Shown: piece after piece, positions 1 through 64,000 of the stretch
Numbering within the stretch: the first letter of the stretch is position 1
Layout: every line of letters begins with the position of its first letter
DNA from: Pantanalinema sp. GBBB05
Lineage (GTDB): Bacteria; Cyanobacteriota; Cyanobacteriia; Leptolyngbyales; Leptolyngbyaceae
Direction: 5' to 3'
Length of the DNA stretch: 64,000 nt
Assembly: GCF_016743235.1 (NCBI RefSeq)
Contig: NZ_VRZD01000005.1
Coordinates: 175,622 to 239,621 of the forward strand
Translations under genes and position numbers: made by a program
The notes under the pieces: model-generated
What the model saw: the letters and a program-made list of their open reading frames with translations, nothing else
What the model was told of the DNA's origin: nothing
Databases searched by the model: none

Positions 1-675
1 TAGAATTTGTTGCCGCCGGGTCAACAGACGTCGCAGCACCCAGATGACTCCGCTAGCCGTCATTAGCCCTAGTAAGATATGTCCTGCTTGCATTAGCCGA
101 CTGCGGATTAATTCCGGCGAAGAAAACTGCTTCATCCGATTCATCTCAGTTTGCAGGATTTCTTGCCATTCCTTCGTTAACTCTGTCAGATTTTTACCGT
201 TATAGTCTGCGTCTTCATCAGTGACAGTAACCATTCTAATTGGACGAGAGAATTGATCCTCACTGATTTGGATAATGGGTCGATTATTTAAAGTGGCGAT
301 CGAAACGGTGGGAATCTTTTGTGCCTCCAGAATGCGATACAGAACGCGCCATAGCCGATCATTGATTTCGCGGACCCGAAGTTCGATCGGGATCTTGCCA
401 TCTGGAATTTTGTCCCGATTCCAGATAGTAGGGGACGTCACATCAAACAATTTCTGATCATCCAACGGAGATCGGACAGCAGCCGTTTCCAGTTCCCCAT
501 TCCGAGTCACATTTTCAGGTGGCCACATAGAGCTATCAGAGCCAATTGTTGATAAAGCTGGTAATTGGCTTTGAGCCAAGGGAACCCAACTCACACTCAA
601 CGTGCAGGTGAACACACTCAGCAGGATCAAACGAATCACAGTTTGACAGAGACGATGACGTGAAAGTCTATGCAT
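1..675 (-). CDS. Membrane protein, N-terminal part only (ORF runs off the window start); possibly a mechanosensitive-channel-family protein
   Basis: Manual translation of the minus strand from ATG at 675-673 gives MHRLSRHRLCQTVIRLILLSVFTCTLS... (signal/TM-like N-terminus) and stays open to position 1. It is absent from the ORF track because it has no stop in the window. The product guess is weak. Confidence 0.4.
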   Translation of the reverse strand, partial: MHRLSRHRLCQTVIRLILLSVFTCTLSVSWVPLAQSQLPALSTIGSDSSMWPPENVTRNGELETAAVRSPLDDQKLFDVTSPTIWNRDKIPDGKIPIELRVREINDRLWRVLYRILEAQKIPTVSIATLNNRPIIQISEDQFSRPIRMVTVTDEDADYNGKNLTELTKEWQEILQTEMNRMKQFSSPELIRSRLMQAGHILLGLMTASGVIWVLRRLLTRRQQIL

Positions 676-997
676 GAATTAACAAACAGATCAATGAGTG
701 CAACTGACATCACTTTACTGGAAAGGCATGAAAAATTGCTGCTTAGAGGTTATTGGTAGACGATCGCAGACCAAGCTGAAAGTCCGATTCACCCAAAAAT
801 TGCTTTATCATCCCATGAAAAACTTTTTACAGAGTTAAGTCTCAGGGCAATAACTATTTATATAGAAAGAGCGGAATTATTCAATTTGTATCTTTAACCT
901 AAAATAATTCTGCAAACGACCTTTCCCCTAATCGACAACGAGTATTCTGAAGCTATTCAATTCCGTCAACTCACACTTGTCGGTGTGAGATGGTGTC

Positions 998-2335
998 ATG
1001 CCGCTAATTTCCGCCAGTTGGCGATTTCTGATCAGCCGTTGGCAACGGTTGCAGCTGCTACGGAGTCTCAGTTTAGTGACGATCGCCGTTATTGCAGCCC
1101 TGATGACGATCGTGCCCGTTTGGTCGCAGCAACCCGTCACCCTCAAAATGCTGATGCCTGCTCCCGATGTACCCATCTGGAACAAGACGATGGTGGCAGA
1201 ATTTGAGCAGGCAAATCCTAAGATCAAACTCCAAATTATCGAAGGACCAAACTCGGTAGACATGGTGGAAAACATGTATACCACCTCGTTTATTTTGGGA
1301 GCGTCGCCTTACGACCTGATCAACATGGATATTGTCTGGACACCCAAGTTTGCTTCCGCTGGGTGGCTGATGGATTTAACCGATGAATTTCCTGCCGCTG
1401 AATTAGCCGCATTCTCGCCGGTGGCGGTAAATGGGGGGCGGTTTCAGGGACGCTTATATCGCCTGCCGATTCGATCGGATACTGGCATGATTTATTACCG
1501 CCGCGATCTGCTCCAGCAAGTTGGGCTACCGTTACCCAAAACCCTGGAAGACCTCGATCGCATCGCTAAAACGGTGCAAGCCCAAAAACTTGTGCGCTGG
1601 GGCTATGTCTGGCAGGGACGGCAGTACGAAGGGGAAGCTGCCATGTTTGTGGAGGTCATTCATGGGTTCGGCGGCTTTTGGGTTGATCCAAACACCTTAG
1701 AAGTGGGACTCGATCGACCAGAAGCGATTCAAGCCGTGAAGTTTCTGCTCAACACCATCCGGGATGGCATTTCCCCACCGGGAGTGACAACATATGTTGA
1801 GGAAGATACACGCCGCTTATTCCAGGCAGGGGACGCGATGTTTATGCGGAATTGGCCGTATGCCTGGCCACTATTAAACAGTGATACCTCCAAGGTCAAA
1901 GGCAAAGTTGGGATCATGCCGATGTTGGGGGCAACAGGCAAGGATAGTGGCTCGTGTCTGGGCGGTTGGGGTCTGGGAATTGTCAAAAATACGCGTCACA
2001 AAGCTGCCGCCCTCAAAGCTATTCGCTTTTTTAGCCAACCTCAGGTGCAAAAATCTTTTGTGCTGGATGCGGGGTTTGTGCCGGGAGTCCGGAGTTTATT
2101 TACCGATCGCGATGTCGTCACTCGTTATCCTTACTATCCCCAACTGGCAACATTAGTCGATAATGCAGTGTTACGTCCGCCAGTTGCTCAATATGCCCAG
2201 GTTTCTGATATTTTGCAACGGTATTTAAGCATGGCACTCACGAATCAAAAGTCGCCGGAAGAGGCGATGCAGGCGGCGGCGGCCGAAACTCGTCGCTTGC
2301 TAGCCAGTAGCCGTCGCGTTCAGGATGCCACATAA
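998..2335 (+). CDS. ABC transporter substrate-binding protein (extracellular solute-binding family 1, carbohydrate-type)
   Basis: 445 aa with an N-terminal hydrophobic anchor or signal. It is followed by two MalF/MalG-like permeases and a MalK-like ATPase in the same orientation, with overlapping or adjacent stops and starts. Confidence 0.8.
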   Translation: MPLISASWRFLISRWQRLQLLRSLSLVTIAVIAALMTIVPVWSQQPVTLKMLMPAPDVPIWNKTMVAEFEQANPKIKLQIIEGPNSVDMVENMYTTSFILGASPYDLINMDIVWTPKFASAGWLMDLTDEFPAAELAAFSPVAVNGGRFQGRLYRLPIRSDTGMIYYRRDLLQQVGLPLPKTLEDLDRIAKTVQAQKLVRWGYVWQGRQYEGEAAMFVEVIHGFGGFWVDPNTLEVGLDRPEAIQAVKFLLNTIRDGISPPGVTTYVEEDTRRLFQAGDAMFMRNWPYAWPLLNSDTSKVKGKVGIMPMLGATGKDSGSCLGGWGLGIVKNTRHKAAALKAIRFFSQPQVQKSFVLDAGFVPGVRSLFTDRDVVTRYPYYPQLATLVDNAVLRPPVAQYAQVSDILQRYLSMALTNQKSPEEAMQAAAAETRRLLASSRRVQDAT

Positions 2336-3266
2336 GATGACGCGACCTTCACCCCTGATCGACCCCATTCAAGCCCGCGATCGCCGGACAGGTTTATATT
2401 TAGTGTTACCTGCGGTTATCGTCTTACTGTTGGTCTTTGCCTATCCAATCGCCCAAGCCTTTTGGTTAGGACTATTTGCCAATAATTTAGGGACAGGATT
2501 GCAACCCGTCTTTATTGGGCTAGGCAATTACCTCCGCATTCTTGGTGATGGATTTTTCTGGCAAACGTTTGTTACCACCTTCCGCTTCACAATCATTTCG
2601 GTGCTGCTGGAATTGGTGATCGGTATGGGCATTGCGCTGGTGCTCAATCGCGCTTTTCAAGGACGAGGAGCGGTTCGAACGATCGCGATTCTGCCCTGGG
2701 CATTGCCAACAGCCTTGATTGCGATGGTATGGGCATGGATCTTTAACGACCAGTTTGGCATTGCGAATGACATTCTCTTACGACTGGGTTTAGTCTCGCG
2801 AGAAACTCTCATTAATTGGCTAGGGCAACCCTGGACAGCGAATCTGGCAATTATCGTCGCAGATGTTTGGAAAACGACCCCATTCATTAGTATTTTGCTA
2901 TTGGCTGGACTGCAATCCATTCCTGCCGACTTGTATGAAGCTCATGCCTTAGATGGTGGCACACCCTGGCAAGGATTTTGGCGAATTACCGTCCCATTGC
3001 TGCTGCCCCAAATTCTCATTGCTACCCTATTCCGATTTGCCCAAGCCTTCGGAGTGTATGACCTGATTCAGGTAATGACGGGCGGAGGACCCGGGGGAGC
3101 GACAGCCGTGGTCTCACTCTATATCTATGCTAACGCTATGCGGTATTTAGACTTTGGGTATGCGGCGGCGTTAATTGTGGTCACGTTTGTTCTATTGATT
3201 CTGGCTGTTGTGTTGTGCAATGCCTGGATTAATCGATCGCGCTCAAAAGCCTCTGGAGCCAGTTAA
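2325..3266 (+). CDS. ABC transporter permease (MalF/UgpA-like)
   Basis: 313 aa with multiple TM segments and an EAA-like loop region (...LYEAHALDGGTPWQGFWRITVP...). Its start overlaps the SBP stop. Confidence 0.85.
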   Translation: MPHKMTRPSPLIDPIQARDRRTGLYLVLPAVIVLLLVFAYPIAQAFWLGLFANNLGTGLQPVFIGLGNYLRILGDGFFWQTFVTTFRFTIISVLLELVIGMGIALVLNRAFQGRGAVRTIAILPWALPTALIAMVWAWIFNDQFGIANDILLRLGLVSRETLINWLGQPWTANLAIIVADVWKTTPFISILLLAGLQSIPADLYEAHALDGGTPWQGFWRITVPLLLPQILIATLFRFAQAFGVYDLIQVMTGGGPGGATAVVSLYIYANAMRYLDFGYAAALIVVTFVLLILAVVLCNAWINRSRSKASGAS

Positions 3267-3268
3267 TT

Positions 3269-4156
3269 ATGAGTCTTGGATCGAATGCTCGTCAGCCTCG
3301 TTCTCCCCATCCCGCTCCAACTCGATCGCTCACACTCACGAATATCCTGTTTGGGCTAGCAGTAGTAGCGATCGTCATCTTCTGTTTAGCTCCCGTATTA
3401 TGGCAAGTTTTGACCTCATTCAAACTGACTGAAGATATCATTGCCATTCCGAATATTTATTTCCCAACTCGATTTACGTTTGATCACTACATTCAACTAT
3501 TTCAACGCCAACCCTTTTGGCGTTATGTATTAAATAGCACCTTCGTTGCTGTCACTTCAACAATTACCTGTTTGGCGATCGGTGCCCCTGCTGCCTATGC
3601 TCTCGCACGACTTCATCCTCGAGGGAGCCATTGGATTCTAGCCGGTATTTTGCTAGTCACGCTCTTTCCCTACATTCTGTTGATTCAGGGGCTATTGCAA
3701 ATTGTTCAGGTTCTGCATCTAGCTAACAATTATTTAGCCCTAATTATTACGTACACAGCGATCAACCTACCCCTAACCATTCTGGTGATGCGGAGCTTCT
3801 TTGCCCAATTACCCAAGGATTTAGAAGATGCCGCTAGAGTCGATGGCTATACTACAGTACAAATGTTAATTCGAATTGTCCTGCCACTAACGTTACCTGC
3901 CTTAGTGACAACCGGAATTCTCACCTTTATTGCGTCGTGGAATGAATATATCTTTGCCCTGACGTTCATTACTGAAGACACAATGAAAACAATTCCTGTA
4001 GCAGCCGCCCAGATTAGTGGTAGTTCTACCTATGAAGCACCCTATGGACCCATTGCAGCCGCTACAGTAGTTGGCACAATTCCATTAATCCTATTGGTGT
4101 TAATCTTTCAACGTCAAATCATTCAAGGATTAACGGCTGGAGCTGTCAAAGGATAA
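3269..4156 (+). CDS. ABC transporter permease (MalG/UgpE-like)
   Basis: 295 aa multi-TM protein with the EAA motif region ...LEDAARVDGYTTVQMLIRIVLP...; it starts 3 nt after the previous stop. Confidence 0.85.
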   Translation: MSLGSNARQPRSPHPAPTRSLTLTNILFGLAVVAIVIFCLAPVLWQVLTSFKLTEDIIAIPNIYFPTRFTFDHYIQLFQRQPFWRYVLNSTFVAVTSTITCLAIGAPAAYALARLHPRGSHWILAGILLVTLFPYILLIQGLLQIVQVLHLANNYLALIITYTAINLPLTILVMRSFFAQLPKDLEDAARVDGYTTVQMLIRIVLPLTLPALVTTGILTFIASWNEYIFALTFITEDTMKTIPVAAAQISGSSTYEAPYGPIAAATVVGTIPLILLVLIFQRQIIQGLTAGAVKG

Positions 4157-4162
4157 TCAACT

Positions 4163-5245
4163 ATGTCAACGTTGCAATTGCGCCATCTGAATAAAACTTT
4201 TACCCCTAAAGTTGTTCCGGTCAAAGATGTCAGTTTAACCGTAGAAGATGGTGAAGTCCTGACCTTATTAGGACCTTCAGGCTGTGGCAAATCCACCGTC
4301 TTGCGGATGATTGCGGGATTAGAAACTCCGACGAGAGGACAAATTCTGATTGGCGATCGCGATGTCACCTTTACCCGTCCTGGCGATCGCAATGTAGCAA
4401 TGGTATTTCAAAGTTACGCATTGTATCCGCACCTGACGGTCTACGAAAATCTCTGTGCTGGACTGCGATTAAAAAAAGTCCCTCAATCAGAAATTGAGCA
4501 ACGGGTAGCAGAGGTATCGCGTATCCTGGGACTCGATCAGGGATTAATGACCCGTAAACCGGGACAATTATCGGGAGGACAACGGCAACGGGTGGCGGTG
4601 GGACGAGCCTTAGTCCGACGATCGGATGTCTTTCTGTTAGATGAGCCGCTCAGTAATCTAGATGCTTTGTTGCGGGAACGAGTTCGGGCAGACCTAAAGC
4701 AGATTTTCGCGGCGCAAAATACTCCAGTGGTGTATGTTACGCATGATCAAACTGAAGCAATGACGCTCTCGACGCAGGTAGCCGTTCTGAACAATGGTTA
4801 CGTGCAACAATTGGATACTCCAGAGCGGATTTACAATCAACCAGCCAACCAGTTTGTCGCCGGATTTGTCGGCAGTCCGCAAATGAACTTGTTGACTTTG
4901 CCCTGCCAAGGCAATCAAGCCCTGCTGGGTAACTTCAAACTTACCCTACCGGATTTACCGACCCTCCCAGCTCAAGTGGTGATGGGCATTCGTCCAGAGC
5001 ATGTGCAGTTAGCGACCGCCAATGATCCGAATCTAATTCGAGGTGAAGTTTTTCTGGTCGAAAATCTGGGTATGAATCATCTCATCAGTGTGAAAGTCCC
5101 AAATGCCAACGGGGAACCTGTGATTCTGCGATCGCTGCTCCCTCCCCATAGCCCATCCAGTTCTGAGTTATCTCTGACTTTACCGAGTAATGCAATTCAC
5201 TGGTTTGATCCGCAATCTGGTGATGCTTTAGTCAAACGCCCATAA
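4163..5245 (+). CDS. ABC transporter ATP-binding protein (MalK/UgpC-like, with C-terminal TOBE-like domain)
   Basis: Walker A GPSGCGKST, ABC signature LSGGQRQRVAVGRAL, Walker B FLLDEPLSNLD. Confidence 0.9.
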   Translation: MSTLQLRHLNKTFTPKVVPVKDVSLTVEDGEVLTLLGPSGCGKSTVLRMIAGLETPTRGQILIGDRDVTFTRPGDRNVAMVFQSYALYPHLTVYENLCAGLRLKKVPQSEIEQRVAEVSRILGLDQGLMTRKPGQLSGGQRQRVAVGRALVRRSDVFLLDEPLSNLDALLRERVRADLKQIFAAQNTPVVYVTHDQTEAMTLSTQVAVLNNGYVQQLDTPERIYNQPANQFVAGFVGSPQMNLLTLPCQGNQALLGNFKLTLPDLPTLPAQVVMGIRPEHVQLATANDPNLIRGEVFLVENLGMNHLISVKVPNANGEPVILRSLLPPHSPSSSELSLTLPSNAIHWFDPQSGDALVKRP

Positions 5246-5332
5246 ACCATAACGTCATGACAACATCAGCAAACAACGATCGAGTCAAACAATTTCGGAT
5301 GTGATGAATATGAACACTATCACGAAGATACT

Positions 5333-5935
5333 ATGGCAAATCAATCTACTTCGATCAATTCATTGATGTCATGGTTGGCTTGGGTGTTGTTGAATGGAAT
5401 TGCTGGGGCGATCGGTGTAGTTCCCCTGAGCGATGCATGGCTGAAAATTCCTGGCTCTGACAAGGAGCGATTCTTAGCTATCCTGATCTTTAGCTTGGTC
5501 ATTAGTGTCTGTCAGGGAGCATATTTGAGCGGTAAGATTTCTAGAGTTTTAGAGTGGATAGTTAGCACGTTTCTTGCCATCCCATTCGGTCTCTTGTTGT
5601 TCTATCTGGGAATAATTTTTCCCTCAATTTTTGATGCCGTATTCTATCGGGTGATTGTTCAGTTAACCGCCTTCCTAAGTATAGGATTTACGATCGGGCT
5701 AGCTCAATGGTATTTCGCCTTAAGACACAGACCCCAAGCCACTCGTAGCCAAGCCCGTCTATGGATTCTGATTAGTACTTTGGGATGGGCAGTGGGAGTG
5801 ATAGGAGGTGCGGTAGCGATTGCCCAGTCGTCCTCATCCAACGGGTTATGGGTGGCGGGAGGGGTGGCTCTGTCCTTATATGGAGCCATTACGGGAACTA
5901 CCTTAGCTCAACTGGTGCAGAAAAAAGTTAGCTGA
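5333..5935 (+). CDS. Hypothetical integral membrane protein
   Basis: 200 aa, about 6 predicted hydrophobic helices, no recognisable motif. Confidence 0.5.
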   Translation: MANQSTSINSLMSWLAWVLLNGIAGAIGVVPLSDAWLKIPGSDKERFLAILIFSLVISVCQGAYLSGKISRVLEWIVSTFLAIPFGLLLFYLGIIFPSIFDAVFYRVIVQLTAFLSIGFTIGLAQWYFALRHRPQATRSQARLWILISTLGWAVGVIGGAVAIAQSSSSNGLWVAGGVALSLYGAITGTTLAQLVQKKVS

Positions 5936-5974
5936 ATAGCGATGCAAAGCAGGAAATAGGATATTGGAGGCCTA

Positions 5975-6877
5975 ATGCCTAAACCCTCTAAACGGCTGAT
6001 CAAGATTACCGTTGGTATTTCACTATTTCTAGGGACAGGGTATTTGGGAATTTCTGCCTTTGCCGCTCATGTACTCTCAACTCCGCAGAAAATCTTTGAT
6101 CGCAATCAGAAAGCGATCTTCTCTCAATCTCCTCAGGATGTTCGCTTCTCCAGTGCAGATGGCATCCCGATCGCGGCATGGTTTCTGCCCGTTAAAGGGA
6201 GTGCTCAAGCGGTGATTCTGGTACATGGGATGCATTCCAGTCGCACCGCCGAACTAGATGGACATTTTGCTGAGTTAGGGGCAGCATTGCAGCAGCAAAA
6301 GCTGGCAGTGTTGATGATTGACCTCCGGGGGCACGGACAAAGTGGGGATGCTCGGTTTACATTTGGTTTGGCTGAACGTCAGGATGTCATTGCAGCCGTC
6401 AATTGGTTAAAGCACCAGGGATTTCAAGCTGGAAAAATCGGCGTTTTAGGAGTATCCATGGGAGCGGCAACCGCGATCGGAGCGACAGCCGATGATGCGG
6501 ATATTGGTGCTGTCGTAGCGGATAGCGGCTATGCGGAAGTTTATCCCGTGATGCAACGGAACTGGGCTAAAACATCAGGCTTACCCGATATCTTTCTCCC
6601 CACCACTATGATGTTTGGCAGCTGGTATACCGGGTACGATCTGACTTCGTCCAAGCCAGTGAATGAAGTGAAACGGATTTTTCCCCGATCGATCCTGATT
6701 ATTCATAGTGTGGCAGATCCGTTTACTCCTGTAGAACAAGCCCAGCAATTAACCCATGCCGCCCCTTCAGCCGAATATTGGCAGACTACAGCGCCAACTC
6801 ATGCTGGCAGTTATGCGATTAATCCCCAAGCTTATATGCGTCGAGTCACCACCTTTTTTCATCGCCACTTACAATAA
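5975..6877 (+). CDS. Alpha/beta-hydrolase fold protein with N-terminal membrane anchor
   Basis: Nucleophile elbow GVSMGAA (GxSxG); N-terminal hydrophobic segment. Confidence 0.7.
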   Translation: MPKPSKRLIKITVGISLFLGTGYLGISAFAAHVLSTPQKIFDRNQKAIFSQSPQDVRFSSADGIPIAAWFLPVKGSAQAVILVHGMHSSRTAELDGHFAELGAALQQQKLAVLMIDLRGHGQSGDARFTFGLAERQDVIAAVNWLKHQGFQAGKIGVLGVSMGAATAIGATADDADIGAVVADSGYAEVYPVMQRNWAKTSGLPDIFLPTTMMFGSWYTGYDLTSSKPVNEVKRIFPRSILIIHSVADPFTPVEQAQQLTHAAPSAEYWQTTAPTHAGSYAINPQAYMRRVTTFFHRHLQ

Positions 6878-7017
6878 TGCGATCGCATCACCCAATGATG
6901 AGTATGTTGTTATACCTTTCAGCCCGAACAGTAATCCTTAACTGGTCTGTGCAGGCACCATCAGAGCTGGCTACTCATCTCAAGCAAGAATGAAGACGGG
7001 TTGTCACATGTGTCAGC

Positions 7018-8502
7018 TCAGGGTTGATTTTTAACCTCCTCTGCCTCAGCGGGTGTGGCAACCGATGAAAAAATGATGCTCTTGGCGGCACCTGCTGCTT
7101 CTTTAATAAATAGCGGAGGAACGGCATCACGAGACATTTCCTCGATTTGCTGTTTCAGCTTTGCTACCCGCTCCGGTTGCTGATCGGCCAGGTTGGTCTG
7201 CTCGGAAGGGTCTTTTGCCAGGTTAAAGAGTTGCACCTGAGACGGTAGAATCGTTCGCCATACCAGTTTCCAATCGCCTTGCCGCAGTGCCGCCCGAAAC
7301 GGCTCGATCCCATAGACAATTTCATTGCGAATGGCAATCTTCCCGCCGATCAGCGCGGGCCAGACGTTTAATCCATCCACAGGTTTATTAGGATTAGATT
7401 TGGCACCAGCCAGACTGGTCAGGGTCGGATACCAATCGACAATGTGCATCGGTTGGTTCACTACAGAGCCAGGTTTGATGTACTTTGACCAGTTGGCCAG
7501 GGCTACCACCCGAGTACCCCCCTCAAAGAGGGAGGCTTTCCCGTCGCGGTAAGGTCCGTTATCAGCGGGAATTGTGCCGCCAGAAGTATCGACTTCTCCA
7601 GTTACCTTCGCCGATCGCGGACCACCATTGTCACTCTGAAACACAATTAGGGTATTGTCCCGCATCCCCCGTTTGTCTAGAGCGGCTAATACCTGTCCGA
7701 TCTGGTCATCCATTGCCGTAATCATCGCTGCGTAAGCCCGACGGTTGGGATCAGAGATGGACTTGTAGCGATCGAGATACTCCGGGGGCGCTTGATAGGG
7801 GGCATGAGGTGCGGTAAACGCCAGGTACAGAAACAGCGGCGTGTTGGGATCATGCGACTGAATCAGTTGAGCGGCATCTTGACCCAATAAAGAGGTAGCA
7901 TAGCCCTCTTCCTTAACGATCTGATTGTTGCGATACCAATCCACTGTTCCATGTGCCGAGTGCGTGAAGTAGTCGATCTCGCCCAGAATCGGTCCGTATT
8001 GATAATCAAATCCCCGTTGCCGCGGCCAGTATTTACGATCGGCATGACCCAGATGCCATTTACCGACGATCGCCGTCTTATAGCCCACTTCTTTTAAAGC
8101 CTGGGGCAACAACCACTCATCGGTGGCTAAACCATAAGTCCCCGCCGAGGGAATCACAGCCGTTTGCAAACCATACCGATGAGGATATCGTCCCGTCAGC
8201 AACGCCGCCCTTGACGGGGTACACATGGGATGGGCGTAATACTGTTCCAGCCGTGCTCCGGTTTGCGCTAGGCGATCGAGGTTGGGGGTTTTAATATCGG
8301 AACCGTGGAAGCCCACATCTTTCCAGCCCTGATCGTCTGACATGATGTAGAGGATATGGGGACGCACTGGCTTCGACTGAGCAACCGCGAATGGCATCCA
8401 GCTCCGGCTACCAAGCACCAGCACCAAAATCAGGGCAATGAACAGCCCCAAGCCTCTGATCATCCAGCGTTTTCCAGGCATTGCAGTCAGGAAGAATTTC
8501 AT
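7018..8502 (-). CDS. Arylsulfatase (type I sulfatase family), secreted
   Basis: Sulfatase signature CTPSRAALLTGR (C-x-P-x-R, formylglycine site), N-terminal signal-like segment, metal-binding DDQG region. Confidence 0.85.
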   Translation of the reverse strand: MKFFLTAMPGKRWMIRGLGLFIALILVLVLGSRSWMPFAVAQSKPVRPHILYIMSDDQGWKDVGFHGSDIKTPNLDRLAQTGARLEQYYAHPMCTPSRAALLTGRYPHRYGLQTAVIPSAGTYGLATDEWLLPQALKEVGYKTAIVGKWHLGHADRKYWPRQRGFDYQYGPILGEIDYFTHSAHGTVDWYRNNQIVKEEGYATSLLGQDAAQLIQSHDPNTPLFLYLAFTAPHAPYQAPPEYLDRYKSISDPNRRAYAAMITAMDDQIGQVLAALDKRGMRDNTLIVFQSDNGGPRSAKVTGEVDTSGGTIPADNGPYRDGKASLFEGGTRVVALANWSKYIKPGSVVNQPMHIVDWYPTLTSLAGAKSNPNKPVDGLNVWPALIGGKIAIRNEIVYGIEPFRAALRQGDWKLVWRTILPSQVQLFNLAKDPSEQTNLADQQPERVAKLKQQIEEMSRDAVPPLFIKEAAGAAKSIIFSSVATPAEAEEVKNQP

Positions 8503-8531
8503 GTGTACTCTCGATCGTCTCGAACAAACAA

Positions 8532-10262
8532 CTAAAACATCACGGTCATCCGCAGATTCGCAATCACATCGACCCCGTTGCTGGCATCCTGGTTGGGAGC
8601 GGTCAGCACGATCACACCCGGAGTCAGAGAAATGCGATCGTTAATCTGGTAGCGATAGAACCCTTCCAGGTGGAACGGAATATCCGTCTTAAACGACTTC
8701 GGGTTACCACCATCAAAGTCCGTCAGGTAGGGTTCAGCACCAATGACAAACCCGAGTAAGTTACCGCGCTTCCCTAAATCAGGAAACGCCAAGGTCAGGG
8801 CATAGTTGAGGATCGTGCCATCGCCATCGCCAATTAAGCGGGCATAGGTCGCCCCAAACCAACCACTGACGACAAACGCGGGACTAAATTGATAGGAAGC
8901 CTGCACCCCGTAAGAATTGGTAATCACCGGACTGGGATTAAACAAGGGACCAGGAGCCAGTCGAGTTTGTCCGGCTAAGGTATTGGCAACGGCTGTGCCC
9001 TCCAACGGCAGCCCATTGTAGTTAAACCCAAATCGCCCCGGTGCAAAGTAGGTATTTGTATAGGTGGCCGCCAGACTGAACCGCGCACTGGGATTCCAGG
9101 TGATTTGCCCAAAGGCTGTGTACCCACCATTGAATAAGCCACTGCCAGCATCCGGATTATTAGCGCCAAAGCCATCAGCGATATAAGCGCCTGAGAAAAT
9201 GAATTGCTTACCGAACTGCCAATTGATCCCGGCTCCCGCTCCCGCTGCGCCTAATGCATAAATGGCATTCCGTTGTCCGAATAACGAAATGGCTCCTGTT
9301 CCCATTCCCTTATCATCCAGGAGCGGATTGACGGTAGGAACTAAGGCAAACAAGGCAGTATTGCCACCGACGACAAACACTTGGGCAGTGGGGCTGATCG
9401 GAAAGACATATCCCGTCCCTAACATTTGCAGGCGATTGTCGGTGTTCCCACCAAAAGCCACATCCAGTGCCCCTTCCGCTGAATTGACAGGCAACCCTCC
9501 GGCAGTGGTACTCGGCAACCGGAAGCCCCCGATCGGAAATAGCGGCACGTTCCCAGCATAAAGCGAGACAAATAGTAGGTCGTACCCATTAAAACTGGTA
9601 TTGAAATTGAGATTCGCTCGGGCTTGGAACACGGCCTGATTTTTGCTACCCCCATCCGCACCAAAGATGTCGGCAACTGAGAAAATGGCATTGCCAGCTA
9701 ACTTGGTGGTAGTGGAGAACTGCTGCTTTTCCAACGTAGCGGTGCGGACTTCCAGCGTATCGACGCGCCCCTGCAGAGTTGCCAGTTCTACAGCAAACTC
9801 TTCTTGCAACCGTTGAACGACTACCAAATCTTCTTTTCTGACCAAGTCAGCCGTTGCTGCCGTAATCAGTTCCTGCACTTTGTCCAAACAGGCATTCAGA
9901 CCAGCCGCGAACTCATACCGAGTCAACGATCGATTACCGCGATAGGTGCGATCGGGATAACCAACAATGCAACCATACCGTTCAACTAATGACTGTAAGG
10001 CTTGAAATGCCCAATCAGTCGGTTTAACATCCGTGAGCTGAGACACAGATGTGACTTGCTCCATGCCATTAGCATCTGCATTTAAGGTCTGGAAATCGGT
10101 CAGAGGCTCCTCTAGATCAACCGATTGAGCTAGGGGATCAGACGAGGTGAACGTTTTGGTCTCCGCACTTAACTCGGAGGCTAAGGCTGGGGATACCGCG
10201 ATCGTGCTACCACCCAACACCATTAAGCTAATGCATAGTAAGTTCCAGTTTCGCATCCACAC
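8532..10262 (-). CDS. Outer-membrane porin with N-terminal SLH domain (cyanobacterial OprB-like carbohydrate-selective/iron-uptake porin family)
   Basis: Signal peptide ...AVSPALASE, SLH-like segment (TDVKPTDWAFQALQSLVERYGCIVGYPDRTYRGNRSLTRYEFAAGL), coiled-coil linker, then a long Gly/aromatic-rich beta-barrel-like region ending in F. It lies 30 nt upstream of the sulfatase gene on the same strand. Confidence 0.75.
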   Translation of the reverse strand: MWMRNWNLLCISLMVLGGSTIAVSPALASELSAETKTFTSSDPLAQSVDLEEPLTDFQTLNADANGMEQVTSVSQLTDVKPTDWAFQALQSLVERYGCIVGYPDRTYRGNRSLTRYEFAAGLNACLDKVQELITAATADLVRKEDLVVVQRLQEEFAVELATLQGRVDTLEVRTATLEKQQFSTTTKLAGNAIFSVADIFGADGGSKNQAVFQARANLNFNTSFNGYDLLFVSLYAGNVPLFPIGGFRLPSTTAGGLPVNSAEGALDVAFGGNTDNRLQMLGTGYVFPISPTAQVFVVGGNTALFALVPTVNPLLDDKGMGTGAISLFGQRNAIYALGAAGAGAGINWQFGKQFIFSGAYIADGFGANNPDAGSGLFNGGYTAFGQITWNPSARFSLAATYTNTYFAPGRFGFNYNGLPLEGTAVANTLAGQTRLAPGPLFNPSPVITNSYGVQASYQFSPAFVVSGWFGATYARLIGDGDGTILNYALTLAFPDLGKRGNLLGFVIGAEPYLTDFDGGNPKSFKTDIPFHLEGFYRYQINDRISLTPGVIVLTAPNQDASNGVDVIANLRMTVMF

Positions 10263-10472
10263 GTCTTGCCACTCCTCAATTCAGACATGGGGCTCTAGCT
10301 GAGTTCACTCAATTCAGAGAATTCCCCTCGGAGAAAGAATAGAGGCAAATTGAAAAAGTGAATATCCTAAAATCGCAAGTTTACAAAAGTGAGTGATCAA
10401 GGGTTGCTTACAAAAATTCAGCAAATAGTTAAAGATTGCTAATATCCTATATACAAGAATTAACTTCATCAG

Positions 10473-11471
10473 GTGATGCCTGTGGATTCTGCCAACGATT
10501 TGAGTTCACATCCTCTGAATAACCGCCCCCAAGGTAGCGTGATGTACCGCCGCTTTAGTGACATTGATGAGTTGGCAGCATTTATCCCTGAGGATGTTAG
10601 GCTGACTCAATTGGTCTGTCAGCCATTTGCTTGCACGTCAATGGCGCTGAATTTTGCCATCATTCGGTTCAACTTCAATCATGTCAATTGCCGATTGTAT
10701 GCCGTGGGAGATAAATGTCCAGGGTTTTTAACATTTACCTGTCTGATGCATGGGCAGGGAGAGCCTGTGGTTTCTAATCACCTGTGCATTACGGAAGATT
10801 ATCTGTGGGGATTCGATCCTAATCGGGGTGCAGATATGGTGTTTCCAGGGCACTCGACGCATTGTGCCGTTCATATCCGCGAAGATGTCTTTGTCGCGTG
10901 TGCTCAAGCGATGGATCGTCTCGATCTAAACGTGAAGTTTCTTGCACCAAACCATGTCTATATTCCCGAAACACTACCGTCTTTACGCGGCTACCTGCAT
11001 CAACTGTATGAACTGTTGCAGCAACAGTCGCCATTACTTGACAACCCAGACTTTCAGCAACTGATCTTGCGGGATTTTCTGCCTTTACTGATTACCGCGT
11101 TACCGGTGCAGCGAGAACCATTAAAGGTCTCTGTTAAGGCTTTTCGACGATCGCGCCTGGTCAAACAAGCCAATGATTATATGCAAGCGCATCTTGACCA
11201 ACCGCTGACGCTCACAGATTTATGCCAAGCTTTGGGTACCAGTAACCGGGCGCTCTGCTACGGATTTCAGGAAATTTTTGGTATGAGTCCCATGTCATAC
11301 TTAAAAACCCTACGGTTGCAAAGTGTTTATCGGGCATTGAAAACAGCTGACTCCAGCAACACAACTGTTACAGAAATTGCCTCTCAATTCGGCTTTTATC
11401 ACTTGAGCTACTTCGCCCGTGATTATAAACAGATGTTTGGCGAACTGCCCTCCCAGACCTTGAAGCGATAA
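10473..11471 (+). CDS. AraC family transcriptional regulator
   Basis: C-terminal AraC HTH pair (...LTDLCQALGTSNRALCYGFQEIFGMSPMSYLKTLRLQ... IASQFGFYHLSYFARDYKQMFGELP). Confidence 0.8.
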   Translation: MMPVDSANDLSSHPLNNRPQGSVMYRRFSDIDELAAFIPEDVRLTQLVCQPFACTSMALNFAIIRFNFNHVNCRLYAVGDKCPGFLTFTCLMHGQGEPVVSNHLCITEDYLWGFDPNRGADMVFPGHSTHCAVHIREDVFVACAQAMDRLDLNVKFLAPNHVYIPETLPSLRGYLHQLYELLQQQSPLLDNPDFQQLILRDFLPLLITALPVQREPLKVSVKAFRRSRLVKQANDYMQAHLDQPLTLTDLCQALGTSNRALCYGFQEIFGMSPMSYLKTLRLQSVYRALKTADSSNTTVTEIASQFGFYHLSYFARDYKQMFGELPSQTLKR

Positions 11472-11554
11472 CCCTGGCAATGATCGACCTTGCAGGTTGC
11501 TGCCGCCAACAGCGAAACTTAGGCTATAGTCAGTGGCAAGGGAGCAATATAACG

Positions 11555-12130
11555 ATGAATAAAGGCAGATTAGAAGCTTTCAGTGATGGTGTGATGGCGA
11601 TTATCATCACGATTATGGTGTTGGAATTAAAAGTGCCTCATGATACGACTTTCGCAGCACTGCAACCGTTAATTCCAGTGTTTCTCAGCTATGTCCTCAG
11701 TTTTGTTTATATTGGAATCTACTGGAATAATCATCATCACTTATTTCAAGCGGTGCAGCAGGTGAATGGTAAGGTCTTGTGGGCGAATCTGCATCTGCTG
11801 TTTTGGTTGTCACTCTTGCCCTTTGTAACGGGGTGGGCCGGAGAAAATAACTTTGCCACCGTGCCCGTTGCTTGTTACGGTGTTGTGTTGTTCTGTGCCG
11901 CGATCGCGTACTTCATTCTGACTCGGGTGTTAATCTCTCACCACGGTCAAGATTCCACGTTAGCGGTGGCATTAGGGTCAGACTTCAAAGGCAAAGTCTC
12001 TGTCGTCATTTATGCTCTAGCCATGCTGCTAGCTTTTGCAGTTCCGTGGTTAGCTTCCCTACTTTATGTTGCCGTTGCTGTTCTGTGGTTAATTCCCGAT
12101 CGGCGGATTGAGAGAGCCTTAACCTCATAA
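11555..12130 (+). CDS. DUF1211/TMEM175-like membrane protein (putative K+ channel family)
   Basis: Characteristic N-terminus MNKGRLEAFSDGVMAIIITIMVLEL... and a second RxxxFSDGV-like repeat half; about 6 TM. The ORF-track start at 11480 is probably upstream of the true ATG at 11555. Confidence 0.65.
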   Translation: MNKGRLEAFSDGVMAIIITIMVLELKVPHDTTFAALQPLIPVFLSYVLSFVYIGIYWNNHHHLFQAVQQVNGKVLWANLHLLFWLSLLPFVTGWAGENNFATVPVACYGVVLFCAAIAYFILTRVLISHHGQDSTLAVALGSDFKGKVSVVIYALAMLLAFAVPWLASLLYVAVAVLWLIPDRRIERALTS

Positions 12131-12557
12131 AAATGATAAAAAATCCAGTCAACCGGCTCATTCTACACTAAAGAAAAATTGAGTCACTGTCATCTGTTCA
12201 GTCATCGAGGTAATAGACGCCTAACTGGCTCTAACAATGGTGACTAGATTGAGCCAGTTGTCTGGAGTCCGATTTTTAACCTTGCCTGATCCAGCTAGAT
12301 AGACCATGGCGGCTAAATGGGGACTTAAACAGAATTGCCTCAGTTTGACTAAATAGCTCAACCATTTTTTATTAGAACTCATTTAAGACCTCTTTCCTTA
12401 GGGATAGGTAGAGCCTGCTTCAGAGATCTACGATCGTAAACATCGGATCAAAGATTCGGTAATCGGTTTAACTTCTCAGCTGAGAAAAACCGAGAAAAAG
12501 TTACGAACAAGAGTTTTTAGCTAGATCAAATTGTAAGCAAGGAATACGGAATTCTGC

Positions 12558-13250
12558 ATGTTTTTTCACAAAAAAGAAGCCATTCACGTTGTTAACGTCG
12601 ATGAAGCAAACCCACGTTTTGCTCAACTTTTGTTAGAGCAATTTGGTGGTGCAACTGGAGAGCTATCAGCCGCTTTGCAATATTGGGTACAGTCTTTCCA
12701 CGTTGAAGATGCAGGCATTCGGGATATGCTTCAGGATATTGCCATTGAAGAGTTTGGTCATTTGGAAATGGTAGGCAAAATGATTGAAGCCCATACCAAG
12801 AATGTGGATCAAACAGACGCCTTCAAAAGTAGCTTGTTTGCTGTGCGGGGTATGGGTCCCCATTTTCTCGATAGTCAAGGCAGCGCTTGGACAGCAAATT
12901 ACTTGAATGAAGGTGGCGATGTTGTTCGGGATTTAAGGGCGAATATTGCGGCTGAAGCTGGAGCGCGCCAAACTTATGAAGCATTAATTAAGTTGGTTCC
13001 TGATGAAGGCAGCAAAAAAACGTTAGTGCATCTGCTGACGCGAGAAATTTCTCACACCAAGATGTTTATGGAAGCACTGAACTCTCTAGGTAAGTTAGAT
13101 GATCCGTTCTTCGGCAATATTCAACCCGATGAAACGGTTGATCTGTACTATAACCTATCGTCTGATGGTGCTACGGATGAACGGGGTCCTTGGAACTCGG
13201 AACCAAATTTCCGTTACATTGCTGATCCTGTAAAAAATGTTCAATCCTAA
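12558..13250 (+). CDS. Manganese-containing catalase (ferritin-like superfamily)
   Basis: Typical Mn-catalase N-terminus MFFHKKE...NPRFAQLLLEQFGGATGELSAALQYWVQSFH and di-metal ligand motifs (EExGHLE, ...ExxH). Confidence 0.85.
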   Translation: MFFHKKEAIHVVNVDEANPRFAQLLLEQFGGATGELSAALQYWVQSFHVEDAGIRDMLQDIAIEEFGHLEMVGKMIEAHTKNVDQTDAFKSSLFAVRGMGPHFLDSQGSAWTANYLNEGGDVVRDLRANIAAEAGARQTYEALIKLVPDEGSKKTLVHLLTREISHTKMFMEALNSLGKLDDPFFGNIQPDETVDLYYNLSSDGATDERGPWNSEPNFRYIADPVKNVQS

Positions 13251-13298
13251 CAGTTACGCATAATGTTGCCAGCTTCATTGTTTGTGAGCTGAGTTTGT

Positions 13299-13338
13299 CA
13301 AAGTGGGGTGAGTTATCCGCCCCACTTTTAATGTTTTT
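13299..13338 (+). terminator. Rho-independent terminator-like hairpin downstream of the Mn-catalase gene
   Basis: CAAAGTGGGG-(11 nt loop)-CCCCACTTT followed by TAATGTTTTT. Confidence 0.5.
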
Positions 13339-14009
13339 CGGTTGAAGCTAAGTACATGGTTATCAATAAACATGGCTTTTCGTAGGATGGATTAGCAATA
13401 GCGTAACCCATGCTGTCAAAGGATGTGATGCGTTACGGCTACTTTTAATATTTTTCGATTGAAGCGAGTTGTTGGCGATCGTGTCTTATTGCCGAAAGTA
13501 ACCGCAGGCGAGAGTCAGCACGGCACCATTGCTGGCACGTTTGGCTACCAAGTCAGTATCATAGCTGCGATCGAGTTTTGCCTGATCACAGTCACCAATT
13601 CAGCCAGCAATAAATTTGCTTCAGTCAAGTAAAATTTAACAAAAGTTAGCTTTCCAACGTTCAGAGTAATAATTAACTCCCAGTTGGCTCTCATACTGGC
13701 TACCGTTAACGTGTTTATACTGAGTTACGGTTGCCAAATTCCAGCTAAATCAGATAATTTTGACGCATAAAAGTGTGCTTTTCCTATTGATAGCGCCAAG
13801 GGTGTTCATGCTTGTCTCTCTCGGGTTAAGGCTACCCTTGGCGAACCGATCAGTGAACGTTGAGTAGGTACCTGCGTCGGCATCACGTTCCGTAATGCGG
13901 CTTATAGCTAGCAATGGAATCGGCGACTGGCAAGTAATGAGCTAGGACAATGGTAATCCAATGATTAGACGGCTGTCATTCGAGCCTCGGATTTCTAGGA
14001 AAACAATCT

Positions 14010-15164
14010 ATGTTGAAGTGTGCCGTTGGTCACAGTAACGATCCTGATTCTCACACTGCGATCGCTGAGGTTTTAGAGCAGATTAGCACGACGTTAAACG
14101 GTGTCTCTCCCAATGCCGGGATTTTGTTCGCTGCGATCGATTTTGATCATCCATTGATTCTGCATCACATCATTGCCGCCTTTCCAGAGCTTCAGTTAAT
14201 CGGCGGCACTACCGATGGTGAAATGTCTTCAGTCTTAGGATTTGAACAGGATTCCCTCACCCTGATGGTATTTTGCTCTGATACCATCACGATTAGTGCT
14301 GGGATGGGACGAGGAGCGTCTAAAGATACCCTGGCAGCAGCCCAAACAGCCGTACAACAGGCGAGGGCTGCCCACCCAACAGCCATTCAATTCTGCATTA
14401 CCCTACCCGAAAGTTTGACAACTAGCGGTGTGATGATTTTGGAAAGCTTGCAGCAGACTTTAGGGGTACAAGTGCCCATCTTTGGTGGTCTGACTGCCGA
14501 TCAATCGAGGTCGCAGCAAACTTATCAGTTTTTTCACACGGAAGTCTGTAGCGATGCTGTGCCAATTCTTTTATTTTCTGGACCTGTACTGTTCTCCCAC
14601 GGGATTGCCAATGGCTGGGAACCGATCGGCAATGCTGGACGCGTGACTAAAGCCGAGAACCATATTGTTTACGAAATTGATGGTCAGCCTGCCCTCGCCT
14701 TTTACCATCGGTATTTGGGAGCGTTACCCCCCTCCTTTGAATATCCACTGGCTGTGTTTGATGGGGATAGCGATCGCTATTATATGCGGGCTCCCTCAGG
14801 CATCTACGATCCGATTGTCGGTAGTATTAATTTTTTTGGAGATGTTGCAGTGCAGTCTGTGGTGCAAATTACTGCGACTACCCATGAAGACATTCTCGCC
14901 GCCTCGCAAACGTCGATTCAGCAAGCTGCCGAGAGCTATCCAGGTCATGCTCCTGCCGCCGCGCTGTTTTTCTCCTGTGCAGGCAGACGGCAACTCCTAG
15001 GACATCGCACCCGCGAGGAATATGAGCTCGCCCAAAAATATCTGACTCAGACTCTACCCAGTTGTGGATTTTATACTTATGGCGAAATTGCCCCCTTACA
15101 ACAACATGGGTTGACTCATTTCCATAATGAAACTTTTATTACCTTACTTCTAGGAGCAGCATAG
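14010..15164 (+). CDS. FIST domain-containing sensory protein (FIST_N + FIST_C)
   Basis: FIST-type N-terminus MLKCAVGHSNDPDSHTAIAEVLEQ...; 384 aa; its stop TAG abuts the ATG of the downstream kinase. Confidence 0.75.
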   Translation: MLKCAVGHSNDPDSHTAIAEVLEQISTTLNGVSPNAGILFAAIDFDHPLILHHIIAAFPELQLIGGTTDGEMSSVLGFEQDSLTLMVFCSDTITISAGMGRGASKDTLAAAQTAVQQARAAHPTAIQFCITLPESLTTSGVMILESLQQTLGVQVPIFGGLTADQSRSQQTYQFFHTEVCSDAVPILLFSGPVLFSHGIANGWEPIGNAGRVTKAENHIVYEIDGQPALAFYHRYLGALPPSFEYPLAVFDGDSDRYYMRAPSGIYDPIVGSINFFGDVAVQSVVQITATTHEDILAASQTSIQQAAESYPGHAPAAALFFSCAGRRQLLGHRTREEYELAQKYLTQTLPSCGFYTYGEIAPLQQHGLTHFHNETFITLLLGAA

Positions 15165-16313
15165 ATGGTGTTGAATAAAGCGGACATGGTATCGGATGCG
15201 GCTGAGAGCGTCACCGAGCCAGGGGAGCGGCTGTCTGTTGAAACTGAGCTACAACAGCGAGTGCAGCAGTTAGAGAAGGAAAATCGGATTCTGCACAAAA
15301 AGCTGGCGAGATCGGAGGCAAACTGCCTGCAACTGGAAGAGACTACGCGAAAAAAAGAATCCCTGCTGCGACAAGTGATCCATGAGCTGAAAACCTCCCA
15401 AACCAATCTAGAACAGCAGAGTCGTGAGCTAGAGCAAGCCCTCAGTAATCTGAAGTCCACCCAAACTCAACTGATCCAAACTGAAAAGATGTCGAGTTTG
15501 GGGCAATTAGTGGCAGGGGTTGCTCATGAGATTAACAATCCCGTCAACTTTATTTACGGCAATCTGAGTCATGTGCAGGAGTATACTCAAAGCCTCATGC
15601 ATCTGATTCAGCTTTATCAACACGCGTATCCCCAGCCCACCCCTGATCTTGTCACCGCCTCAGAGCAACTCGATTTAGCGTTTGTCCAGGAAGATCTACC
15701 TAAAATCTTGGGTTCTATGAAAATCGGTGTCGATCGCATTCGCGAAATTATCCTGTCGCTACGCAACTTCTCGCGCCTGGATGAAGCCGAATTCAAAAGT
15801 GTGGACATTCATGCTGGCATTGAGAGTACCTTATTGATTTTGCAACATCGATTAAAAGCTCAACCTAAACGCCCGGCAATTCAAGTAGTGAAAAACTACG
15901 GGAACTTGCCTTTAGTGGAATGTTATCCAGGGCAACTGAATCAGGTGTTCATGAATATCTTGGCTAATGCGATCGATGCGCTGGAAGAACTGAGTCTGAA
16001 TCACTCCTATGAAACCTTGCAAGCGCAACCCGCCCAGATTCACATCACTACTTCAGTCATTGATGCAGATCGTGTCCAAATTGCGATCGCGGATAATGGG
16101 GCGGGGATTCCTGAAGATCTCTGCTCCAGTATTTTCAATCTCTTTTTCACCACAAAGCCAGTCGGTAAGGGCACTGGAATTGGGATGTCAATTAGCCATC
16201 AAATCATCACAGAAAAACATAGCGGTACACTAACCTGTGCTTCCAATCTGGGTGAAGGAACGGAGTTCTTAATTCAAATTCCAATTCACCAAACATCTGA
16301 TGAAGCTGCATAA
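15165..16313 (+). CDS. Cytoplasmic sensor histidine kinase (coiled-coil + HisKA + HATPase_c)
   Basis: Coiled-coil N-terminus, H-box VAGVAHEINNPVNFIYGN, N/G1/G2 boxes (NAIDA..., DNGAGIPE..., GTGIGMSISHQII). No TM segments. Confidence 0.85.
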   Translation: MVLNKADMVSDAAESVTEPGERLSVETELQQRVQQLEKENRILHKKLARSEANCLQLEETTRKKESLLRQVIHELKTSQTNLEQQSRELEQALSNLKSTQTQLIQTEKMSSLGQLVAGVAHEINNPVNFIYGNLSHVQEYTQSLMHLIQLYQHAYPQPTPDLVTASEQLDLAFVQEDLPKILGSMKIGVDRIREIILSLRNFSRLDEAEFKSVDIHAGIESTLLILQHRLKAQPKRPAIQVVKNYGNLPLVECYPGQLNQVFMNILANAIDALEELSLNHSYETLQAQPAQIHITTSVIDADRVQIAIADNGAGIPEDLCSSIFNLFFTTKPVGKGTGIGMSISHQIITEKHSGTLTCASNLGEGTEFLIQIPIHQTSDEAA

Positions 16314-16434
16314 TTTCGACTACTACGATCTGTCAGTCTACACTTGGCTTCTGCTCAGAATGTTGCCCTTTCAGAAGTAGTATCGATATGCACTCTGTCA
16401 GGGCAAGCATGATCAGCTAAGTATAGTTAGGGGA

Positions 16435-16890
16435 TTAGTTGGTAGTGACAGGCTGCTTTGCCTCTGTATAAAACCCATTAGTTGAAGTGCGTTGCGGCGG
16501 TTCGGCAGCTGGAACAGTTGACCCTGTTGACCGCTTTCGTTTTCGGGCTGACCCGCCTGCCTTGGTGTATTCCACACTAGTTCTGCCATATTTAGCGGCT
16601 ACACCCGTTAACATCCGTTCTGACATCGCTGATAGAGCGGCATCCATTTGATTGAGGCGTTGACGATATTCTTCAGCGTTGGATAGCAGAGTGTTATAAG
16701 CCTCTAAAGTGGCGCGGTTCTCTTCAATCAAGTTAGTATACGCAGCAACTGTCAAGCCTGACCCTAAATCTAGATTGATATCAAGCGACTTGAGCAGAGC
16801 TAACCGACGTTGAGCTTTGCTGAGAGCGCTAGAACCACGAGTTTGGAGAACCATAGTAAATGCCTTCCTAATGCGAATTTCCCTCAGCAT
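16435..16890 (-). CDS. Hypothetical protein
   Basis: 151-aa ORF, coiled-coil-like middle, basic C-terminal tail. No recognisable motif. Confidence 0.4.
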   Translation of the reverse strand: MLREIRIRKAFTMVLQTRGSSALSKAQRRLALLKSLDINLDLGSGLTVAAYTNLIEENRATLEAYNTLLSNAEEYRQRLNQMDAALSAMSERMLTGVAAKYGRTSVEYTKAGGSARKRKRSTGSTVPAAEPPQRTSTNGFYTEAKQPVTTN

Positions 16891-16977
16891 AGTAAAACCT
16901 GACTGATACAGAAATTCGTGATTCTATGGATCTTGTCATCCTTATTTCTTGCCTAACAGAAAATCACCGTATATTTA

Positions 16978-17235
16978 TTGAGCCATCACTCGATCTCCTT
17001 TGCGGCGATCGCGGACTACACTCAAGAGAGCAAAAATGCAGAATATTACCCTCGTACCTACTATCAACGAGGGCTAGCCTACGTAGCAAAAGGCGATCAG
17101 CAAAAAGCCATTCAGGATTTTGAGAAAGTCATTCAACTCACCCAAGAACCGGATTTTCCAAGATACACAACCAATCAAGGACTTCAACAGCAGGCCAAGG
17201 AACAACTTCAAAAACTGAGATCTGGAGTTCTGTGA
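16978..17235 (+). CDS. Short TPR-like protein (possibly a gene fragment)
   Basis: Contains a TPR-like stretch YYQRGLAYVAKGDQQKAIQDFEKVIQL; only 85 aa. Confidence 0.3.
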   Translation: MSHHSISFAAIADYTQESKNAEYYPRTYYQRGLAYVAKGDQQKAIQDFEKVIQLTQEPDFPRYTTNQGLQQQAKEQLQKLRSGVL

Positions 17236-17492
17236 TGGTTATTGGAGCCTCTTTGTCGTGTGGAGGTCAAGGTTCACCATCGCTACACACAACATTGAGA
17301 TCGCCTCTCTTCTCGAACTTTCTTCATGCGATCGCCTCCACGACAGCATCACGGAGAGTAGTCTAGATAACGTTCCCAATCAGCGGCGGCTAGTAACTTT
17401 TGCAGCACCACCCAGATCCTCATTCCGTCCGCTGCAAGGGGGTTGTTAGACCGTGCCTCACTGGTCGCTTCAACTGGGGTTCATCTTGATTA

Positions 17493-17915
17493 CTATCCAC
17501 CTTGCTTGGGGCAGATTTCAAATTCAGAACGAGCACGGAAGAAACAGACCTCAAACTCGAAAAAGAAATTAGCCTGTCCTAAAATCAAAGGCACATCGGT
17601 TGCTCGTGTCCAGGCAAATGCTAAATCCACCCTTGAGAATGAACTGACTTGAGCATCAACAACGACTGCGCGAGCTTCAAATCGAGCCAAGTTTCCTGCC
17701 AACACAACCGAGAGTGTCTCATTTTCCCAGATCAAACCCAGTTGTGTCCCCAACTCGTATGGCAAAACATTAACGCTTGCGCCTGTATCCAGTAAGCCTT
17801 CAGTGCTCAGGGATTGACCATCAAGGCTGAGCGTCAAAGGCAGGTATGGCATTCGATCAACCATGCCAAGGCTGCTGTCAATGATTTTGTAGGGAAATCT
17901 TTGAGTGTCAACCAT
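17493..17915 (-). CDS. Retropepsin-like (clan AA) aspartic protease domain protein
   Basis: Active-site motif LLDTGASVNVLPYELG (D-T/S-G-A) in a protein of about 140 aa. Confidence 0.6.
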   Translation of the reverse strand: MVDTQRFPYKIIDSSLGMVDRMPYLPLTLSLDGQSLSTEGLLDTGASVNVLPYELGTQLGLIWENETLSVVLAGNLARFEARAVVVDAQVSSFSRVDLAFAWTRATDVPLILGQANFFFEFEVCFFRARSEFEICPKQGG

Positions 17916-18126
17916 TCTTTTCTTGCTGCTTTGTCGCCAGAAGATTCATCAGGACATTAGCAGCCTCAGAACAGTTGTATGGCGACCAGACCGGATACTC
18001 TTGGTTTGCAACAAAGAAGTTTGCATCTTCTTCTTTGACCAGTTCTGTCGCAAGAAACTGCATCAGCCGAAGCTTGTCAATTTTTGGAAGCCCCTGGATT
18101 TGTGACATGAGTTCAGCCAATGGCAT
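17908..18126 (-). CDS. Small hypothetical protein, translationally coupled to the aspartic protease gene
   Basis: 72-aa ORF whose stop overlaps the protease ORF start by 8 nt. Confidence 0.4.
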   Translation of the reverse strand: MPLAELMSQIQGLPKIDKLRLMQFLATELVKEEDANFFVANQEYPVWSPYNCSEAANVLMNLLATKQQEKNG

Positions 18127-18209
18127 TTGAGAATCTCCTTTTCTGAGATTGAGTGAAAAGATTGGAGATGCTGGCTTGGCGCATGAAGGCGATCGCTACC
18201 ATCATCATT

Positions 18210-18431
18210 CTAATGAAGAAATGCCATATTGCGAATCCCGCGACTGAACCAGTAAAGACCTATTGGAACCATACCTACAAGTGATCCAATTACTCCTGGC
18301 ATTCCGCCTGGAATAGTCGAAGAAATCGCTGCGAAAAGCATTCCTCCAGTAAGAATCACAGAGCTAGCTATAAGATAAGCACTAGCCCGTACCACTTTTG
18401 CCAAGTCAGCATCCATTCTCTTATCACTCAC
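18210..18431 (-). CDS. Small hydrophobic (two-TM) protein, GTG start
   Basis: 73-aa ORF, Gly/Ala-rich hydrophobic. It is preceded by a roughly 49-nt leader element shared with the small ORF at 22051-22233. Confidence 0.35.
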   Translation of the reverse strand: MSDKRMDADLAKVVRASAYLIASSVILTGGMLFAAISSTIPGGMPGVIGSLVGMVPIGLYWFSRGIRNMAFLH

Positions 18432-18625
18432 GCGGTCTAACTCTTATTTAGACTGATCCTAACCTCTCTAATTTGGATAACTACCCTATTTTGGGCGATT
18501 AGGCAGATTTGAATCTAAAATAACACCCTGTTTGGGGGAGATAGGCTGAAGTTTATTTGCATAACTGTCCAGAATTGGCTCTTATCCAGATAGGAATCTG
18601 AATAACTACCCGAATTGGAGATGTA

Positions 18626-19009
18626 ATGCAGAGGAAGTTGTTCCTAAATCATCTGGGTTTGACTGCGATCGCTGCTCCTAAATCAGCAAACGGAGCTCCC
18701 GAAATAACAAATGGAGCTCCCGAAATAACAAATGGAGCTCTCGAAATAACAAATGGAGCTCCCAAAGTAACAAACGGAGCTCCCAAAGTAACAAACGGAG
18801 CTCCCGAAGTAACAAACGGAGCTCCCGAAGTAACAAATGGAGCTCCCAAAGTAACAAACGGAGCTCCCGAAGTAACAAATGGAGCTCCCAAAGTAATAAA
18901 TGGCGATCGCTCTAACGATCGTGATGCTGAGCGACCAACGCCGAAAAGGTGCTTGGGTCAAGAGGTGCAGCCTAAGCCTCAACGCCTTTCCGGTAACGAT
19001 CCGCTCTAG
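18626..19009 (+). CDS. Putative heptapeptide-repeat protein (NGAPEVT/NGAPKVT x10)
   Basis: In-frame ORF across the tandem repeat with GGAG 6 nt upstream of the ATG. Coding status is uncertain because other frames also stay open across the repeat. Confidence 0.35.
   Translation: MQRKLFLNHLGLTAIAAPKSANGAPEITNGAPEITNGALEITNGAPKVTNGAPKVTNGAPEVTNGAPEVTNGAPKVTNGAPEVTNGAPKVINGDRSNDRDAERPTPKRCLGQEVQPKPQRLSGNDPL
18688..18903. repeat. Perfectly phased 21-bp tandem repeat, 10 copies plus a partial unit (consensus AAAYGGAGCTCCCRAAGTAACA)
   Basis: Read directly from the sequence. Units differ only at a few positions (T/C, G/A, AA/GA), giving an NGAPE/K-V/I-T heptapeptide in the + frame. Confidence 0.9.
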
Positions 19010-19016
19010 CGAAGGC

Positions 19017-19787
19017 TTAAATCCCAATGCCGAGCATTTGAGGCAACAGTTCTTCGGCGCGCCCAAAATACTGCTCCTGAAACGCGGGGTTAGGCTGTTG
19101 CATCGGTTCTAGGTTCACGTAGACGGTCCTTGCTCCAGCATACTCCGCACTTCGCACATAGTTTGACGCCGGAGCTACCATACCCGAAGTTCCGACAGCA
19201 AGAAAAAGATCGCAGTCGCGCAGCGCACGTTTGACAGTCCAGCTTGGGAGTGCGGGCAACTCTTCGCCGAAGAGGACAATATCGGGGCGAAGTGCGCTAC
19301 CGCAAACAGGGCAAGTTGGAACAACGTCTTGGTGCAATTCCTCGTCGCGGAATGGGGTGAGTGTGCAGGAAAGGTTGCTGCACTTGGTGAACATAATGTT
19401 GCCGTGGATCTCGCAGACATTGCGGCTGCCGGCCATTTGGTGCAAGCCATCGATGTTCTGAGTGACAAGCAGAAACTCCTGGCTTGGAGAGATACTTGCT
19501 TCCCACTCAACTAACGCCCGGTGAGCAGCATTGGGTTGAGCTGCAAGGATAGGCTCGCGCATCGCACCAAATAGCCGCCAGGTGTCGGCTGGACGCTCCT
19601 GTAGGGTACGTACGTGCCCAAGTTGCTCAACGTCGTGCTCTTCCCACACACCGTTGGGTCCACGGTAGGGTCTCAAACCAGACGCCACGGATATTCCTGC
19701 GCCTGTGAGAACAACAACTCTGGAATACTGGGTGCGATCGATACGCATGATGACTCCTTGGGAGTGGAAAATCAGCCAAGAACACAA
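19017..19787 (-). CDS. cobB: NAD-dependent protein deacylase, Sir2 family (CobB-like)
   Basis: GAGISVASGLRPYRG NAD-binding motif, Zn-ribbon cysteines (CSNLSC...CPVCG), catalytic region QNIDGLH. The true start is probably ATG at 19748 (MRIDRTQYSRVVVLTGAGIS). Confidence 0.8.
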   Translation of the reverse strand: MCSWLIFHSQGVIMRIDRTQYSRVVVLTGAGISVASGLRPYRGPNGVWEEHDVEQLGHVRTLQERPADTWRLFGAMREPILAAQPNAAHRALVEWEASISPSQEFLLVTQNIDGLHQMAGSRNVCEIHGNIMFTKCSNLSCTLTPFRDEELHQDVVPTCPVCGSALRPDIVLFGEELPALPSWTVKRALRDCDLFLAVGTSGMVAPASNYVRSAEYAGARTVYVNLEPMQQPNPAFQEQYFGRAEELLPQMLGIGI

Positions 19788-19989
19788 GCGCTACAGGGTT
19801 AACTGAAACAGAGCTGCGAGCACCATTGCATTAGTTAAATCGGTTTGCAGCAAGCCTATCGCTGCTCGCTCCAAAACATTATTTATCTTGCCATTGTAGC
19901 TTGAGACTCCGAGAAAGTAATTCTCCCGAAGTCTCAAGCTGGCGATCGATGGCTGATGCCTCAGTCACCATGTCTTGAGCCAGCAATAA

Positions 19990-21993
19990 CTAGCCTGGGT
20001 TGGTGGGATTAAACGCAGACCAAGCTCTCCAAAAGTCTGGGTAGGTCATAGTTTGAGCACAATTCCAAATCAACTGATGACAGAGATCGGCGCGATCGGA
20101 CGGTGTCCAATCGGTTTCACATTCCAGACTATGGGAATTTTGTAGAGGTTCCTGACTACATTGAGCATCTCCGGTTGACCTCTTTGGTCGGAACACTAGG
20201 AGATGTTTGAGATGATAAACAATTGGCATTGCGAGTTCAACAAGAGCAGTTTGGTAGCATTCTGCCAACTCCTTAGACAACGACAAACTAATTGGCTTTG
20301 TTTGAAGAAGCGTAACCAAAGCGTTGAGTACAGTCTCATTAACACTACCCGATCGCAGCACCCTCAGGAAAGCTGAGTCGGAATCGGTTTTCTCCCACAC
20401 TTGAATCAGGGTTTCGATCGCTAACGGATGTTCGGGTATCAGTTTCACCAGACCAGCCGCCGCCGTTTGTCGCTCATATTCATTTTCACTAGTTTGGATA
20501 ATTTGCATCAGCTTTGGAGTCAGTGTTGTAATGATGCATGACTGGTGAAAACTCACTGGCTGGAAGTAGTCAATTATCGCTTCCAAGTTGTAAACCTGTT
20601 GGGTTGAGCGAACCAGATGCATCATGGCTGCGATTGTTCGATCATCTCTGGCATCCAGGTGAGTTAAACGGGCGATCGCTGCTGCGACATCGCTTTCTGG
20701 CTCAGCCGTTTCAATCAAGCGGACAAGAATCTCCCGTTCAACCTGATAATTTGGATCAATTGCCCTCAGCTGCATGAGTTCGCGTGACGGTCGAGGTTGA
20801 TATGCCGTTAGCAGGATCCGTCCCAACTGAAACAGAGCCGCGATCGCCATTGTGTGAGTTATATCAGTTCGCAGCAAGCCTACAGCGGCTCGTTCCACTA
20901 TTCCATTGATCCTGCCATTGGATCTTGAGACTTCGGGAAAGTAGGTCTCAAGCAGGCTTGTTAAGATAGCGATCGCCTGCTCATGCGCTGGGTCTAGCCA
21001 GATGATATTCATGGCTACAAAGCTTTGGGTTTCAGGCTCTTGCTGCTCGTGCAGCAGTTGAGTTAGAAACGGAACAACTTCTGGATGACCACTTGCCACG
21101 CTTCCCAGCACTCCCAGGCAACGGTGGATTAACCATTCTTCGTCTATCGATGGAATGAGTTGCTGCAAAGCTTCGATCACGTCCAGGTTGCCTTTTGCAA
21201 TGACCTCCAGGGTTTGAATGATTTCAAACATCAATACATTTTGCGTTCGCTGCTCGCTTAATTGCTGGAGAAGGATAGCGATCGCCAGTGGATTGCCAAC
21301 AGCTACCGTTCTCAAGTACAAGAATGCTGAGCTGAGTGTTCTTTGCTGGTCATATTTCCGGCAATCAACGGGAGTTTGAATCACCTTTAGCAAGGCTGGA
21401 ACAATCGCTGGGTGACCAGGTGCAACTCGGCTCAGGCATTCTGTGACATCTAGTAATTGCCGGGGGGATTGAACCCTCTGGATCAGGCATTCGAGCGCCG
21501 CGATCGCGCAATGGTTTCCCGGATCAAGCTGGCACAATTGTTCCGCTGCAACTCGCAGGATCAGGCGACTATCAGTAGTGCGCAGTAACCGCTCGAACTG
21601 AGCAATGACTCGATTACGATCGGTGTATTCCAAGGCTTTTCTGGCGGCTTTGCTTAATGCGGTTGGATACATTTTCCAATCCCGCTTGTCTTGCCGAAAA
21701 TAGGCATAACTCCAGAGCAACAGTTGACGGACGATCGCGTCTGCTTGAACGGACTCTTTAAAGTGAGTAATGGCAGCGGCGGCTAGAAAGTAAGCACGGT
21801 ATCGAAAGAAATCACCACAGGCATCTTCAAAATGCGTCAAGGCATAGAGCAGCGCTTCTTTCTGAGTAGGACTGACATCTTTAGAAGCAAACCATTCCAG
21901 AATTTTAGGCTTCCATTCAGGTTCAAAGATGTGGTAAACGCTGTTGTTTAGATTGCGGGGAATGTGACGAAAGAAACGATTCCAATCATGCAT
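19990..21993 (-). CDS. HEAT-repeat (PBS-lyase HEAT-like repeat) protein
   Basis: 667 aa with recurrent GHPxxVPxLxxLL helical repeats (e.g. ASGHPEVVPFLTQLL, APGHPAIVPALLKVI, AVGNPLAIAILLQQL). Confidence 0.6.
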   Translation of the reverse strand: MHDWNRFFRHIPRNLNNSVYHIFEPEWKPKILEWFASKDVSPTQKEALLYALTHFEDACGDFFRYRAYFLAAAAITHFKESVQADAIVRQLLLWSYAYFRQDKRDWKMYPTALSKAARKALEYTDRNRVIAQFERLLRTTDSRLILRVAAEQLCQLDPGNHCAIAALECLIQRVQSPRQLLDVTECLSRVAPGHPAIVPALLKVIQTPVDCRKYDQQRTLSSAFLYLRTVAVGNPLAIAILLQQLSEQRTQNVLMFEIIQTLEVIAKGNLDVIEALQQLIPSIDEEWLIHRCLGVLGSVASGHPEVVPFLTQLLHEQQEPETQSFVAMNIIWLDPAHEQAIAILTSLLETYFPEVSRSNGRINGIVERAAVGLLRTDITHTMAIAALFQLGRILLTAYQPRPSRELMQLRAIDPNYQVEREILVRLIETAEPESDVAAAIARLTHLDARDDRTIAAMMHLVRSTQQVYNLEAIIDYFQPVSFHQSCIITTLTPKLMQIIQTSENEYERQTAAAGLVKLIPEHPLAIETLIQVWEKTDSDSAFLRVLRSGSVNETVLNALVTLLQTKPISLSLSKELAECYQTALVELAMPIVYHLKHLLVFRPKRSTGDAQCSQEPLQNSHSLECETDWTPSDRADLCHQLIWNCAQTMTYPDFWRAWSAFNPTNPG

Positions 21994-22050
21994 TGCCTCC
22001 TTTCCACTACGACGGTGGATGATAAAGGGCTTGCTCTATGTCCAAGATGA

Positions 22051-22233
22051 CTACTCTTTCAGTTTCGCTTGCAGTTCAGACTTAGCAAACTCAGCAAGTC
22101 TCTGTTTATCAGTGTCCGGTTCTATCATGTCCTCCATCATCGAATAGATGTCTGAGAGGGAATAGAATCCAGACCAAACCCATGTCCGGATCGCATTTGC
22201 TATATACTCTTCGCCTCGATTCATCTCTCCCAT
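22051..22233 (-). CDS. Small hypothetical acidic protein
   Basis: 60-aa ORF preceded by the same roughly 49-nt leader element found upstream of 18210-18431. Confidence 0.3.
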   Translation of the reverse strand: MGEMNRGEEYIANAIRTWVWSGFYSLSDIYSMMEDMIEPDTDKQRLAEFAKSELQAKLKE

Positions 22234-22326
22234 TGCTTGTCACATATAACTCTTACCTAGATTGATCTTAGCCTCTCTAATCTGGTAGCCACCCGAACGG
22301 TTGATTATACAAAGTTAGTTGTCACA

Positions 22327-22926
22327 CTAATTTATGCGGCTAAACATTGTTCTCATCTTGAAGTGGTCATAACGGAGTGGTTTCCAGTTTTGCTCCTCAG
22401 CAGTCCATTCCCAAGATGGAAAATGCCCTATTGGGGCTGTTATGTCAAAAATCATCTTTGCTGGTGGGATAAGATAATCCCGTCGGTCTCGCCAACCTAC
22501 CTGCTGAGTAAACTCTCTGTACTGTTCGATCAAAGCATCAACTTCATAGGGAGTCTTTGGTTTAGGTAAAGATTGCCAAATTTTCTGCTGAATGCCCCAT
22601 CCAAACTTACCTTGACTATACTCACCCCAAAGGTTGTCGATCAGTTTTATATCTTTGCAGTCAATCCTTGCTAAGTCATCTAAGTTATAGAGTTTTGATT
22701 CTGGCACAATTCGCCCAATAGTTCGCTGAAAAAAGTTCTTCTTTGTCGCTAACACAATAACTATTGCTCGTGTTTTCTCATCAGCACTTTTCCAATCTTT
22801 AGCTTTAAGAACCTTCTCCAAACCCTGAAAATCAGCTTCTTCAGGAGGCAGATTCCACAAGGCGATGAGACTGATAAAGACAACAGATGGAACAAACCAC
22901 ATCCAAACTAACCGCTTATTCCACAT
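22327..22926 (-). CDS. GUN4 domain-containing protein with N-terminal transmembrane anchor
   Basis: GUN4-type core LARIDCKDIKLIDNLWGEYSQGKFGWGIQQKIW; N-terminal hydrophobic helix LVWMWFVPSVVFISLIALWNL. Confidence 0.65.
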   Translation of the reverse strand: MWNKRLVWMWFVPSVVFISLIALWNLPPEEADFQGLEKVLKAKDWKSADEKTRAIVIVLATKKNFFQRTIGRIVPESKLYNLDDLARIDCKDIKLIDNLWGEYSQGKFGWGIQQKIWQSLPKPKTPYEVDALIEQYREFTQQVGWRDRRDYLIPPAKMIFDITAPIGHFPSWEWTAEEQNWKPLRYDHFKMRTMFSRIN

Positions 22927-23094
22927 ACAAAATGTACTATCACTACCGGAAGATTAAGCAGCCAACTATCGCGTTCGGCAGATGCAAGCAGTATAAACGT
23001 AGCACCAAGAACTTTACTCATTCTGTTGCAACGTGCTTGTTAGATCGATAAATGCCAGCTTTTATAGAACATCACTACTGCACCATTGCTATTC

Positions 23095-23715
23095 TTACCG
23101 ATCGAGAGAAAATGCCCATACCATAAAACAAACAGAAACTACTAATCCTGCTACAACCAGCAATCGACCTTTGGGCGATCGGGCTGAGTTCCGCACACTC
23201 AATACCAGGCTGATCGATAAGGGCATCAACACACCAAGCTCAATTAGGAGGTTTCGGTAGAGAAAGTAATTACTCAACTGGATGCGTCCGGCACTCGGTA
23301 GCAATCCAAACGGTAGCTTAAACACCTGAAGGCTAAATGGATAGAGCAATGGCAGGGGAAACACGCCGGTCAGCAGATCGAGCAGCAGATGGGACAGACC
23401 GACCAAAACGACCTGCAAGCTTTGTAGTTTATAGCTGCTTCCACGTTTACCCAGTAACCACAGCCCTAGCATCGTGCAACCAGGGAGTAAGAGTACCCCT
23501 AGCAAGGAATGTGTGATTCTCAGGATTTGATTAGCGGGTTGCAGTCTCAATCCGGGAATGAGGTAATCAATATCCGGGATGGAGGCAATCACTAGCAGCC
23601 AAAGGAGCCATTTCCAATCAAGCGGGTGACTCTGCTGGGAATGCTCAGATTGGAACGGCTGAGTTGCGGCATAGGTTGTCAACCCTGCCAAAGTATGACC
23701 AATAAACGATGACAT
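23095..23715 (-). CDS. Membrane-bound metal-dependent hydrolase-like protein (YdjM/DUF457-like)
   Basis: Starts MSSFIGHTLAGL..., has multiple TM helices and a DIDYL motif. Family assignment is by resemblance only. Confidence 0.45.
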   Translation of the reverse strand: MSSFIGHTLAGLTTYAATQPFQSEHSQQSHPLDWKWLLWLLVIASIPDIDYLIPGLRLQPANQILRITHSLLGVLLLPGCTMLGLWLLGKRGSSYKLQSLQVVLVGLSHLLLDLLTGVFPLPLLYPFSLQVFKLPFGLLPSAGRIQLSNYFLYRNLLIELGVLMPLSISLVLSVRNSARSPKGRLLVVAGLVVSVCFMVWAFSLDR

Positions 23716-23929
23716 TTAAGCTCTTCCTGCGTCAGACTTCCACCTACAACTTCATCCAATGACATTACATCAACCCACCTCAACCGTACTCACACGTAGG
23801 TTAAAGCTATCACAATACCATCAACTGCCGCAGACAACTCTCGGACTCACTTTCTATATTTGACGGCATATACAGCCTTTTTCAGGCAAGTGAGGTGCGA
23901 GGTAGAGTAGTGAAAATGTCATTAACAAA

Positions 23930-24316
23930 TTGCCTATCATGAAGGCTTACTCGCCCGACCTGCGTCAGAAAATTGTAGACCGCTATGGGGAGGGCAACAT
24001 CTCCCAACGCGAACTCGCCCGCCAGTTTCGAGTCGCAGCCAGTTTTGTCCAAACGCTGCTCAAACGGTATCGAGAGACTGGAAAGGTTGGGGCAAAAGTT
24101 CGTACCCAACAAACGCCCACGAAGCTGAATGCCGAGCAGTTGAGCGTCCTCGAACAATTAGTCGAGGTCCAAAACGATGCCACCCTCAAGGAACTGCGGG
24201 ACCGCCTAGAGGAAAAGACGGGGGTGAGCGTCAGTTGCACGACGATCCATCGGATGCTCGTCAAGTTGAACATGAGCGTCAAAAAAAACGTTTCACGCCA
24301 GCGAAAAGGACACTGA
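23930..24316 (+). CDS. IS630-family transposase, N-terminal HTH part (orfA)
   Basis: Paired HTH motifs typical of IS630 (...SQRELARQFRVAASFVQTLLKRY...; ...LKELRDRLEEKTGVSVSCTTIHRML). The ORF ends shortly after an A8 run at 24282-24289. Confidence 0.8.
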   Translation: MPIMKAYSPDLRQKIVDRYGEGNISQRELARQFRVAASFVQTLLKRYRETGKVGAKVRTQQTPTKLNAEQLSVLEQLVEVQNDATLKELRDRLEEKTGVSVSCTTIHRMLVKLNMSVKKNVSRQRKGH

Positions 24317-24320
24317 ACGA

Positions 24321-24884
24321 GTGCAACAGCAGCGGGTCGAGTTTTGGCAATTGGTGCAGGGGATTTTAGCCAAGGACTTAATCTTCATCGACGAGGCAGG
24401 GGTAAATTTGGCAATGGTGCGCTTGATGGCACGATCCCCCAAAGGACAACGGGCACACGGGAAACGTCCGCACAAACGGGGTAAAAACGTCTCCATGATT
24501 GGGGCAATCGGACTTGAAGGGGTGATTGCTCAATTGCCTCTGCTTGGTGCAATCGATGGGCTACTGTTTGAAGCCTTCATCGCCCAAAAGCTGGTGCCGA
24601 AGTTGTGGAAGGGCGCTTGTGTCATTCTGGATAACTGCTCAATTCACAAGGGAGACACCGTGATTGAATTAATTCAAAAAGCAGGCGCAACGGTCATTTT
24701 CCTACCGCCTTATTCCCCGGAATTCTCCCCCATTGAAAACTGTTGGTCAAAAATCAAAAATTTGTTGCGTTCTTTGAGTGCGAGAACTTATCCAGAGTTA
24801 GTCAAAGCGATTGAGCAAGCGTTTGCTCAAGTCTCACCTAATGATCTGCAAGGTTGGTTCACGCATTGCTGTTACTGTACCTGA
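24321..24884 (+). CDS. IS630-family transposase, C-terminal DDE catalytic part (orfB), in the +1 frame relative to orfA
   Basis: DDE-region motifs IFIDEAGVNLAMVR, ...ILDNCSIHKG..., ...FLPPYSPEFSPIENCW.... Frame 0 versus frame 2 for orfA. Confidence 0.8.
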   Translation: MQQQRVEFWQLVQGILAKDLIFIDEAGVNLAMVRLMARSPKGQRAHGKRPHKRGKNVSMIGAIGLEGVIAQLPLLGAIDGLLFEAFIAQKLVPKLWKGACVILDNCSIHKGDTVIELIQKAGATVIFLPPYSPEFSPIENCWSKIKNLLRSLSARTYPELVKAIEQAFAQVSPNDLQGWFTHCCYCT

Positions 24885-25504
24885 TTAGATCGAAAAAGGC
24901 TGTATGCTGAGCTTGGCAACCATGCATCTTGACTGATAAACAAGCTATTTAGAAATACCTTTGGATTCTTAATGGCATCCTCTGATACGGATTGAAGGGT
25001 GCTACGAAATAGGAATTGATAGCCTTTATCATCAGTTGTATTGATATCCCAAGGTATGCCATAATCAGTTTCCTCTGGGAGGCTCTCTGCTGCTCCATAA
25101 TGAAATTCGATCCAGTCTGGTCGATAGTCAATTCCAAAAGAGTATGTCTCAACCACTTCGCCATTTATAAAAAGTCTATAAACTTGCCACGCAGACACCT
25201 TTTCATATTCAAAGTATATGCAATTTGTATTTAAGCTTGTGGAAATAGCTTGGGGCATTTCCTGCTTGCAAACCTCGTACTCAAAAAGTGTCCATGAATG
25301 ATTTACATATTGCCAAAGCAGAATCTGGTTACTATTAATATTTTCATAATTTCTATATATGTCTTCTGTTAGCGGCTTCTGTAGCAATGTTGACAAGGTA
25401 TTACGAACATTAGTGATCTCAGCTTTTACTAATATAAAAGCACAAGAAGCGGGATGATAATCAAGCTCAAAGCCGCGTTTGTGACTGATAGAAGATACTT
25501 CCAT
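24872..25504 (-). CDS. Hypothetical protein (low-GC)
   Basis: 210-aa ORF, AT-rich codon usage distinct from its neighbours, no recognisable motif. Confidence 0.45.
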   Translation of the reverse strand: MEVSSISHKRGFELDYHPASCAFILVKAEITNVRNTLSTLLQKPLTEDIYRNYENINSNQILLWQYVNHSWTLFEYEVCKQEMPQAISTSLNTNCIYFEYEKVSAWQVYRLFINGEVVETYSFGIDYRPDWIEFHYGAAESLPEETDYGIPWDINTTDDKGYQFLFRSTLQSVSEDAIKNPKVFLNSLFISQDAWLPSSAYSLFRSNQVQ

Positions 25505-25701
25505 AGCTCAACTATTTCAGATCAATAGGATTAAGTTACTGCCATCTATCGTCCCTGTTTATCTGCCGCAGGCACTTTTCCAGATATTGCCTCCTGACCT
25601 TACTACTATAATTCGCTGTACGTTGCCCAAATTACTGGTGCAGTATAACGGTTGCGGTTAGCGATCGCAAATAGCCTCCAACTTAGCATCAGCGTTTGCC
25701 T

Positions 25702-26154
25702 TCAATCCGTTGTACCACAGTTGCTAGAACTCGCACCAATACATTCTCCATCTCCAGAATCATTGTGCCAATGAATCCAAGGGGCAGGCTGATGATGAAC
25801 GACAAAATACTCTAGAACCGCCAAAATTTCTGAGACAGAGATAGCCCAAGCCATAGGAAATTCATCTCTCTGTCCATTGCAAAGGTAATACTCTTGCACG
25901 GTATCTTCAGACCCGCTATATGCTGGATTGCGACTGGAAAACCCAACATCACCGTTATAGCGTAGATAGAATAGACAACCCGTATTGCCATTTAATAAGG
26001 CACTCATGTATTGGCTATCTTGATCGCTCTCATCATCATTGCTCTCATCGTCCCAAAATCCTGGAATTTCTTCCTCGGCTAAGTTGATATCCAAATAGCG
26101 AGGTCTATCCAAACCAAATATTGCTCGCAGTTCTTCAACAGTAAACCAACTCAT
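25702..26154 (-). CDS. Hypothetical acidic protein
   Basis: 150-aa ORF; no motif recognised. Confidence 0.45.
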   Translation of the reverse strand: MSWFTVEELRAIFGLDRPRYLDINLAEEEIPGFWDDESNDDESDQDSQYMSALLNGNTGCLFYLRYNGDVGFSSRNPAYSGSEDTVQEYYLCNGQRDEFPMAWAISVSEILAVLEYFVVHHQPAPWIHWHNDSGDGECIGASSSNCGTTD

Positions 26155-26285
26155 AAATTCAGCTCAGGTTCTCCTAAACTAAAATGTCATCAACTGTCTA
26201 TTCCCGACTACTTATTACTCTAACGGTTCTACTCACCGGACATAGATAAGTTTTGTCCCTTACTCACAGATAAACTTGATGCCGG

Positions 26286-27047
26286 TTAGCCCAGTGTGCT
26301 GATGGGTTCAGAAGCCTCGTAAATGACATCCGATCGCATCGCATATTTTACCCCCCGCCGGACGAGACAGCCCTCATGACGGATTTTGTGCTGAAAGATC
26401 ACGGCGGCTCCACACTTTGGGATGATAGTCTGCTCAATCTGCTCCTGGAATCGGGTCTCTCCACCGTCAAAGTCGTCGTTGAAGTAAACAAGGACGGTGT
26501 ATAAAGTAACTCGGTTTTCACTCGGACGATACCAATGATCCATATGTGGCGCAAACCGCTGACCAAAACGATAGCGATACAATCTGAGGCGATCGTTGAG
26601 ACCGACTAACCTCAGCCTGTCAATCTGCTCTGGCAGATGAGGACGCAGACGACAGAATAATTCTGCGGCAATAACTGGATCGTCCTTGATCACGCGATCT
26701 TGATCTCGGTAAAGTGGATTATTTGTGGCGAGGGTCGGGGATGACTGCTCAATCAAATCGATAAAGTCGCGGCACTCTACCTCTGTGTAAACGTTGTCCA
26801 CCGACCAAAGTAATGGCTCCGTTTCAAAGCGCATGGGGATTTTAATCGGCATACCAGTATGAGAGTTCCTTTGAAAAAGGTGGGCTACCCCCCGTTCATC
26901 CACCGTAGACATCCTTTCAGATTTACCGATCGCCCTAATTCGGACGGTACGCAACGGGCTTGTTAGGCTATGTCTGATTAAACCCTTAGTCTTTCCACCC
27001 CTGCAACCACCATTTCCAAGTTTCAATACTCTGCTGCTGTTGCTCAC
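26286..27047 (-). CDS. 2OG-Fe(II) oxygenase, prolyl-4-hydroxylase-like
   Basis: HxD...H facial triad candidates (FAPHMDHW ... IRHEG) and the Arg-containing C-terminal strand RRGVKYAMRSD. Confidence 0.7.
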   Translation of the reverse strand: MSNSSRVLKLGNGGCRGGKTKGLIRHSLTSPLRTVRIRAIGKSERMSTVDERGVAHLFQRNSHTGMPIKIPMRFETEPLLWSVDNVYTEVECRDFIDLIEQSSPTLATNNPLYRDQDRVIKDDPVIAAELFCRLRPHLPEQIDRLRLVGLNDRLRLYRYRFGQRFAPHMDHWYRPSENRVTLYTVLVYFNDDFDGGETRFQEQIEQTIIPKCGAAVIFQHKIRHEGCLVRRGVKYAMRSDVIYEASEPISTLG

Positions 27048-27420
27048 AAGCCACTTCTGTTTTCAGCTTTTCAAGGATTTCCAGAACGACTGGCTTGCCG
27101 TACTGCCGAGCAAAGTAGCAAGGAACCTCCTCAATGCTCAGGTTATAACACTTCAATAAATTTCGAATTGCCTGAGTTGGTTTAAGGGGGCAAGTTGGCT
27201 GAAGTGCAAGGAGCAATCTTCCAGCAAATTCTTGGTCGGCAAACCTGGTTGCCGGTCGATCTGCATTAGTCAAAATGGTATAGAGAATCTCGAAAACTTC
27301 TGCACTGTCTAGCTTTTGCAGTACTGACTCAACTTGACTGTACTGTTGTAAGTTGAACCGTCCATAGTGATCAACTGACCAATATATTTTCTGAATCACC
27401 CGCGCTTTGTTCCAAACCAT
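26986..27420 (-). CDS. Hypothetical protein
   Basis: 144-aa ORF overlapping the start region of the oxygenase gene; no motif recognised. Confidence 0.4.
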   Translation of the reverse strand: MVWNKARVIQKIYWSVDHYGRFNLQQYSQVESVLQKLDSAEVFEILYTILTNADRPATRFADQEFAGRLLLALQPTCPLKPTQAIRNLLKCYNLSIEEVPCYFARQYGKPVVLEILEKLKTEVACEQQQQSIETWKWWLQGWKD

Positions 27421-27479
27421 CGCGATGAAACCTGATACGCCTGATTTTATTTTCCCTGCCCCACGCTGTCATGATTCAT

Positions 27480-28415
27480 CTAAACCCCCTGTAAAAATTG
27501 ATCAACGCGTTGCTGCCAGTGTTCTTGATCAACCGTAACGAGCAAACTATGACCCGTGTTAGGGAAAATGGCTAGTTCTTTAGAACCTGGTAAATTTTGA
27601 AAGATTTGGTTGATCTCCGCTACAGTAGTCCACTGGTCACGTTTGCCATGCAATAACAAAGCAGGACATTGAACTTGCTTAGCATAGGTGACTGGATTAT
27701 GCATAAATCCATTGAATCTATGCTGAATACCTCCCCAAAAGACAAGCATTTCAGCGATCGGAAACGTTGGCAGCCTAATTGCCCTTAATCGACTTCTAAC
27801 GGCATCTAAAAGTCTTGCAAAGGGAAGTTCAAGAATCACGGCATCGGGGTTAACTTTTTCATGGGCTACTGCTTTGAGAATCGCTGCACTTCCCATTGAC
27901 ACACCATAGAGAATCAATGGACGCTGAAAACTCGAACGTTGAGCATAGTTCATTGTCAGAGCAACGTCTTTAGCTTCCCGTACACCTAGAGTTGTCGTAT
28001 TACCGCTGGAGCCTCCTACACCTCGGAAATCAATCAGCAAGGCGTCGTAGCCCAAACGATGAAACACTGCGGTTGGGGCTAGAAGCTGTTTAGCTTTACT
28101 ACCTCCATTACCAGGAAATAGCAAGACAGTACCACTAGATACGGAACGCTGAGCAGGAATGAACCAGGTCTCTAGCCATTCGTTTTGATTAATGGAGATC
28201 CGTTGGGTGACATATTCAAGCCCAACATCACTGGGACGCCTGGAATTGGTAGGTCTAGGAAGCCCTAGCCCTATATGACCAGGGGCACTAAAGTGTGTTA
28301 GGGCATAAGCACCAGCGTAGGACAAAGCATTAAGAGCCAAAAAAACAACCAATATAATCTGGAAAAATCGCTTTCTGCGTTTTCTTCCCAGTTTGAAAAA
28401 CTTCAATAGCTGCAT
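27480..28415 (-). CDS. Alpha/beta-hydrolase with N-terminal membrane anchor
   Basis: GxSxG elbow GVSMGSA; N-terminal hydrophobic helix after a Lys/Arg-rich start. Confidence 0.7.
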   Translation of the reverse strand: MQLLKFFKLGRKRRKRFFQIILVVFLALNALSYAGAYALTHFSAPGHIGLGLPRPTNSRRPSDVGLEYVTQRISINQNEWLETWFIPAQRSVSSGTVLLFPGNGGSKAKQLLAPTAVFHRLGYDALLIDFRGVGGSSGNTTTLGVREAKDVALTMNYAQRSSFQRPLILYGVSMGSAAILKAVAHEKVNPDAVILELPFARLLDAVRSRLRAIRLPTFPIAEMLVFWGGIQHRFNGFMHNPVTYAKQVQCPALLLHGKRDQWTTVAEINQIFQNLPGSKELAIFPNTGHSLLVTVDQEHWQQRVDQFLQGV

Positions 28416-28669
28416 TCACACGACTCCTACTGCCCTAGTCAAACTACTAGTACGAGCTTAAACACAACTGCCCCACCTCCACCCTAGCAATAACGCTTAA
28501 CTAGCGATATGAACTGCCCCCAATATTCTTTAACAGGGAATTTTAGAACTGCTATCTCCTACCAAGAATTTGCGGTATATCGATCGCAGTCAGCAGTCAC
28601 CAAAACCATCGTCATGCACTAAGAGTTTGAGTCAAGCTGCTCCAACCCAGTTGTCAGACGGCTAGCGAA

Positions 28670-29227
28670 TTAAGACTCATACCATCTCAGCCCATCCGGC
28701 AACTTTGCTGAACAATACTCAAGATGCAGCACCCGCCGATGCCCTGGATCTATAGCGGCTGAAGATGAATGCAGTAATAATGGACGCATGATCATCGCTC
28801 CACCCCTCTCTATTCTGCATGTTACGCTATTTCTCTTTGCTTTCCAAGCTTGCATCTCTTCAGCCAACAAACGCCCTGCCTTGTGTGAGCCAGGAATGAC
28901 TTGCAAGGCGCCATTTAACTCACCTGTATCATCCAAATGGATTCTGATGGTCAGCATGTTCTCCAAGATGGCGATCGGTGGCTGCACATGGACGATACCT
29001 GCTTTCACCGACCAGGGATGATAACCCTCCACCTCAATCCGCTCACGAACAGCGATAGTTAGATCCTGATGCCATGCTACTTTCCAATTTGCTGCCGCTG
29101 TCTTGTCGAAGAAGATGCCACGTACAACTCGCGCTTCCCCGCCAAGAATAGGCTCGATTAAAAGGCGTATATTAGACCAAGCTCGAAATCTATTTAATGA
29201 TTTGTAAATTACGGCGTACGTTTCCAA
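28670..29227 (-). CDS. Phytanoyl-CoA dioxygenase (PhyH)-like protein, apparently N-terminally short
   Basis: WHQDLTIA (HxD) and GALQVIPGSHK motifs typical of PhyH-family 2OG oxygenases. The HxD lies only about 50 aa from the start, so the gene may be truncated or its start mis-assigned. Confidence 0.55.
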   Translation of the reverse strand: METYAVIYKSLNRFRAWSNIRLLIEPILGGEARVVRGIFFDKTAAANWKVAWHQDLTIAVRERIEVEGYHPWSVKAGIVHVQPPIAILENMLTIRIHLDDTGELNGALQVIPGSHKAGRLLAEEMQAWKAKRNSVTCRIERGGAMIMRPLLLHSSSAAIDPGHRRVLHLEYCSAKLPDGLRWYES

Positions 29228-29757
29228 CTCTTACCACCGTCAGAACTAGTAAATAAGTCCGGCGGTTCGGTGTGAATATACGCATAGCTCTCCCAAGCGT
29301 GAAGTACTAGACTATCCCCTGAAAGAGAAAAACGTTGGTCCATGTAATTTTTTGGTTCAGGTAGTTTTTTAGAGAGTTGAATAGGATCTACAAAAACTTT
29401 ACCTCCGTCAGAACTGTAAAACTCATTTCCGATTAAGACCTGTTGACCCATTTGCTGTAGTTCTTTACATCTTCCTTCGCACTCTCCACCTCCGTTTCCT
29501 TTACTTTCAGCAAGAGTTACAGGCAATCCTCCCGCAAAACTCATCCTTACAAGGCGTAAATCACACGCCCAATGGTAGTCTATCCATCCTGCTTGGTAAG
29601 GTCCACTTCGTACTACTCGTAGGTGAGTACCCGATGATAACTTGTAGTCACAGTGACTATTCAATGCTCCACTTGCAAAGGTTATACTAACCCCGTAGCA
29701 CAGAATCACTAGGAAAGTAAATAAAGCAAAACGCTTCCGAACACGCATTGCACTCAT
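29209..29757 (-). CDS. Secreted protein with two BNR/Asp-box repeats
   Basis: Signal-peptide-like N-terminus; two S-x-D-G-G-K-x-(F/W) Asp-box-like repeats (YSSDGGKVFV, TSSDGGKSWK). Confidence 0.5.
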   Translation of the reverse strand: MSAMRVRKRFALFTFLVILCYGVSITFASGALNSHCDYKLSSGTHLRVVRSGPYQAGWIDYHWACDLRLVRMSFAGGLPVTLAESKGNGGGECEGRCKELQQMGQQVLIGNEFYSSDGGKVFVDPIQLSKKLPEPKNYMDQRFSLSGDSLVLHAWESYAYIHTEPPDLFTSSDGGKSWKRTP

Positions 29758-29978
29758 ATAATTCCTTACCCACCTACAAGTAGTAGTCTAACGATCGCAC
29801 TCACCGAACTCAGACACCTCTGATTAGACCATCATATTCAAAGTTCGATGCATTGCGGTTATTATGGCTGTCCGCTGCATGGGATTGGTTAGGCAACAAT
29901 GCAAGTACCACTGTACTGTCAGTTCGACCGTAAAAGCTGATGACGGCAGCGTAGTTTAAGGCAACTGGTCTCAAGGAG

Positions 29979-30512
29979 ATGCCTGTGAATAGAGTTGCAG
30001 TATTTGGTAATGCTGGCGGCGGGAAGTCTACACTCAGCAACCGTTTAGCCAAAATAACTGGGTTGCCGATCGTGGCTTTAGACCTGGTGAAGTATCAACC
30101 GGGCGGGGCAGAAGTGCCCTACGCAGAATATAAAGCGCTGCATGATCAACTCCTCCAGCAAGAGCAATGGATCATCGATGGCTATGGTTCATTAGATACG
30201 GTATGGGAACGACTGGAGATGGCAGACACTTTAATTTATTTAGATATGCCAGTGCTCCAACACTATTGGTGGGTAACGAAGCGCTTCTTTAGAGGCTTCC
30301 TAGTGCCCCCAGACAATTGGCCCGAAAATAGCCCACTCTTGAAGAGTACGCTGCTCAGTTATTACACGGTTTGGTTGTGCCATCAAAAGCTCACACCAAA
30401 ATATCGAGAGTATGTGCATCAAGCGCAGGCAAACAAGCGAGTGTATCATCTTCGATCGCCACAACAGGTGCAAGAGTTCTACCAAATTGTTGAACTAGAA
30501 CTCGCAAAATAA
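29979..30512 (+). CDS. P-loop NTPase (adenylate-kinase-like, 'topology modulation protein' family)
   Basis: Walker A VFGNAGGGKSTL at the extreme N-terminus; 177 aa. Confidence 0.65.
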   Translation: MPVNRVAVFGNAGGGKSTLSNRLAKITGLPIVALDLVKYQPGGAEVPYAEYKALHDQLLQQEQWIIDGYGSLDTVWERLEMADTLIYLDMPVLQHYWWVTKRFFRGFLVPPDNWPENSPLLKSTLLSYYTVWLCHQKLTPKYREYVHQAQANKRVYHLRSPQQVQEFYQIVELELAK

Positions 30513-30594
30513 AGATGATTTGTAGGACTCAAACAGGATAAAAGAGCGATATACCGTCCTAAATCCCCACAAGGTTTATCTGTCAGATCAGATT

Positions 30595-30849
30595 TTGGGA
30601 AACTTTATGCAAATCACGATCGACTTACCGCCCGACCTTGAGCAAGACTTGATCCGTCAAGCAGCTCAGTCTAACCTTCCACTTCAAACCTTAATTTTGC
30701 AAGCCCTACGCCAGTTAATCCAATCAAAATCTGGTTCTTCTTGCCAGTGGTCGGAGGTGATTCTGTCCTATGAAGGAAGTCCTGACTTTCCGGCATTTGA
30801 GTCCTATCGGGATGAACTTCTACCGCCCCGTGAGCCGGAGCTATTTTGA
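30595..30849 (+). CDS. Small antitoxin-like protein (putative VapB-type partner)
   Basis: 84-aa ORF whose stop overlaps (ATGA-type, 4 nt) the start of a PIN-toxin-like reading frame. Confidence 0.4.
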   Translation: MGNFMQITIDLPPDLEQDLIRQAAQSNLPLQTLILQALRQLIQSKSGSSCQWSEVILSYEGSPDFPAFESYRDELLPPREPELF

Positions 30850-30895
30850 TGCGCTATCTGCTCGATACCTGCGTTATCAGCTTACGCACGAGGTA
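30848..30895 (+). pseudogene. Remnant of a PIN-domain (VapC-like) toxin gene, truncated after 15 codons
   Basis: Translates MRYLLDTCVISLRTR*, matching the canonical VapC N-terminus M-x-(Y/F)-LLDTNV(I/L)S, then terminates. Confidence 0.4.
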
Positions 30896-30990
30896 ATCTG
30901 CCGGATAAGATTGTGAGGAAAACCATATATTCCCAGCTAACAACCGCGTACACCAAATTGACTGAGATGCTTTTTACTATGTCCTGAGCA

Positions 30991-31314
30991 ATGAAATTCT
31001 TAGTTGATGCTGTTGATGGATCTGCAAGAATAGTGGGAAGAAACGGCAGCGAGAACATTCCTGTCGGTTCTACATTTACAAAGATCACGAAAACTCAAGT
31101 TGATAGTCAGATTCCTCAGCTAATATCTACTGATTTGGGTGTTGTTGCAAGGATTAAGTTGACCTTGAAGCAGGTTGAGTTCTATGGCAGAAGCATAGAT
31201 GTAGTTCCAGGTGGTCATTCAGCCGGTTTACTGGTTGATGGAGATGGTATGAGTATCCTGAATTCTGTACTAGAGAAGCGAGGACACAGAGAACATATTT
31301 TTATAGAAGTTTAG
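30991..31314 (+). CDS. Hypothetical protein
   Basis: 107-aa ORF, low-GC; no motif recognised. Confidence 0.35.
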   Translation: MKFLVDAVDGSARIVGRNGSENIPVGSTFTKITKTQVDSQIPQLISTDLGVVARIKLTLKQVEFYGRSIDVVPGGHSAGLLVDGDGMSILNSVLEKRGHREHIFIEV

Positions 31315-31413
31315 TCATTCAAGAGCATAAGCGCGCATGAATGAGCACACTCAGCGGTAATATCCAGCTAACCCTGCTTTGGAGCGTTGCTCATGGCTTA
31401 AACATCAGACGAT

Positions 31414-32859
31414 TTATTCTGTTTCCTGGTCAGCCTTGGGACGAGCAAATGCTTCCTGCGTTAAGTTCGATAGTCCAGCCAGAAAGCCCAAGAGCGGATT
31501 AAATAGCCCCTCTTGAGCATCAGAGGTAATAATCGTGGTGCGCTGTTCTTGGGGGGCGGGTAGATGTTGAGCAATCTGAGGTAATTGGGCGATCAACTGT
31601 GCCTGGATATGTCGATCGGACAGCTCATTCTCAATCTGACGTTGCTTGCGATCGAGATCAAGTTGGCGATCGCGCTGTACTATCTCTGCCTGATGCTGCA
31701 ATTCAGTCACTTCCAGTCTGGCAGACACTTCAGCCCGCGTTTTCTCAGCCTGAATAGCATCTAATTGAATTTGTTGCTGTACCTGCTCCATTTCGGCAGT
31801 GATACGTTGTTTTTCCAACTCCAACTCTTGCAGCACCAACTCTAATCGCGCCTGGTTCCGTGCCTGAGCCGTGCGGTTCTGTTCTGCCAAGATCTGACGC
31901 TCCGCTTCCTGTTCCACCTGATTGCGACGTAATTTTTCGGACTGTTCGCGATCGTAGGCAATGCGGGTTTGCTCTGCTTGAAGTTGGCTAATTTCACTCG
32001 CCACATTCAGTTCACCCCGCTCCCGACTGAAGCGATTCTCTAGCTCGCGAGCATTAATCTCCTGATCACTTTCCAATTGAGCCAGCCGCGCCAGTTTTTC
32101 CCGTTCTGCCCGAAACGGAGCCTGTAAGTTGTGCCATAACTGAGTGGAACTGACGATCGCTTCCTTAATCTGAACAGTAACGATTTTCAGCCCCAACCCC
32201 TCCGACTGGGTCTGGCTCCCCTCCTCTCCCCTACTACCCTCCGCTACAGTTTGCAGCCGATGGGTTAGTTCCTCAATAATCGGCTGTTTGTCACTTAACA
32301 CTTCATCAATGCTGAGAGTGGCCACTTTGTCTTTAATGGCGGCTTCCGCCTGCTCCCGCAATTGCAAGTTGACAATCCCCATCGGGTCTTCCAAATCAGA
32401 AAAGTCGAGTTTCCAGTACGCTGTTTCGATATCATCAATAATCCACTGCACATACGCTTGCACAACTAATCCCTGCCGTTCAATACAAATGCAGTTCGCA
32501 TTGATCAAAATCGTTTGTACAGCCGCCGGAATCACCAGAAATGCGTCAGTCAGCGGATTGAAGCGAAAGGAAATGCCTTTCCCCATGTGTAACGGGTTAC
32601 GATGGCCGCGACGGGTATGCACCGTGTAGACATTGGGTGGCACAATCACACTTTTCCAGATCCAGAATCCTGTGATGCGATAATCGATCGCTCGACTTGC
32701 CGGCGGCGATACGGCTCCCGCAGGTGCTTGGGCAGCGGGGGCACTGCGAGCCCGGTTACTGAGTTTACGATCGACTTCCGCCTTTTCTTGTAGGACTTGT
32801 TGCAGGTAAGTATTTTCTCCCGGTTGTTTACTCATGGCTATTTTTGTCAACTGAGACAA
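31414..32859 (-). CDS. Flotillin-like SPFH/band-7 domain protein with long coiled-coil
   Basis: SPFH-like N-terminal region followed by an extended Glu/Gln/Arg/Leu-rich coiled coil (...EAERQILAEQNRTAQARNQARLELVLQELELEKQRITAEMEQVQQQIQLDAIQAEKTRAE...). Confidence 0.75.
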   Translation of the reverse strand: MSQLTKIAMSKQPGENTYLQQVLQEKAEVDRKLSNRARSAPAAQAPAGAVSPPASRAIDYRITGFWIWKSVIVPPNVYTVHTRRGHRNPLHMGKGISFRFNPLTDAFLVIPAAVQTILINANCICIERQGLVVQAYVQWIIDDIETAYWKLDFSDLEDPMGIVNLQLREQAEAAIKDKVATLSIDEVLSDKQPIIEELTHRLQTVAEGSRGEEGSQTQSEGLGLKIVTVQIKEAIVSSTQLWHNLQAPFRAEREKLARLAQLESDQEINARELENRFSRERGELNVASEISQLQAEQTRIAYDREQSEKLRRNQVEQEAERQILAEQNRTAQARNQARLELVLQELELEKQRITAEMEQVQQQIQLDAIQAEKTRAEVSARLEVTELQHQAEIVQRDRQLDLDRKQRQIENELSDRHIQAQLIAQLPQIAQHLPAPQEQRTTIITSDAQEGLFNPLLGFLAGLSNLTQEAFARPKADQETE

Positions 32860-33053
32860 AAACTAGAGGACACCTCAATTAGTAGCCTATTGAGACGATA
32901 AACAACGGTTTTACAAACTTTTCTACACACGAGCGGAATAGCGAGCAAACCACATCAGCTCGACTTAGGTAGGAACTCAGGCATCTCCGCTGCGGCAGCA
33001 AGCCACAGTGCCCGATTCCGATAGCGGCGTGGCAGCATAGCAACCAATAGACC

Positions 33054-34745
33054 CTAAGTTGCCTGGTTGCCTGCCACCACCATTAAAATTGTCTCGATTA
33101 ACTTCGTTGGTTCCATTGGTTTTGGCAGATGCTCTTGAAACCCAGCGGCAAAGGCTTGTTGCTGATCAGCCGCACTTGCATAGGCGGTTAACGCGATCGC
33201 GGGAATTTGGCTGGTTTGGGTCACTTGCCGAATTTTCTGCATCAGCAGATAGCCATCCATTTCAGACATCCCAATATCACTAATCAAAACATCCGGTGTA
33301 GACCGTGACAGAGCATCGATCGCGGCAGCAGCTGATGGAACTGTAGTCACTGTAGCACCATACATTTCTAACGTAAAAGCAATCAACTCACGATTATCCG
33401 CATCATCTTCTACGACTAGGGCATGGATATTTTGTAGCCTGGTATGGATAGTTAAAGCCGGATCCGGCTGAGCCAGCTTGAGAGCACTGTCGGTCAGTGG
33501 CAACCTAACAGTAAAAGTAGCTCCATGTCCTTCACCCAGACTATCTGCCTGAATGCTACCACCATGCAAATCCACAATTTGTTTGGCGATCGCTAGCCCT
33601 AAGCCTAATCCACCAAAGATTCTAGTTGTCGTGCGATCTGCTTGGCGGAAGTGATCAAAGAGATGAGGCAGGAAATCAGCCGCGATTCCCTTACCAGTAT
33701 CCATCACCTGAAGTTGAGCCAAGCCATCCACATAATCCAGTTGAATGGTAATTTGACCAGCGTGAGGGGTGAATTTTATGGCATTTGAGAGCAAATTCCA
33801 AATGACTTGTTGAAGGCGATTAGCATCTCCTAAAATTTGTCGGGGTGTGTTATCTAACCGCGTTTTAATGTGTAGGGCTTTCAGTTTGGCTGAAGCTTCA
33901 ACGGTTTCTAGGGCTTCTTCAATAATGGGAATCAGGTGAACTGGTGCTGGAGTGAGAACTAGTTTATTTCTGAGAATCCGAGAAACATCCAGCAAATCAT
34001 CAATCATTCGAGTCTGCAACTTGGCATTGCGCTCGATCGCTTCTAAAGCCTGCCGTGTGGTGGTAGCATCAAGCTCACGCGAGAGCATCAACTTTGCCCA
34101 GCCTAAAATTGGATTTAATGGCGATCGCAGTTCATGGGAAAGCACGGCTAGAAATTGATCCTTCAGTTGGTTGGCTCTTTCTGCGGCTTCCCTAGCCGCT
34201 TGAGTTTCAATTCTCAGTTCCCGTTCCCGCCGCGTACTGAGAATTTTTTCCGTTGTTTCGTGAATGGCAATAAAGATACCACCAATCGTGCCTGACTCTT
34301 CCCAAACGGGTGTGTAGGAGAAAGTGAAATAGCATTCCTCCGGATAACCATTACGCTCTAAAACCAAAAGCTGATCTTCCGACCAGGAGGCAATTCCAGT
34401 GGTCATCACCTGATTGAGCAGAGGACCAGCAAAATCCCACACTTCTCGCCAACAATCCTCTCCCCGCTGTCCCAAAGCCGTAGGATGTTTGTCACCCGCG
34501 ATCGGAATGTAAGCATCGTTATAAAACTGGATATACTCCTTGCCCCACAAAATCTGCATCGGGAACTTAGAGGACAGCAAAATTTGCAGGATCAGCTGAA
34601 GACTGCACGACCAGGTGTCAATAGCCCCAATCGCGGTACTGGACCAGTCAAACGATTGGATGCGATCGCCCATTTCCCCGCCATTGGCAAAGAGATGTTT
34701 TAGAACCTTCTTGGCGATTCGGTCTGTTACTTGTTCTTTCATCAA
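33054..34745 (-). CDS. Hybrid sensor histidine kinase (PAS-like sensor + HisKA + HATPase_c + C-terminal REC receiver)
   Basis: H-box LAVLSHELRSPLNPILGWAKLM, HATPase boxes (NAIKFT, DTGKGIAADF, GGLGLGLAIAKQ), receiver domain with phosphoacceptor region ALVVEDDADNRELI...DVLISDIGMSEMDG. Confidence 0.85.
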   Translation of the reverse strand: MMKEQVTDRIAKKVLKHLFANGGEMGDRIQSFDWSSTAIGAIDTWSCSLQLILQILLSSKFPMQILWGKEYIQFYNDAYIPIAGDKHPTALGQRGEDCWREVWDFAGPLLNQVMTTGIASWSEDQLLVLERNGYPEECYFTFSYTPVWEESGTIGGIFIAIHETTEKILSTRRERELRIETQAAREAAERANQLKDQFLAVLSHELRSPLNPILGWAKLMLSRELDATTTRQALEAIERNAKLQTRMIDDLLDVSRILRNKLVLTPAPVHLIPIIEEALETVEASAKLKALHIKTRLDNTPRQILGDANRLQQVIWNLLSNAIKFTPHAGQITIQLDYVDGLAQLQVMDTGKGIAADFLPHLFDHFRQADRTTTRIFGGLGLGLAIAKQIVDLHGGSIQADSLGEGHGATFTVRLPLTDSALKLAQPDPALTIHTRLQNIHALVVEDDADNRELIAFTLEMYGATVTTVPSAAAAIDALSRSTPDVLISDIGMSEMDGYLLMQKIRQVTQTSQIPAIALTAYASAADQQQAFAAGFQEHLPKPMEPTKLIETILMVVAGNQAT

Positions 34746-35477
34746 ATCATGAGCAATAAATAGCCCGCAGGTTAGAGAAGCAGCTCAGCCACTAGAAAAC
34801 ATTATAAATCTCTTCTCAGGAGAATTCAATTTGCACTGTCATCTACCTGAAGGAGGAGATTTTTGTTCTAAGCACAATTTATTTCTATTGACGTCACTGT
34901 CTTGAGTCAAACTAGCTGGCAACCCTCCAGGTTGGCTAGGGATCTAGAACTGCCATATCAAACTGACCATGAATTTTTCAGGCAGCCTCTAAACAAGCAT
35001 CGCTATATCAATACAATTAGTTAAACCGTTGCTAAGTTTTAAATTTTATTGTGTGCAATTACAAAGACTAGCCAGCGCAATTCATTCTAATTTTATTTGT
35101 TTATAGGAATATGTTGATCAACAAAGTATTTATGCTCATTAAATGCTTAATTTCTAGAAAGTAATCTATACAGATGAGTTGTTGCCAACGGGCAATTAAT
35201 TGACTCGCCTTAAAGTAATCACAGGATACTAATTATTTCCTGGCTGTAGACTTACATAGAATTAAAACTGAGCTAGCTATCGCACCGGATGATCCAAATT
35301 CAACTCAATTCACTGAATAGTAAACAGAAGATCCGAAGGAATTGGACCCACATCAGGCTGGTTACGTGAGGTAGCAGCGTTAAACTCTGCAACCCAGTAA
35401 GTTTCATCTGAAGCGGCACTCCAGCCATTGATCAAATTGCGATTCACTGCACTTAAACCCAGGAGAAAATCTAATTT

Positions 35478-35876
35478 ATGTCAGATACAACGATCATTTT
35501 GGCGATCGCCGCCGGAGCCGTTCCTGGCGCCATCTCGCGCTATAAGATCACAGAATGGACCAAAGCCAAACTTGGCGCGAATTTTCCCCATGGCACATTC
35601 TGGATTAATGTGACCGGATGTTTGGCAATGGGGTTCTTTTTCACCCTCTCAACAGAGATTACAGGCTACCCCAAGGAACTGGATTTACTGATTAGAACTG
35701 GGTTTTTAGGCTCCTACACCACATTTTCTACTTACGGCTTCGATACGTTGACGCTCTGGCGCAGCAACCAACAGCCAGCGACCGTCTTTTACTGGGCAGG
35801 CAGTGCAATTTTGGGATTAGGTGCTGTGTTTTTGGGAGTCGCGATCGCAAAGCTATTGGTCAGTGCACCAGGTTGA
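35478..35876 (+). CDS. crcB: Fluoride ion channel CrcB/Fluc (paralog 1)
   Basis: About 130-aa 4-TM protein with Fluc hallmarks (GAISRY..., GTFWINVTGC, GFLGSYTTFSTY). Confidence 0.85.
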   Translation: MSDTTIILAIAAGAVPGAISRYKITEWTKAKLGANFPHGTFWINVTGCLAMGFFFTLSTEITGYPKELDLLIRTGFLGSYTTFSTYGFDTLTLWRSNQQPATVFYWAGSAILGLGAVFLGVAIAKLLVSAPG

Positions 35877-35914
35877 GAGTTTGACAAACCCAACTTAATC
35901 GAATCAACTATGAG

Positions 35915-36319
35915 GTGAAAGCAATGCAGTTCTTGGTAGGTCGTCCGGTTTTAGCTATCGCGATCGGAGCCACTTTTGGGGCGCTTAGTCGCTTTTATAT
36001 CACTGAATTTGCTAAATTAATCGTTGGTGAGAATTTTGGGTATTACGGCACATTTTTCATTAATATATCGGGTTGTTTTCTCATTGCGTATATCTTAACT
36101 CTAGCGATCGAAAATATTCGCCATATCTCGCCCGAACTTCGGCTCATGACCACAACGGGCTTTTGTGGCGCATATACAACCTTTTCTACCTATGGTCTAG
36201 AATCCAAAGAGTTCTCAGATCAAGGAGATATCACAACATTTTTAATTTACTGGCTCGGTAGTGCGGTGATTGGCATGATTGGTGTACAACTTGGTGTTTT
36301 CTTAGCCAGAACCAAGTAA
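35915..36319 (+). CDS. crcB: Fluoride ion channel CrcB/Fluc (paralog 2)
   Basis: Second Fluc paralog (GALSRFYI..., GTFFINISGC, GFCGAYTTFSTY) 39 nt downstream of the first. Confidence 0.85.
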   Translation: MKAMQFLVGRPVLAIAIGATFGALSRFYITEFAKLIVGENFGYYGTFFINISGCFLIAYILTLAIENIRHISPELRLMTTTGFCGAYTTFSTYGLESKEFSDQGDITTFLIYWLGSAVIGMIGVQLGVFLARTK

Positions 36320-36562
36320 ATATCGGGTCGCTAGAGAGAGAAGTGACTGATGACGCTACCGCTGTGAGCAAATCAGTGGTCAGCATAACCAGCCATCTGC
36401 CTCCCAGCACGATCAGGCATCCGGCTAGAGACTATCGTCGTCAGTTTGCCCAATCAACGTACCAGGTCACCTGTAGCAATCCTGATGGATTTATTACCCT
36501 AACATTGCGACTGACAAACTATAGTTGTTCGGGTACTTTCTACAAGCTACAAGTCAGCTTTG

Positions 36563-39106
36563 CTAAAACTGTAATGAGAATGAACCAATTACAGTCAGTG
36601 GTTCTCCTGGTTGGATGCCACTATCACTCCCAGTCACCGATCGGATGTAATTCGTGTTGCCAATATTACGGATGTTGACTGCAAAGCGGTAGTTATCGCG
36701 GCGATAAAAGATCGCGGCATTACCAATCAAATAATCACCGACCTGAAAGCTATTTGCCAAATCCCCATAGCGATTGCTCACATACTCAAATCCAGCTCCA
36801 AACCCTAACCCCTTTAAGCTACCCTGCTGAATTTCATAGGTTGTCCACAAACTGGCTTTATGTTTTGGAATCCCGAAAAACTCATTATCAATGACAGTTT
36901 CATCTGTATCCTCTGTAACGTTGGCATCAATGTAAGCATACGAGGTAATGATTTTCCAACCGGGTAATATTTCCCCAGCAATATCTAGTTCAATGCCCTG
37001 ACTCTTTTGCTCGCCCACCGCGATCGAAAAAAGCGGATTATCTGGATCAGTCGCCCCAACATTTTTCTTAGTAATGTTAAAGTACGTCAAGGTTGCCAAC
37101 AGTCGTTGGTCAAATAGTTCGGTTTTAACTCCCACCTCAAATCCTTCGCCCTCTTCTGGTTCAAGCACAGAACCACTGGCAGTGAGAGCCGTACTGGGCT
37201 TAAAGGATTGGGAGTAGTTGGCAAACAAAGTTAACTCGGGGATCGGACGATACAGCAAGCCAACACGTGGAGTTAGAGCATCATTGGTTTGTTCAGATTC
37301 ACTTTCATCCGTGAACGCCGTTGCAATATTCGTCACTTTTTGTGTCACTGTGTCGTAGCGCAATCCGGCAACCAGAATCAAATTATCGAGGAGGTAAATC
37401 TGATCTTGGAGGTAGATGCCAAGACGATTCGCTGTAGTGCGGTTGTCACCGAAGGGGGGTAAATCCGCCCGATCGGGTTTGGGAATCAGATCGTAATTTG
37501 GATTAAAGATATTCAGCGGAGTCGGATTGCCAAAGAAAGTTGTAATCCTGGAGTCACTATGGTTCAGATCAATCCCGGCTGTGAGGGTATGTCTGACTGA
37601 TCCAGTAGAGAATTTGCCAACAACATTCGTAAAGAGTGAATAAGAACGATCGGTTCCATCCTGATCCGCATAAAAGCGAATAATGTTATCACCAATAACG
37701 CGAAATGGCAGAGCGATAACGTTGTAATTGTAGTCATAGCTGATATAACGGAAGCTGTTACGAATTTTCCAGTCATCACTAAATCGATGTTCAAAGTTAT
37801 AGCCTGTACTCAAATAGTTCGTTGTCACTGAGTCATCAGGATGATTGGCAACAAACTCTCGTGACACAGGCGCTACACCATCTCCATAGCGAGTCAGCCC
37901 AAAATCCGCAGCACTTTGCTGGCGAATATATTCTAGATTGAAGGTAATATCGGTGCGATCGCCGATTTTCCAAGTTAGCGCTGGAGCCAGTAAGAGGCGA
38001 TTTGTGTCAGAATCAAAATCCCGAAAGGGTTTTTCATGCTGGAATAGTAAGTTTAAGCGATAGAGTAGATCGCCATTGTCCGTTAAAGGACCGGTCACAT
38101 CCAACCGAGGTCGGAGCAACTCCCGATTACCAAGCTGGAATTCTGCTTCCCGAAACGGTTCAGCCAATGGTTGCTTAGAGACTAGATTAATCACACCCCC
38201 TGGCTCAATTTGCCCATACAAAATTGAAGCGGGTCCCTTCAACACCTCAATCTGTTGCAGATTAGCAAGTTCGGGGATCCCCTGAAAGTTGCCATAGAGC
38301 CGATAGCCATCTCTTAGCACGGGTGCACCACTACTCACTTGGTTGCCAAACCCTCGGATACTAAAGGCAGCTTCACGTCCTCCATTCGTTCCTGTCGAAG
38401 ACACACCACTAATATTGGTCAGGGCATCTTCCAGCCGAATTGCCTGCTGATCTCGCAGAACTTCCTGGGGGACAACTTGCACGGAAAAGGGAGTTTCGAG
38501 AATGGGGGTGTCGGTTCCAGTTGCCGTTGAAGCATTGGGAACACGGTATTGACTGGGACGATCGCCCGTGACAATCACTTCCTCTTCCGCTGCTTCTGCA
38601 TCTTCTGGCAGCGTAGCCGTCGGGCTAAGTTGAGATTGCACTACCACCGTTGGAAACTCTGTTTCGCCAGTCACACGAATTTCTAAACGGTTGTTACCAC
38701 TCTGCGTGACAGTAACGGATTGAATCCCTGGAGCAGGAGCAGTTAGCTGAAATTCCTGACGATCGGGCAAGGCTAAGACCGCATTAGCAATTTCAGCAAT
38801 GAATGTCTTGGCTTCACGGCGGGTCGCTTCGGGTTGCAAGATGATATCCTGGTCAGTTTCCAGAATGATTTGAATCCCGCCCTCCGTGGAATTCACACGG
38901 ACACCTGTTACCTGAACGATCGCGGCTGGCTCAGTCTGTGCCAAGAGATCGGCAGCTTGAGTCCGAGGTTGCTCCCGCTCGGTCAACTGAATACCTTGAG
39001 CAGGCTGGTTCGAGAGTCGTTCCTCCTGGGCATCACTGATACCACTGGCACATAAAGCGATCGTTCCTGCTAATCCTACAGCAGTAGCGAGTTGATAACG
39101 TTTCAT
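36563..39106 (-). CDS. TonB-dependent outer-membrane receptor (siderophore-type) with N-terminal extension
   Basis: Signal peptide MKRYQLATAVGLAGTIALCASG; an extra N-terminal beta-rich domain of about 150 aa; plug domain (...VIVTGDR..., ...IEVLKGPASILYGQIEPGGVINLVSK); 22-strand barrel ending in the terminal F (...GSFSLQF). The true start is taken at ATG 39106 rather than the ORF-track start at 39169. Confidence 0.85.
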   Translation of the reverse strand: MKRYQLATAVGLAGTIALCASGISDAQEERLSNQPAQGIQLTEREQPRTQAADLLAQTEPAAIVQVTGVRVNSTEGGIQIILETDQDIILQPEATRREAKTFIAEIANAVLALPDRQEFQLTAPAPGIQSVTVTQSGNNRLEIRVTGETEFPTVVVQSQLSPTATLPEDAEAAEEEVIVTGDRPSQYRVPNASTATGTDTPILETPFSVQVVPQEVLRDQQAIRLEDALTNISGVSSTGTNGGREAAFSIRGFGNQVSSGAPVLRDGYRLYGNFQGIPELANLQQIEVLKGPASILYGQIEPGGVINLVSKQPLAEPFREAEFQLGNRELLRPRLDVTGPLTDNGDLLYRLNLLFQHEKPFRDFDSDTNRLLLAPALTWKIGDRTDITFNLEYIRQQSAADFGLTRYGDGVAPVSREFVANHPDDSVTTNYLSTGYNFEHRFSDDWKIRNSFRYISYDYNYNVIALPFRVIGDNIIRFYADQDGTDRSYSLFTNVVGKFSTGSVRHTLTAGIDLNHSDSRITTFFGNPTPLNIFNPNYDLIPKPDRADLPPFGDNRTTANRLGIYLQDQIYLLDNLILVAGLRYDTVTQKVTNIATAFTDESESEQTNDALTPRVGLLYRPIPELTLFANYSQSFKPSTALTASGSVLEPEEGEGFEVGVKTELFDQRLLATLTYFNITKKNVGATDPDNPLFSIAVGEQKSQGIELDIAGEILPGWKIITSYAYIDANVTEDTDETVIDNEFFGIPKHKASLWTTYEIQQGSLKGLGFGAGFEYVSNRYGDLANSFQVGDYLIGNAAIFYRRDNYRFAVNIRNIGNTNYIRSVTGSDSGIQPGEPLTVIGSFSLQF

Positions 39107-39274
39107 CCCATTCCTCACACAAAATTTAGTCGAATTTGGAAAAGCTTCTATCAGTAATGCAACAAGCACTTCAGTTCAGTCGCAATCTACAGACGTGTTA
39201 TTTCAGCAATACCAACTGAACTTGGCAAAGCTGTTATATCTAATTGCTTTCGACAACTCAAATATTGATCAGTT

Positions 39275-39679
39275 TTACAGTTGTTGTTGAATCCACTGCC
39301 GAGCTGCTGCGCAAGTTATAAACGCCTGACCGGGACAACCAAAAATTGCCGTGATTGTTTTAGCACTACTTCTCTGGCGGTCTGGTGGAATTTCCGGTAG
39401 ATCAATCACTAAGGCTAAACCAACACAGAATTGGCTAATTGCAGCTTTGTGCTGTTTTGCCCACTGCATCGTCAATCGATGGACCGCAGCAATCTGATCA
39501 GGATCGGGTTGACTAGACTCGGGGGCATAAGATTGATGCACAATCACTCCAAACTGATGCTTTTGAGCCAGCCAATGAGCGAACCGAGCTAAATAGGTTT
39601 TGGTATCCGCTAAAGTTGCCACCTGGTCAAATTGAATTGAGACGATCGGATAGGTTTCCTCATGGATCGTAAGCATCAC
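39275..39679 (-). CDS. Hypothetical protein
   Basis: 134-aa ORF between the MFS and receptor genes on the same strand; no motif recognised. Confidence 0.4.
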   Translation of the reverse strand: MMLTIHEETYPIVSIQFDQVATLADTKTYLARFAHWLAQKHQFGVIVHQSYAPESSQPDPDQIAAVHRLTMQWAKQHKAAISQFCVGLALVIDLPEIPPDRQRSSAKTITAIFGCPGQAFITCAAARQWIQQQL

Positions 39680-39687
39680 TCGTCATC

Positions 39688-40947
39688 CTAAAGCAGATTC
39701 ACAGTCGAAGAATTAGACAGATAGGAACTGCCTAAATAGCGGGCAATTAACACAACACAAATGCTCATAATCATGGCACTGAGCACAAAAACACCTCGAT
39801 ACCCTAGACCACTTGCCAAAACTCCACTGATGGCAGCAGCAGGTAAACTTCCCATCGTGTTTAAGGAAGCTTGAATGGCATAGTCAGTAGCCGCAGTCTC
39901 TGGATAACTCTTATCCATCATGATGGTAAATGCTGTAGTCACCACCATCCCCAATGAACACGATGTGACTCCCACAATGCTGTACAACACAGATAATTGG
40001 GTCAATCCCAAGGTCGGTACGGCGTAAGTCAACATGCCGATCGCGGAAAGACTACTGGCAATCAGCAGCGTTCGTTGCCGACCTAAAGGTGGAATGAGCA
40101 AGCCAGCCGCGAGCGAACCAAAAATAGTCGAACAGGTTCCCACAATGCCCAGCAACCAACCCACCTCTGCTAAGGACAGTCCCAAATCAATCAGTAATGG
40201 TCGAAACATGGTGATAGAGAGACTATAACCAAAGTTATATAGCAGCAGAATACATAGCCAAACCTTCATGCCAGGGCGTTGGCAGAAGTGCAGGAAAATT
40301 GTGAAATAGTTACGGAGACGATCGCGGATGTTGGCAGAACGATCGTAGGAGTGGTTAACGACAACTTTGGGTTTTTCTTGATGCAATAGCACCGGTATGA
40401 GTGCTACCAGCATTAATCCAGCTAAGGTGAGTAAACTCCCTCTCCAACCCCAACGACTCAGCAATATCAGCATGCCACCGCCGCCGATCATACTCCCTAA
40501 TGAACCACCGACGCTTTGCACAGCGTTACCCAAGCCCCGTTCCTGAGGTTCCAGTAATCCTAAAGCTAAGGCATCTGTAGCAATATCCTGACTGGCACAG
40601 CCGATCGCGATTATCAGCATGCCCATCAGCACGATCGGCAACTGGGTGCTGACACTCAGCAGACTACACAGGGCAGTGACCATCGCGACTACGGATTGCA
40701 GCAAAATAATCCAAAACCGATAGTGTCCCAGAACGGTGAAGCTATAGCGATCGATCAGAGGTGACCAGAGAAACTTGAGCGTGATTGGCAGAACAACCAG
40801 CGGCAATAGCCCAATCGCCGTCAATGACAAGCCTTCTTGACGTAAGACCACCGGCAAAGCCTGATACAAAAATAGAAACGGCATAGATTGTGAGAGGTAC
40901 AAACTGCCGAGTAATCCCAACTTGTTGAAACGCCGAGCCTGAATCAC
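39688..40947 (-). CDS. MFS transporter
   Basis: About 12 TM helices, MFS-type loop motifs (GLLIPPLGRQRTLL; ...DRYSFTVLGHYRFW...). Confidence 0.75.
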   Translation of the reverse strand: MIQARRFNKLGLLGSLYLSQSMPFLFLYQALPVVLRQEGLSLTAIGLLPLVVLPITLKFLWSPLIDRYSFTVLGHYRFWIILLQSVVAMVTALCSLLSVSTQLPIVLMGMLIIAIGCASQDIATDALALGLLEPQERGLGNAVQSVGGSLGSMIGGGGMLILLSRWGWRGSLLTLAGLMLVALIPVLLHQEKPKVVVNHSYDRSANIRDRLRNYFTIFLHFCQRPGMKVWLCILLLYNFGYSLSITMFRPLLIDLGLSLAEVGWLLGIVGTCSTIFGSLAAGLLIPPLGRQRTLLIASSLSAIGMLTYAVPTLGLTQLSVLYSIVGVTSCSLGMVVTTAFTIMMDKSYPETAATDYAIQASLNTMGSLPAAAISGVLASGLGYRGVFVLSAMIMSICVVLIARYLGSSYLSNSSTVNLL

Positions 40948-41102
40948 AACGCTAACCTAAATGAATATTGACCCTTACAGGCAACTGGAACCCAATTCTG
41001 TCTTCTTGTCGCCCAATAGCTGCGAATAATTCTTAATTAGATTAGCGTGATGCTGACGTACCTGCACGACAAGCATGTTCTTGAAACGGAATCTTTGGTT
41101 GT

Positions 41103-42215
41103 TCAAACGGAATTTTTCCGCCGTTGCATCAGGTACTCATGCGGTCCCACCCCGAATTGTTTGCGAAATGCGGTATAGAACGAGCTACGGCTGGTATAGC
41201 CCACAGCGGCTGCCACCTGCTTAATTGCCATATCACTCGTTTCTAAGAGTTGCTGCGCCTGTTGCATGCGATCGTGATACAGGCATTCAAATGCTGTCAT
41301 ACCAAATACCTGCCGAAAACCACGCTTCAAGGTGCAATCATTGAGTCCAACCTGGCGGGCTAAAGCTATGAGTGAGGGCGGCTGCTTTAGTTGCTGACGC
41401 AGGATTTCTCGGGCTTGATAGATTTTTTTAGTATCCTCTGCTGATAATATTTTGGCTGAAGCTAGTGGCTGGTTCTGAGCGGCAATTTGCTCCAATCGAA
41501 GAGTAATTAGCTCTAAAGCCTTGCTTTCTAGATACAGTTGCCGAGATATACCTTGATAAGGACAATCGAGCAGTTGATTGAGAATGTTCTGCATGGCAAC
41601 AGTACTTCTGCCGCTGAGAACTGGCTCAAATTCCAGCCAAAGTTCAGCCTCGCCATCTGCTTCAGGCATTGGCTCCGAGCTAGATAACCTAGACAGCTCT
41701 GAATCATGTAGCATTGGCAGAGTCGCTCCTTGTCGATGCAGCAGAGAATTGTCCAAACCACTGCACTCAAGCGGCTCAAAATAACGTTTTGCCAGTTGCC
41801 GCAGGTTGGGGGAAAGCTGTTCCAATAATCCAGAGAAGTAAGATTCTAGCCGGGGAGTCGTCACAAACACTTCGACCCACAGGTGGCGCTGTCCAGACGG
41901 CAACTGGAGCCGTTTGCGATCGCCCAAATGCAGCATAGTTAAATTGCTGCCAGAATTATTTCCAACCAAGCAAAATTCAAACTCCAGAGAAGGACGAAAT
42001 AAAGCCACGTTTTGCTCGATTGCTTGGGTCAGTTCACAATCGACAATCACCAGTGATAAGCCACGGCTTAATTCAATTTCTCGTACAAACCCCTGCCCCA
42101 TAGCCACTGGAATCTGCCAAATTCGATCGCTAAGATCGGCGTGGAATAGCGGCAAGCCTACAGAAGTACTGGGCGTAAATAATTCATTCATCTGATGCAG
42201 AAACAGCGCTGTCAT
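41103..42215 (-). CDS. AraC-family transcriptional regulator with N-terminal effector domain (YbtA/PchR-like architecture)
   Basis: C-terminal dual HTH (...LIALARQVGLNDCTLKRGFRQVFGMTAFECL...VAAAVGYTSRSSFYTAFRKQFGVGPHEYL). It is divergently transcribed from the biosynthetic genes. Confidence 0.8.
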   Translation of the reverse strand: MTALFLHQMNELFTPSTSVGLPLFHADLSDRIWQIPVAMGQGFVREIELSRGLSLVIVDCELTQAIEQNVALFRPSLEFEFCLVGNNSGSNLTMLHLGDRKRLQLPSGQRHLWVEVFVTTPRLESYFSGLLEQLSPNLRQLAKRYFEPLECSGLDNSLLHRQGATLPMLHDSELSRLSSSEPMPEADGEAELWLEFEPVLSGRSTVAMQNILNQLLDCPYQGISRQLYLESKALELITLRLEQIAAQNQPLASAKILSAEDTKKIYQAREILRQQLKQPPSLIALARQVGLNDCTLKRGFRQVFGMTAFECLYHDRMQQAQQLLETSDMAIKQVAAAVGYTSRSSFYTAFRKQFGVGPHEYLMQRRKNSV

Positions 42216-42276
42216 AGCCGAAATTTATCGCTGGCTCGCTTGCCAAAATTGAAGTTAATGTCATAAGCTCTTTGTA

Positions 42277-42303
42277 GATTATCAGAAATTATTCTCAATA
42301 AAT
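42277..42303. promoter_or_regulatory. Candidate Fur-box-like AT-rich hexamer array in the divergent AraC / ACP promoter region
   Basis: GATTATCAGAAATTATTCTCAATAAAT contains GATTAT / ATTATC-like hexamers reminiscent of (GATAAT)n Fur sites. The match to consensus is weak. Confidence 0.2.
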
Positions 42304-42450
42304 AGAGCGATTGAGGTTAGCAACGCGATCGCCATGCTGCTAGACCTGGGACAGTTGCCGTCGATCGCGCTATAGAAGCACCCGCGATCGGCCATGCTGC
42401 CGTCCATAGAGTGATGAGTTTTGGTGCTGAAGATTTGCCTAAGTGACTAG

Positions 42451-42720
42451 ATGGGAGGAAATGAAGTGAATCGTTTAACCACGATGGAGACGCTGACAGC
42501 GATTCTGATTGATTTAGGGATTCCAGCCACAGCCCTCCAGGAAGACACCTTACTGCATGGACATTTAGGTTTGGATTCTGTGGAAACTGTCAAGCTGGCT
42601 CTGGAACTAAAACGGAGGCTAGACATCGACATGCCCTTGGGCACTCGTAATGACATGTCATTAGCCGAGATTTGTCAACGGGTAGAAGTAGCTCTATCCA
42701 CTCAATCCTCCGGCTGTTGA
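42451..42720 (+). CDS. Stand-alone acyl/aryl carrier protein
   Basis: About 85-aa acidic protein with the phosphopantetheine-attachment motif GLDSVETVKLALEL. Confidence 0.7.
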   Translation: MGGNEVNRLTTMETLTAILIDLGIPATALQEDTLLHGHLGLDSVETVKLALELKRRLDIDMPLGTRNDMSLAEICQRVEVALSTQSSGC

Positions 42721-42734
42721 AGGGAATTTAGAGA

Positions 42735-44318
42735 TTGCCAAAGGAAATTAGCATGGACAGTATTTCTGCACAGTTGCCAGATCACTTTAACGTGGCAGCT
42801 TATTTTCTCGAAAGGAACCTGGCACCGCAACGGGGCGATCGCATTGCCTACTATTATCGAGATCAGTCCTATACCTACACGCAAGTCTCTAGTTGGGTCA
42901 AGCGCACGGCTCACCTACTCGCTGAGTTGGGATTAGAGCGAGAAAATCGTCTGGCGATTCTGTTACCCGATACCCCCGAGTTTGTCTTTACTTTCTGGGG
43001 AGCGATCTGGTCAGGCAATATACCCGTTCCGATTAATACAACTTGCTCTCTGGAAGATATTCAGTATATTTTGCAAGACTGTCGCGCTAAAGTTTTGGTG
43101 ACGACTCAGGCATGGCTAGAGACCTTGTCGCCCATCCAATCCCCGTTTCTCCAGGAAACTCTTTTAATCGACGGGGAACAACCCCTAATCCCATTGTTAG
43201 CCCAACAGCAGGAGCGAGTGGCTTGGGCAGAAACGCATCCAGAAGAACCAGCTTTTTGGCTATATACCTCTGGCAGTACCGGACGACCGAAAGGAGCAAT
43301 TCACCTGCATCAAAGTATGGTGGTCTGTGCAGAACAGTATGGGAAAGCCGTGCTCAACTTACAGGCGGATGACATCCTTTATTCTGTAGCTAAAATGCCT
43401 TTTGCCTACGGGTTAGGCAACACGTTGTATTTTCCCATGGCAGTAGGTGCTGCTGCTGTTCTCTCTGATGCCGCCAATGTATTTGACATCATTGCGGATA
43501 TACAAACCTATCAACCTACAGTCTTCTTTGGCATTCCAGGAATCTATGCTGGCATGCTCTCGGTACAGGAGATTGCCCCACTCAATCCTACTACTTTGCG
43601 GTTATGTGTATCCGCTGCCGAACAACTGCCGAAAACAATTTGGCAGAAGTGGCAACAACAATATGGCATCGAAATTTGTGAGGGTATTGGCACAACTGAA
43701 TTACTGCACATTTTTCTATCAAATCGTCCAGGAGAATGTTGCCCAGGCAGTTCTGGTCGTCCCGTTCCTGGGTATGACGTTGCGGTACTCGATGCTGAGG
43801 GAAACCCCGTTCCGCCCGGTGAAATAGGTGTGCTAGAAGTGCGAGGGGAAAGTTTGATGCTAGGGTACTGGAACCGGTTGTCAGCCACCCGTCAAGCGTT
43901 GTGTGGCACAGCAATGCGGACTGGAGACAAGTATGTCAAAGATCCGGATGGCTATTTTTGGTTCATGGGACGCAATGACGACTGCTTTAAGGTAAATGGG
44001 ATGTGGGTGTCTCCATTTGAAGTAGAGGATGTTTTGCTGCAACATGAAAGCATTCTTGATGTAGCAGTTCTTCCAAGCACGGACAGTGGGGAAACCCTGA
44101 CACAAATAGTGGCTTATATCAGCCTTAAACTAGAATTTGTGCCCTCTACAGATTTAGAGCAACAAATTCGTCAACTCGCAAAGTTACAGTTACCGCACTT
44201 TAAAGCACCAAGTCGCATTCATTTTCTTCCCGCCCTACCACGTACCTCGACGGGCAAAATTCATCGTCAAGCATTACTGCACCAACGGGATCGTGATCCC
44301 GCCAGTGTTGAAATTTGA
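42735..44318 (+). CDS. Aryl-acid--CoA/ACP ligase of the benzoate-CoA ligase family (ANL superfamily)
   Basis: AMP-binding motif LYTSGSTGRPKG, the BCL-family hallmark AKMPFAYGLGN, and the C-terminal lysine region PRTSTGKIHR. Confidence 0.8.
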   Translation: MPKEISMDSISAQLPDHFNVAAYFLERNLAPQRGDRIAYYYRDQSYTYTQVSSWVKRTAHLLAELGLERENRLAILLPDTPEFVFTFWGAIWSGNIPVPINTTCSLEDIQYILQDCRAKVLVTTQAWLETLSPIQSPFLQETLLIDGEQPLIPLLAQQQERVAWAETHPEEPAFWLYTSGSTGRPKGAIHLHQSMVVCAEQYGKAVLNLQADDILYSVAKMPFAYGLGNTLYFPMAVGAAAVLSDAANVFDIIADIQTYQPTVFFGIPGIYAGMLSVQEIAPLNPTTLRLCVSAAEQLPKTIWQKWQQQYGIEICEGIGTTELLHIFLSNRPGECCPGSSGRPVPGYDVAVLDAEGNPVPPGEIGVLEVRGESLMLGYWNRLSATRQALCGTAMRTGDKYVKDPDGYFWFMGRNDDCFKVNGMWVSPFEVEDVLLQHESILDVAVLPSTDSGETLTQIVAYISLKLEFVPSTDLEQQIRQLAKLQLPHFKAPSRIHFLPALPRTSTGKIHRQALLHQRDRDPASVEI

Positions 44319-45664
44319 GTTTCTTTACGCAGGTATTTCCAATGTATCCAATTGCTACTGCCCCGATCGTTTATCACGAGTTATTCGTTCCAGTTCAGAA
44401 AGACCCGCAGTCCGTTTTACAGAATTTGCTAGAGATGGGATTGTTTTCGAGCTACATCCTGTATCACGGTGAGCAGGAGACCCGGATTGCTGGCAATGCT
44501 CTAGGTCGCATTACGGTGAGTACAGAAGCCATACAGGTTAATTGTCTGGGGGAAAGTCAGACTTACCCGATCGCAGATCCACTGCAACAGGTGGAGTCCG
44601 CCTTAGGATCGCTCCCGATTGAAGACTGGACTGCCTACGGTTACGTCAGCTTTGATCTGGCTCGCTTTTACTATCCCTATACTAAAGCGATGCCACACCC
44701 CCTCCTACATCTGTTTATCCCCGAAACTGAGCTACATATCACAGCGAAAGGAATGCGGATTAGAAGTGTGAAGTCACTACCCAAAATTCTGGAAGCCCTA
44801 TCGATAGAACGCCCCTGCCGCGCCTATACCGCTACCCCACCAGTCGTAGATTTTAGTGATCGTGACAACTATCAAACTCAAGTCAGTCAACTGATTCAGG
44901 CAATTCAAGCGGGACATTTACATAAAGCAATCCTATCTCGTTCCGTCACCCTGCAAGGTGAAATGGATGTGCTAGGAACCTACTGTTTAGGAGCGAGTAG
45001 TAATCCAGCCGTACGATCGTATTGTTTTCAGTTGGATGATTTATCTGCGGTTGGGTTTAGTCCCGAAATTTTAATGACTGTAGATGCCGATCGCGGTGTG
45101 ATTACTAATCCTCTCGCTGGAACTCGTCCACGCTCAGATAACCCTGAGCAAGACCAACAATGGCATCATGAGTTGTTTACGGATGCGAAAGAGGTGAAAG
45201 AACATGCCCTCTCGATTTGGCTCGCTCAAGCAGAGATGTCTTCATTTTGTGTACCTGACACCGTTCGCGTGTTTGATTTTATGCAGGTGAAACCCTACCG
45301 ATGCGTACAGCACTTGTCATCGCGGGTCGGTGGAGAGTTACAAGCTGGAAAAACCCTCTGGGATGCCCTGAAAGTTTTACTACCTGGGATTACAGTATCT
45401 GGAATTGACAAACAGCAAGCATTAGCCTGGATCGATCGCTTAGAAGCTACGCCCAGAGGTATCTATGCCGGGGGCATCGGCTGGATTAATCACCAGGGAA
45501 TTGCCGATTTTGCGATCGCGATTCGTTCTGTCTATCAATATGGTGATGCTATCCATTTCAATGCCGGAGCTGGAATTGTAGCGGAATCCGTACCAGAAAA
45601 CGAGTATCTGGAGTCTGTAAACAAAATGAATACAATGTTGACAAATTTAGTGTTAAAGCCGTAA
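44315..45664 (+). CDS. Chorismate-utilising enzyme (MST family), salicylate-synthase/isochorismate-synthase-like
   Basis: C-terminal chorismate-binding signature (...LAGTRPRS..., ...RGIYAGGIGWINHQGIADFAIAIRS..., ...AGAGIVAESVPENEYLES). At 449 aa its size matches MbtI/Irp9-type salicylate synthases. No amidotransferase partner gene is adjacent. Confidence 0.7.
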   Translation: MSFFTQVFPMYPIATAPIVYHELFVPVQKDPQSVLQNLLEMGLFSSYILYHGEQETRIAGNALGRITVSTEAIQVNCLGESQTYPIADPLQQVESALGSLPIEDWTAYGYVSFDLARFYYPYTKAMPHPLLHLFIPETELHITAKGMRIRSVKSLPKILEALSIERPCRAYTATPPVVDFSDRDNYQTQVSQLIQAIQAGHLHKAILSRSVTLQGEMDVLGTYCLGASSNPAVRSYCFQLDDLSAVGFSPEILMTVDADRGVITNPLAGTRPRSDNPEQDQQWHHELFTDAKEVKEHALSIWLAQAEMSSFCVPDTVRVFDFMQVKPYRCVQHLSSRVGGELQAGKTLWDALKVLLPGITVSGIDKQQALAWIDRLEATPRGIYAGGIGWINHQGIADFAIAIRSVYQYGDAIHFNAGAGIVAESVPENEYLESVNKMNTMLTNLVLKP

Positions 45665-45708
45665 TTCTGAGAGATGTAGTCGTGAATATCAGTCCTTAAT
45701 TGCCTGAT

Positions 45709-45741
45709 ATGCTGTAGAAATGATAGTTATTTCTACAGCAT
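45709..45741. terminator. Bidirectional terminator hairpin between convergent genes (13-bp perfect stem)
   Basis: ATGCTGTAGAAAT-GATAGTT-ATTTCTACAGCAT followed by a T-rich tract; it sits between the + strand gene ending 45664 and the - strand gene ending 45835. Confidence 0.5.
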
Positions 45742-45834
45742 ATTTCTAGTTTGCATCTTGTCTTGAATCCAGTCGCCCCTAGTAGTCCCCTAAACCACTG
45801 ATCTAGGGGACTTTGAACTGTTCAGCCCATTAGA

Positions 45835-47127
45835 TTATTCGCGATCGTGATCCGGTAGTAAATCTTCAGCCTGACGCAGTACAGGGATCATATATCCCCC
45901 TACCCCAATCAGAATCATACTCATGGCAGCCAGGATTACTAGTACAGCAATGCCAGCCCCCATATCCGTCCCCAGCCAAGGTGCCCAGAGTGAAGAGAAC
46001 CATCCACCCGAATTCATCATCGGTGCAAAAACGCGATCGACTAATGGTCCAGCCAGCAAGCTCGCCATAGCTCCCACAATTAAACCCAGCGTATGGGCTG
46101 TCGCTAACACTCGTCCTTGAACTGCTACCGGAACCTTGGCATACCAGATGGCATAGCTGGAACTAAATGCCAGGGGAATATGGAATGCCGAGAAAAACTG
46201 CGCTCCCATCCAAATCCAAGGAATGCGACCTAATCCTAATAAGAGATCACCCATACCTGCACCAATAAATCCCAATAACATGCCATTCATACGCCGATGG
46301 AAACCACCCAAAATACTTAAACTGGTAGCACCAACTACACCGCCTACCCCTGCTGCAATCACAACAGTGCTGAGCACTTGAGCGTTCCCATCAGTGCGGG
46401 CAAGAATGAGCGGTTGGGATAAGGTTTCACTCAGTTGGTGAGTAAACAGAAATAAGCAAAAAATTAGCGTCATTGCCAGCAGACTAGGTCTGGCTAAGAT
46501 GTAATTTAGCCCCCAGAATAGTTGCTGCCAAATTGACTTGCCATTGATTTGTTCTGCTTCCGCATGATCGGGTTGGGGAATTTTGACTAGTAATACGCTG
46601 GTCATACCGATCGCAAACGTTATTAGATCAATCAACAGAATCCCCATTAATCCGATCGTGGGGTAAAGGCTACCCACTAAAGCAGGAGCAAGAATCGCGG
46701 AACTGTAGTCCACTACAGCACGCATACTACTCACGCGGGTATACTGCTGCTTTGACACCATTAAAGGAATCGAGGCAATATACGCCAGTCCTTGAATATG
46801 CCCAAAACAACCATAGGCAATAGCTAATCCATAGAGATGCCAGAGCTGTAGATGGGCGGTGAAGTAAAGCCCACCGATCGCTATCGTACAGAGCGCTACA
46901 CTGGCATCACTAAAAATCATTAAGAATTTGCGATTGCAGCGATCGATCACTAATCCAGAAAAGATACCAATTAAAATCTGTGGTAACTGAAAAAAGAAAC
47001 TTAGGAGGGCGATCGCAGTCGTCTCCTGGGTCAATTGCCAAATCCAGATGGTCAGTGCAAATTGAGTCATTGTGGTACCAATAGCAGATGCCATCTGACC
47101 ACTCCAGAGAATTGTGAAAGTTCGCAC
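45835..47127 (-). CDS. MFS transporter (putative product exporter, EntS/YbtX-like placement)
   Basis: 430 aa, about 12 TM. It is embedded within the biosynthetic genes. Confidence 0.75.
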   Translation of the reverse strand: MRTFTILWSGQMASAIGTTMTQFALTIWIWQLTQETTAIALLSFFFQLPQILIGIFSGLVIDRCNRKFLMIFSDASVALCTIAIGGLYFTAHLQLWHLYGLAIAYGCFGHIQGLAYIASIPLMVSKQQYTRVSSMRAVVDYSSAILAPALVGSLYPTIGLMGILLIDLITFAIGMTSVLLVKIPQPDHAEAEQINGKSIWQQLFWGLNYILARPSLLAMTLIFCLFLFTHQLSETLSQPLILARTDGNAQVLSTVVIAAGVGGVVGATSLSILGGFHRRMNGMLLGFIGAGMGDLLLGLGRIPWIWMGAQFFSAFHIPLAFSSSYAIWYAKVPVAVQGRVLATAHTLGLIVGAMASLLAGPLVDRVFAPMMNSGGWFSSLWAPWLGTDMGAGIAVLVILAAMSMILIGVGGYMIPVLRQAEDLLPDHDRE

Positions 47128-47426
47128 AGTAAATTTTAGAGAATGATGAAGATAGAACAGGAGATCAACACAACATTACTCTTGTCAGAACAATATTGGT
47201 CAACCATCAAACTGAGCTGCCATGATTGCTCTATGACATTGCCATTGCACTCACACTGTCATCTACAGCGCTAGTTCAATCATTGCTGGATTATTGCAAG
47301 CCATTTGCACTAATTTACTCTGAGTTGGTGATGATTTCTCACAAAATTTCTATGATTTTGACTTGTGTATGCCAAAACGTCTGTGGTAGTGTTGAACAGT
47401 CAGCTTCTTGAGAATATTATGCAAGA

Positions 47427-49034
47427 GTGCAATCGGTACTACTAGAGTGCCCACTCAAGAAGAATTTAAGTTTTAACCTATCTGCCATGCTCACACAGTC
47501 AGTTGGTATTCGCTCACTGGCAGTCAGTTTTCCCAGTACTATCCGACCAAATCAGTATTGGTTAGACCAATTTCCCGACTTGTTTGTTGCCAGTGAACAA
47601 CGACAAGCCCGACAACATCAATCGCTAACAGTTCAACCTGCACAGACCAGATTTGAACAAGCTGGCATTGATCTCTGGTTACAGGAAGTTACCCCATACC
47701 TCGCCGACCCATTTCGCGGGAGTGTGGAACGTCGGGTGCTGCTCCCTCATGAGTCATCGCTAATGCTGGAGTGCCAAGCAGCTCAGGAAGCTCTCCAGGC
47801 AGCAGAGCTGTCACCGGATCAGATTGATCTGGCGATCGTGACCTCTCTATTTCCCGATGCCGTGGGTCCTGGTTCAGCCGCTGACTTTGCTCGGGCATTG
47901 GGCTTATCTTGCCCCGCTTGGAGTTTGGAATCTACTTGTAGCAGTGCATTGGTCGCTTTACAAACAGCCCAAGCATTCGTGCAACACGGAACTTATCGCA
48001 CCGTTTTAATTGTTGTTTCACACGTTGGTTCTCGAGCTGTCAATGAGGCTGATACCCTGTCGTGGTCCTTAGGCGATGGGGCAGGAGCCTGGATCGTTAG
48101 TCATGTTCCTGCCGATCGGGGCATTCTCAGTACACATATCATGCCAACTACCGCTACTTGTGGTGCTTATGTCCATGAGCTGGTGATTGATCAGTCGGGT
48201 GCACCTCGGATCCAAACTCGCACTGGTGATCAAGCAAGTCGGTTAGCTGAGACAGCAGTAGATACTGTTCGCCAATGCTGTCAGGCAGCTGTGCAAGCGG
48301 CAGGGGTTAGCCTCGATCAAATTGCCTGCTTTGCCATCAATACTCCGACCGCCTGGTATGCCAGCGTCTGTGCCAAGGCGTTAGGAATTGATCCGGCACG
48401 AATCATGAATCTCTACCCGGTATATGCCAACATTGGTCCAGTATTTCCCATGGCAAATCTGCATCATGCCGCCACAACAGGACAACTGCAAGCCCATGAT
48501 CTGGTGCTGGTATACACTAATGGTGCAGCCGCAACCGCAGCCGCAACAGTGATGCGGTGGGGAAAGGTGGCTTTGGGAACATCTCCTACCCAATCATGCC
48601 AGCGATCGCCACAGCCTAGGGAATTATCTAGAGCAGCCCCGATCTCTAGCCTGAATGAACTCGAAAAAGAAGAGGTAGGACTAACAGATCTACGATCGCA
48701 ATTGCTGGCAGCTCTTCCCCGCGATCGCCACTCTATTCTGGAAGCTGCTTTGCTGGAATGGTTGGCACAGGCACGGCAACTTGAGCCAGCTCAACTTAAC
48801 AGCCAATCCCTATTAACCACAGTATTGGATTCTTTAATGGCAATCGTTCTGCGTCATCGGCTCGAAACAGAGTTGCAGATACCAGTACCAATGGAGGCAT
48901 TTTTTGGTGAGCAGACGATCGCAGATCTAATTAATTTTTTACTTCAACAACTGATGATCTCAGAATTAGTTGAGACAAATGCGATCGTCTTAAATTCCAG
49001 CCATTCGGTAGAACGAGAGATCTTCAGTTTATAA
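47427..49034 (+). CDS. KAS III (FabH)-like enzyme fused to a C-terminal carrier-protein (ACP/PCP-like) domain
   Basis: FabH-like fold with nucleophile elbow LESTCSSALVAL and Asn motif YANIGP. A C-terminal extension of about 100 aa carries the phosphopantetheine motif VLDSLMAIVLRHRLETEL. Confidence 0.65.
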   Translation: MQSVLLECPLKKNLSFNLSAMLTQSVGIRSLAVSFPSTIRPNQYWLDQFPDLFVASEQRQARQHQSLTVQPAQTRFEQAGIDLWLQEVTPYLADPFRGSVERRVLLPHESSLMLECQAAQEALQAAELSPDQIDLAIVTSLFPDAVGPGSAADFARALGLSCPAWSLESTCSSALVALQTAQAFVQHGTYRTVLIVVSHVGSRAVNEADTLSWSLGDGAGAWIVSHVPADRGILSTHIMPTTATCGAYVHELVIDQSGAPRIQTRTGDQASRLAETAVDTVRQCCQAAVQAAGVSLDQIACFAINTPTAWYASVCAKALGIDPARIMNLYPVYANIGPVFPMANLHHAATTGQLQAHDLVLVYTNGAAATAAATVMRWGKVALGTSPTQSCQRSPQPRELSRAAPISSLNELEKEEVGLTDLRSQLLAALPRDRHSILEAALLEWLAQARQLEPAQLNSQSLLTTVLDSLMAIVLRHRLETELQIPVPMEAFFGEQTIADLINFLLQQLMISELVETNAIVLNSSHSVEREIFSL

Positions 49035-49200
49035 ATTAGCGATCGCACTAGGTCATAGACTCAAGCATTGTAGCGACTAATTTACCTGTCAGAGAAGCTC
49101 GAAAGACTCGAAAGCATATCCCAAAAGCGGAGCTGTAACTTCAGTGATCTAATTTCACCATCAATCCGAACAATGACATTGAGCCCATCAAGCCATCGTA

Positions 49201-52200
49201 TTGAGTTTGTATATGGACTTACACTCACTCCTAATTTCACTTGCCCAACAGGGAATTAAATTAGCCCTAGAGGATGACTCTCTCCAGGTTGATGCTCCTA
49301 AAGGAGCTTTAACACCTGAACTACGAGACCTACTGAGACAACAAAAGACTGAGATTTTGACCCTGTTACGACAACACCGTGTTAGCAATTTAGTCACTGA
49401 TTTACCCATAATTGTTCCCGATCTAGAGTCCCGATTTGAGCCATTTCCGCTGACTGATATGCAGCATGCTTTTTGGATTGGGCGTAGTGGCATCTTGGAA
49501 CTGGGTCATGTTTCTAATCATGGTTATTACGAAATTGAAGGGAAACACTTAGATCTGGAGCGACTAAACTCTACTCTGCAACAATTGATTGCTCGCCATG
49601 ACATGCTCCGGGCCGTTGTGTTACCCGATGGACGGCAACAAATTTTGTCAGACGTGCCACCTTACCAAATCAAGGTGGTAGATTTGCGGGAGGTTTCCCC
49701 CGCAACAGTGGACTCCCAACTAGCAGAAATCCGGCAGGAAATGTCCCATCAGGTTTTACCTGCCGATCGCTATCCCTTGTTTGAATTCCGCGCCACGCAG
49801 TTAGCTGGAGATCGGGTTCGTTTGCATATCAGTTACGATCTGCTGGTATTTGATGCCTGGAGTTTGTTCCGCTTGTTTGAAGAGTGGTTTCAACTGTATC
49901 AACATCCCGATCGCGATTTACCACCGTTAGAACTCTCTTTTCGGGATTATGTCCTGGCAGAGCAATCTCTCCCTCAGACTCAGCTTTATCAGCGATCGCA
50001 GGAGTACTGGCTCAACCGAATTGACAGCCTACCCCCTGCTCCAGATCTCCCCTTAGCCCAAAATCCCCAACAACTACAACATCACCAATGTCGTCGCTAT
50101 GACGGACGGATGGCACCTGATGTTTGGCAAGCACTGAAGCAAAAAGCAACGAATGCTGGGCTAACTCCATCCGGGCTATTACTCGCAGCTTTTGCCGAAG
50201 TGATTACCCTGTGGAGCCAGAATCCCCAGTTCACATTGAATCTGGCGCTGTTTAATCGCTTACCGATGCATCCCCAGGTGAATCAGATTTTGGGTGACTT
50301 TACCTCTGTCACCTTGTTAGCCGTAGACAACTCCCCGTATGAACCGTTCCGCGATCGGGCATTACGCATTCAGCAGCAACTCTGGCAAGATCTGGAACAC
50401 CGTTACTTCAGTGGGGTGCGAGTCACCCGCGAGTTAACTCGACGCCAAGGAAATGTTCCCAATGCCATGCCCGTGATTTTCACCAGTACTTTAGGCTTTG
50501 CTGGAATTGGGCAGGAAACTTTAACGTTTAGTCATTTTGGCGAACTCGTTTACGGTATTAGCCAAGCTTCTCAAGCCTGGATGGATATCCAAGTTTGGGA
50601 AGAGAAAGACACATTAACCTTCAATTGGGATGTGGTTGAAGACCTGTTCCCAGAAGGTTTAGTTGCCGATATGTTTGATAGCTATTGCCGATTGCTGAGC
50701 CAACTTGCCACCTCGGATGCTAGTTGGGTAGAACACAACCCTGCACGATTACCACCTGCTCAGCTCGCTCAACGTCAGGTGGTCAATGCCACTGATGCTC
50801 CCATCCCAGACACGTTGTTACACGAATTATTTTTAGCACAGGTTCAACAATGTCCCAACCACCCAGCCATCATCACGTCACAACAAACCCTGACGTATCA
50901 AACAGTATGCGATCGAGCGTGTCAGGTGGGGCATCGCCTGCGCCGGTTAGGGATAACGCCGAATCATCTAGTTGCTGTAGTCATGGACAAGGGCTGGGAA
51001 CAGGTTGTTGCCGGGCTGGGAATTCTGATCGCCGGTGCGGCCTATGTGCCAATCGCGCCGGATCTACCGCCAGAACGGTTCCAGTATTTACTGAACCAGA
51101 GTGAAGTTCAGCTCGTTCTCACTCAATCCTGGCTGGATCAAACGTTGCCATGGCTAGAGCATATACCGCGATTGTGTGTAGACGGTTCAGATTTTGCGAC
51201 TGAGCCTCAAACCCTACTGGAGTCAGTGCAAACTCCAGACGATCTAGCGTATGTCATCTATACATCTGGTTCCACCGGATTACCCAAAGGTGTGATGATT
51301 ACTCACCGCAATGTTGCCAATGTGGTGATTTACACGAATCAACGCTTCCAAGTGAGTTCCCACGATCGCGCTTTAGCCTTGACCGCCTTAAATCATGATT
51401 TGTCAGTTTATGACATGTTTGGGTTACTCAGTGCCGGAGGCGCGATCGTCATACCGGATGCCTGTTTAGTCAAAAATCCACAACATTGGACGAAACTGAT
51501 CCAGCAACACCAGGTCACGATCTGGAACTCAGTGCCAGCGATGATGGAAATGTGGATCAATACCGTGCTAGCAGATCGTCTACATGATCGCTCAGAAGCG
51601 GCATTTTCCAGTTTGCGCTTGGCAATTTTGGGTGGCGATTGGTTACCCGTGTCTCTCCCCGATCGCCTGCGAGCCTTAGTCCCCAAGATTCAATTACTCA
51701 GCATTGGGGGACCGACGGAAACGACAATTTGGAATATTGGCTATGAGGTCAGTGACGTTGATCCGAGCTGGAAAAGTATTCCCTACGGTCAGCCGATGGC
51801 AAATGCCAAATATTTCATTTTGAATCATGCCTTGGCAGACTGTCCAGTTTGGGTTCCCGGTCAAATGTACTGTGCTGGTGTGCAGTTAGCTCAGGGGTAC
51901 TGGCAAGATCCTGAAAAAACGAATGCCAGCTTTATTATCCATCCTGACACAGGGGAACGGCTTTACCGAACGGGCGATCGCGGGCGCTATTTGCCCAATG
52001 GCATGATTGAGTTTTTAGGGCGAGTTGATTTCCAAATTAAGTTGCGGGGTCATCGCATTGAAGCAGGAGAAATTGAAGCCACGTTAGTGCAGCATCCAAT
52101 GGTGAAAGCGGTGGTGATTAAGGTGATTGGAGTCCATCAGCATGCCCAACTCATCGCTTATGTCGTACCACAAGCCGCAACCTTGCCAACAGTGGCAGAA

Positions 52201-52695
52201 CTCAGTCAATTCCTCAGCCGTAAACTGCCAGCCTACATGGTACCAGAGCGGTTTCTGTTTCTGGAAGCATTACCACTATCAGCTAACGGCAAAGTCGATC
52301 GACAGGCACTTCCTACAGAGGATATCCAGTTGCAAACCCGCCCAGTGGTCCATACAGCCCCTCAAACTGAGATCGAGCAAACGATCGCAACAGTATTTCA
52401 AGAGGTGTTAGGCATGGCAACCGTCAGCGTGACTGATAACTTCTTTGAGTTAGGGGCAAACTCGTTGTTGATGACACTCGTCTACCGCCAGTTAGGCGCC
52501 ATATTGCCCGAGGAAATGCGATCGATTGCCCTAGTTGATTTATTTCGGTATCCAACGGTCAGAACGTTAGCCCAACAGTTGACTCAAGTGGCACAGAGCC
52601 ACGATTCAGAGCCACAACTAATTGAGACTACCCAGAAATTGAGTCAGGGCAAACATCGGCTCAAACAACGCTTCGAGAAATCAAGACTGGCTTAG
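49201..52695 (+). CDS. NRPS module: heterocyclisation (Cy) - adenylation (Cys-type) - PCP
   Basis: Cy motifs FPLTDMQHAFWIGR, RHDMLRAVVLPDGRQQIL, DLLVFDAWS (DxxxxDxxS), TPSGLLLAAFAEVITLWS, LGDFTS, PVIFTSTLG, QAWMDIQVWEE. A-domain LAYVIYTSGSTGLPKGV, NHDLSVYD (Stachelhaus D-L-..-Y as in Cys codes), GGPTETTIWN, YRTGDRGRY. PCP FFELGANSLL. Confidence 0.9.
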   Translation: MSLYMDLHSLLISLAQQGIKLALEDDSLQVDAPKGALTPELRDLLRQQKTEILTLLRQHRVSNLVTDLPIIVPDLESRFEPFPLTDMQHAFWIGRSGILELGHVSNHGYYEIEGKHLDLERLNSTLQQLIARHDMLRAVVLPDGRQQILSDVPPYQIKVVDLREVSPATVDSQLAEIRQEMSHQVLPADRYPLFEFRATQLAGDRVRLHISYDLLVFDAWSLFRLFEEWFQLYQHPDRDLPPLELSFRDYVLAEQSLPQTQLYQRSQEYWLNRIDSLPPAPDLPLAQNPQQLQHHQCRRYDGRMAPDVWQALKQKATNAGLTPSGLLLAAFAEVITLWSQNPQFTLNLALFNRLPMHPQVNQILGDFTSVTLLAVDNSPYEPFRDRALRIQQQLWQDLEHRYFSGVRVTRELTRRQGNVPNAMPVIFTSTLGFAGIGQETLTFSHFGELVYGISQASQAWMDIQVWEEKDTLTFNWDVVEDLFPEGLVADMFDSYCRLLSQLATSDASWVEHNPARLPPAQLAQRQVVNATDAPIPDTLLHELFLAQVQQCPNHPAIITSQQTLTYQTVCDRACQVGHRLRRLGITPNHLVAVVMDKGWEQVVAGLGILIAGAAYVPIAPDLPPERFQYLLNQSEVQLVLTQSWLDQTLPWLEHIPRLCVDGSDFATEPQTLLESVQTPDDLAYVIYTSGSTGLPKGVMITHRNVANVVIYTNQRFQVSSHDRALALTALNHDLSVYDMFGLLSAGGAIVIPDACLVKNPQHWTKLIQQHQVTIWNSVPAMMEMWINTVLADRLHDRSEAAFSSLRLAILGGDWLPVSLPDRLRALVPKIQLLSIGGPTETTIWNIGYEVSDVDPSWKSIPYGQPMANAKYFILNHALADCPVWVPGQMYCAGVQLAQGYWQDPEKTNASFIIHPDTGERLYRTGDRGRYLPNGMIEFLGRVDFQIKLRGHRIEAGEIEATLVQHPMVKAVVIKVIGVHQHAQLIAYVVPQAATLPTVAELSQFLSRKLPAYMVPERFLFLEALPLSANGKVDRQALPTEDIQLQTRPVVHTAPQTEIEQTIATVFQEVLGMATVSVTDNFFELGANSLLMTLVYRQLGAILPEEMRSIALVDLFRYPTVRTLAQQLTQVAQSHDSEPQLIETTQKLSQGKHRLKQRFEKSRLA

Positions 52696-52712
52696 TAAGG
52701 AATGAACATAAC

Positions 52713-55700
52713 GTGAGTACAAATCAAACGGGTTTGGAAATTGCGATCGTTGGTTTAGCAGGACGATTTCCAGGTGGAGCAAGTATTGATGATTTTTGGC
52801 ACAATCTCAAAACAGGCGTAGAGTTAGTTACACCCTTTGCAGCCCAACAGTCGGTTGCCGAGGAGGATGCCAAGGATTGCCACCGCTCCCAGCCGATCGT
52901 CAGAGCAGGCGCAGTATTGCAGAATGTCGATCAATTTGATGCCGCGTTCTTCGGCTTCAATCCAGGCGAGGCAGCCGCTTTAGATCCCCAACATCGGTTG
53001 TTTTTAGAATGTGCTTGGGAAGCGCTAGAAACGGCTGGATACAGTTCAGAAACACCAGACCGTCCGATCGGGGTGTTTGCAGGAGTCGGGATGGGGACTT
53101 ACTTACTGTATAACCTCAGCCCCAACCCTGGTTTGATCGAATCACGGGGCTTCCTCCCGACCGTAGTTGGAGTCGATAAAGATTATCTACCAACCCGAGT
53201 TTCCTATAAATTAAACCTCACAGGACCGAGTGTGAGCGTGGGCACAGCTTGCTCCAGTTCCTTAGTCGCTGTGCATCTAGCTTGCCAGAGTTTGCTGAGT
53301 GGAGAATGCGATCTGGCATTAGCAGCAGGTGTTGCTGTCAAAGTCCCACAAGATGGACACACGTTATCGCCAGACGAGATTGTTTCTCCAGACGGACATT
53401 GTCGGGCATTTGATGCCAACGCGAATGGCACTGTAGGGGGTAACGGCATTGGCGTAGTAGTACTCAAGCGCTTGGAGGATGCGATCGCCGATCGTGACCA
53501 CATTTATGCTGTGATTAAAGGGTCTGCAATCAATAACGATGGCGCCATGAAGGTCAGCTATACAGCCCCCAGCCAGGAGGGACAAGCCAAAGTTATTCGA
53601 GCAGCTCATCTGATGGCAGACGTTGAACCGGAAACGATTACTTACCTGGAAACTCACGGCACTGGCACCGCTTTGGGTGATCCGATCGAAGTTGCTGCCA
53701 TGACCCAAGCCTTTCGGATGGCAACGGATCGAACTGGCTTTTGTGCGATCGGCTCGGTCAAAACCAATGTGGGGCATTTAGATGCAGCGGCGGGAATTAC
53801 AGGCTTAATTAAAACGGTACTGGCACTTTACTATCGCCAAATCCCTCCCAGCATTAACTTTGAGACGCCTAACACCCAAATCGATTTTGCCAATAGTCCG
53901 TTTTATGTCAATGCTCAACTGAGGGATTGGCACACGCAGGGCATGCCCCGACGAGCAGGAGTCAGTTCCTTTGGCTTTGGCGGCACTAACGTTCATCTTG
54001 TGCTGGAAGAAGCTCCAGTGGGCGTTGCAGAGGATACCATCCCCCCCCAACAACGCCCCTATCAGTTGCTGACACTATCGGCAAAAACCCCAACCGCGTT
54101 GGCGCAAGCAACGGTTAATCTCCACGATCGCCTGCAGCAATCCCCTGAACTGGATCTCGCTGATGTTGCCTACACGCTTCAAGTCGGACGATGGGAATTG
54201 CCCTATCGCCGGATTGTGGTTGCCCAAACATTGGACGATGCCGTGCAACGCTTAGCAGGCGCTCAGTCGCTTCCTGTGGACACAGCACACCCTCACAGCA
54301 TTGATCCACCAGTGATTTTCATGTTTCCGGGTCAGGGTTCCCAAGCGGTCAATATGGCACGGCAACTGTATGAGCACGAACCAACTTTTCGAGCCGAGTG
54401 CGATCGCTGCTTTGCGCTACTACAAACTAAACACAATTTAGATTTACGCGCCGTACTATATCCCGATCGTGCTGATGATAGCCAGCCACTAACCCAGACA
54501 GCGATCGCTCAACCAGCATTGTTTGTCGTCGAATACGCCCTAGCAAAACTCTGGATGGCCTGGGGAGTACAACCGCGATCGTTGATTGGGCACAGCATTG
54601 GTGAATATGTCGCTGCTTGTCTGGCAGGTGTCTTTACCCTTGAGGATGCCTTAAGCTTAGTGACTGTACGTGCCCAATTGATGCAGCAACAGCCACCTGG
54701 AGCCATGCTCGCGGTCCATTTATCGGCTGATGCTGTGCAGCCATTTTTATCTGACAGTCTTTCCCTGGCGGCTAACAACAGCCCTAACCTCTGTGTTATT
54801 TCTGGGGCAACAGCCGCGATCGCGCAACTGGAAGATCAGTTAACAGCCCAGGGGATTGATTGTCGGCGATTACACACCTCCCATGCGTTTCATTCCCCCA
54901 TGATGGCAGCCGTCATCGAACCATTGGTTCAATACTTACACGATATTCGGCTACATCCACCCCAAATCCCGATCATTTCTAATCTCACAGGCAAATGGTT
55001 AACGATCGAGGAAGCCACTGATCCACATTATTGGGCACAGCATTTACGTCAGACAGTCCAGTTTGCTCCAGGCATCGCTGAATTGTTGTTGCAAGCAGAC
55101 GCGATCTTCCTAGAAGTGGGACCAGGGCGGACTCTGGCAACGCTAGCCAAACACCAAGCCAGCGATCGCGTTATCCTCACCTCGTTGTCACACCACCAAG
55201 AAGCAGTGGAGGATGGGCAATCCTTACTACACACTCTGGGACGGCTGTGGTTAAGTGGCGTTCCCATTCACTGGGCGAACTTCTATACCCATCAATCCCG
55301 CCACCGGGTGCCATTGCCGACTTATCCATTTGAACGTCAGCGTTATTGGATTGATCCGCCTCAGTCCTCCCCAATCACCACTACTACACTCTCTAAACGT
55401 CCGGATATTGCTGATTGGTTCTATAGTCCCTCCTGGAAACGATCTGCTTTACCGCCGATCGCGGTCAGTGATTCCACCCGTTGTTGGGTCGTTTTTGTCG
55501 ATCGGAGTGGGTTGGCTACGGCTCTGATCCAACGGCTTCAGCACCAGGGAGATCGGGCGATTCAGGTTCAAGCGGGGGAGGAATTTAGTCAATCCCACCC
55601 AGATGGTTACACAATTAATCCTAGTGATCGCTCCCATTATGATGCTCTGATTCAAGCCATCCTTGCCTCTGAGCCAACTCCAATTCTGGCTCACTTATGG

Positions 55701-57332
55701 ACAGTCGATCAGGATCTTACCTTCACTACTACTCAAGCCCTTGGTTTTTACAGTTTGCTCTACTTAGCGCAAGCACTAGGGCAACAGTCGCTTGCTCATC
55801 CGCTTCATATCAATGTGATTTCTAGCCACAGCCAAGAGATTACTGGTGAAGAAATTTGCCCCGAAAAAGCCACAGTCTTAGGAGCTTGCAAAGTTATTCC
55901 TCAGGAATATGCAACGCTCTCTTGCAGTTTAATTGATGTCGTTATTCCTGACACAGAGCTATCTACTAATGAGACACTGGTTGAGCAACTTATTCACGAA
56001 ATGCTAATCCAGTCTACTCAACCCTCTGATCCAGTGATTGCCTATCGAGGTCGTTATCGTTGGTTGCCGATTTATGAACCCATGCGTCTGGAAGCAGTAC
56101 ATCAGCCCGATCCCTTACGATCGCAGGGCGTATATTTGATTACGGGTGGTTTAGGAGGAATTGGACTCACCATTGCTGAGTATTTGGCAAACACAGTACA
56201 AGCCAAACTTGTTCTAGTGAGCCGTTCAGCGTTGCCACCTCGAAGTGAGTGGGAAGCATGGTTAGCCACTCATCCAGAGTCAGATGCCACCACAGTAAAG
56301 CTGCAAACAATTCAAGGGTTAGAAGCACTCGGTTCAGAGGTATTAATTCTGAAGGCTGATGTGGCAGATCAGCAACAAATGCAAACGGCGATCGAGCAAA
56401 CTCAGCAAAGCTTTGGGCAACTTCATGGCATCTTTCATACGGCTGGTGTACCAGGAAATGGGATTATTCAGCTTAAAACACCTGCAATGGTAGAAGCTGT
56501 TATGGCAGCTAAAGTCCAGGGTACGCTGGTTCTGCATCACGTTTGTCAGAATCTCCCGCTGGATTTTCTGGTACTATTCTCCTCTCATAGCGCGATTTTG
56601 GGTGGTATGGGGCAGGTAGACTACTGTGCCGCCAATAATTTTCTTGATGCATTGGCTGGCTCGCAAATGGCTCAACAACATTACCGGACGATTGCCATCA
56701 ACTGGGATATCTGGCAAGAGATTGGCATGGGTGCAGATCTGACTCAATTACCCGATCGCTTACGACAGGAGCGGTTAGAGAGCCTCAAAACTGGCATTTC
56801 ACCTCAGGAAGGCGTAGAAGCACTGCACCGAATTTTGCATAGTGGATGCAATCAAGTTGTTGTTTCCACCAGAGATTGGCAAGGTGTGCTGCAGCAAGCC
56901 CAGCAACGAACGACCGTCGCAGTAGAGCAAAACTCAATCAATTCACCATCCCTACCATCCAGTTCAACGGAACATTCGCGATCGCTCCAATCCACAACCT
57001 ATATCGCGCCTAGCAATGAGATTGAGCAACGAATAGCGGCGCTCTGGCAAGAACAACTGGGGATTGCCGCTATAGGTGTCCATGACAACTTCTTTGAACT
57101 AGGAGGACACTCGTTGCTAGCGGTGCGGATCATATCGCGATTACGAGAACTATATCCAGTTGAGCTATCACTCCGGGTGTTGCTGTCTGAAGCTCCTACA
57201 GTGGCAGGTTTAGCCCAAGTAATTGCCAAGCAACTTTCCCAACTAGATGATATCGATGAACTCGCGAGAATTCTCGCAGAGATTGAACAGTTGTCTCCAG
57301 AGGCAGTGCAAGCCCAATTAGCTCAAAATTGA
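52713..57332 (+). CDS. Type I PKS module: KS - AT (malonyl-type) - KR - ACP
   Basis: KS GTACSSSLVAVHLA, ETHGTGTALGDPIE, NVGHLDAAAG. AT GHSIGEYVAACLAG with the HAFH specificity motif. KR Rossmann ITGGLGGIGL with catalytic S/Y/N region (SSHSAILGGMGQVDYCAANNF). ACP FFELGGHSLLAVRI. No DH, ER or MT motifs were seen. Confidence 0.9.
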   Translation: MSTNQTGLEIAIVGLAGRFPGGASIDDFWHNLKTGVELVTPFAAQQSVAEEDAKDCHRSQPIVRAGAVLQNVDQFDAAFFGFNPGEAAALDPQHRLFLECAWEALETAGYSSETPDRPIGVFAGVGMGTYLLYNLSPNPGLIESRGFLPTVVGVDKDYLPTRVSYKLNLTGPSVSVGTACSSSLVAVHLACQSLLSGECDLALAAGVAVKVPQDGHTLSPDEIVSPDGHCRAFDANANGTVGGNGIGVVVLKRLEDAIADRDHIYAVIKGSAINNDGAMKVSYTAPSQEGQAKVIRAAHLMADVEPETITYLETHGTGTALGDPIEVAAMTQAFRMATDRTGFCAIGSVKTNVGHLDAAAGITGLIKTVLALYYRQIPPSINFETPNTQIDFANSPFYVNAQLRDWHTQGMPRRAGVSSFGFGGTNVHLVLEEAPVGVAEDTIPPQQRPYQLLTLSAKTPTALAQATVNLHDRLQQSPELDLADVAYTLQVGRWELPYRRIVVAQTLDDAVQRLAGAQSLPVDTAHPHSIDPPVIFMFPGQGSQAVNMARQLYEHEPTFRAECDRCFALLQTKHNLDLRAVLYPDRADDSQPLTQTAIAQPALFVVEYALAKLWMAWGVQPRSLIGHSIGEYVAACLAGVFTLEDALSLVTVRAQLMQQQPPGAMLAVHLSADAVQPFLSDSLSLAANNSPNLCVISGATAAIAQLEDQLTAQGIDCRRLHTSHAFHSPMMAAVIEPLVQYLHDIRLHPPQIPIISNLTGKWLTIEEATDPHYWAQHLRQTVQFAPGIAELLLQADAIFLEVGPGRTLATLAKHQASDRVILTSLSHHQEAVEDGQSLLHTLGRLWLSGVPIHWANFYTHQSRHRVPLPTYPFERQRYWIDPPQSSPITTTTLSKRPDIADWFYSPSWKRSALPPIAVSDSTRCWVVFVDRSGLATALIQRLQHQGDRAIQVQAGEEFSQSHPDGYTINPSDRSHYDALIQAILASEPTPILAHLWTVDQDLTFTTTQALGFYSLLYLAQALGQQSLAHPLHINVISSHSQEITGEEICPEKATVLGACKVIPQEYATLSCSLIDVVIPDTELSTNETLVEQLIHEMLIQSTQPSDPVIAYRGRYRWLPIYEPMRLEAVHQPDPLRSQGVYLITGGLGGIGLTIAEYLANTVQAKLVLVSRSALPPRSEWEAWLATHPESDATTVKLQTIQGLEALGSEVLILKADVADQQQMQTAIEQTQQSFGQLHGIFHTAGVPGNGIIQLKTPAMVEAVMAAKVQGTLVLHHVCQNLPLDFLVLFSSHSAILGGMGQVDYCAANNFLDALAGSQMAQQHYRTIAINWDIWQEIGMGADLTQLPDRLRQERLESLKTGISPQEGVEALHRILHSGCNQVVVSTRDWQGVLQQAQQRTTVAVEQNSINSPSLPSSSTEHSRSLQSTTYIAPSNEIEQRIAALWQEQLGIAAIGVHDNFFELGGHSLLAVRIISRLRELYPVELSLRVLLSEAPTVAGLAQVIAKQLSQLDDIDELARILAEIEQLSPEAVQAQLAQN

Positions 57333-57404
57333 AGACCGCGTTCTACATCTCGTTTTGCCATTATCTCCCCATTTTTCCACAATCAGCAATCGGAGACTCA
57401 CTGA

Positions 57405-58475
57405 ATGAAATTCAGTCTATTCTATTTTTCTGGTGATGGTTCTACAACTGATCACAACAAGTACCGCCTATTAATCGAAGGGGCTAAGTTTGCCGATCGT
57501 CACGGGTTTGCCGGAGTTTGGATTCCTGAACGACATTTTGACGCTTTTGGCGGACTTTATCCCAATCCTGCTGTGGCTGGAGCCGCGATCGCGATGCTCA
57601 CGGAGCATATCCAAATCCGTTCTGGCAGTGTGGTGATGCCTCTACAACATCCATTGCGAGTGGCTGAAGAATGGGCAATGGTGGATAACCTATCGCAAGG
57701 TCGGGTCAGTCTTTCGTTTGCTCCAGGCTGGCATCCTCATGACTTTGTTCTGTATCCCGAAAATTACGCCAACAAAAAAGATATTATGTGGCGCGATATC
57801 CAAGTGGTGCAGCGACTCTGGCAGGGTGAGGCGATCGAGCTGACGGGAGGAAATGGCAAATTAGCCCAGATTCGGACGTTTCCGAGACCCTTGCAAACCC
57901 GCCTCCCCATTTGGATTACCGCTCTCTCAGACGATACCTTTGTGGAAGCAGGCAGAATTGGCGCACATATCCTGACGTCACCGCTGTATCAAAGTGTGGA
58001 TGAGATTTTTCGAAAAATCACCTTATATCGTCGATCGCGGGCACAGCATGGTCATGATCCCCAAAGCGGTCAGGTGGCATTGATGATTCATACCTTCCTG
58101 GGCAGTGATATCCAGGTTGTGAAAGCCCAGGTCAAATCACCCTTCAAAAATTATCTGAAAACTCATTTTGATTTAGTCGTCAAATCAGCAGGGGATCTAC
58201 GATTTTCGATCGATCCTCATACGCTCACACCTCAAGACCTGGATGATTTATTAGAGTTCAGTTTTGAGACTTACTTCAATGGCAAAGTACTGATGGGCAC
58301 TCCCGATCATTGCCAAACACTGATCAGCTATTTTCAACAAGCTGGAGTGAATGAAATTGCCGCTTTGATTGACTTTGGGATTGAATTCGATGATGTGATG
58401 GCAAGTTTAAATTTGCTGAAAGACATGAATCGCGATTCCCATCAAACTCGATCTTTACAAGCTTCCTGTTCTTGA
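57405..58475 (+). CDS. Luciferase-like monooxygenase (LLM) family flavin-dependent oxidoreductase
   Basis: Typical LLM N-terminus MKFSLFYFSGDG...RLLIEGAKFADRHGFAGVWIPERHF. Confidence 0.8.
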   Translation: MKFSLFYFSGDGSTTDHNKYRLLIEGAKFADRHGFAGVWIPERHFDAFGGLYPNPAVAGAAIAMLTEHIQIRSGSVVMPLQHPLRVAEEWAMVDNLSQGRVSLSFAPGWHPHDFVLYPENYANKKDIMWRDIQVVQRLWQGEAIELTGGNGKLAQIRTFPRPLQTRLPIWITALSDDTFVEAGRIGAHILTSPLYQSVDEIFRKITLYRRSRAQHGHDPQSGQVALMIHTFLGSDIQVVKAQVKSPFKNYLKTHFDLVVKSAGDLRFSIDPHTLTPQDLDDLLEFSFETYFNGKVLMGTPDHCQTLISYFQQAGVNEIAALIDFGIEFDDVMASLNLLKDMNRDSHQTRSLQASCS

Positions 58476-58491
58476 TTTCTGAAATTTAGCA

Positions 58492-61400
58492 ATGCACAAC
58501 CTATCTGAACGAATTGCCGCTCTGACCCCGGAGCAACAAGCCTTATTGCAACAGCGAGTTACCCAAAAGGCATCGCCAGTATCCCATACCTGGGTCATTC
58601 CAAAACGTCCAGCTACATCCACTCATCTACCAGTCTCATTTGCGCAACAGCGGATGTGGTTTCAAGATCAGTTGGGTCGTAACAGTGCTGTTTCTAACAA
58701 TATTACAATTTCATTGCAAATTTCAGGTGCTCTGCAGGTGAGTGCTTTAGAACAAAGTTTGAAAGCAATTCTGCAACGCCATGAAGTTCTGCGTACCACC
58801 TTGCATGTTGTCGCGGGTGAACTGACACAAGTGATTAATGCGATCGACGACTGGCAACTCGCGATCGTCGATCTACAAACGCTAACCAAAGCTCAACAGG
58901 CGGCTGAGGTTCAGCAATTGGCAACAGAACAGGCGTGTCAGCCCTTCAACTTAGAAACGGATAAATTATTGCGGCTCACCCTACTAAAACTGCATGCCAC
59001 TGAACATACCCTGCTCTTGGTTCTGCATCACAGCGCTGGCGATGCCTGGTCGATCGGAATTTTTTTCCGAGAACTAAGTGCGTTGTATGCCGCATTTGCA
59101 GCGGGTCAACCGTTGCCTTTAGCTCCATTACCTATTCAATACGCTGATTTTACGGTGTGGCAGCGGCAAACGTTACAAGGTGATCTGCTGGCAACGGATC
59201 TGGCGTATTGGCAGCAAAAATTGAACCAGTCACCGGATTTATTACGTCTCCCCAGCGATCACCCTCGTCCGGCGATGCAGTCGTTTACGGGAAAAACCCT
59301 CTCCTTTCTGCTACCCAAACCGCTGACTGAGTCACTCAAGGCATTGTCGCAACAAGCCGAAGCGACATTATTTATGACACTGCTAGCCGCCTTACAAACG
59401 TTACTCTTCCGATATACCAATCAGGACGATATTTTAGTCGGTACACCGATCGCGAATCGACAGCAACCTGAAATTGAACCATTAATTGGATGTTTTATTA
59501 ATACGTTGGTATTGCGCACTCACTTATCAGGCAATCCTAGTTTTCAAACTCTACTACAACAGGTACGCACTACAGTTCTGGAAGCCTTAGCCCATCAAAC
59601 GCTACCGTTTGAAAAATTAGTAGATGAGTTACAGGTCGCTCGGAATTTAACTTACGCGCCGCTATTCCAGGTCATGCTGGTGCTGCAAAATGCCTTTTCA
59701 GTACAAAATATTGAACTACCAGGATTACAGGTAGAGCACGAACGGATTGACAATTACACCGCTCAATTTGATCTCACCTTTCATCTGGTTGAGTCAAATC
59801 ACGGCTTAATTGGCAAGCTGGAATACAATACTGATTTATTTGATCAATCGACGATCGAGCGGTTGATCGGACATTTCCAGACTTTATTAACTAGCATCGT
59901 CGCTCATCCTGATCAACGTCTGGCTGAACTAGCGCTTTTAACGCCAGCAGAACAACTTCAGTTATCCAGCTGGCAGCAAATTACGACCCATGACTCCGCC
60001 CCAAGCTGTATTCATCACCTATTTGAGGCACAAGTTCAGAAAACACCCGCCGCGATTGCTGTGGTGCAGGGAGATCAGCAAATTACCTATCAAGAACTCG
60101 ATCGCTGTGCCAATCAATTAGCTCACTACCTCCAGAGAATTGGCGTTCAGCCAGAGTCGTTAGTGGGTCTCTGTGTCGATCGCTCCATTGCCATGATCAT
60201 TGGACTATTGGGCATTCTGAAAGCGGGCGGGGCATATGTCCCTCTTGATCCGAGCTATCCCACCCAGCGTCTGGAGTTAATTCTGACCGATGCTCAGGTG
60301 TCTGTCCTGTTAACTCAGCAATCCCTTGCGGCTCAACTACCTGAACTGACTACCCCAACGGTTTGTCTTGATACCGATTGGTCACAGATTGCCCTGGAAC
60401 GGTCTGAGTCCGTTGCATCTCCAGTTCATCCCCATCACCTGGCATACATTATTTATACCTCTGGTTCCACTGGCAAACCGAAGGGGGTAATGATCGAACA
60501 CCAGTCGCTCGTCAACTTGACTGAAGCGGCTCTGGCTGAATACGGTGTGTGTGTTAGCGATCGAGTTTTACAATTTGCCTCAATTAGTTTTGATGCCGCA
60601 GCGGAAGAAATCTTTCCCTGTTTAGCACAAGGGGCAACGCTGGTATTGCGAACTGATCCAATGCTCAGTTCAATGGCAATGTTTTTACAAGCGTGTGCTG
60701 ACTGGCAACTAACAGTTCTAGATTTACCAACCGCCTTTTGGCATCAACTCGTAACTGAAATGGTAACCCAGAATTTAGAGTTACCCAATTCTGTGCGGTT
60801 AGTGATTCTGGGTGGTGAAAAGGCTTTGTTCGATCGCTTACTCCTCTGGCAACAACGGGTAGATGCCTCTGTGCGCTTGGTGAATAGTTATGGTCCGACT
60901 GAAGCAACGATCGTCACAACTACGATGGATTTATCGCAACTGCCACCCACGGTATGGACTGAACAATTCGTTCCCATTGGTAAACCCATTCAAAATGCCA
61001 GTATTTATGTGCTGGATGCCAATTTACAACCTGTGCCGATTGGCATTCCAGGCGAACTCTATATTGGTGGTGCTGGGGTTGCCCGAGGATACCTGAACCG
61101 CCCCGACCTCACAGCAATGACATTTATTCCCAATCCGTTTCATCCCCAAACCGGAGCACGACTCTATAAAACCGGCGATCGCGGGCGCTATCGAGCCGAT
61201 GGTAGCCTGGAATTTCTGGGACGGATCGATGATCAGGTGAAAATCCGTGGCTTTCGGATTGAATTGGGCGAAATTGAGGCACTGCTAGCTCAACATCTTG
61301 CTATACAGGAATGTGTGGTGATCGCTCACGAAGAGGTGACTGGCGATCAGCGCCTGATTGCCTATGTTGTGCCTACTCCCGGCGACAAACTGACTCAACC

Positions 61401-63189
61401 ACAACTGCGGCAGTTCCTCGAACCGCGACTACCAAAATATATGCTGCCAACGGCATTTGTCATCCTGCCAGCCCTGCCACTTAATGCTAATGGTAAGGTC
61501 GATCGCCAGCGATTACCGGCTCCAGAGTTAACCCGATCGGAGGTTACAGCCCCTTTCATTGCACCCAGAACGCCTACAGAAGCAGAGGTTGCCCAAACGT
61601 TTGCTGAGGTTTTAAATCTGGAGTCCGTAGGGATAGAAGATGATTTCTTTGAGTTAGGCGGGCATTCCTTACTCGCAACCAAGTTATTAGCCCGGTTGCT
61701 TGCCGTGTTTCCAGTCACACTCTCGATCGTGGATCTGTTTCAATTACCCACAGTAGCTGGTTTAGCAACTCGAATCGACCAACAGCTTCTGCAAGCGTCA
61801 TTCGCCATTGAGAAAACGGTCATTCACTCGTCTTTGCGGCGTATGGCTAGAACACCAGCGACACCAATTCCTCTCTCGTTTTCGCAGCAATACATTTGGC
61901 GGATCCATGAAGCGAGTCAAACAGGAACAACACTGAATAGCTCGATCGTGGTGCGGATTACGCGATCGCTAACTCCAACAGTCATGGAACAAAGCTGGAA
62001 TGAGTTAGTACGTCGTCACGAAATTTTGCGTACCGTCTTCAAGCTAGTCGATGGGCAACCAATGCAATTTGTTTTACCAACGTTGCACCTGCCCCTGATT
62101 TATGCCGATCTGCAATCCTACCCCCTGGCAGAACGTGAATCCATCGCCTTTAACCAGGCGATCGCACTCGCCCAACGCCCCTTTGATCTGACCACGGCTC
62201 CATTGCTACGCCCAGCATTGTGGCAACTCTCGTCTCAAGAATATTGGTTATTGATTACCATGCATCACCTCATCACTGATGGTTGGTCATTTGGTCTGTT
62301 ATTACAGGAGTTAGATACTCTCATCCAAGCCTTTTCTCAAGAGCAACCTTCTCCCCTCCCCGAGGTAGCTCTGCAATACGCAGACTTTGCGATGTGGCAG
62401 CAGCAGGAATATGACGCCGCAACGATCGCCCAGCAACTTCACTATTGGCAACACAAGCTCACCAGTGAATCCCAACAATCCGCCACCTCCTTTCTGGCTC
62501 AACCTGTGTCTAGTCAGCAAGCTGCCCATTATTTCACCCAACTATCAGACAACCTTGCCAGTCGGGTCGAGTTCTTGAGTCGGACATTAGGAGTCACCAG
62601 TTTTGCAGTTTTACTAGCTGCCCTCAAACTGGCGCTGGCAGCATGGAGTGGACAGCAAGACATCTGGATTGTCACCACAGTCGGTAATCGGACAATCCCT
62701 GGCACAGAACATATGCTGGGCTGTTTCATTAATGATGTGATTTTGCGATCGCACTTACTACCCGAACAGACCGCAACTACATTGATCCAACGCTTACAGG
62801 GCGACATCCAGGAGGCAATTGACCATAAGGATGTCCCTTTAGATCAGGTGATTCAGCACACCCAAGATTTATGCCCCTACAAGCTGATGGCAAGCATTAC
62901 CATTACATCATCGACTCAAAACATAGCCCAAACACCTGGTTGGGAAGTGGTTGAGGTGCAGACCAAACAGCAGCAGTTACATGACATGACATCCGAGTTA
63001 TTTACTAATGATATCCCACTCGAAATTTATGTTGAAGTATCGACCTCGATCGGAGTGATTGTGAATTACAGCACCCAACTGTTGACCACAGAAATGGTCG
63101 ATCGGTTATTTACACTCTACCAGAACATCCTCACCGCTCTCTTGGCTCGCCCTGCAAGTCAGTTGAATGAACTCTTGCACCTGACATGA
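58492..63189 (+). CDS. NRPS module: C - A - PCP - terminal C domain (no TE)
   Basis: C1 HHSAGDAWS, A domain LAYIIYTSGSTGKPKGV / FDAAAEE / NSYGPTEATIVTT / YKTGDRGRY / GRIDDQVKIRGFRIELGEIE, PCP FFELGGHSLLATKL, second condensation-type domain HHLITDGWS. The ORF ends without a GxSxG thioesterase. Confidence 0.9.
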   Translation: MHNLSERIAALTPEQQALLQQRVTQKASPVSHTWVIPKRPATSTHLPVSFAQQRMWFQDQLGRNSAVSNNITISLQISGALQVSALEQSLKAILQRHEVLRTTLHVVAGELTQVINAIDDWQLAIVDLQTLTKAQQAAEVQQLATEQACQPFNLETDKLLRLTLLKLHATEHTLLLVLHHSAGDAWSIGIFFRELSALYAAFAAGQPLPLAPLPIQYADFTVWQRQTLQGDLLATDLAYWQQKLNQSPDLLRLPSDHPRPAMQSFTGKTLSFLLPKPLTESLKALSQQAEATLFMTLLAALQTLLFRYTNQDDILVGTPIANRQQPEIEPLIGCFINTLVLRTHLSGNPSFQTLLQQVRTTVLEALAHQTLPFEKLVDELQVARNLTYAPLFQVMLVLQNAFSVQNIELPGLQVEHERIDNYTAQFDLTFHLVESNHGLIGKLEYNTDLFDQSTIERLIGHFQTLLTSIVAHPDQRLAELALLTPAEQLQLSSWQQITTHDSAPSCIHHLFEAQVQKTPAAIAVVQGDQQITYQELDRCANQLAHYLQRIGVQPESLVGLCVDRSIAMIIGLLGILKAGGAYVPLDPSYPTQRLELILTDAQVSVLLTQQSLAAQLPELTTPTVCLDTDWSQIALERSESVASPVHPHHLAYIIYTSGSTGKPKGVMIEHQSLVNLTEAALAEYGVCVSDRVLQFASISFDAAAEEIFPCLAQGATLVLRTDPMLSSMAMFLQACADWQLTVLDLPTAFWHQLVTEMVTQNLELPNSVRLVILGGEKALFDRLLLWQQRVDASVRLVNSYGPTEATIVTTTMDLSQLPPTVWTEQFVPIGKPIQNASIYVLDANLQPVPIGIPGELYIGGAGVARGYLNRPDLTAMTFIPNPFHPQTGARLYKTGDRGRYRADGSLEFLGRIDDQVKIRGFRIELGEIEALLAQHLAIQECVVIAHEEVTGDQRLIAYVVPTPGDKLTQPQLRQFLEPRLPKYMLPTAFVILPALPLNANGKVDRQRLPAPELTRSEVTAPFIAPRTPTEAEVAQTFAEVLNLESVGIEDDFFELGGHSLLATKLLARLLAVFPVTLSIVDLFQLPTVAGLATRIDQQLLQASFAIEKTVIHSSLRRMARTPATPIPLSFSQQYIWRIHEASQTGTTLNSSIVVRITRSLTPTVMEQSWNELVRRHEILRTVFKLVDGQPMQFVLPTLHLPLIYADLQSYPLAERESIAFNQAIALAQRPFDLTTAPLLRPALWQLSSQEYWLLITMHHLITDGWSFGLLLQELDTLIQAFSQEQPSPLPEVALQYADFAMWQQQEYDAATIAQQLHYWQHKLTSESQQSATSFLAQPVSSQQAAHYFTQLSDNLASRVEFLSRTLGVTSFAVLLAALKLALAAWSGQQDIWIVTTVGNRTIPGTEHMLGCFINDVILRSHLLPEQTATTLIQRLQGDIQEAIDHKDVPLDQVIQHTQDLCPYKLMASITITSSTQNIAQTPGWEVVEVQTKQQQLHDMTSELFTNDIPLEIYVEVSTSIGVIVNYSTQLLTTEMVDRLFTLYQNILTALLARPASQLNELLHLT

Positions 63190-63273
63190 ACATCCTTGTT
63201 CTGTGAGGTTATAGACTAGGTCCAACCACCTTCGTTGTTAATCGTTGTCTGAGGAGAACTGGTTTGGAGCTGT

Positions 63274-63762
63274 ATGGGATTCCGATTTAGAGACTACACG
63301 ACTTGTCTATCTGAGTTTGAGTCAACCATCTGGGTGCTGTGCCCCCGTTGTCAGCATCCCGTGCTCTCTCGTTGTCTGGATGAACGGCTGACTTGGCGCA
63401 TTGCCTGCCCTCACTGTAGCTATACCCGGACAGCCTCCCGAGCCGCTAAACGACAACAACCGATGCCGTGGTGGAAAGGAACCTGGTGGACAGCATATCG
63501 CCAATCGGGTGGTGCGATCGACCCGCTATTCGGACTGCCCCTGTGGTTACAAGTCCCCTGCTGTGGACAAGTCTTATGGGTCTATAACGCAGCCCATCTG
63601 GACTTTCTGGAAACGTATGTTAGTGCCATGATTCGGGAACGCCAGGGCAGTAAAGGTAATCATCATGGGATTGCTGTTCGCTTACCCCGCTGGATGAAGC
63701 TAGCCCACCATCGTACCGCGATTCTTAAGGGTATCCAACAGTTACGGGAGCGATTGCATTAG
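63274..63762 (+). CDS. Hypothetical Cys-rich (zinc-ribbon-like) protein
   Basis: CPRCQHP...CPHCSY and CCGQ motifs; 162 aa; immediately downstream of the NRPS. Confidence 0.4.
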   Translation: MGFRFRDYTTCLSEFESTIWVLCPRCQHPVLSRCLDERLTWRIACPHCSYTRTASRAAKRQQPMPWWKGTWWTAYRQSGGAIDPLFGLPLWLQVPCCGQVLWVYNAAHLDFLETYVSAMIRERQGSKGNHHGIAVRLPRWMKLAHHRTAILKGIQQLRERLH

Positions 63763-64000
63763 AGGTCAGGCAAAGCTGGCGGGTGAACGTTAGGGCGCTT
63801 GGAGCAAGAGTTGGCGACCCTGGCGGGTAGAGAGACAAACGGCTAGAGAGTATGCCAAGGTGCAGAAGATATTAGACTTGTCCGGGAATTTACAGCCCAT
63901 GCTGTGTCCCGCTTTGAGCATGATTGCACTCAAAGGAAACTCAACGACAGAATGCGGCTTGGGAATAGTTTCTGTTAGTTTAGTCCCAAACCATAGCGTT

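Follow-up and report, generated by a model that had tools for sequence, protein, structure and literature searches.

A KAS III-like enzyme fused to its own carrier protein, a candidate loading didomain of salicylate-primed cyanobacterial metallophore clusters

The window (the whole analysed stretch of 64,000 nucleotides from Pantanalinema sp. GBBB05) was found to contain a gene for a KAS III-like domain fused to a carrier protein (KASIII-CP), standing between a cassette of free ACP, ligase and salicylate synthase genes and an NRPS with the domain order TubC_N-Cy-A-PCP. On balance, we favour the reading that KASIII-CP is a didomain which loads salicylate at the start of an NRPS-PKS assembly line for a metallophore, and that its KAS III-like domain acts as a non-decarboxylating aryl transferase. 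The first-pass annotation had proposed that an aryl starter is relayed in this way toward the Cy module, and that proposal is still the one that best fits the synteny, the docking tail and the product structures.

Gene and domain organisation of KASIII-CP

The open reading frame (ORF) spanned exactly 47427..49034 on the + strand, started with GTG and encoded 535 amino acids. The database protein that was 100% identical to the ORF product, from Pantanalinema, contained 515 amino acids, and ORF residues 1-20 were without counterpart in most homologs. Therefore, the true start is most likely the ATG present at 47487, 60 nucleotides 3' of the GTG at 47427, and not the GTG itself. The ORF contained, in this order, the KAS III-like domain, a disordered linker, the carrier domain and a conserved C-terminal tail. 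The features are as follows, with residues counted along the ORF.

47487..49034, + strand: KASIII-CP gene, 515 amino acids from the revised, most likely start
47487..48584, + strand: KAS III-like (FabH-fold) domain, ORF residues 21-386, assigned from Pfam, PDB matches and the AF2 model
47937..47939, + strand: Cys171 codon (TGT), equivalent to FabH Cys112, Cys in 121 of 121 family members, putative acyl-accepting nucleophile
48339..48341, + strand: Asn305 codon (AAT), aligned with FabH His244, Asn in 121 of 121 family members
48429..48431, + strand: Asn335 codon (AAC), equivalent to FabH Asn274, motif Y-A-N-I-G, Asn in 121 of 121 family members
48585..48686, + strand: interdomain linker, ORF residues 387-420, pLDDT 25-29, without secondary structure and poorly conserved
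48687..48980, + strand: carrier-protein domain, ORF residues 421-518, assigned from Pfam PP-binding and the AF2 helical bundle
48981..49031, + strand: disordered C-terminal tail, candidate docking peptide, ending ...S-V-E-R-E-I-F-S-L-COOH

The earlier description of a FabH-like enzyme fused to a carrier domain was borne out by Pfam, where ACP_syn_III (residues 168-238, 54 bits against a gathering cut-off of 24), ACP_syn_III_C (residues 290-378, 37.3 bits against 26.6) and PP-binding (residues 467-505, 33 bits against 20.8) all scored above their cut-offs. The motifs quoted in that description were all found in the ORF, namely LESTCSSALVAL with Cys171, CFAINTP with Asn305, YANIGP with Asn335 and VLDSLMAIV with Ser469. 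The presence of both Pfam halves, of Cys171 and of Asn335 agrees with its call of a KAS III fold with a nucleophilic Cys and an Asn motif.

The best PDB matches of the KAS domain, in sequence and in fold, were FabH, PqsD, PqsBC, OleA and BioZ. FabH gave the best Foldseek matches, with a target-normalised TM of 0.86-0.88, and the KAS core was confident in the AF2 model (model residues 1-366, pLDDT mostly 80-97). The NCBIfam FabH models were below their cut-offs, the best at 112 bits against 249 and the next at 107.6 against 292. Relative to FabH, some 50 extra residues were inserted close to the N-terminus of the domain. The residues with which FabH binds CoA or ACP showed a mixed pattern in KASIII-CP that favours neither of the two as donor; W32 was kept, and R151, R249 and K214 were substituted by T, W and E, respectively.

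The carrier domain was also confident and helical in the AF2 model (model residues 401-498, pLDDT 77-93), followed by the tail, which was disordered (model residues 499-515, pLDDT below 50), and separated from the KAS core by the disordered linker (367-400). Ser469 (nucleotides 48831-48833; model residue 449), in the L-D-S-L motif, is the predicted phosphopantetheine-attachment site and opened the helix 449-463. The nucleotides around it encoded D468-S469-L470, which were invariant in the family. Taken with the Pfam score, the invariant D-S-L and the helical bundle uphold the previous assignment of a C-terminal carrier with a DSL-type Ser. Dedicated ACPS-type PPTase genes were present beside the orthologs in 39 of 58 loci; no PPTase gene of this type was found within the 64-kb window.

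The Cys-Asn-Asn site and its relatives

The Cys-Asn-Asn signature was common to all 121 family members, which share just 50-60% identity overall; this invariance indicates a site under selection and not a decaying one. Asn305 was part of a motif without exceptions, F-x-[FI]-N-T-P-T-A-W-Y, and dozens of further KAS residues were invariant across the family. The first-pass annotation had suspected that the catalytic His was replaced, and this was confirmed in a stronger form, as the FabH His244 position was not merely lacking His but was occupied by the same Asn in every member. It had also named an intact Cys-His-Asn triad, together with a malonyl-ACP decarboxylation signature, as the mark of a condensing enzyme, and the first His of such a triad was not found anywhere in the family.

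The equivalence of Asn305 with His244 is one of bridging sequence alignments. Relatives that align without gaps and contain F-x-F-H-T/Q at the Asn305 position carry His at the same place, which fixes the register. One HMMER pairwise alignment placed Phe302 opposite FabH His244, a shift of three residues, and no His was present in either register. The H244A and N274A mutants of FabH reportedly retain transacylation and lose decarboxylation. The KAS III-like domain is predicted to be unable to support FabH-type decarboxylative condensation. Hydrogen bonding of Asn305 to an enolate would nevertheless be conceivable, so that the loss of decarboxylation is not proven by sequence alone.

[quoted passage not shown] In ChlB3 of the chlorothricin pathway (PDB 7EQI), where the first His of the condensing KAS III triad is likewise missing, the active-site Cys of a thiolase fold moves 6-methylsalicyl between carrier proteins without condensation. 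However, ChlB3 is a free-standing member of the DpsC/CerJ clade with the triad Cys113-His296-Asp301, whereas KASIII-CP has Cys-Asn-Asn, is nearer to bona fide FabH, contains its presumed acceptor carrier in the same chain and would feed the Cy module of an NRPS. CerJ, Pau29 and AfcL likewise show that loss of the first His marks non-condensing chemistry, and Pau29 shares the Asn; they have nevertheless kept the His of the second position and the Asp (Cys/Ser-His-Asp) and acylate sugars or amines, whereas the window protein contained Asn335 and Phe at these positions.

Membership in the CerJ/ChlB3 type was therefore ruled out. The first-pass annotation had likened the enzyme to CerJ, ChlB3 and ChlB6, but that clade uses Cys-His-Asp; here the FabH Asn274 position was occupied by Asn335, and the five residues that followed (I-G-P-V-F) ended in Phe where ChlB3 has Asp. 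CerJ, ChlB3 and DpsC were absent from the 57 PDB sequence matches (E<=1e-3) and from the best 50 Foldseek PDB matches. The closer likeness was to FabH and PqsD, which were the best matches in sequence and fold and whose Cys112 and Asn274 equivalents were kept. In PqsD, an anthraniloyl group activated by an aryl-CoA ligase is held as an anthraniloyl-S-Cys intermediate. The window protein differs from both in the change of His244 to Asn, in the N-terminal insertion and in the added C-terminal carrier and tail. The standalone Cys-Asn-Asn relatives also agree with a non-condensing role; their genes adjoined those of ThDP enzymes, in Nostoc together with genes for an aromatic ammonia-lyase and an AMP ligase, and no malonyl acyltransferase or fatty-acid-synthesis genes were found in the four contexts.

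Cluster context and the proposed loading step

The genes that flank KASIII-CP and bear on its role are as follows.

42451..42720, + strand: free small ACP, Ser43 in LGLDSVE, adjoining the ligase in 54 of 58 loci
42735..44318, + strand: benzoate-CoA-ligase-family enzyme, TIGR02262 at 497 bits (cut-off 375), found in 55 of 58 loci
44315..45664, + strand: salicylate synthase-like chorismate-binding enzyme, Pfam Chorismate_bind, found in 54 of 58 loci
49201..52695, + strand: downstream NRPS with TubC_N (residues 8-58), Cy (DLLVFDAWS at residue 213), A and PCP, assigned from Pfam and the Cy motif

The best NCBIfam match of the chorismate-binding enzyme was salicylate synthase TIGR03494, at 322.7 bits just under the cut-off of 325.15. 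The TubC_N domain of the NRPS matched PF18563 at 64.4 bits against a cut-off of 26. In all of the 69 informative loci, an NRPS with TubC_N and Cy was present directly 3' of KASIII-CP or one halogenase gene later. The free ACP stayed beside the ligase even where the cassette was inverted. This suggests that ligase and ACP act together in loading, and the ACP is the likely first acceptor of salicylate.

In the proposed mechanism, salicylate synthase would convert chorismate to salicylate, and the ligase would activate the salicylate and thioesterify it, most likely onto the adjacent free ACP, with salicyl-CoA as the alternative product. The KAS III-like domain would then act as a ping-pong acyltransferase, in which salicyl-S-Cys171 forms first and gives up its acyl group to the Ser469-bound phosphopantetheine of the fused carrier. 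This carrier, held by the flexible interdomain linker (about 35 residues), would be brought to the next protein by its tail (...E-R-E-x-x-S-L), which may dock on the TubC_N-type domain, and the Cy domain would condense the carrier-bound salicyl group with the Cys on the PCP into a hydroxyphenyl-thiazoline. The domain order, the Cys-Asn-Asn site, the invariant Ser, the conserved tail, the constant gene order and the lack of a C2 insert in the fatuamide and lusichelin products are observations; how the acyl group is transferred, which donor (ACP or CoA) is used and that the tail docks are inferences.

The tail was conserved in 62 orthologs, with Arg at position -6 in 59, Glu at -5 in 61 and Ser at -2 in 52, and hydrophobic residues at -3 and -1, giving the consensus ...[E/D]-R-E-x-Phi-S-Phi-COOH. 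A similar end, ...LD[DN]RxEIEL, was found on further megasynthases that stand ahead of a TubC_N domain at these loci. No such conserved tail was found on the free ACP, the C-terminus of which was short and unconserved. The normalised mutual information between tail and docking domain was 0.43 against 0.34 for the control, a weak excess that is confounded by phylogeny. From the motif similarity, the KASIII-CP tail is predicted to dock onto the TubC_N domain of the next protein.

In the EpoA/EpoB and TubB/TubC pairs, the C-terminal tail of the upstream protein binds a TubC_N-type docking domain, and the EpoA loading module reportedly docks on the N-terminal docking domain-Cy of EpoB. KASIII-CP resembles EpoA as a KS-like loader with a terminal carrier and a tail to a TubC_N-type domain ahead of a heterocyclisation domain, the docking being in our case a prediction. 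EpoA is, however, of type I, with KS(Y)-AT-ER-ACP, and makes its acetyl starter by decarboxylation, whereas the window loader is of type III and would take a pre-made aryl thioester. A second parallel was found in FadD22, the Mycobacterium p-hydroxybenzoate-AMP ligase-ArCP, whose model the window ligase also matched; it belongs to the benzoate-CoA-ligase family and places hydroxybenzoate on a carrier for a ketosynthase-type Cys. FadD22 has its carrier in one chain with the ligase and hands over to the KS of a type I PKS, whereas here the small ACP is separate and the acceptor would be the KASIII-CP didomain.

Direct loading of Ser469 by the ligase, as in ArCPs of the yersiniabactin or pyochelin type, is an unlikely alternative, although it agrees with the published fatuamide and lusichelin models, which require one carrier only. 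The KAS domain would then be an accessory (a dimerisation scaffold, an enzyme that edits or hydrolyses mis-primed carriers, or a platform for tailoring on the carrier, such as halogenation), and the free ACP would serve something else. A FAD halogenase gene adjoined the KASIII-CP gene in 13 loci, which suggests tailoring of a CP-bound aryl group, and ChlB3 hydrolyses SNAC thioesters. However, direct loading leaves without a role a free ACP that kept its place beside the ligase in 54 of the 58 loci, inverted cassettes included, and the invariant Cys-Asn-Asn with its dozens of invariant KAS residues exceeds the needs of a scaffold.

It is much less probable that KASIII-CP is an ester- or amide-forming transferase of the CerJ, ChlB6, XclBC or AfcL sort, which would acylate a hydroxyl or amino group of the nascent metallophore from a carrier instead of loading the fused carrier. 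Such chemistry is known from KAS III-like acyltransferases, and the pairing of the standalone Cys-Asn-Asn relatives with ThDP enzymes recalls acyloin pathways with KAS-like O-acyltransferases. According to a paper that cites the original work, XclB and XclC of the xenocyloin pathway form esters. However, a transferase of this sort leaves unexplained the fused carrier and docking tail, always ahead of a module with docking domain and Cy; the Cys-His-Asp signature of its clade was missing, and no further aryl ester or aryl amide appears in the main-text descriptions of the fatuamides and lusichelins.

Least probable of all, and very improbable in itself, is a true condensing KAS III that would join salicyl and malonyl on its own carrier into a beta-keto (benzoylacetyl-type) starter with Asn305 as hydrogen-bond donor: the FabH-like fold, the Cys and the Asn274 equivalent were kept, the fold neighbour PqsD condenses an aryl-CoA with malonyl-CoA and a PKS AT domain present in the window cluster could furnish malonyl, but the His for decarboxylation was missing family-wide, the NCBIfam FabH models were far under their cut-offs and the downstream Cy expects an acyl or aryl thioester for amide formation and cyclisation. 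In the fatuamide and lusichelin products, moreover, salicylate is joined directly to the thiazoline without an inserted C2 unit, as would be left by a FabH- or PqsD-type step; this indicates that no Claisen extension takes place and argues against condensation. The same salicyl-thiazoline products contradict the other suggestion of the first-pass annotation, that the enzyme primes a short polyketide starter.

Published clusters, meaning and family distribution

The KASIII-CP family was already present in published clusters. A 'KACP' was drawn in the anachelin cluster model of 2014 as a KSIII-ACP inside the salicylate cassette, and LusP (lusichelin cluster, 500 amino acids) and FatG (fatuamide cluster) were listed in 2025. 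LusP is the ortholog of the window protein at the same cluster position; the protein of the lusichelin producer genome was 49% identical to the window protein, with the same synteny. FatG matches by size, annotation and position alone, which does not imply sequence identity to the window protein, and is probably an ortholog. The window gene, from a Pantanalinema-type genome, does not differ fundamentally from KACP, LusP and FatG and adds one member to their group. The papers on these three assigned no mechanism, and the Cys-Asn-Asn site and docking tail went unremarked. No biochemical study of the didomain was found in the freely readable literature that was searched.

We tentatively propose, at somewhat less than even odds, that the Cys-Asn-Asn didomain is an unrecognised type of NRPS loading module, in which a FabH-derived transferase would pass the aryl group from a dedicated free ACP to a docking-competent carrier and so provide a checkpoint for aryl tailoring (for example halogenation) or selection ahead of the assembly line. 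The wider clade, with its standalone members next to ThDP enzymes, would then be a separate lineage of non-condensing thiolase-fold acyltransferases that arose independently of CerJ and ChlB3. If so, Cys-Asn-Asn would be a second, independently evolved active-site route from condensing KAS III to acyltransferase, and KASIII-CP would be the first such acyltransferase fused to its own acceptor carrier. Among cyanobacteria, salicylate-capped metallophores appear to be common; they include anachelin, the fatuamides, the lusichelins and the products of many orphan clusters. In the schemes now in use, salicylate goes directly from the ligase or the free ACP to the Cy module, and the KASIII-CP gene is ignored, though practically all such clusters contain it; if KASIII-CP is a real loading module, these schemes lack one step. 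The engineering of aryl starters, halogenated ones included, would then have to pass through this gatekeeper. The didomain could also serve genome mining as a specific marker of the cluster family.

The fusion had been called rare in the first-pass annotation, which holds for KAS III families generally, where about 2 of 150 representative clusters were of fused length, but not within cyanobacteria, where relatives of KASIII-CP were found in 160 species-level genomes and were nearly all fused. Among the records listed, every relative was cyanobacterial.

Domain architecture and active site of KASIII-CP

An ORF of 535 aa was found to span exactly 47427..49034 on the + strand, and the KAS III-like and carrier regions observed in it by the first-pass annotation were confirmed. 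The Pfam profiles ACP_syn_III (ORF residues 168-238, 54 bits), ACP_syn_III_C (residues 290-378, 37.3 bits) and PP-binding (residues 467-505, 33 bits) all scored above their gathering cut-offs. The ATG at 47487, 60 nt into the mechanical ORF with its GTG start, is most likely the true start: a database protein of 515 aa from a Pantanalinema genome was 100% identical to the product (KASIII-CP), and most homologs have nothing that corresponds to ORF residues 1-20. The NCBIfam FabH models matched weakly (112 bits vs a cut-off of 249), so the KAS domain is a divergent relative and no ordinary FabH. The AlphaFold2 model (45 family members as input, mean pLDDT 77, numbering from Met21) contained a confident KAS core (model residues 1-366) and a confident helical carrier domain (401-498), joined by a disordered linker (367-400) and followed by a disordered C-terminal tail (499-515). 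The carrier Ser469 (ORF numbering) opens a predicted helix within a D-S-L motif invariant in the family; with the PP-binding match, this upholds the claim of a real carrier domain.

The active site was examined in an alignment of KASIII-CP with 120 homologs and with E. coli FabH, whose reference sequence contained C112, H244 and N274. Cys171 was found opposite FabH Cys112 and Asn335 opposite Asn274, each conserved in 121/121 sequences. The FabH His244 position was occupied by Asn305, also present in 121/121, within the invariant motif F-x-[F/I]-N-T-P-T-A-W-Y. A pairwise HMMER alignment with H. influenzae FabH moved the register by three residues and placed Phe302 facing the His. An exhaustive search found F-x-F-H-[T/Q] at the same ungapped position in more distant relatives, which bridges the alignment and supports Asn305 as the counterpart of His244. 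No His was found at this position in either register, so KASIII-CP contained no intact Cys-His-Asn triad, and the carrier Ser469 was present. In condensing KAS III enzymes the Cys serves transacylation, and decarboxylative condensation depends on a His/Asn (or His/His) pair.

Gene cluster and synteny

The window contains a salicylate-primed NRPS-PKS metallophore cluster.

Genes in the window around KASIII-CP
36563-39169, −, AMIN-domain TonB-dependent receptor
39688-40947, −, MFS transporter
41103-42215, −, AraC regulator
42451-42720, +, free small ACP
42735-44318, +, benzoate-CoA-ligase-family AMP ligase (497 bits vs 375)
44315-45664, +, salicylate synthase-like enzyme (322.7 vs 325.15)
45835-47127, −, MFS transporter
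47487-49034, +, KASIII-CP
49201-52695, +, NRPS: TubC_N docking domain, Cy (DLLVFDAWS), A, PCP
52713-57332, +, PKS: KS-AT-KR-ACP
57405-58475, +, MupA/Atu3671-family luciferase-like monooxygenase, FMN-dependent (474.6 bits)
58492-63189, +, NRPS: C-A-PCP-C, second C motif HHLITD at residue 1258
63274-63762, +, 162-aa ORF, no family match

The chorismate-binding enzyme at 44315-45664 is likely a bifunctional salicylate synthase, a call that is formally borderline because its score lies just below the equivalog cut-off. The receptor carries its AMIN domain N-terminally, and an AMIN-Plug-barrel protein also flanks the clusters in L002 and L003 (loci of KASIII-CP relatives in other genomes are numbered L001, L002 and so on, with coordinates within the locus after a colon). 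AMIN-domain TonB-dependent receptors are an exclusively cyanobacterial class, according to the title of a 2026 bioRxiv preprint (10.64898/2026.07.30.741596). The monooxygenase gene follows that of the PKS, ahead of the last visible NRPS, and recurs at +9.7 to +10.5 kb in about 15 orthologous loci, including L001, L005, L007, L010, L012, L013, and L070; it defines a cluster sub-family with the architecture of the window. No thioesterase was found in the last visible NRPS. The cluster may extend beyond the window end, or release may be C-domain-mediated, a route that the fatuamide paper (PMC11877528) considers for FatQ.

The synteny was studied in 77 loci with the fused form, of which 69 had enough downstream sequence and 58 had at least 7 kb upstream. 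The next assembly-line gene encoded an NRPS with a TubC_N docking domain and Cy in 69/69 loci; it directly adjoined the KASIII-CP gene in 60, and one FAD-halogenase gene intervened in 9. Upstream, the salicylate synthase was present in 54/58 loci, the ligase in 55/58 and the free ACP in 54/58. The gene maps of Chamaesiphon PCC 6605, Allocoleopsis/Microcoleus PCC 7113 and Fischerella match this order. One or two dedicated ACPS-type PPTase genes were found in 39/58 loci, at two places, next to the free ACP and shortly before the KASIII-CP gene (e.g., L002:5155-5586 and 8498-8917; L003:7808-8272); a tblastn search with a Fischerella PPTase found none in the window at E<1e-3. The Trp-halogenase-type FAD halogenase gene adjoins the KASIII-CP gene in 13 orthologous loci (L003:8320-9987, L004:3031-4749, L017, L027, L032, L050, L057, L063, L066, L067, L069, L073, and L074), the 9 intervening cases included, and is missing from this place in the window. 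Its position suggests that the carrier-bound salicyl unit gets halogenated, as in halogenated salicylate metallophores such as leptochelins. Five fused-type loci (L030, L046, L048, L062 on Acaryochloris marina plasmid pREB1, and L034) contained an AraC gene directly upstream and no salicylate synthase or ligase within 10 kb upstream; their aryl-acid cassette may lie elsewhere in the genome, or another starter may be used.

Predicted docking and aryl transfer

A conserved motif closes the fused carrier, about 25-30 residues beyond the helical bundle. Over 62 orthologs, position −6 of the tail was Arg in 59, −5 was Glu in 61 and −2 was Ser in 52, with hydrophobic residues at −3 and −1; KASIII-CP of the window ends in ...VEREIFSL, a stretch predicted as disordered by AlphaFold2. 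The free ACP, with its short, unconserved C-terminus, lacked this motif. At other TubC_N junctions of the same loci, the upstream megasynthases end in ...L-D-[D/N]-R-x-E-I-E-L, which is of the same style (acidic, Arg at −6, hydrophobic at −3 and −1). This resemblance argues for an in-line pairing of KASIII-CP with the Cy module, through predicted docking of the tail, which would make KASIII-CP an NRPS loading module. The EpoA loading module docks onto EpoB in an analogous arrangement. Co-variation between tail and docking domain was slightly above the control and is confounded by phylogeny.

[quoted passage not shown] ChlB3 transfers 6-methylsalicyl between carrier proteins, and Phe266 is among its pocket residues (PMC9573744); from its numbering, Phe266 would occupy the first-His position. 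Salicylate is bonded directly to the thiazoline in fatuamide (PMC11877528) and lusichelin (PMC12210259), so no C2 unit is inserted where the counterparts FatG and LusP are encoded. The substituted His, the invariant Cys and these products support a ping-pong reaction, in which a salicyl-S-Cys171 intermediate would form and the aryl group would pass to the enzyme's own Ser469-phosphopantetheine. The salicyl donor to Cys171 would most likely be the free ACP, because it is encoded beside the ligase in nearly all loci, even in inverted cassettes, and because the ligase resembles FadD22, which loads a carrier. [quoted passage not shown] Priming of a short polyketide starter, the other option raised at first, is disfavoured by the missing His and the products without a C2 unit. 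The first-pass proposal of a non-condensing enzyme that would relay the aryl starter to Cy is consistent with the His loss and the synteny.

The gene family is already on record. Calteau et al. (2014) drew a 'KACP, KSIII acyl carrier protein' in the anachelin cluster model, where it belongs to a set of four 'salicylate starter unit' genes (PMC4247773). FatG (1524 nt, 'KAS III'), equated with KASIII-CP by size, annotation and position only, has a PPTase on one side and the Cy-A(Cys)-PCP protein FatH on the other, and was assigned no role; in that model the ligase FatD loads salicylate on the free ACP FatB, from where it goes straight to FatH (PMC11877528). LusP (500 aa, '3-oxoacyl-ACP synthase') appears in the lusichelin SI table only (PMC12210259). 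The producer genome (L076) contained an ortholog 49% identical to KASIII-CP with the same synteny. No biochemical study of the didomain was found in the literature searched, where the mechanism is thus unaddressed. The loading role would supply a step that the published biosynthetic schemes consistently leave out, and it is directly testable; the chemistry is not revolutionary.

Family relations and standalone relatives

In a large protein database, over 120 homologs about 500 aa long shared the architecture of KASIII-CP at 53-73% identity, and all named ones were cyanobacterial. When each species was represented by a single genome, relatives turned up in 160 genomes; of the 80 that were retained, all but one, an 'uncultured bacterium', were cyanobacterial by title. 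The fusion, earlier called rare, thus belongs to a widespread, mechanistically unexplained cyanobacterial family of which KASIII-CP is another member. The best sequence and fold matches were FabH, PqsD, PqsBC, OleA, and BioZ; CerJ, ChlB3, and DpsC were absent from the 57 PDB sequence matches and the top 50 fold matches. The CerJ/ChlB3/AfcL clade has Cys-His-Asp, with His at the FabH-Asn274 position (PMC9573744), whereas KASIII-CP contains Asn335 there and Phe in place of the Asp found five positions after the His of ChlB3. Membership in this clade is ruled out by these residues and the absent matches, and the 'CerJ/ChlB3-type' label was dropped; by analogy, KASIII-CP plausibly works like ChlB3. 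Its new Cys-Asn-Asn signature (Cys171/Asn305/Asn335), fused acceptor carrier and predicted docking tail would make it a novel variation on the known KAS III-like acyltransferases.

Of about 110 full-length representatives, 39 carried the signature (FNTPxAWY ... YANxGP), which many standalone relatives of about 360-370 aa share at 37-55% identity. The fused length occurred in only about 2/150 representatives, and the carrier fusion is essentially confined to this one cyanobacterial group. The standalone Cys-Asn-Asn genes lay directly downstream of a ThDP-dependent enzyme gene, often overlapping it, in 4/4 independent contexts (L078:8058-11149; L086:5645-8481; L087:6278-9101; L088:6308-10175). 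These four contexts contained no malonyl acyltransferase or fatty-acid-synthesis genes, which would agree with the clade carrying out acyl transfer and not a fatty-acid-type condensation. The Nostoc neighbourhood (L078) also contained an aromatic amino-acid ammonia-lyase, a P450 and an AMP ligase, and in L088 the KAS was fused to an alpha/beta-hydrolase domain. The ThDP enzyme and the standalone relative may form an uncharacterised acyloin and acyltransferase pathway family.

What the first reader, a model, noticed from the sequence alone, without database searches (positions are those of the whole stretch)
49201..52695. Cy-A-PCP module with cysteine-type adenylation signature (thiazoline-forming)
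All seven Cy-domain core motifs are recognisable, including DLLVFDAWS in place of the HHxxxDG of ordinary C domains. The A domain shows D-L-x-x-Y at the first Stachelhaus positions (NHDLSVYD) and the GGPTE variant of the A5 motif (IGGPTETTIWN), both characteristic of Cys-activating A domains of HMWP2/PchE/BlmIV type. There is no embedded MT or Ox domain, so thiazoline oxidation state would be set in trans, with the neighbouring LLM flavoenzyme a candidate.
Basis: partly seen in the sequence, partly recalled or inferred. Interest (0 to 1): 0.55.

Follow-up and report, generated by a model that had tools for sequence, protein, structure and literature searches.

The report
Salicylate-capped azoline-forming NRPS module
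This gene encodes a genuine ring-forming (Cy-A-PCP) module of a cyanobacterial iron/metal-chelator assembly line, an ordinary kind of enzyme, but its amino-acid-selecting pocket is a conserved non-standard variant, so sequence alone cannot say whether it builds a sulfur ring (from cysteine) or an oxygen ring (from serine).

Summary
ORF 49201-52695 (likely true start ATG 49213) encodes docking domain-Cy-A-PCP. Every quoted motif is present, all published Cy functional residues are intact, and there is no MT or Ox insert.

The 10-residue code is DLYNIGIIWK, a 7/10 match to the Cys code DLYNLSLIWK. It differs at positions 299, 301 and 322.

This exact code type recurs in 146 of 206 related cyanobacterial A domains. 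It is a separate pocket lineage from the canonical Cys pocket, which has been swapped into some orthologues by A-core recombination.

Product-linked relatives point both ways. The lusichelin orthologue (same lineage, different code) goes with a thiazoline. Leptochelin's equivalent module, behind the same loading cassette, installs Ser as an oxazoline. My estimate is Ser about 0.45, Cys about 0.4, other about 0.1.

The LLM is a PuwE/MupA-type monooxygenase. It more likely alpha-hydroxylates the PKS-extended chain than acts on the azoline ring.

The module sits in an uncharacterised, compact salicylate metallophore cluster found in about ten genera. Verdict: new member of a known kind, modest interest.

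The parts
49201..52695 (+). dock-Cy-A-PCP NRPS gene (the finding); probable true start ATG at 49213
   Evidence: ORF list; Pfam domains; P0001 N-terminus; motif coordinates
49222..49374 (+). TubC_N-type beta-hairpin docking domain (aa 8-58)
   Evidence: PF18563, 64.4 bits against a cut-off of 26. In Iningainema P0112 this region is replaced by a direct fusion to the KSIII-ACP protein.
49447..50712 (+). Heterocyclization (Cy) domain (aa 83-504): DLLVFD at aa 213-218, gating Phe in LFNR (aa 350-353), Thr in FTS (aa 427-429), Asp+Gln in MDIQ (aa 461-464)
   Evidence: Alignment to EpoB, HMWP2, BmdB, FmoA3 and PchE Cy structures. Functional residues as defined in PMC9547227 and PMC8807600.
50836..52293 (+). 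Adenylation domain (aa 546-1031), code D733 L734 Y737 N776 I809 G811 I835 I843 W844 K1031 = DLYNIGIIWK; His732 at A4; GGPTE at A5; no insert
   Evidence: MAFFT alignment anchored on GrsA numbering; PDB alignments
52378..52578 (+). PCP (aa 1060-1126), core FFELGANSL with carrier Ser
   Evidence: PF00550; motif
42451..42720 (+). Free-standing 89-aa ACP (LGLDSVETVKLALE), candidate first salicyl carrier
   Evidence: ORF. Orthologue annotated as acyl carrier protein on the Pseudanabaena plasmid. An 81-aa PP-binding gene sits at the same place in Anabaena WFMT.
42735..44318 (+). Benzoate-CoA ligase family enzyme (salicylate activation)
   Evidence: TIGR02262, 497 bits against a cut-off of 375; AMP-binding Pfam
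44315..45664 (+). Salicylate synthase (Irp9/MbtI type)
   Evidence: TIGR03494, 322.7 bits (cut-off 325.15, just under); Chorismate_bind; the Pseudanabaena orthologue is annotated as salicylate synthase
47427..49034 (+). KSIII-like domain fused to an ACP. Cys kept, FabH His replaced by Asn, Asn kept, carrier motif LDSL. Presumed salicyl transferase and donor carrier for the Cy domain.
   Evidence: Pfam; FabH alignment; sequence
52713..57332 (+). PKS module KS-AT(malonyl)-KR-ACP that accepts the azolinyl thioester
   Evidence: Pfam; active-site motifs GTACSS, HGTGT, NVGH, GHSIGE, HAFH, YCAAN
57405..58475 (+). MupA/Atu3671-family FMN-dependent LLM, PuwE-like; candidate alpha-hydroxylase of the ACP-bound chain
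   Evidence: TIGR04020, 475 bits; PuwE 6KET, 357 bits, E = 1e-105; role of PuwE in PMC4219810
58492..63189 (+). NRPS C-A-PCP-C, A code DAEDIGSIVK, terminal C with intact HHLITDGWS
   Evidence: Pfam; code; motifs
36563..39169 (-). TonB-dependent receptor with AMIN domain (uptake of the metallophore)
   Evidence: Pfam
39688..40947 (-). MFS transporter
   Evidence: Pfam
41103..42215 (-). AraC-family regulator
   Evidence: Pfam
45835..47127 (-). MFS transporter inside the cassette, conserved in window-type loci
   Evidence: Pfam; conservation

Best explanation
The gene encodes the first elongation module of a salicylate-capped NRPS/PKS metallophore assembly line in a Pantanalinema-like (Leptolyngbyaceae) cyanobacterium.

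Shown by sequence:
- The salicylate synthase makes salicylate.
- A benzoate-CoA-ligase-family enzyme, a free ACP and a KSIII-like/ACP didomain sit immediately upstream. The KSIII domain keeps its Cys but has lost the His needed for decarboxylative condensation.
- The module has a beta-hairpin docking domain, a complete Cy domain, an uninterrupted A domain and a PCP.
- An active KS-AT(malonyl)-KR-ACP module, a PuwE-type LLM and a C-A-PCP-C NRPS follow.

Inferred mechanism:
1. Salicylate is activated and handed, through the KSIII-like acyltransferase, to the ACP of the KSIII-ACP protein.
2. That protein docks on the N-terminal docking domain.
3. The A domain loads a small beta-nucleophilic amino acid on the PCP.
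4. The Cy domain condenses it with salicyl-S-ACP and cyclodehydrates it to 2-(2-hydroxyphenyl)-azolinyl-S-PCP.
5. The PKS extends this by one malonyl unit and reduces it. The LLM probably hydroxylates the result at C-2.
6. The chain is joined to an amino acid selected by an acidic pocket (DAEDIGSIVK) and released by the terminal C domain.

The ring stays at the azoline oxidation state, since the cluster contains no Ox domain or reductase.

The identity of the amino acid is not settled. The pocket DLYNIGIIWK is Cys-like but non-canonical. I put Ser (oxazoline) at about 0.45, Cys (thiazoline) at about 0.40 and Thr or other at about 0.1-0.15.
For: - Domain architecture and E-values.
- Cy functional residues all present: DxxxxD, Asp-Thr dyad, helper Gln, gating Phe.
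- Code DLYNIGIIWK.
- The ligase / salicylate synthase / KSIII-ACP / Cy-A-PCP cassette is conserved in about 45 of 79 reference-genome loci. The KSIII-ACP is fused to the module in Iningainema.
- The same cassette occurs in the clusters proposed for anachelin, fatuamide (FatD/E/G/H), lusichelin (LusP/Q) and leptochelin. All four compounds carry a salicyl-azoline or salicylamide cap.
- PKS active sites are intact.
- LLM is closest to PuwE.
- The full window-type architecture recurs in Pantanalinema, Pseudanabaena, Chamaesiphon, Alkalinema and other genera. On the complete Pseudanabaena plasmid it is flanked by siderophore ABC import genes, a TBDR and ExbBD-TonB.
Against: - No biochemical or chemical data exist for this cluster type; no paper was found.
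- The salicyl transfer route (CoA thioester or free ACP to KSIII to ACP) is inferred only from residue patterns.
- The substrate of the A domain is unresolved.
- Salicylate synthase scores 322.7 bits, just below the NCBIfam equivalog cut-off of 325.15.
- No PPTase or thioesterase lies inside the window.
Confidence: 0.85

Rival explanations
1. One reading: the A domain is Cys-specific and the module makes a hydroxyphenyl-thiazoline, as in PchE/HMWP2.
For: - 7 of 10 code positions equal the Cys code, including D235, L236, Y239, N278, I330, W331 and K517. It is the nearest code I know.
- The MG-type pocket (DMYNTGVLW) belongs to the same pocket lineage (up to 88% pocket identity). It occurs in the Roseofilum orthologue of LusQ, whose cluster matches lus gene for gene. 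Lusichelins carry a salicyl-thiazoline.
- Ser301, used by EntF and FmoA3 to recognise the Ser side chain, is absent.
- Some orthologues at the same cluster position carry the canonical Cys code.
Against: - The pocket differs from PchE's Cys pocket at S813 (Gly here), at A841 of GGATE (Pro here) and at F741 (His here).
- The IG lineage is less similar to verified Cys domains than the canonical lineage is: BmdB 46% against 55%, PchE 41% against 46%.
- The IG code type is fixed in 146 domains. MG and LS relatives differ at exactly the code positions or by A-core replacement, which suggests the classes are not equivalent.
- Leptochelin shows that a Cys-like first module behind this cassette can load Ser.
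Confidence: 0.4
2. The DLYNIGIIWK pocket is a Ser-selecting lineage built on a Cys-like scaffold, and the module makes a hydroxyphenyl-oxazoline (or salicyl-Ser after ring opening), as in leptochelin and anachelin.
For: - Leptochelin's first Cy-A(-MT) module follows the same benzoate-CoA ligase / salicylate synthase / KSIII cassette. It received a non-consensus 'serine (cysteine)' prediction and yields an oxazoline, with D-Ser found by Marfey analysis.
- All 11 MT-type first modules in the genome loci are IG-type, as are 26 of 39 MT-type domains overall.
- Anachelin's proposed cluster has the same cassette and uses Ser.
- FmoA3 proves that a D-x-Y-N...W-K / GGPTE scaffold can select a Ser-type substrate, and it is the top PDB hit for the pocket.
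- The pocket is a lineage distinct from the canonical Cys pocket.
Against: - The lec and anachelin sequences were never obtained, so their codes are unknown (searches failed).
- There is no polar residue at 301 or 322 as in EntF and FmoA3.
- An MG-type member of the same lineage goes with a thiazoline.
Confidence: 0.45
3. The pocket selects Thr (methyloxazoline) or another small residue, or is relaxed between Ser and Cys with the Cy domain or substrate supply deciding.
For: - Positions 278, 299 and 301 (N-I-G) equal those of the Thr code DFWNIGMVHK (my own knowledge of that code; positions).
- No Cy-domain residue distinguishes IG-type from canonical-type proteins, consistent with a tolerant Cy domain.
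Against: - I330 and W331 at the pocket floor and L236 and Y239 are Cys-like, not Thr-like.
- No cyanobacterial salicyl-methyloxazoline was found in the literature searched.
Confidence: 0.12
4. The neighbouring LLM flavoenzyme sets the oxidation state of the azoline in trans.
For: It is a flavin-dependent oxidoreductase encoded in the same operon, and no Ox domain or PchG/YbtU-type reductase is present in the window.
Against: - It belongs to the MupA/Atu3671 monooxygenase family (475 bits).
- It is 357 bits (E = 1e-105) to the PuwE Ox domain, which lies between a PKS and an NRPS module and is assigned to 2-hydroxylation of the acyl chain.
- It occupies the same PKS-to-NRPS position here.
- It occurs in only about 15 of about 45 loci with this module type, always together with the KS-AT-KR-ACP gene.
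- Relatives that do oxidise the ring carry an embedded nitroreductase-type Ox domain.
Confidence: 0.05

Closest known systems
FatG/FatH of the fatuamide A cluster (Leptolyngbya sp.; PMC11877528)
   Same: - Same order: benzoate-CoA ligase family (FatD), salicylate synthase (FatE), ACP (FatB), KAS III (FatG), then a Cy-A-PCP of 3474 nt (FatH).
- Fat also contains a KS-AT-KR-PCP (FatP) followed by a C-A-P-C NRPS (FatQ), like the window's back end.
- The product has a salicyl-azoline cap.
   Different: - Fatuamide has many more PKS/NRPS modules and no LLM was reported.
- FatQ is predicted to load Gly, not a DAEDIGSIVK substrate.
- The FatH code is unknown. A 1157-aa protein (P0155) from Leptolyngbya sp. 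SIO1D8, the strain whose proteins were the best hits for several Fat proteins, carries the canonical DLYNLSLIW, but on a contig with a halogenase rather than a KSIII gene upstream.
LusP/LusQ of the lusichelin cluster (Lusitaniella coriacea; PMC12210259)
   Same: - KSIII protein (500 aa) followed by a Cy-A-T protein (1149 aa), then a PKS.
- Salicylate synthase, AraC regulator and TBDR are present.
- The pocket of the Roseofilum orthologue belongs to the same lineage as ours.
   Different: - The orthologue's code is DMYNTGVLW, four code positions away from ours.
- The product is a thiazoline followed by further Cys modules with Ox and MT.
- No LLM.
Leptochelin module 2 (Leptothoe spp.; PMC11240249)
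   Same: Same loading cassette (benzoate-CoA ligase, salicylate synthase, oxoacyl-ACP synthase III) and the same position as first Cy-A module after salicylate.
   Different: - It carries an embedded MT-like epimerase.
- It installs Ser as an oxazoline.
- It is followed by NRPS modules (Phe, Ala) rather than a PKS.
- Its sequence and code were not available to me.
Anachelin candidate cluster, Anabaena cylindrica PCC 7122 (PMC4247773)
   Same: SalS, CoA ligase, 'KACP' (KSIII-ACP) and Cy-A-T, followed by KR-containing PKS modules.
   Different: - Uses Ser.
- Has two PKS modules (the first with an inactive AT), then Thr-Ser-Ser and a Dmaq chromophore.
- The sequence was not retrieved.
PchE (pyochelin) and HMWP2 (yersiniabactin)
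   Same: The same chemistry is expected, namely salicyl plus a beta-nucleophilic amino acid giving a hydroxyphenyl-azoline. The Cy domain is homologous along its whole length (HMWP2-Cy1 321 bits, PchE 230 bits) with the same catalytic residues.
   Different: - PchE and HMWP2 carry an N-terminal ArCP loaded by a PchD/YbtE aryl-AMP ligase, and an MT-like epimerase inside the A domain.
- Their pocket is DL[FY]N[LM]SLIWK with GGATE.
- The window's module has a docking domain instead of an ArCP, no insert, a DLYNIGIIWK pocket with GGPTE, and CoA-ligase/ACP/KSIII loading.
FmoA3 (JBIR-34/35; PDB 6LTA)
   Same: Stand-alone Cy-A-PCP tridomain. It is the best PDB hit for the pocket segment (160.6 bits), with the GGPTE A5 motif and Y239, N278 and W331.
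   Different: It activates alpha-methyl-L-Ser with code DAYNVSSCW. Ala236 and Ser301 are important for that activity and both are absent here.

Membership tests
NRPS heterocyclization (Cy) domain | DxxxxDxxS motif in place of the HHxxxDG of C domains | tested here: met
   DLLVFDAWS at aa 213-221 aligns with EpoB DLINVDLGS, HMWP2 DNLLLDGLS and BmdB DALLMDGAS.
NRPS heterocyclization (Cy) domain | Catalytic Asp-Thr dyad, helper Gln two residues after the Asp, and gating Phe (PMC9547227, PMC8807600) | tested here: met
   Thr in PVIFTS, Asp and Gln in WMDIQ, and Phe in LFNR all align with the corresponding residues of EpoB, HMWP2 and BmdB.
NRPS heterocyclization (Cy) domain | Full-length homology to solved Cy domains | tested here: met
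   EpoB 353 bits, HMWP2-Cy1 321, BmdB 288, FmoA3 259, PchE 230, each aligned over about 430 residues.
NRPS heterocyclization (Cy) domain | Demonstrated cyclodehydration activity | not testable with these tools
   Needs an enzyme assay or the product structure.
Cys-activating A domain of the PchE/HMWP2/BmdB type | 10-residue code DL[YF]N[LM]SLIWK | tested here: not met
   The code is DLYNIGIIWK, 7/10, differing at positions 299, 301 and 322. BmdB is DLYNLSLIW and PchE is DLFNLSLIW in the same alignment.
Cys-activating A domain of the PchE/HMWP2/BmdB type | Pocket-lining residues seen with Cys-AMP in PchE: F741, S813, A841/T842 of GGATE | tested here: not met
   His732, Gly811 and Pro838 (GGPTE) occupy those places.
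Cys-activating A domain of the PchE/HMWP2/BmdB type | Pocket subdomain groups with verified Cys activators | tested here: inconclusive
   IG-type pockets are 46% identical to BmdB, 41% to PchE and 46% to FmoA3. Canonical-code relatives are 55%, 46% and 46%. This makes a third lineage, equidistant from the Cys and alpha-Me-Ser references.
Cys-activating A domain of the PchE/HMWP2/BmdB type | Cys incorporated into the product | not testable with these tools
   Product-linked relatives are split: the lusichelin orthologue goes with a thiazoline and the leptochelin equivalent with an oxazoline.
Ser-activating A domain (EntF or FmoA3 type) | Ser301 plus His278/Asp331 (EntF type), or Ala236/Asn278/Ser301 (FmoA3 type) | tested here: not met
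   Only Asn278 is shared. Position 301 is Gly and 236 is Leu.
PCP (thiolation) domain | PP-binding fold with a carrier Ser in the core motif | tested here: met
   PF00550, 34 bits against a cut-off of 20.8; core FFELGANSL.
TubC_N beta-hairpin docking domain | Match to PF18563 at the N-terminus | tested here: met
   64.4 bits against a cut-off of 26, residues 8-58. The partner interaction was not tested.
Pyochelin/yersiniabactin-type salicyl loading | PchD/YbtE-type aryl-AMP ligase and an ArCP fused N-terminally to the Cy domain | tested here: not met
   The ligase is benzoate-CoA ligase family (TIGR02262, 497 bits). There is no ArCP in the module. The carriers are a free ACP and the ACP of a KSIII-ACP protein.
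Cyanobacterial salicylate/KSIII-ACP/Cy-A-PCP metallophore cassette (anachelin, fatuamide, lusichelin, leptochelin clusters) | Salicylate synthase, benzoate-CoA-ligase-family enzyme and KSIII(-ACP) directly upstream of a docking-domain Cy-A-PCP, with a TBDR and AraC regulator nearby | tested here: met
   All are present in the window. The same set occurs in about 45 of 79 genome loci and in the four published clusters.
MupA/Atu3671 (PuwE-like) LLM monooxygenase | Score above the TIGR04020 cut-off and close similarity to the PuwE Ox domain | tested here: met
   474.6 bits against 244.45; 6KET 356.9 bits. The substrate and reaction were not tested.

The most novel reading that the evidence does not exclude
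DLYNIGIIWK (with His at A4 and GGPTE at A5) marks a widespread cyanobacterial A-domain lineage that selects Ser rather than Cys although it is built on a Cys-like scaffold. If so, well over a hundred 'pyochelin synthetase'/Cys-annotated first modules of salicylate metallophore clusters actually make oxazolines. Thiazoline-making relatives would then have arisen either by point changes at four code positions (the MG type, as in lusichelin) or by recombinational replacement of the A-core (residues about 685-949) with a canonical Cys pocket. That would be a natural O/S switch on one conserved Cy scaffold.
Probability: 0.4. Interest if true: 0.55.

Novelty: new member of a known kind. Interest (0 to 1): 0.33.

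Why it matters
As it stands this is a routine NRPS module in a cluster family already noticed in cyanobacteria, so it changes little by itself. Two things give it some value.

1. The pocket code is fixed in about 146 related domains but is not assigned to any substrate. Standard predictors and annotations call it Cys, while the nearest product-linked precedents split between Ser and Cys. One adenylation assay, or one product formula, would calibrate predictions for a large set of cyanobacterial metallophore clusters.

2. The three pocket classes sit on an otherwise conserved Cy/docking scaffold, with a sharply bounded A3-A8 exchange unit. That is a ready-made natural template for A-subdomain swapping experiments.

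The compact cluster itself (salicyl-azoline, hydroxylated C2 extender, one more amino acid) is uncharacterised and occurs in about ten genera, including a complete Pseudanabaena plasmid. It is an accessible target for finding a new metallophore.

Tried and rejected
1. Hand and pairwise alignment to GrsA put positions 299 and 301 one residue off. I replaced this with a multiple alignment including canonical Cys modules.

2. Full-text searches for the codes DLYNIGIIWK, DLYNIG and DAEDIGS found nothing. DLYNLSLIWK found one unrelated survey.

3. Attempts to obtain the leptochelin, anachelin, FatH or LusQ sequences all failed:
- Supplements held no codes.
- The genome scan kept only the best 80 loci, none of them from the producer strains.
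- A second homology search seeded with Anabaena sp. WFMT and a third seeded with a pocket+MT+PCP fragment returned no Leptothoe or A. cylindrica protein.
- Cluster-member look-up gave no organism names.

4. Candidate lec-like contigs were rejected. L084 (P0128) has two halogenases and an MT-type module, but its GC is 41%, a PKS follows, and its code is MG-type. L085 is too short.

5. Anabaena sp. WFMT was tested as a possible anachelin cluster through the published 'inactive first AT' hallmark. Its AT is intact and the cluster is window-type.

6. Contig JBCCWF010000003, with IG, LS and IG Cy modules, is a fatty-acyl-primed pathway and not informative.

7. I looked for Cy-domain residues that co-vary with pocket class as a sign of O versus S adaptation. 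There are none; all discriminating positions lie in A-core residues 685-949.

8. The plasmid search did not reach a producer with known chemistry, but it did give a complete annotated orthologous cluster.

9. The upstream 36 kb was checked for sulfur-related or thiazoline-tailoring genes and none were found.

Not used: structure prediction, fold search and the representative-protein search. None of them would discriminate Cys from Ser.

Full report
**Observation.** The ORF list gives exactly 49201..52695 (+), 1164 aa with a TTG start. The 94%-identical homologue P0001 begins MDLHSLL, so the ATG at 49213 is the likelier start. Pfam finds a TubC_N docking domain (8-58), Condensation (83-504), AMP-binding (546-901), AMP-binding_C (957-1031) and PP-binding (1060-1126). 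The span from A3 to A10 is 348 aa. Relatives with an embedded Ox domain have about 600 aa there and those with an MT have about 735 aa, so the absence of an insert is real.

**Cy domain.** The region aligns end to end with every solved Cy domain: EpoB 353 bits, HMWP2-Cy1 321, BmdB 288, FmoA3 259 and PchE 230. The structural papers name the functional residues as the two DxxxxD aspartates, an Asp-Thr dyad, a helper Gln two residues after the Asp, and a gating Phe. All are present here: DLLVFD, the Thr of PVIFTS, the Asp and Gln of WMDIQ, and the Phe of LFNR.

**A-domain code.**
- A GrsA segment that reproduces the published DAWTIAAICK numbering was used as the anchor.
- Multiple alignment gives D733 L734 Y737 N776 I809 G811 I835 I843 W844 K1031, that is DLYNIGIIWK. 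An initial pairwise alignment was off by one at positions 299 and 301 and was discarded.
- The Cys code in the same alignments is DLYNLSLIW for BmdB and DLFNLSLIW for PchE. Ours matches at 7 of 10 positions.
- The PchE structure with Cys-AMP lists F741, S813 and A841/T842 among the pocket residues. Here these are His732, Gly811 and Pro838/Thr839.
PchE and BmdB have GGATEA, while the alpha-methyl-Ser activator FmoA3 has GGPTE and is the best PDB hit for the pocket segment (160.6 bits, against 142.4 for BmdB and 129.2 for PchE).
- Ser301, which helps EntF and FmoA3 recognise the Ser side chain, is also missing. The pocket fits neither reference type.

**How common the code is.**
- Across the 217 proteins retrieved, 146 of 206 A domains have DLYNIG[IV][IV] ('IG'), 35 have the canonical Cys code ('LS') and 25 have D[ML]YNxG[VA]x ('MG').
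- In 79 reference-genome loci, the first Cy-A module behind a salicylate cassette is mostly IG, sometimes MG and sometimes LS.
- LS members are 78-87% identical to their nearest IG relative in the Cy domain, and up to 98% in the docking domain. In the pocket region (aa 721-860) they are only 51-62% identical. IG-IG control pairs of lower overall identity keep 66-77% there.
- Every position that separates IG from LS lies between residues 685 and 949, that is from A3 to A8. None lies in the Cy domain.
- LS pockets are 55% identical to BmdB and IG pockets 46%. Both are 46% identical to FmoA3.
- The canonical Cys pocket and the IG pocket are therefore different subdomain lineages exchanged by recombination on one scaffold. 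MG pockets belong to the IG lineage (up to 88% pocket identity) but differ at four code positions.

**Links to known products.** Four cyanobacterial metallophore clusters share the window's front end.
- Fatuamide: FatD is a benzoate-CoA ligase family enzyme, FatE a salicylate synthase, FatB an ACP, FatG a KAS III and FatH a Cy-A-P. The product has a salicyl-thiazoline.
- Lusichelin: LusP is a KSIII and LusQ a Cy-A-T. The product has a thiazoline.
- Anachelin: SalS, CoAL, 'KACP' and Cy-A-T. The residue incorporated is Ser.
- Leptochelin: a benzoate-CoA ligase, a salicylate synthase and an oxoacyl-ACP synthase III. Its first Cy-A(-MT) module was predicted 'serine (cysteine)', and the product is an oxazoline with D-Ser.

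I could tie only one of these to a sequence. Roseofilum P0105 (code DMYNTGVLW, MG type) sits in a cluster whose gene sizes match LusN, O, P, Q and T, and LusQ is 83% identical to a Roseofilum protein.

A 1157-aa protein (P0155) from Leptolyngbya sp. SIO1D8 carries the canonical code. That strain's proteins were the best hits for several Fat proteins, but the gene context of P0155 differs from that of FatH.

The lec and anachelin sequences could not be obtained. All 11 MT-type first modules in the genome loci are IG-type, which makes it likely, though not shown, that lec module 2 is IG-type as well.

The evidence therefore points both ways. I estimate Ser about 0.45, Cys about 0.40 and other about 0.1-0.15.

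**Loading and context.** The module has no ArCP. The following lie upstream:
- an 89-aa free-standing ACP at 42451-42720 that the 150-aa ORF list missed;
- a benzoate-CoA-ligase-family enzyme (TIGR02262, 497 bits);
- a salicylate synthase (TIGR03494, 322.7 bits against a cut-off of 325.15);
- a KSIII-like/ACP protein.

The KSIII domain keeps the nucleophilic Cys (TCSS) and the Asn (YANIG), but has Asn where FabH has the catalytic His (INTPT against PHQAN). Its carrier motif is LDSL. This pattern suggests acyl transfer rather than decarboxylative condensation. In Iningainema the KSIII-ACP is fused directly to the Cy-A-PCP in place of the docking domain, which shows that the two proteins work together. 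Both the transfer route and the docking interaction are inferred.

The region from 1 to about 36 kb holds unrelated genes. The cluster starts at the TonB-dependent receptor at 36563.

**Downstream.**
- The PKS has intact KS residues (GTACSS, HGTGT, NVGH), a malonyl-type AT (GHSIGE, HAFH), a KR (GGLGGIG, YCAAN) and a carrier domain.
- The LLM scores 474.6 bits on TIGR04020, the MupA/Atu3671 family. Its nearest solved relative by far is the PuwE monooxygenase domain (6KET, 357 bits).
- In PuwE that domain lies between the PKS and NRPS parts and is assigned to forming the 2-hydroxy group of the 3-amino-2-hydroxy acyl unit.
- The window's LLM has the same position. It occurs in only about 15 of about 45 loci that have the cassette, always together with the KS-AT-KR-ACP gene. 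It is therefore better explained as an alpha-hydroxylase of the extended chain than as an azoline redox enzyme.
- Relatives that oxidise the ring carry an embedded nitroreductase-type Ox domain instead.
- The last NRPS is C-A-PCP-C, with code DAEDIGSIVK and an intact terminal HHLITDGWS. The acidic residues at positions 239 and 278 suggest a basic substrate. That reading is my own and was not tested.

**Cluster completeness.** The complete plasmid of Pseudanabaena sp. ABRG5-3 carries a 70.5%-identical orthologue. Its cluster reads: siderophore ABC import, TBDR, type II thioesterase, ACP, ligase, salicylate synthase, MFS, KSIII-ACP, Cy-A-PCP, PKS, LLM, a truncated last NRPS, then ExbB/ExbD/TonB. 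The window therefore contains essentially the whole assembly line. The same architecture with the same two A-domain codes recurs in Pantanalinema (84% identity), Chamaesiphon, Pseudanabaena, Alkalinema and several MAGs. No paper describing its product was found.

**Verdict.** The feature is real and correctly delimited. It is a normal Cy-A-PCP module of a cluster family already known in cyanobacteria, so it is a new member of a known kind. The specific claims 'cysteine-type signature', 'thiazoline-forming' and 'LLM sets the oxidation state' are respectively only partly true, unproven and unlikely. The interesting residue is an unassigned, highly conserved pocket code whose Cys-or-Ser identity could be settled by one assay.

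Noticed in passing
window 42451-42720 (+): An 89-aa free-standing acyl carrier protein (LGLDSVETVKLALE) lies just upstream of the ligase gene and overlaps nothing in the 150-aa ORF list. Orthologues occur at the same place in the Pseudanabaena plasmid, Anabaena sp. WFMT and Roseofilum, and as FatB in the fatuamide cluster. The cassette therefore has two salicyl-carrier candidates.
   Followed up: partly
window 47427-49034 (+): This KSIII-like domain is fused to an ACP. It keeps the FabH Cys and Asn but has Asn in place of the catalytic His, so it looks like an acyltransferase rather than a condensing enzyme. It is fused to the Cy-A-PCP in Iningainema tapete (P0112).
   Followed up: partly
window 57405-58475 (+): A stand-alone LLM, 357 bits to the PuwE monooxygenase domain (PDB 6KET), sits between the PKS and the next NRPS, as the Ox domain does inside PuwE. 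This predicts a 2-hydroxy group on the polyketide extender.
   Followed up: partly
window 58492-63189 (+): A C-A-PCP-C NRPS with the unassigned code DAEDIGSIVK (acidic pocket) and an intact terminal C domain, which may release the chain. The first C domain has HHSAGDA instead of HHxxxDG.
   Followed up: partly
window 63274-63762 (+): A 162-aa Cys-rich ORF (CPRC...CPHC, zinc-ribbon-like) lies directly after the last NRPS and has no Pfam or NCBIfam match. Whether it belongs to the cluster is unknown.
   Followed up: no
L083 29267-31603 (Pseudanabaena sp. ABRG5-3 plasmid): The orthologue of the last NRPS is only 778 aa. Most of its A-domain core is missing and the PCP serine is replaced by Phe (GGHFLL), so this copy of the pathway may be decaying or may release a shorter product.
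   Followed up: partly
Protein family alignment; window aa 685-949 (nt about 51253-52047): There is a sharply bounded A-core exchange unit. Orthologues with the canonical Cys code share 78-87% Cy-domain identity with IG-type proteins but only 51-62% in the pocket region, and all class-specific residues lie between A3 and A8.
   Followed up: yes
L075 (Coleofasciculaceae MAG, DALYJE010000003): Three consecutive Cy-A(MT)-PCP modules followed by a Cy-A(Ox) module, all coding DLYNLSLIWK. The layout is reminiscent of tantazole/mirabazole-type poly(methyl)thiazoline pathways.
   Followed up: no
L084 (GCA_034691575.1, JAXMNH011115798): A salicylate cassette with two FAD-dependent halogenases flanking the KSIII gene and an MG-type Cy-A(MT)-PCP. 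This predicts a halogenated salicyl-azoline metallophore distinct from leptochelin.
   Followed up: partly
L011/L069 (MAG P01_E01_bin.6, JBCCWF010000003): A fatty-acyl-primed pathway (FAAL, desaturase, P450, KS-AT-ACP) that uses IG-type, canonical-type and IG-type Cy-A-PCP modules in one assembly line. The IG pocket is therefore not restricted to salicylate-capped pathways.
   Followed up: partly
window 1-36000: Unrelated chromosomal genes: a sugar ABC transporter, a sulfatase, an OprB porin with an SLH domain, a second AraC regulator, a Mn catalase, a FIST-histidine kinase pair, SIR2, and GUN4, which together with the AMIN-domain TBDR supports a cyanobacterial origin. GC content is about 48% throughout, with no compositional break at the cluster edge.
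   Followed up: partly
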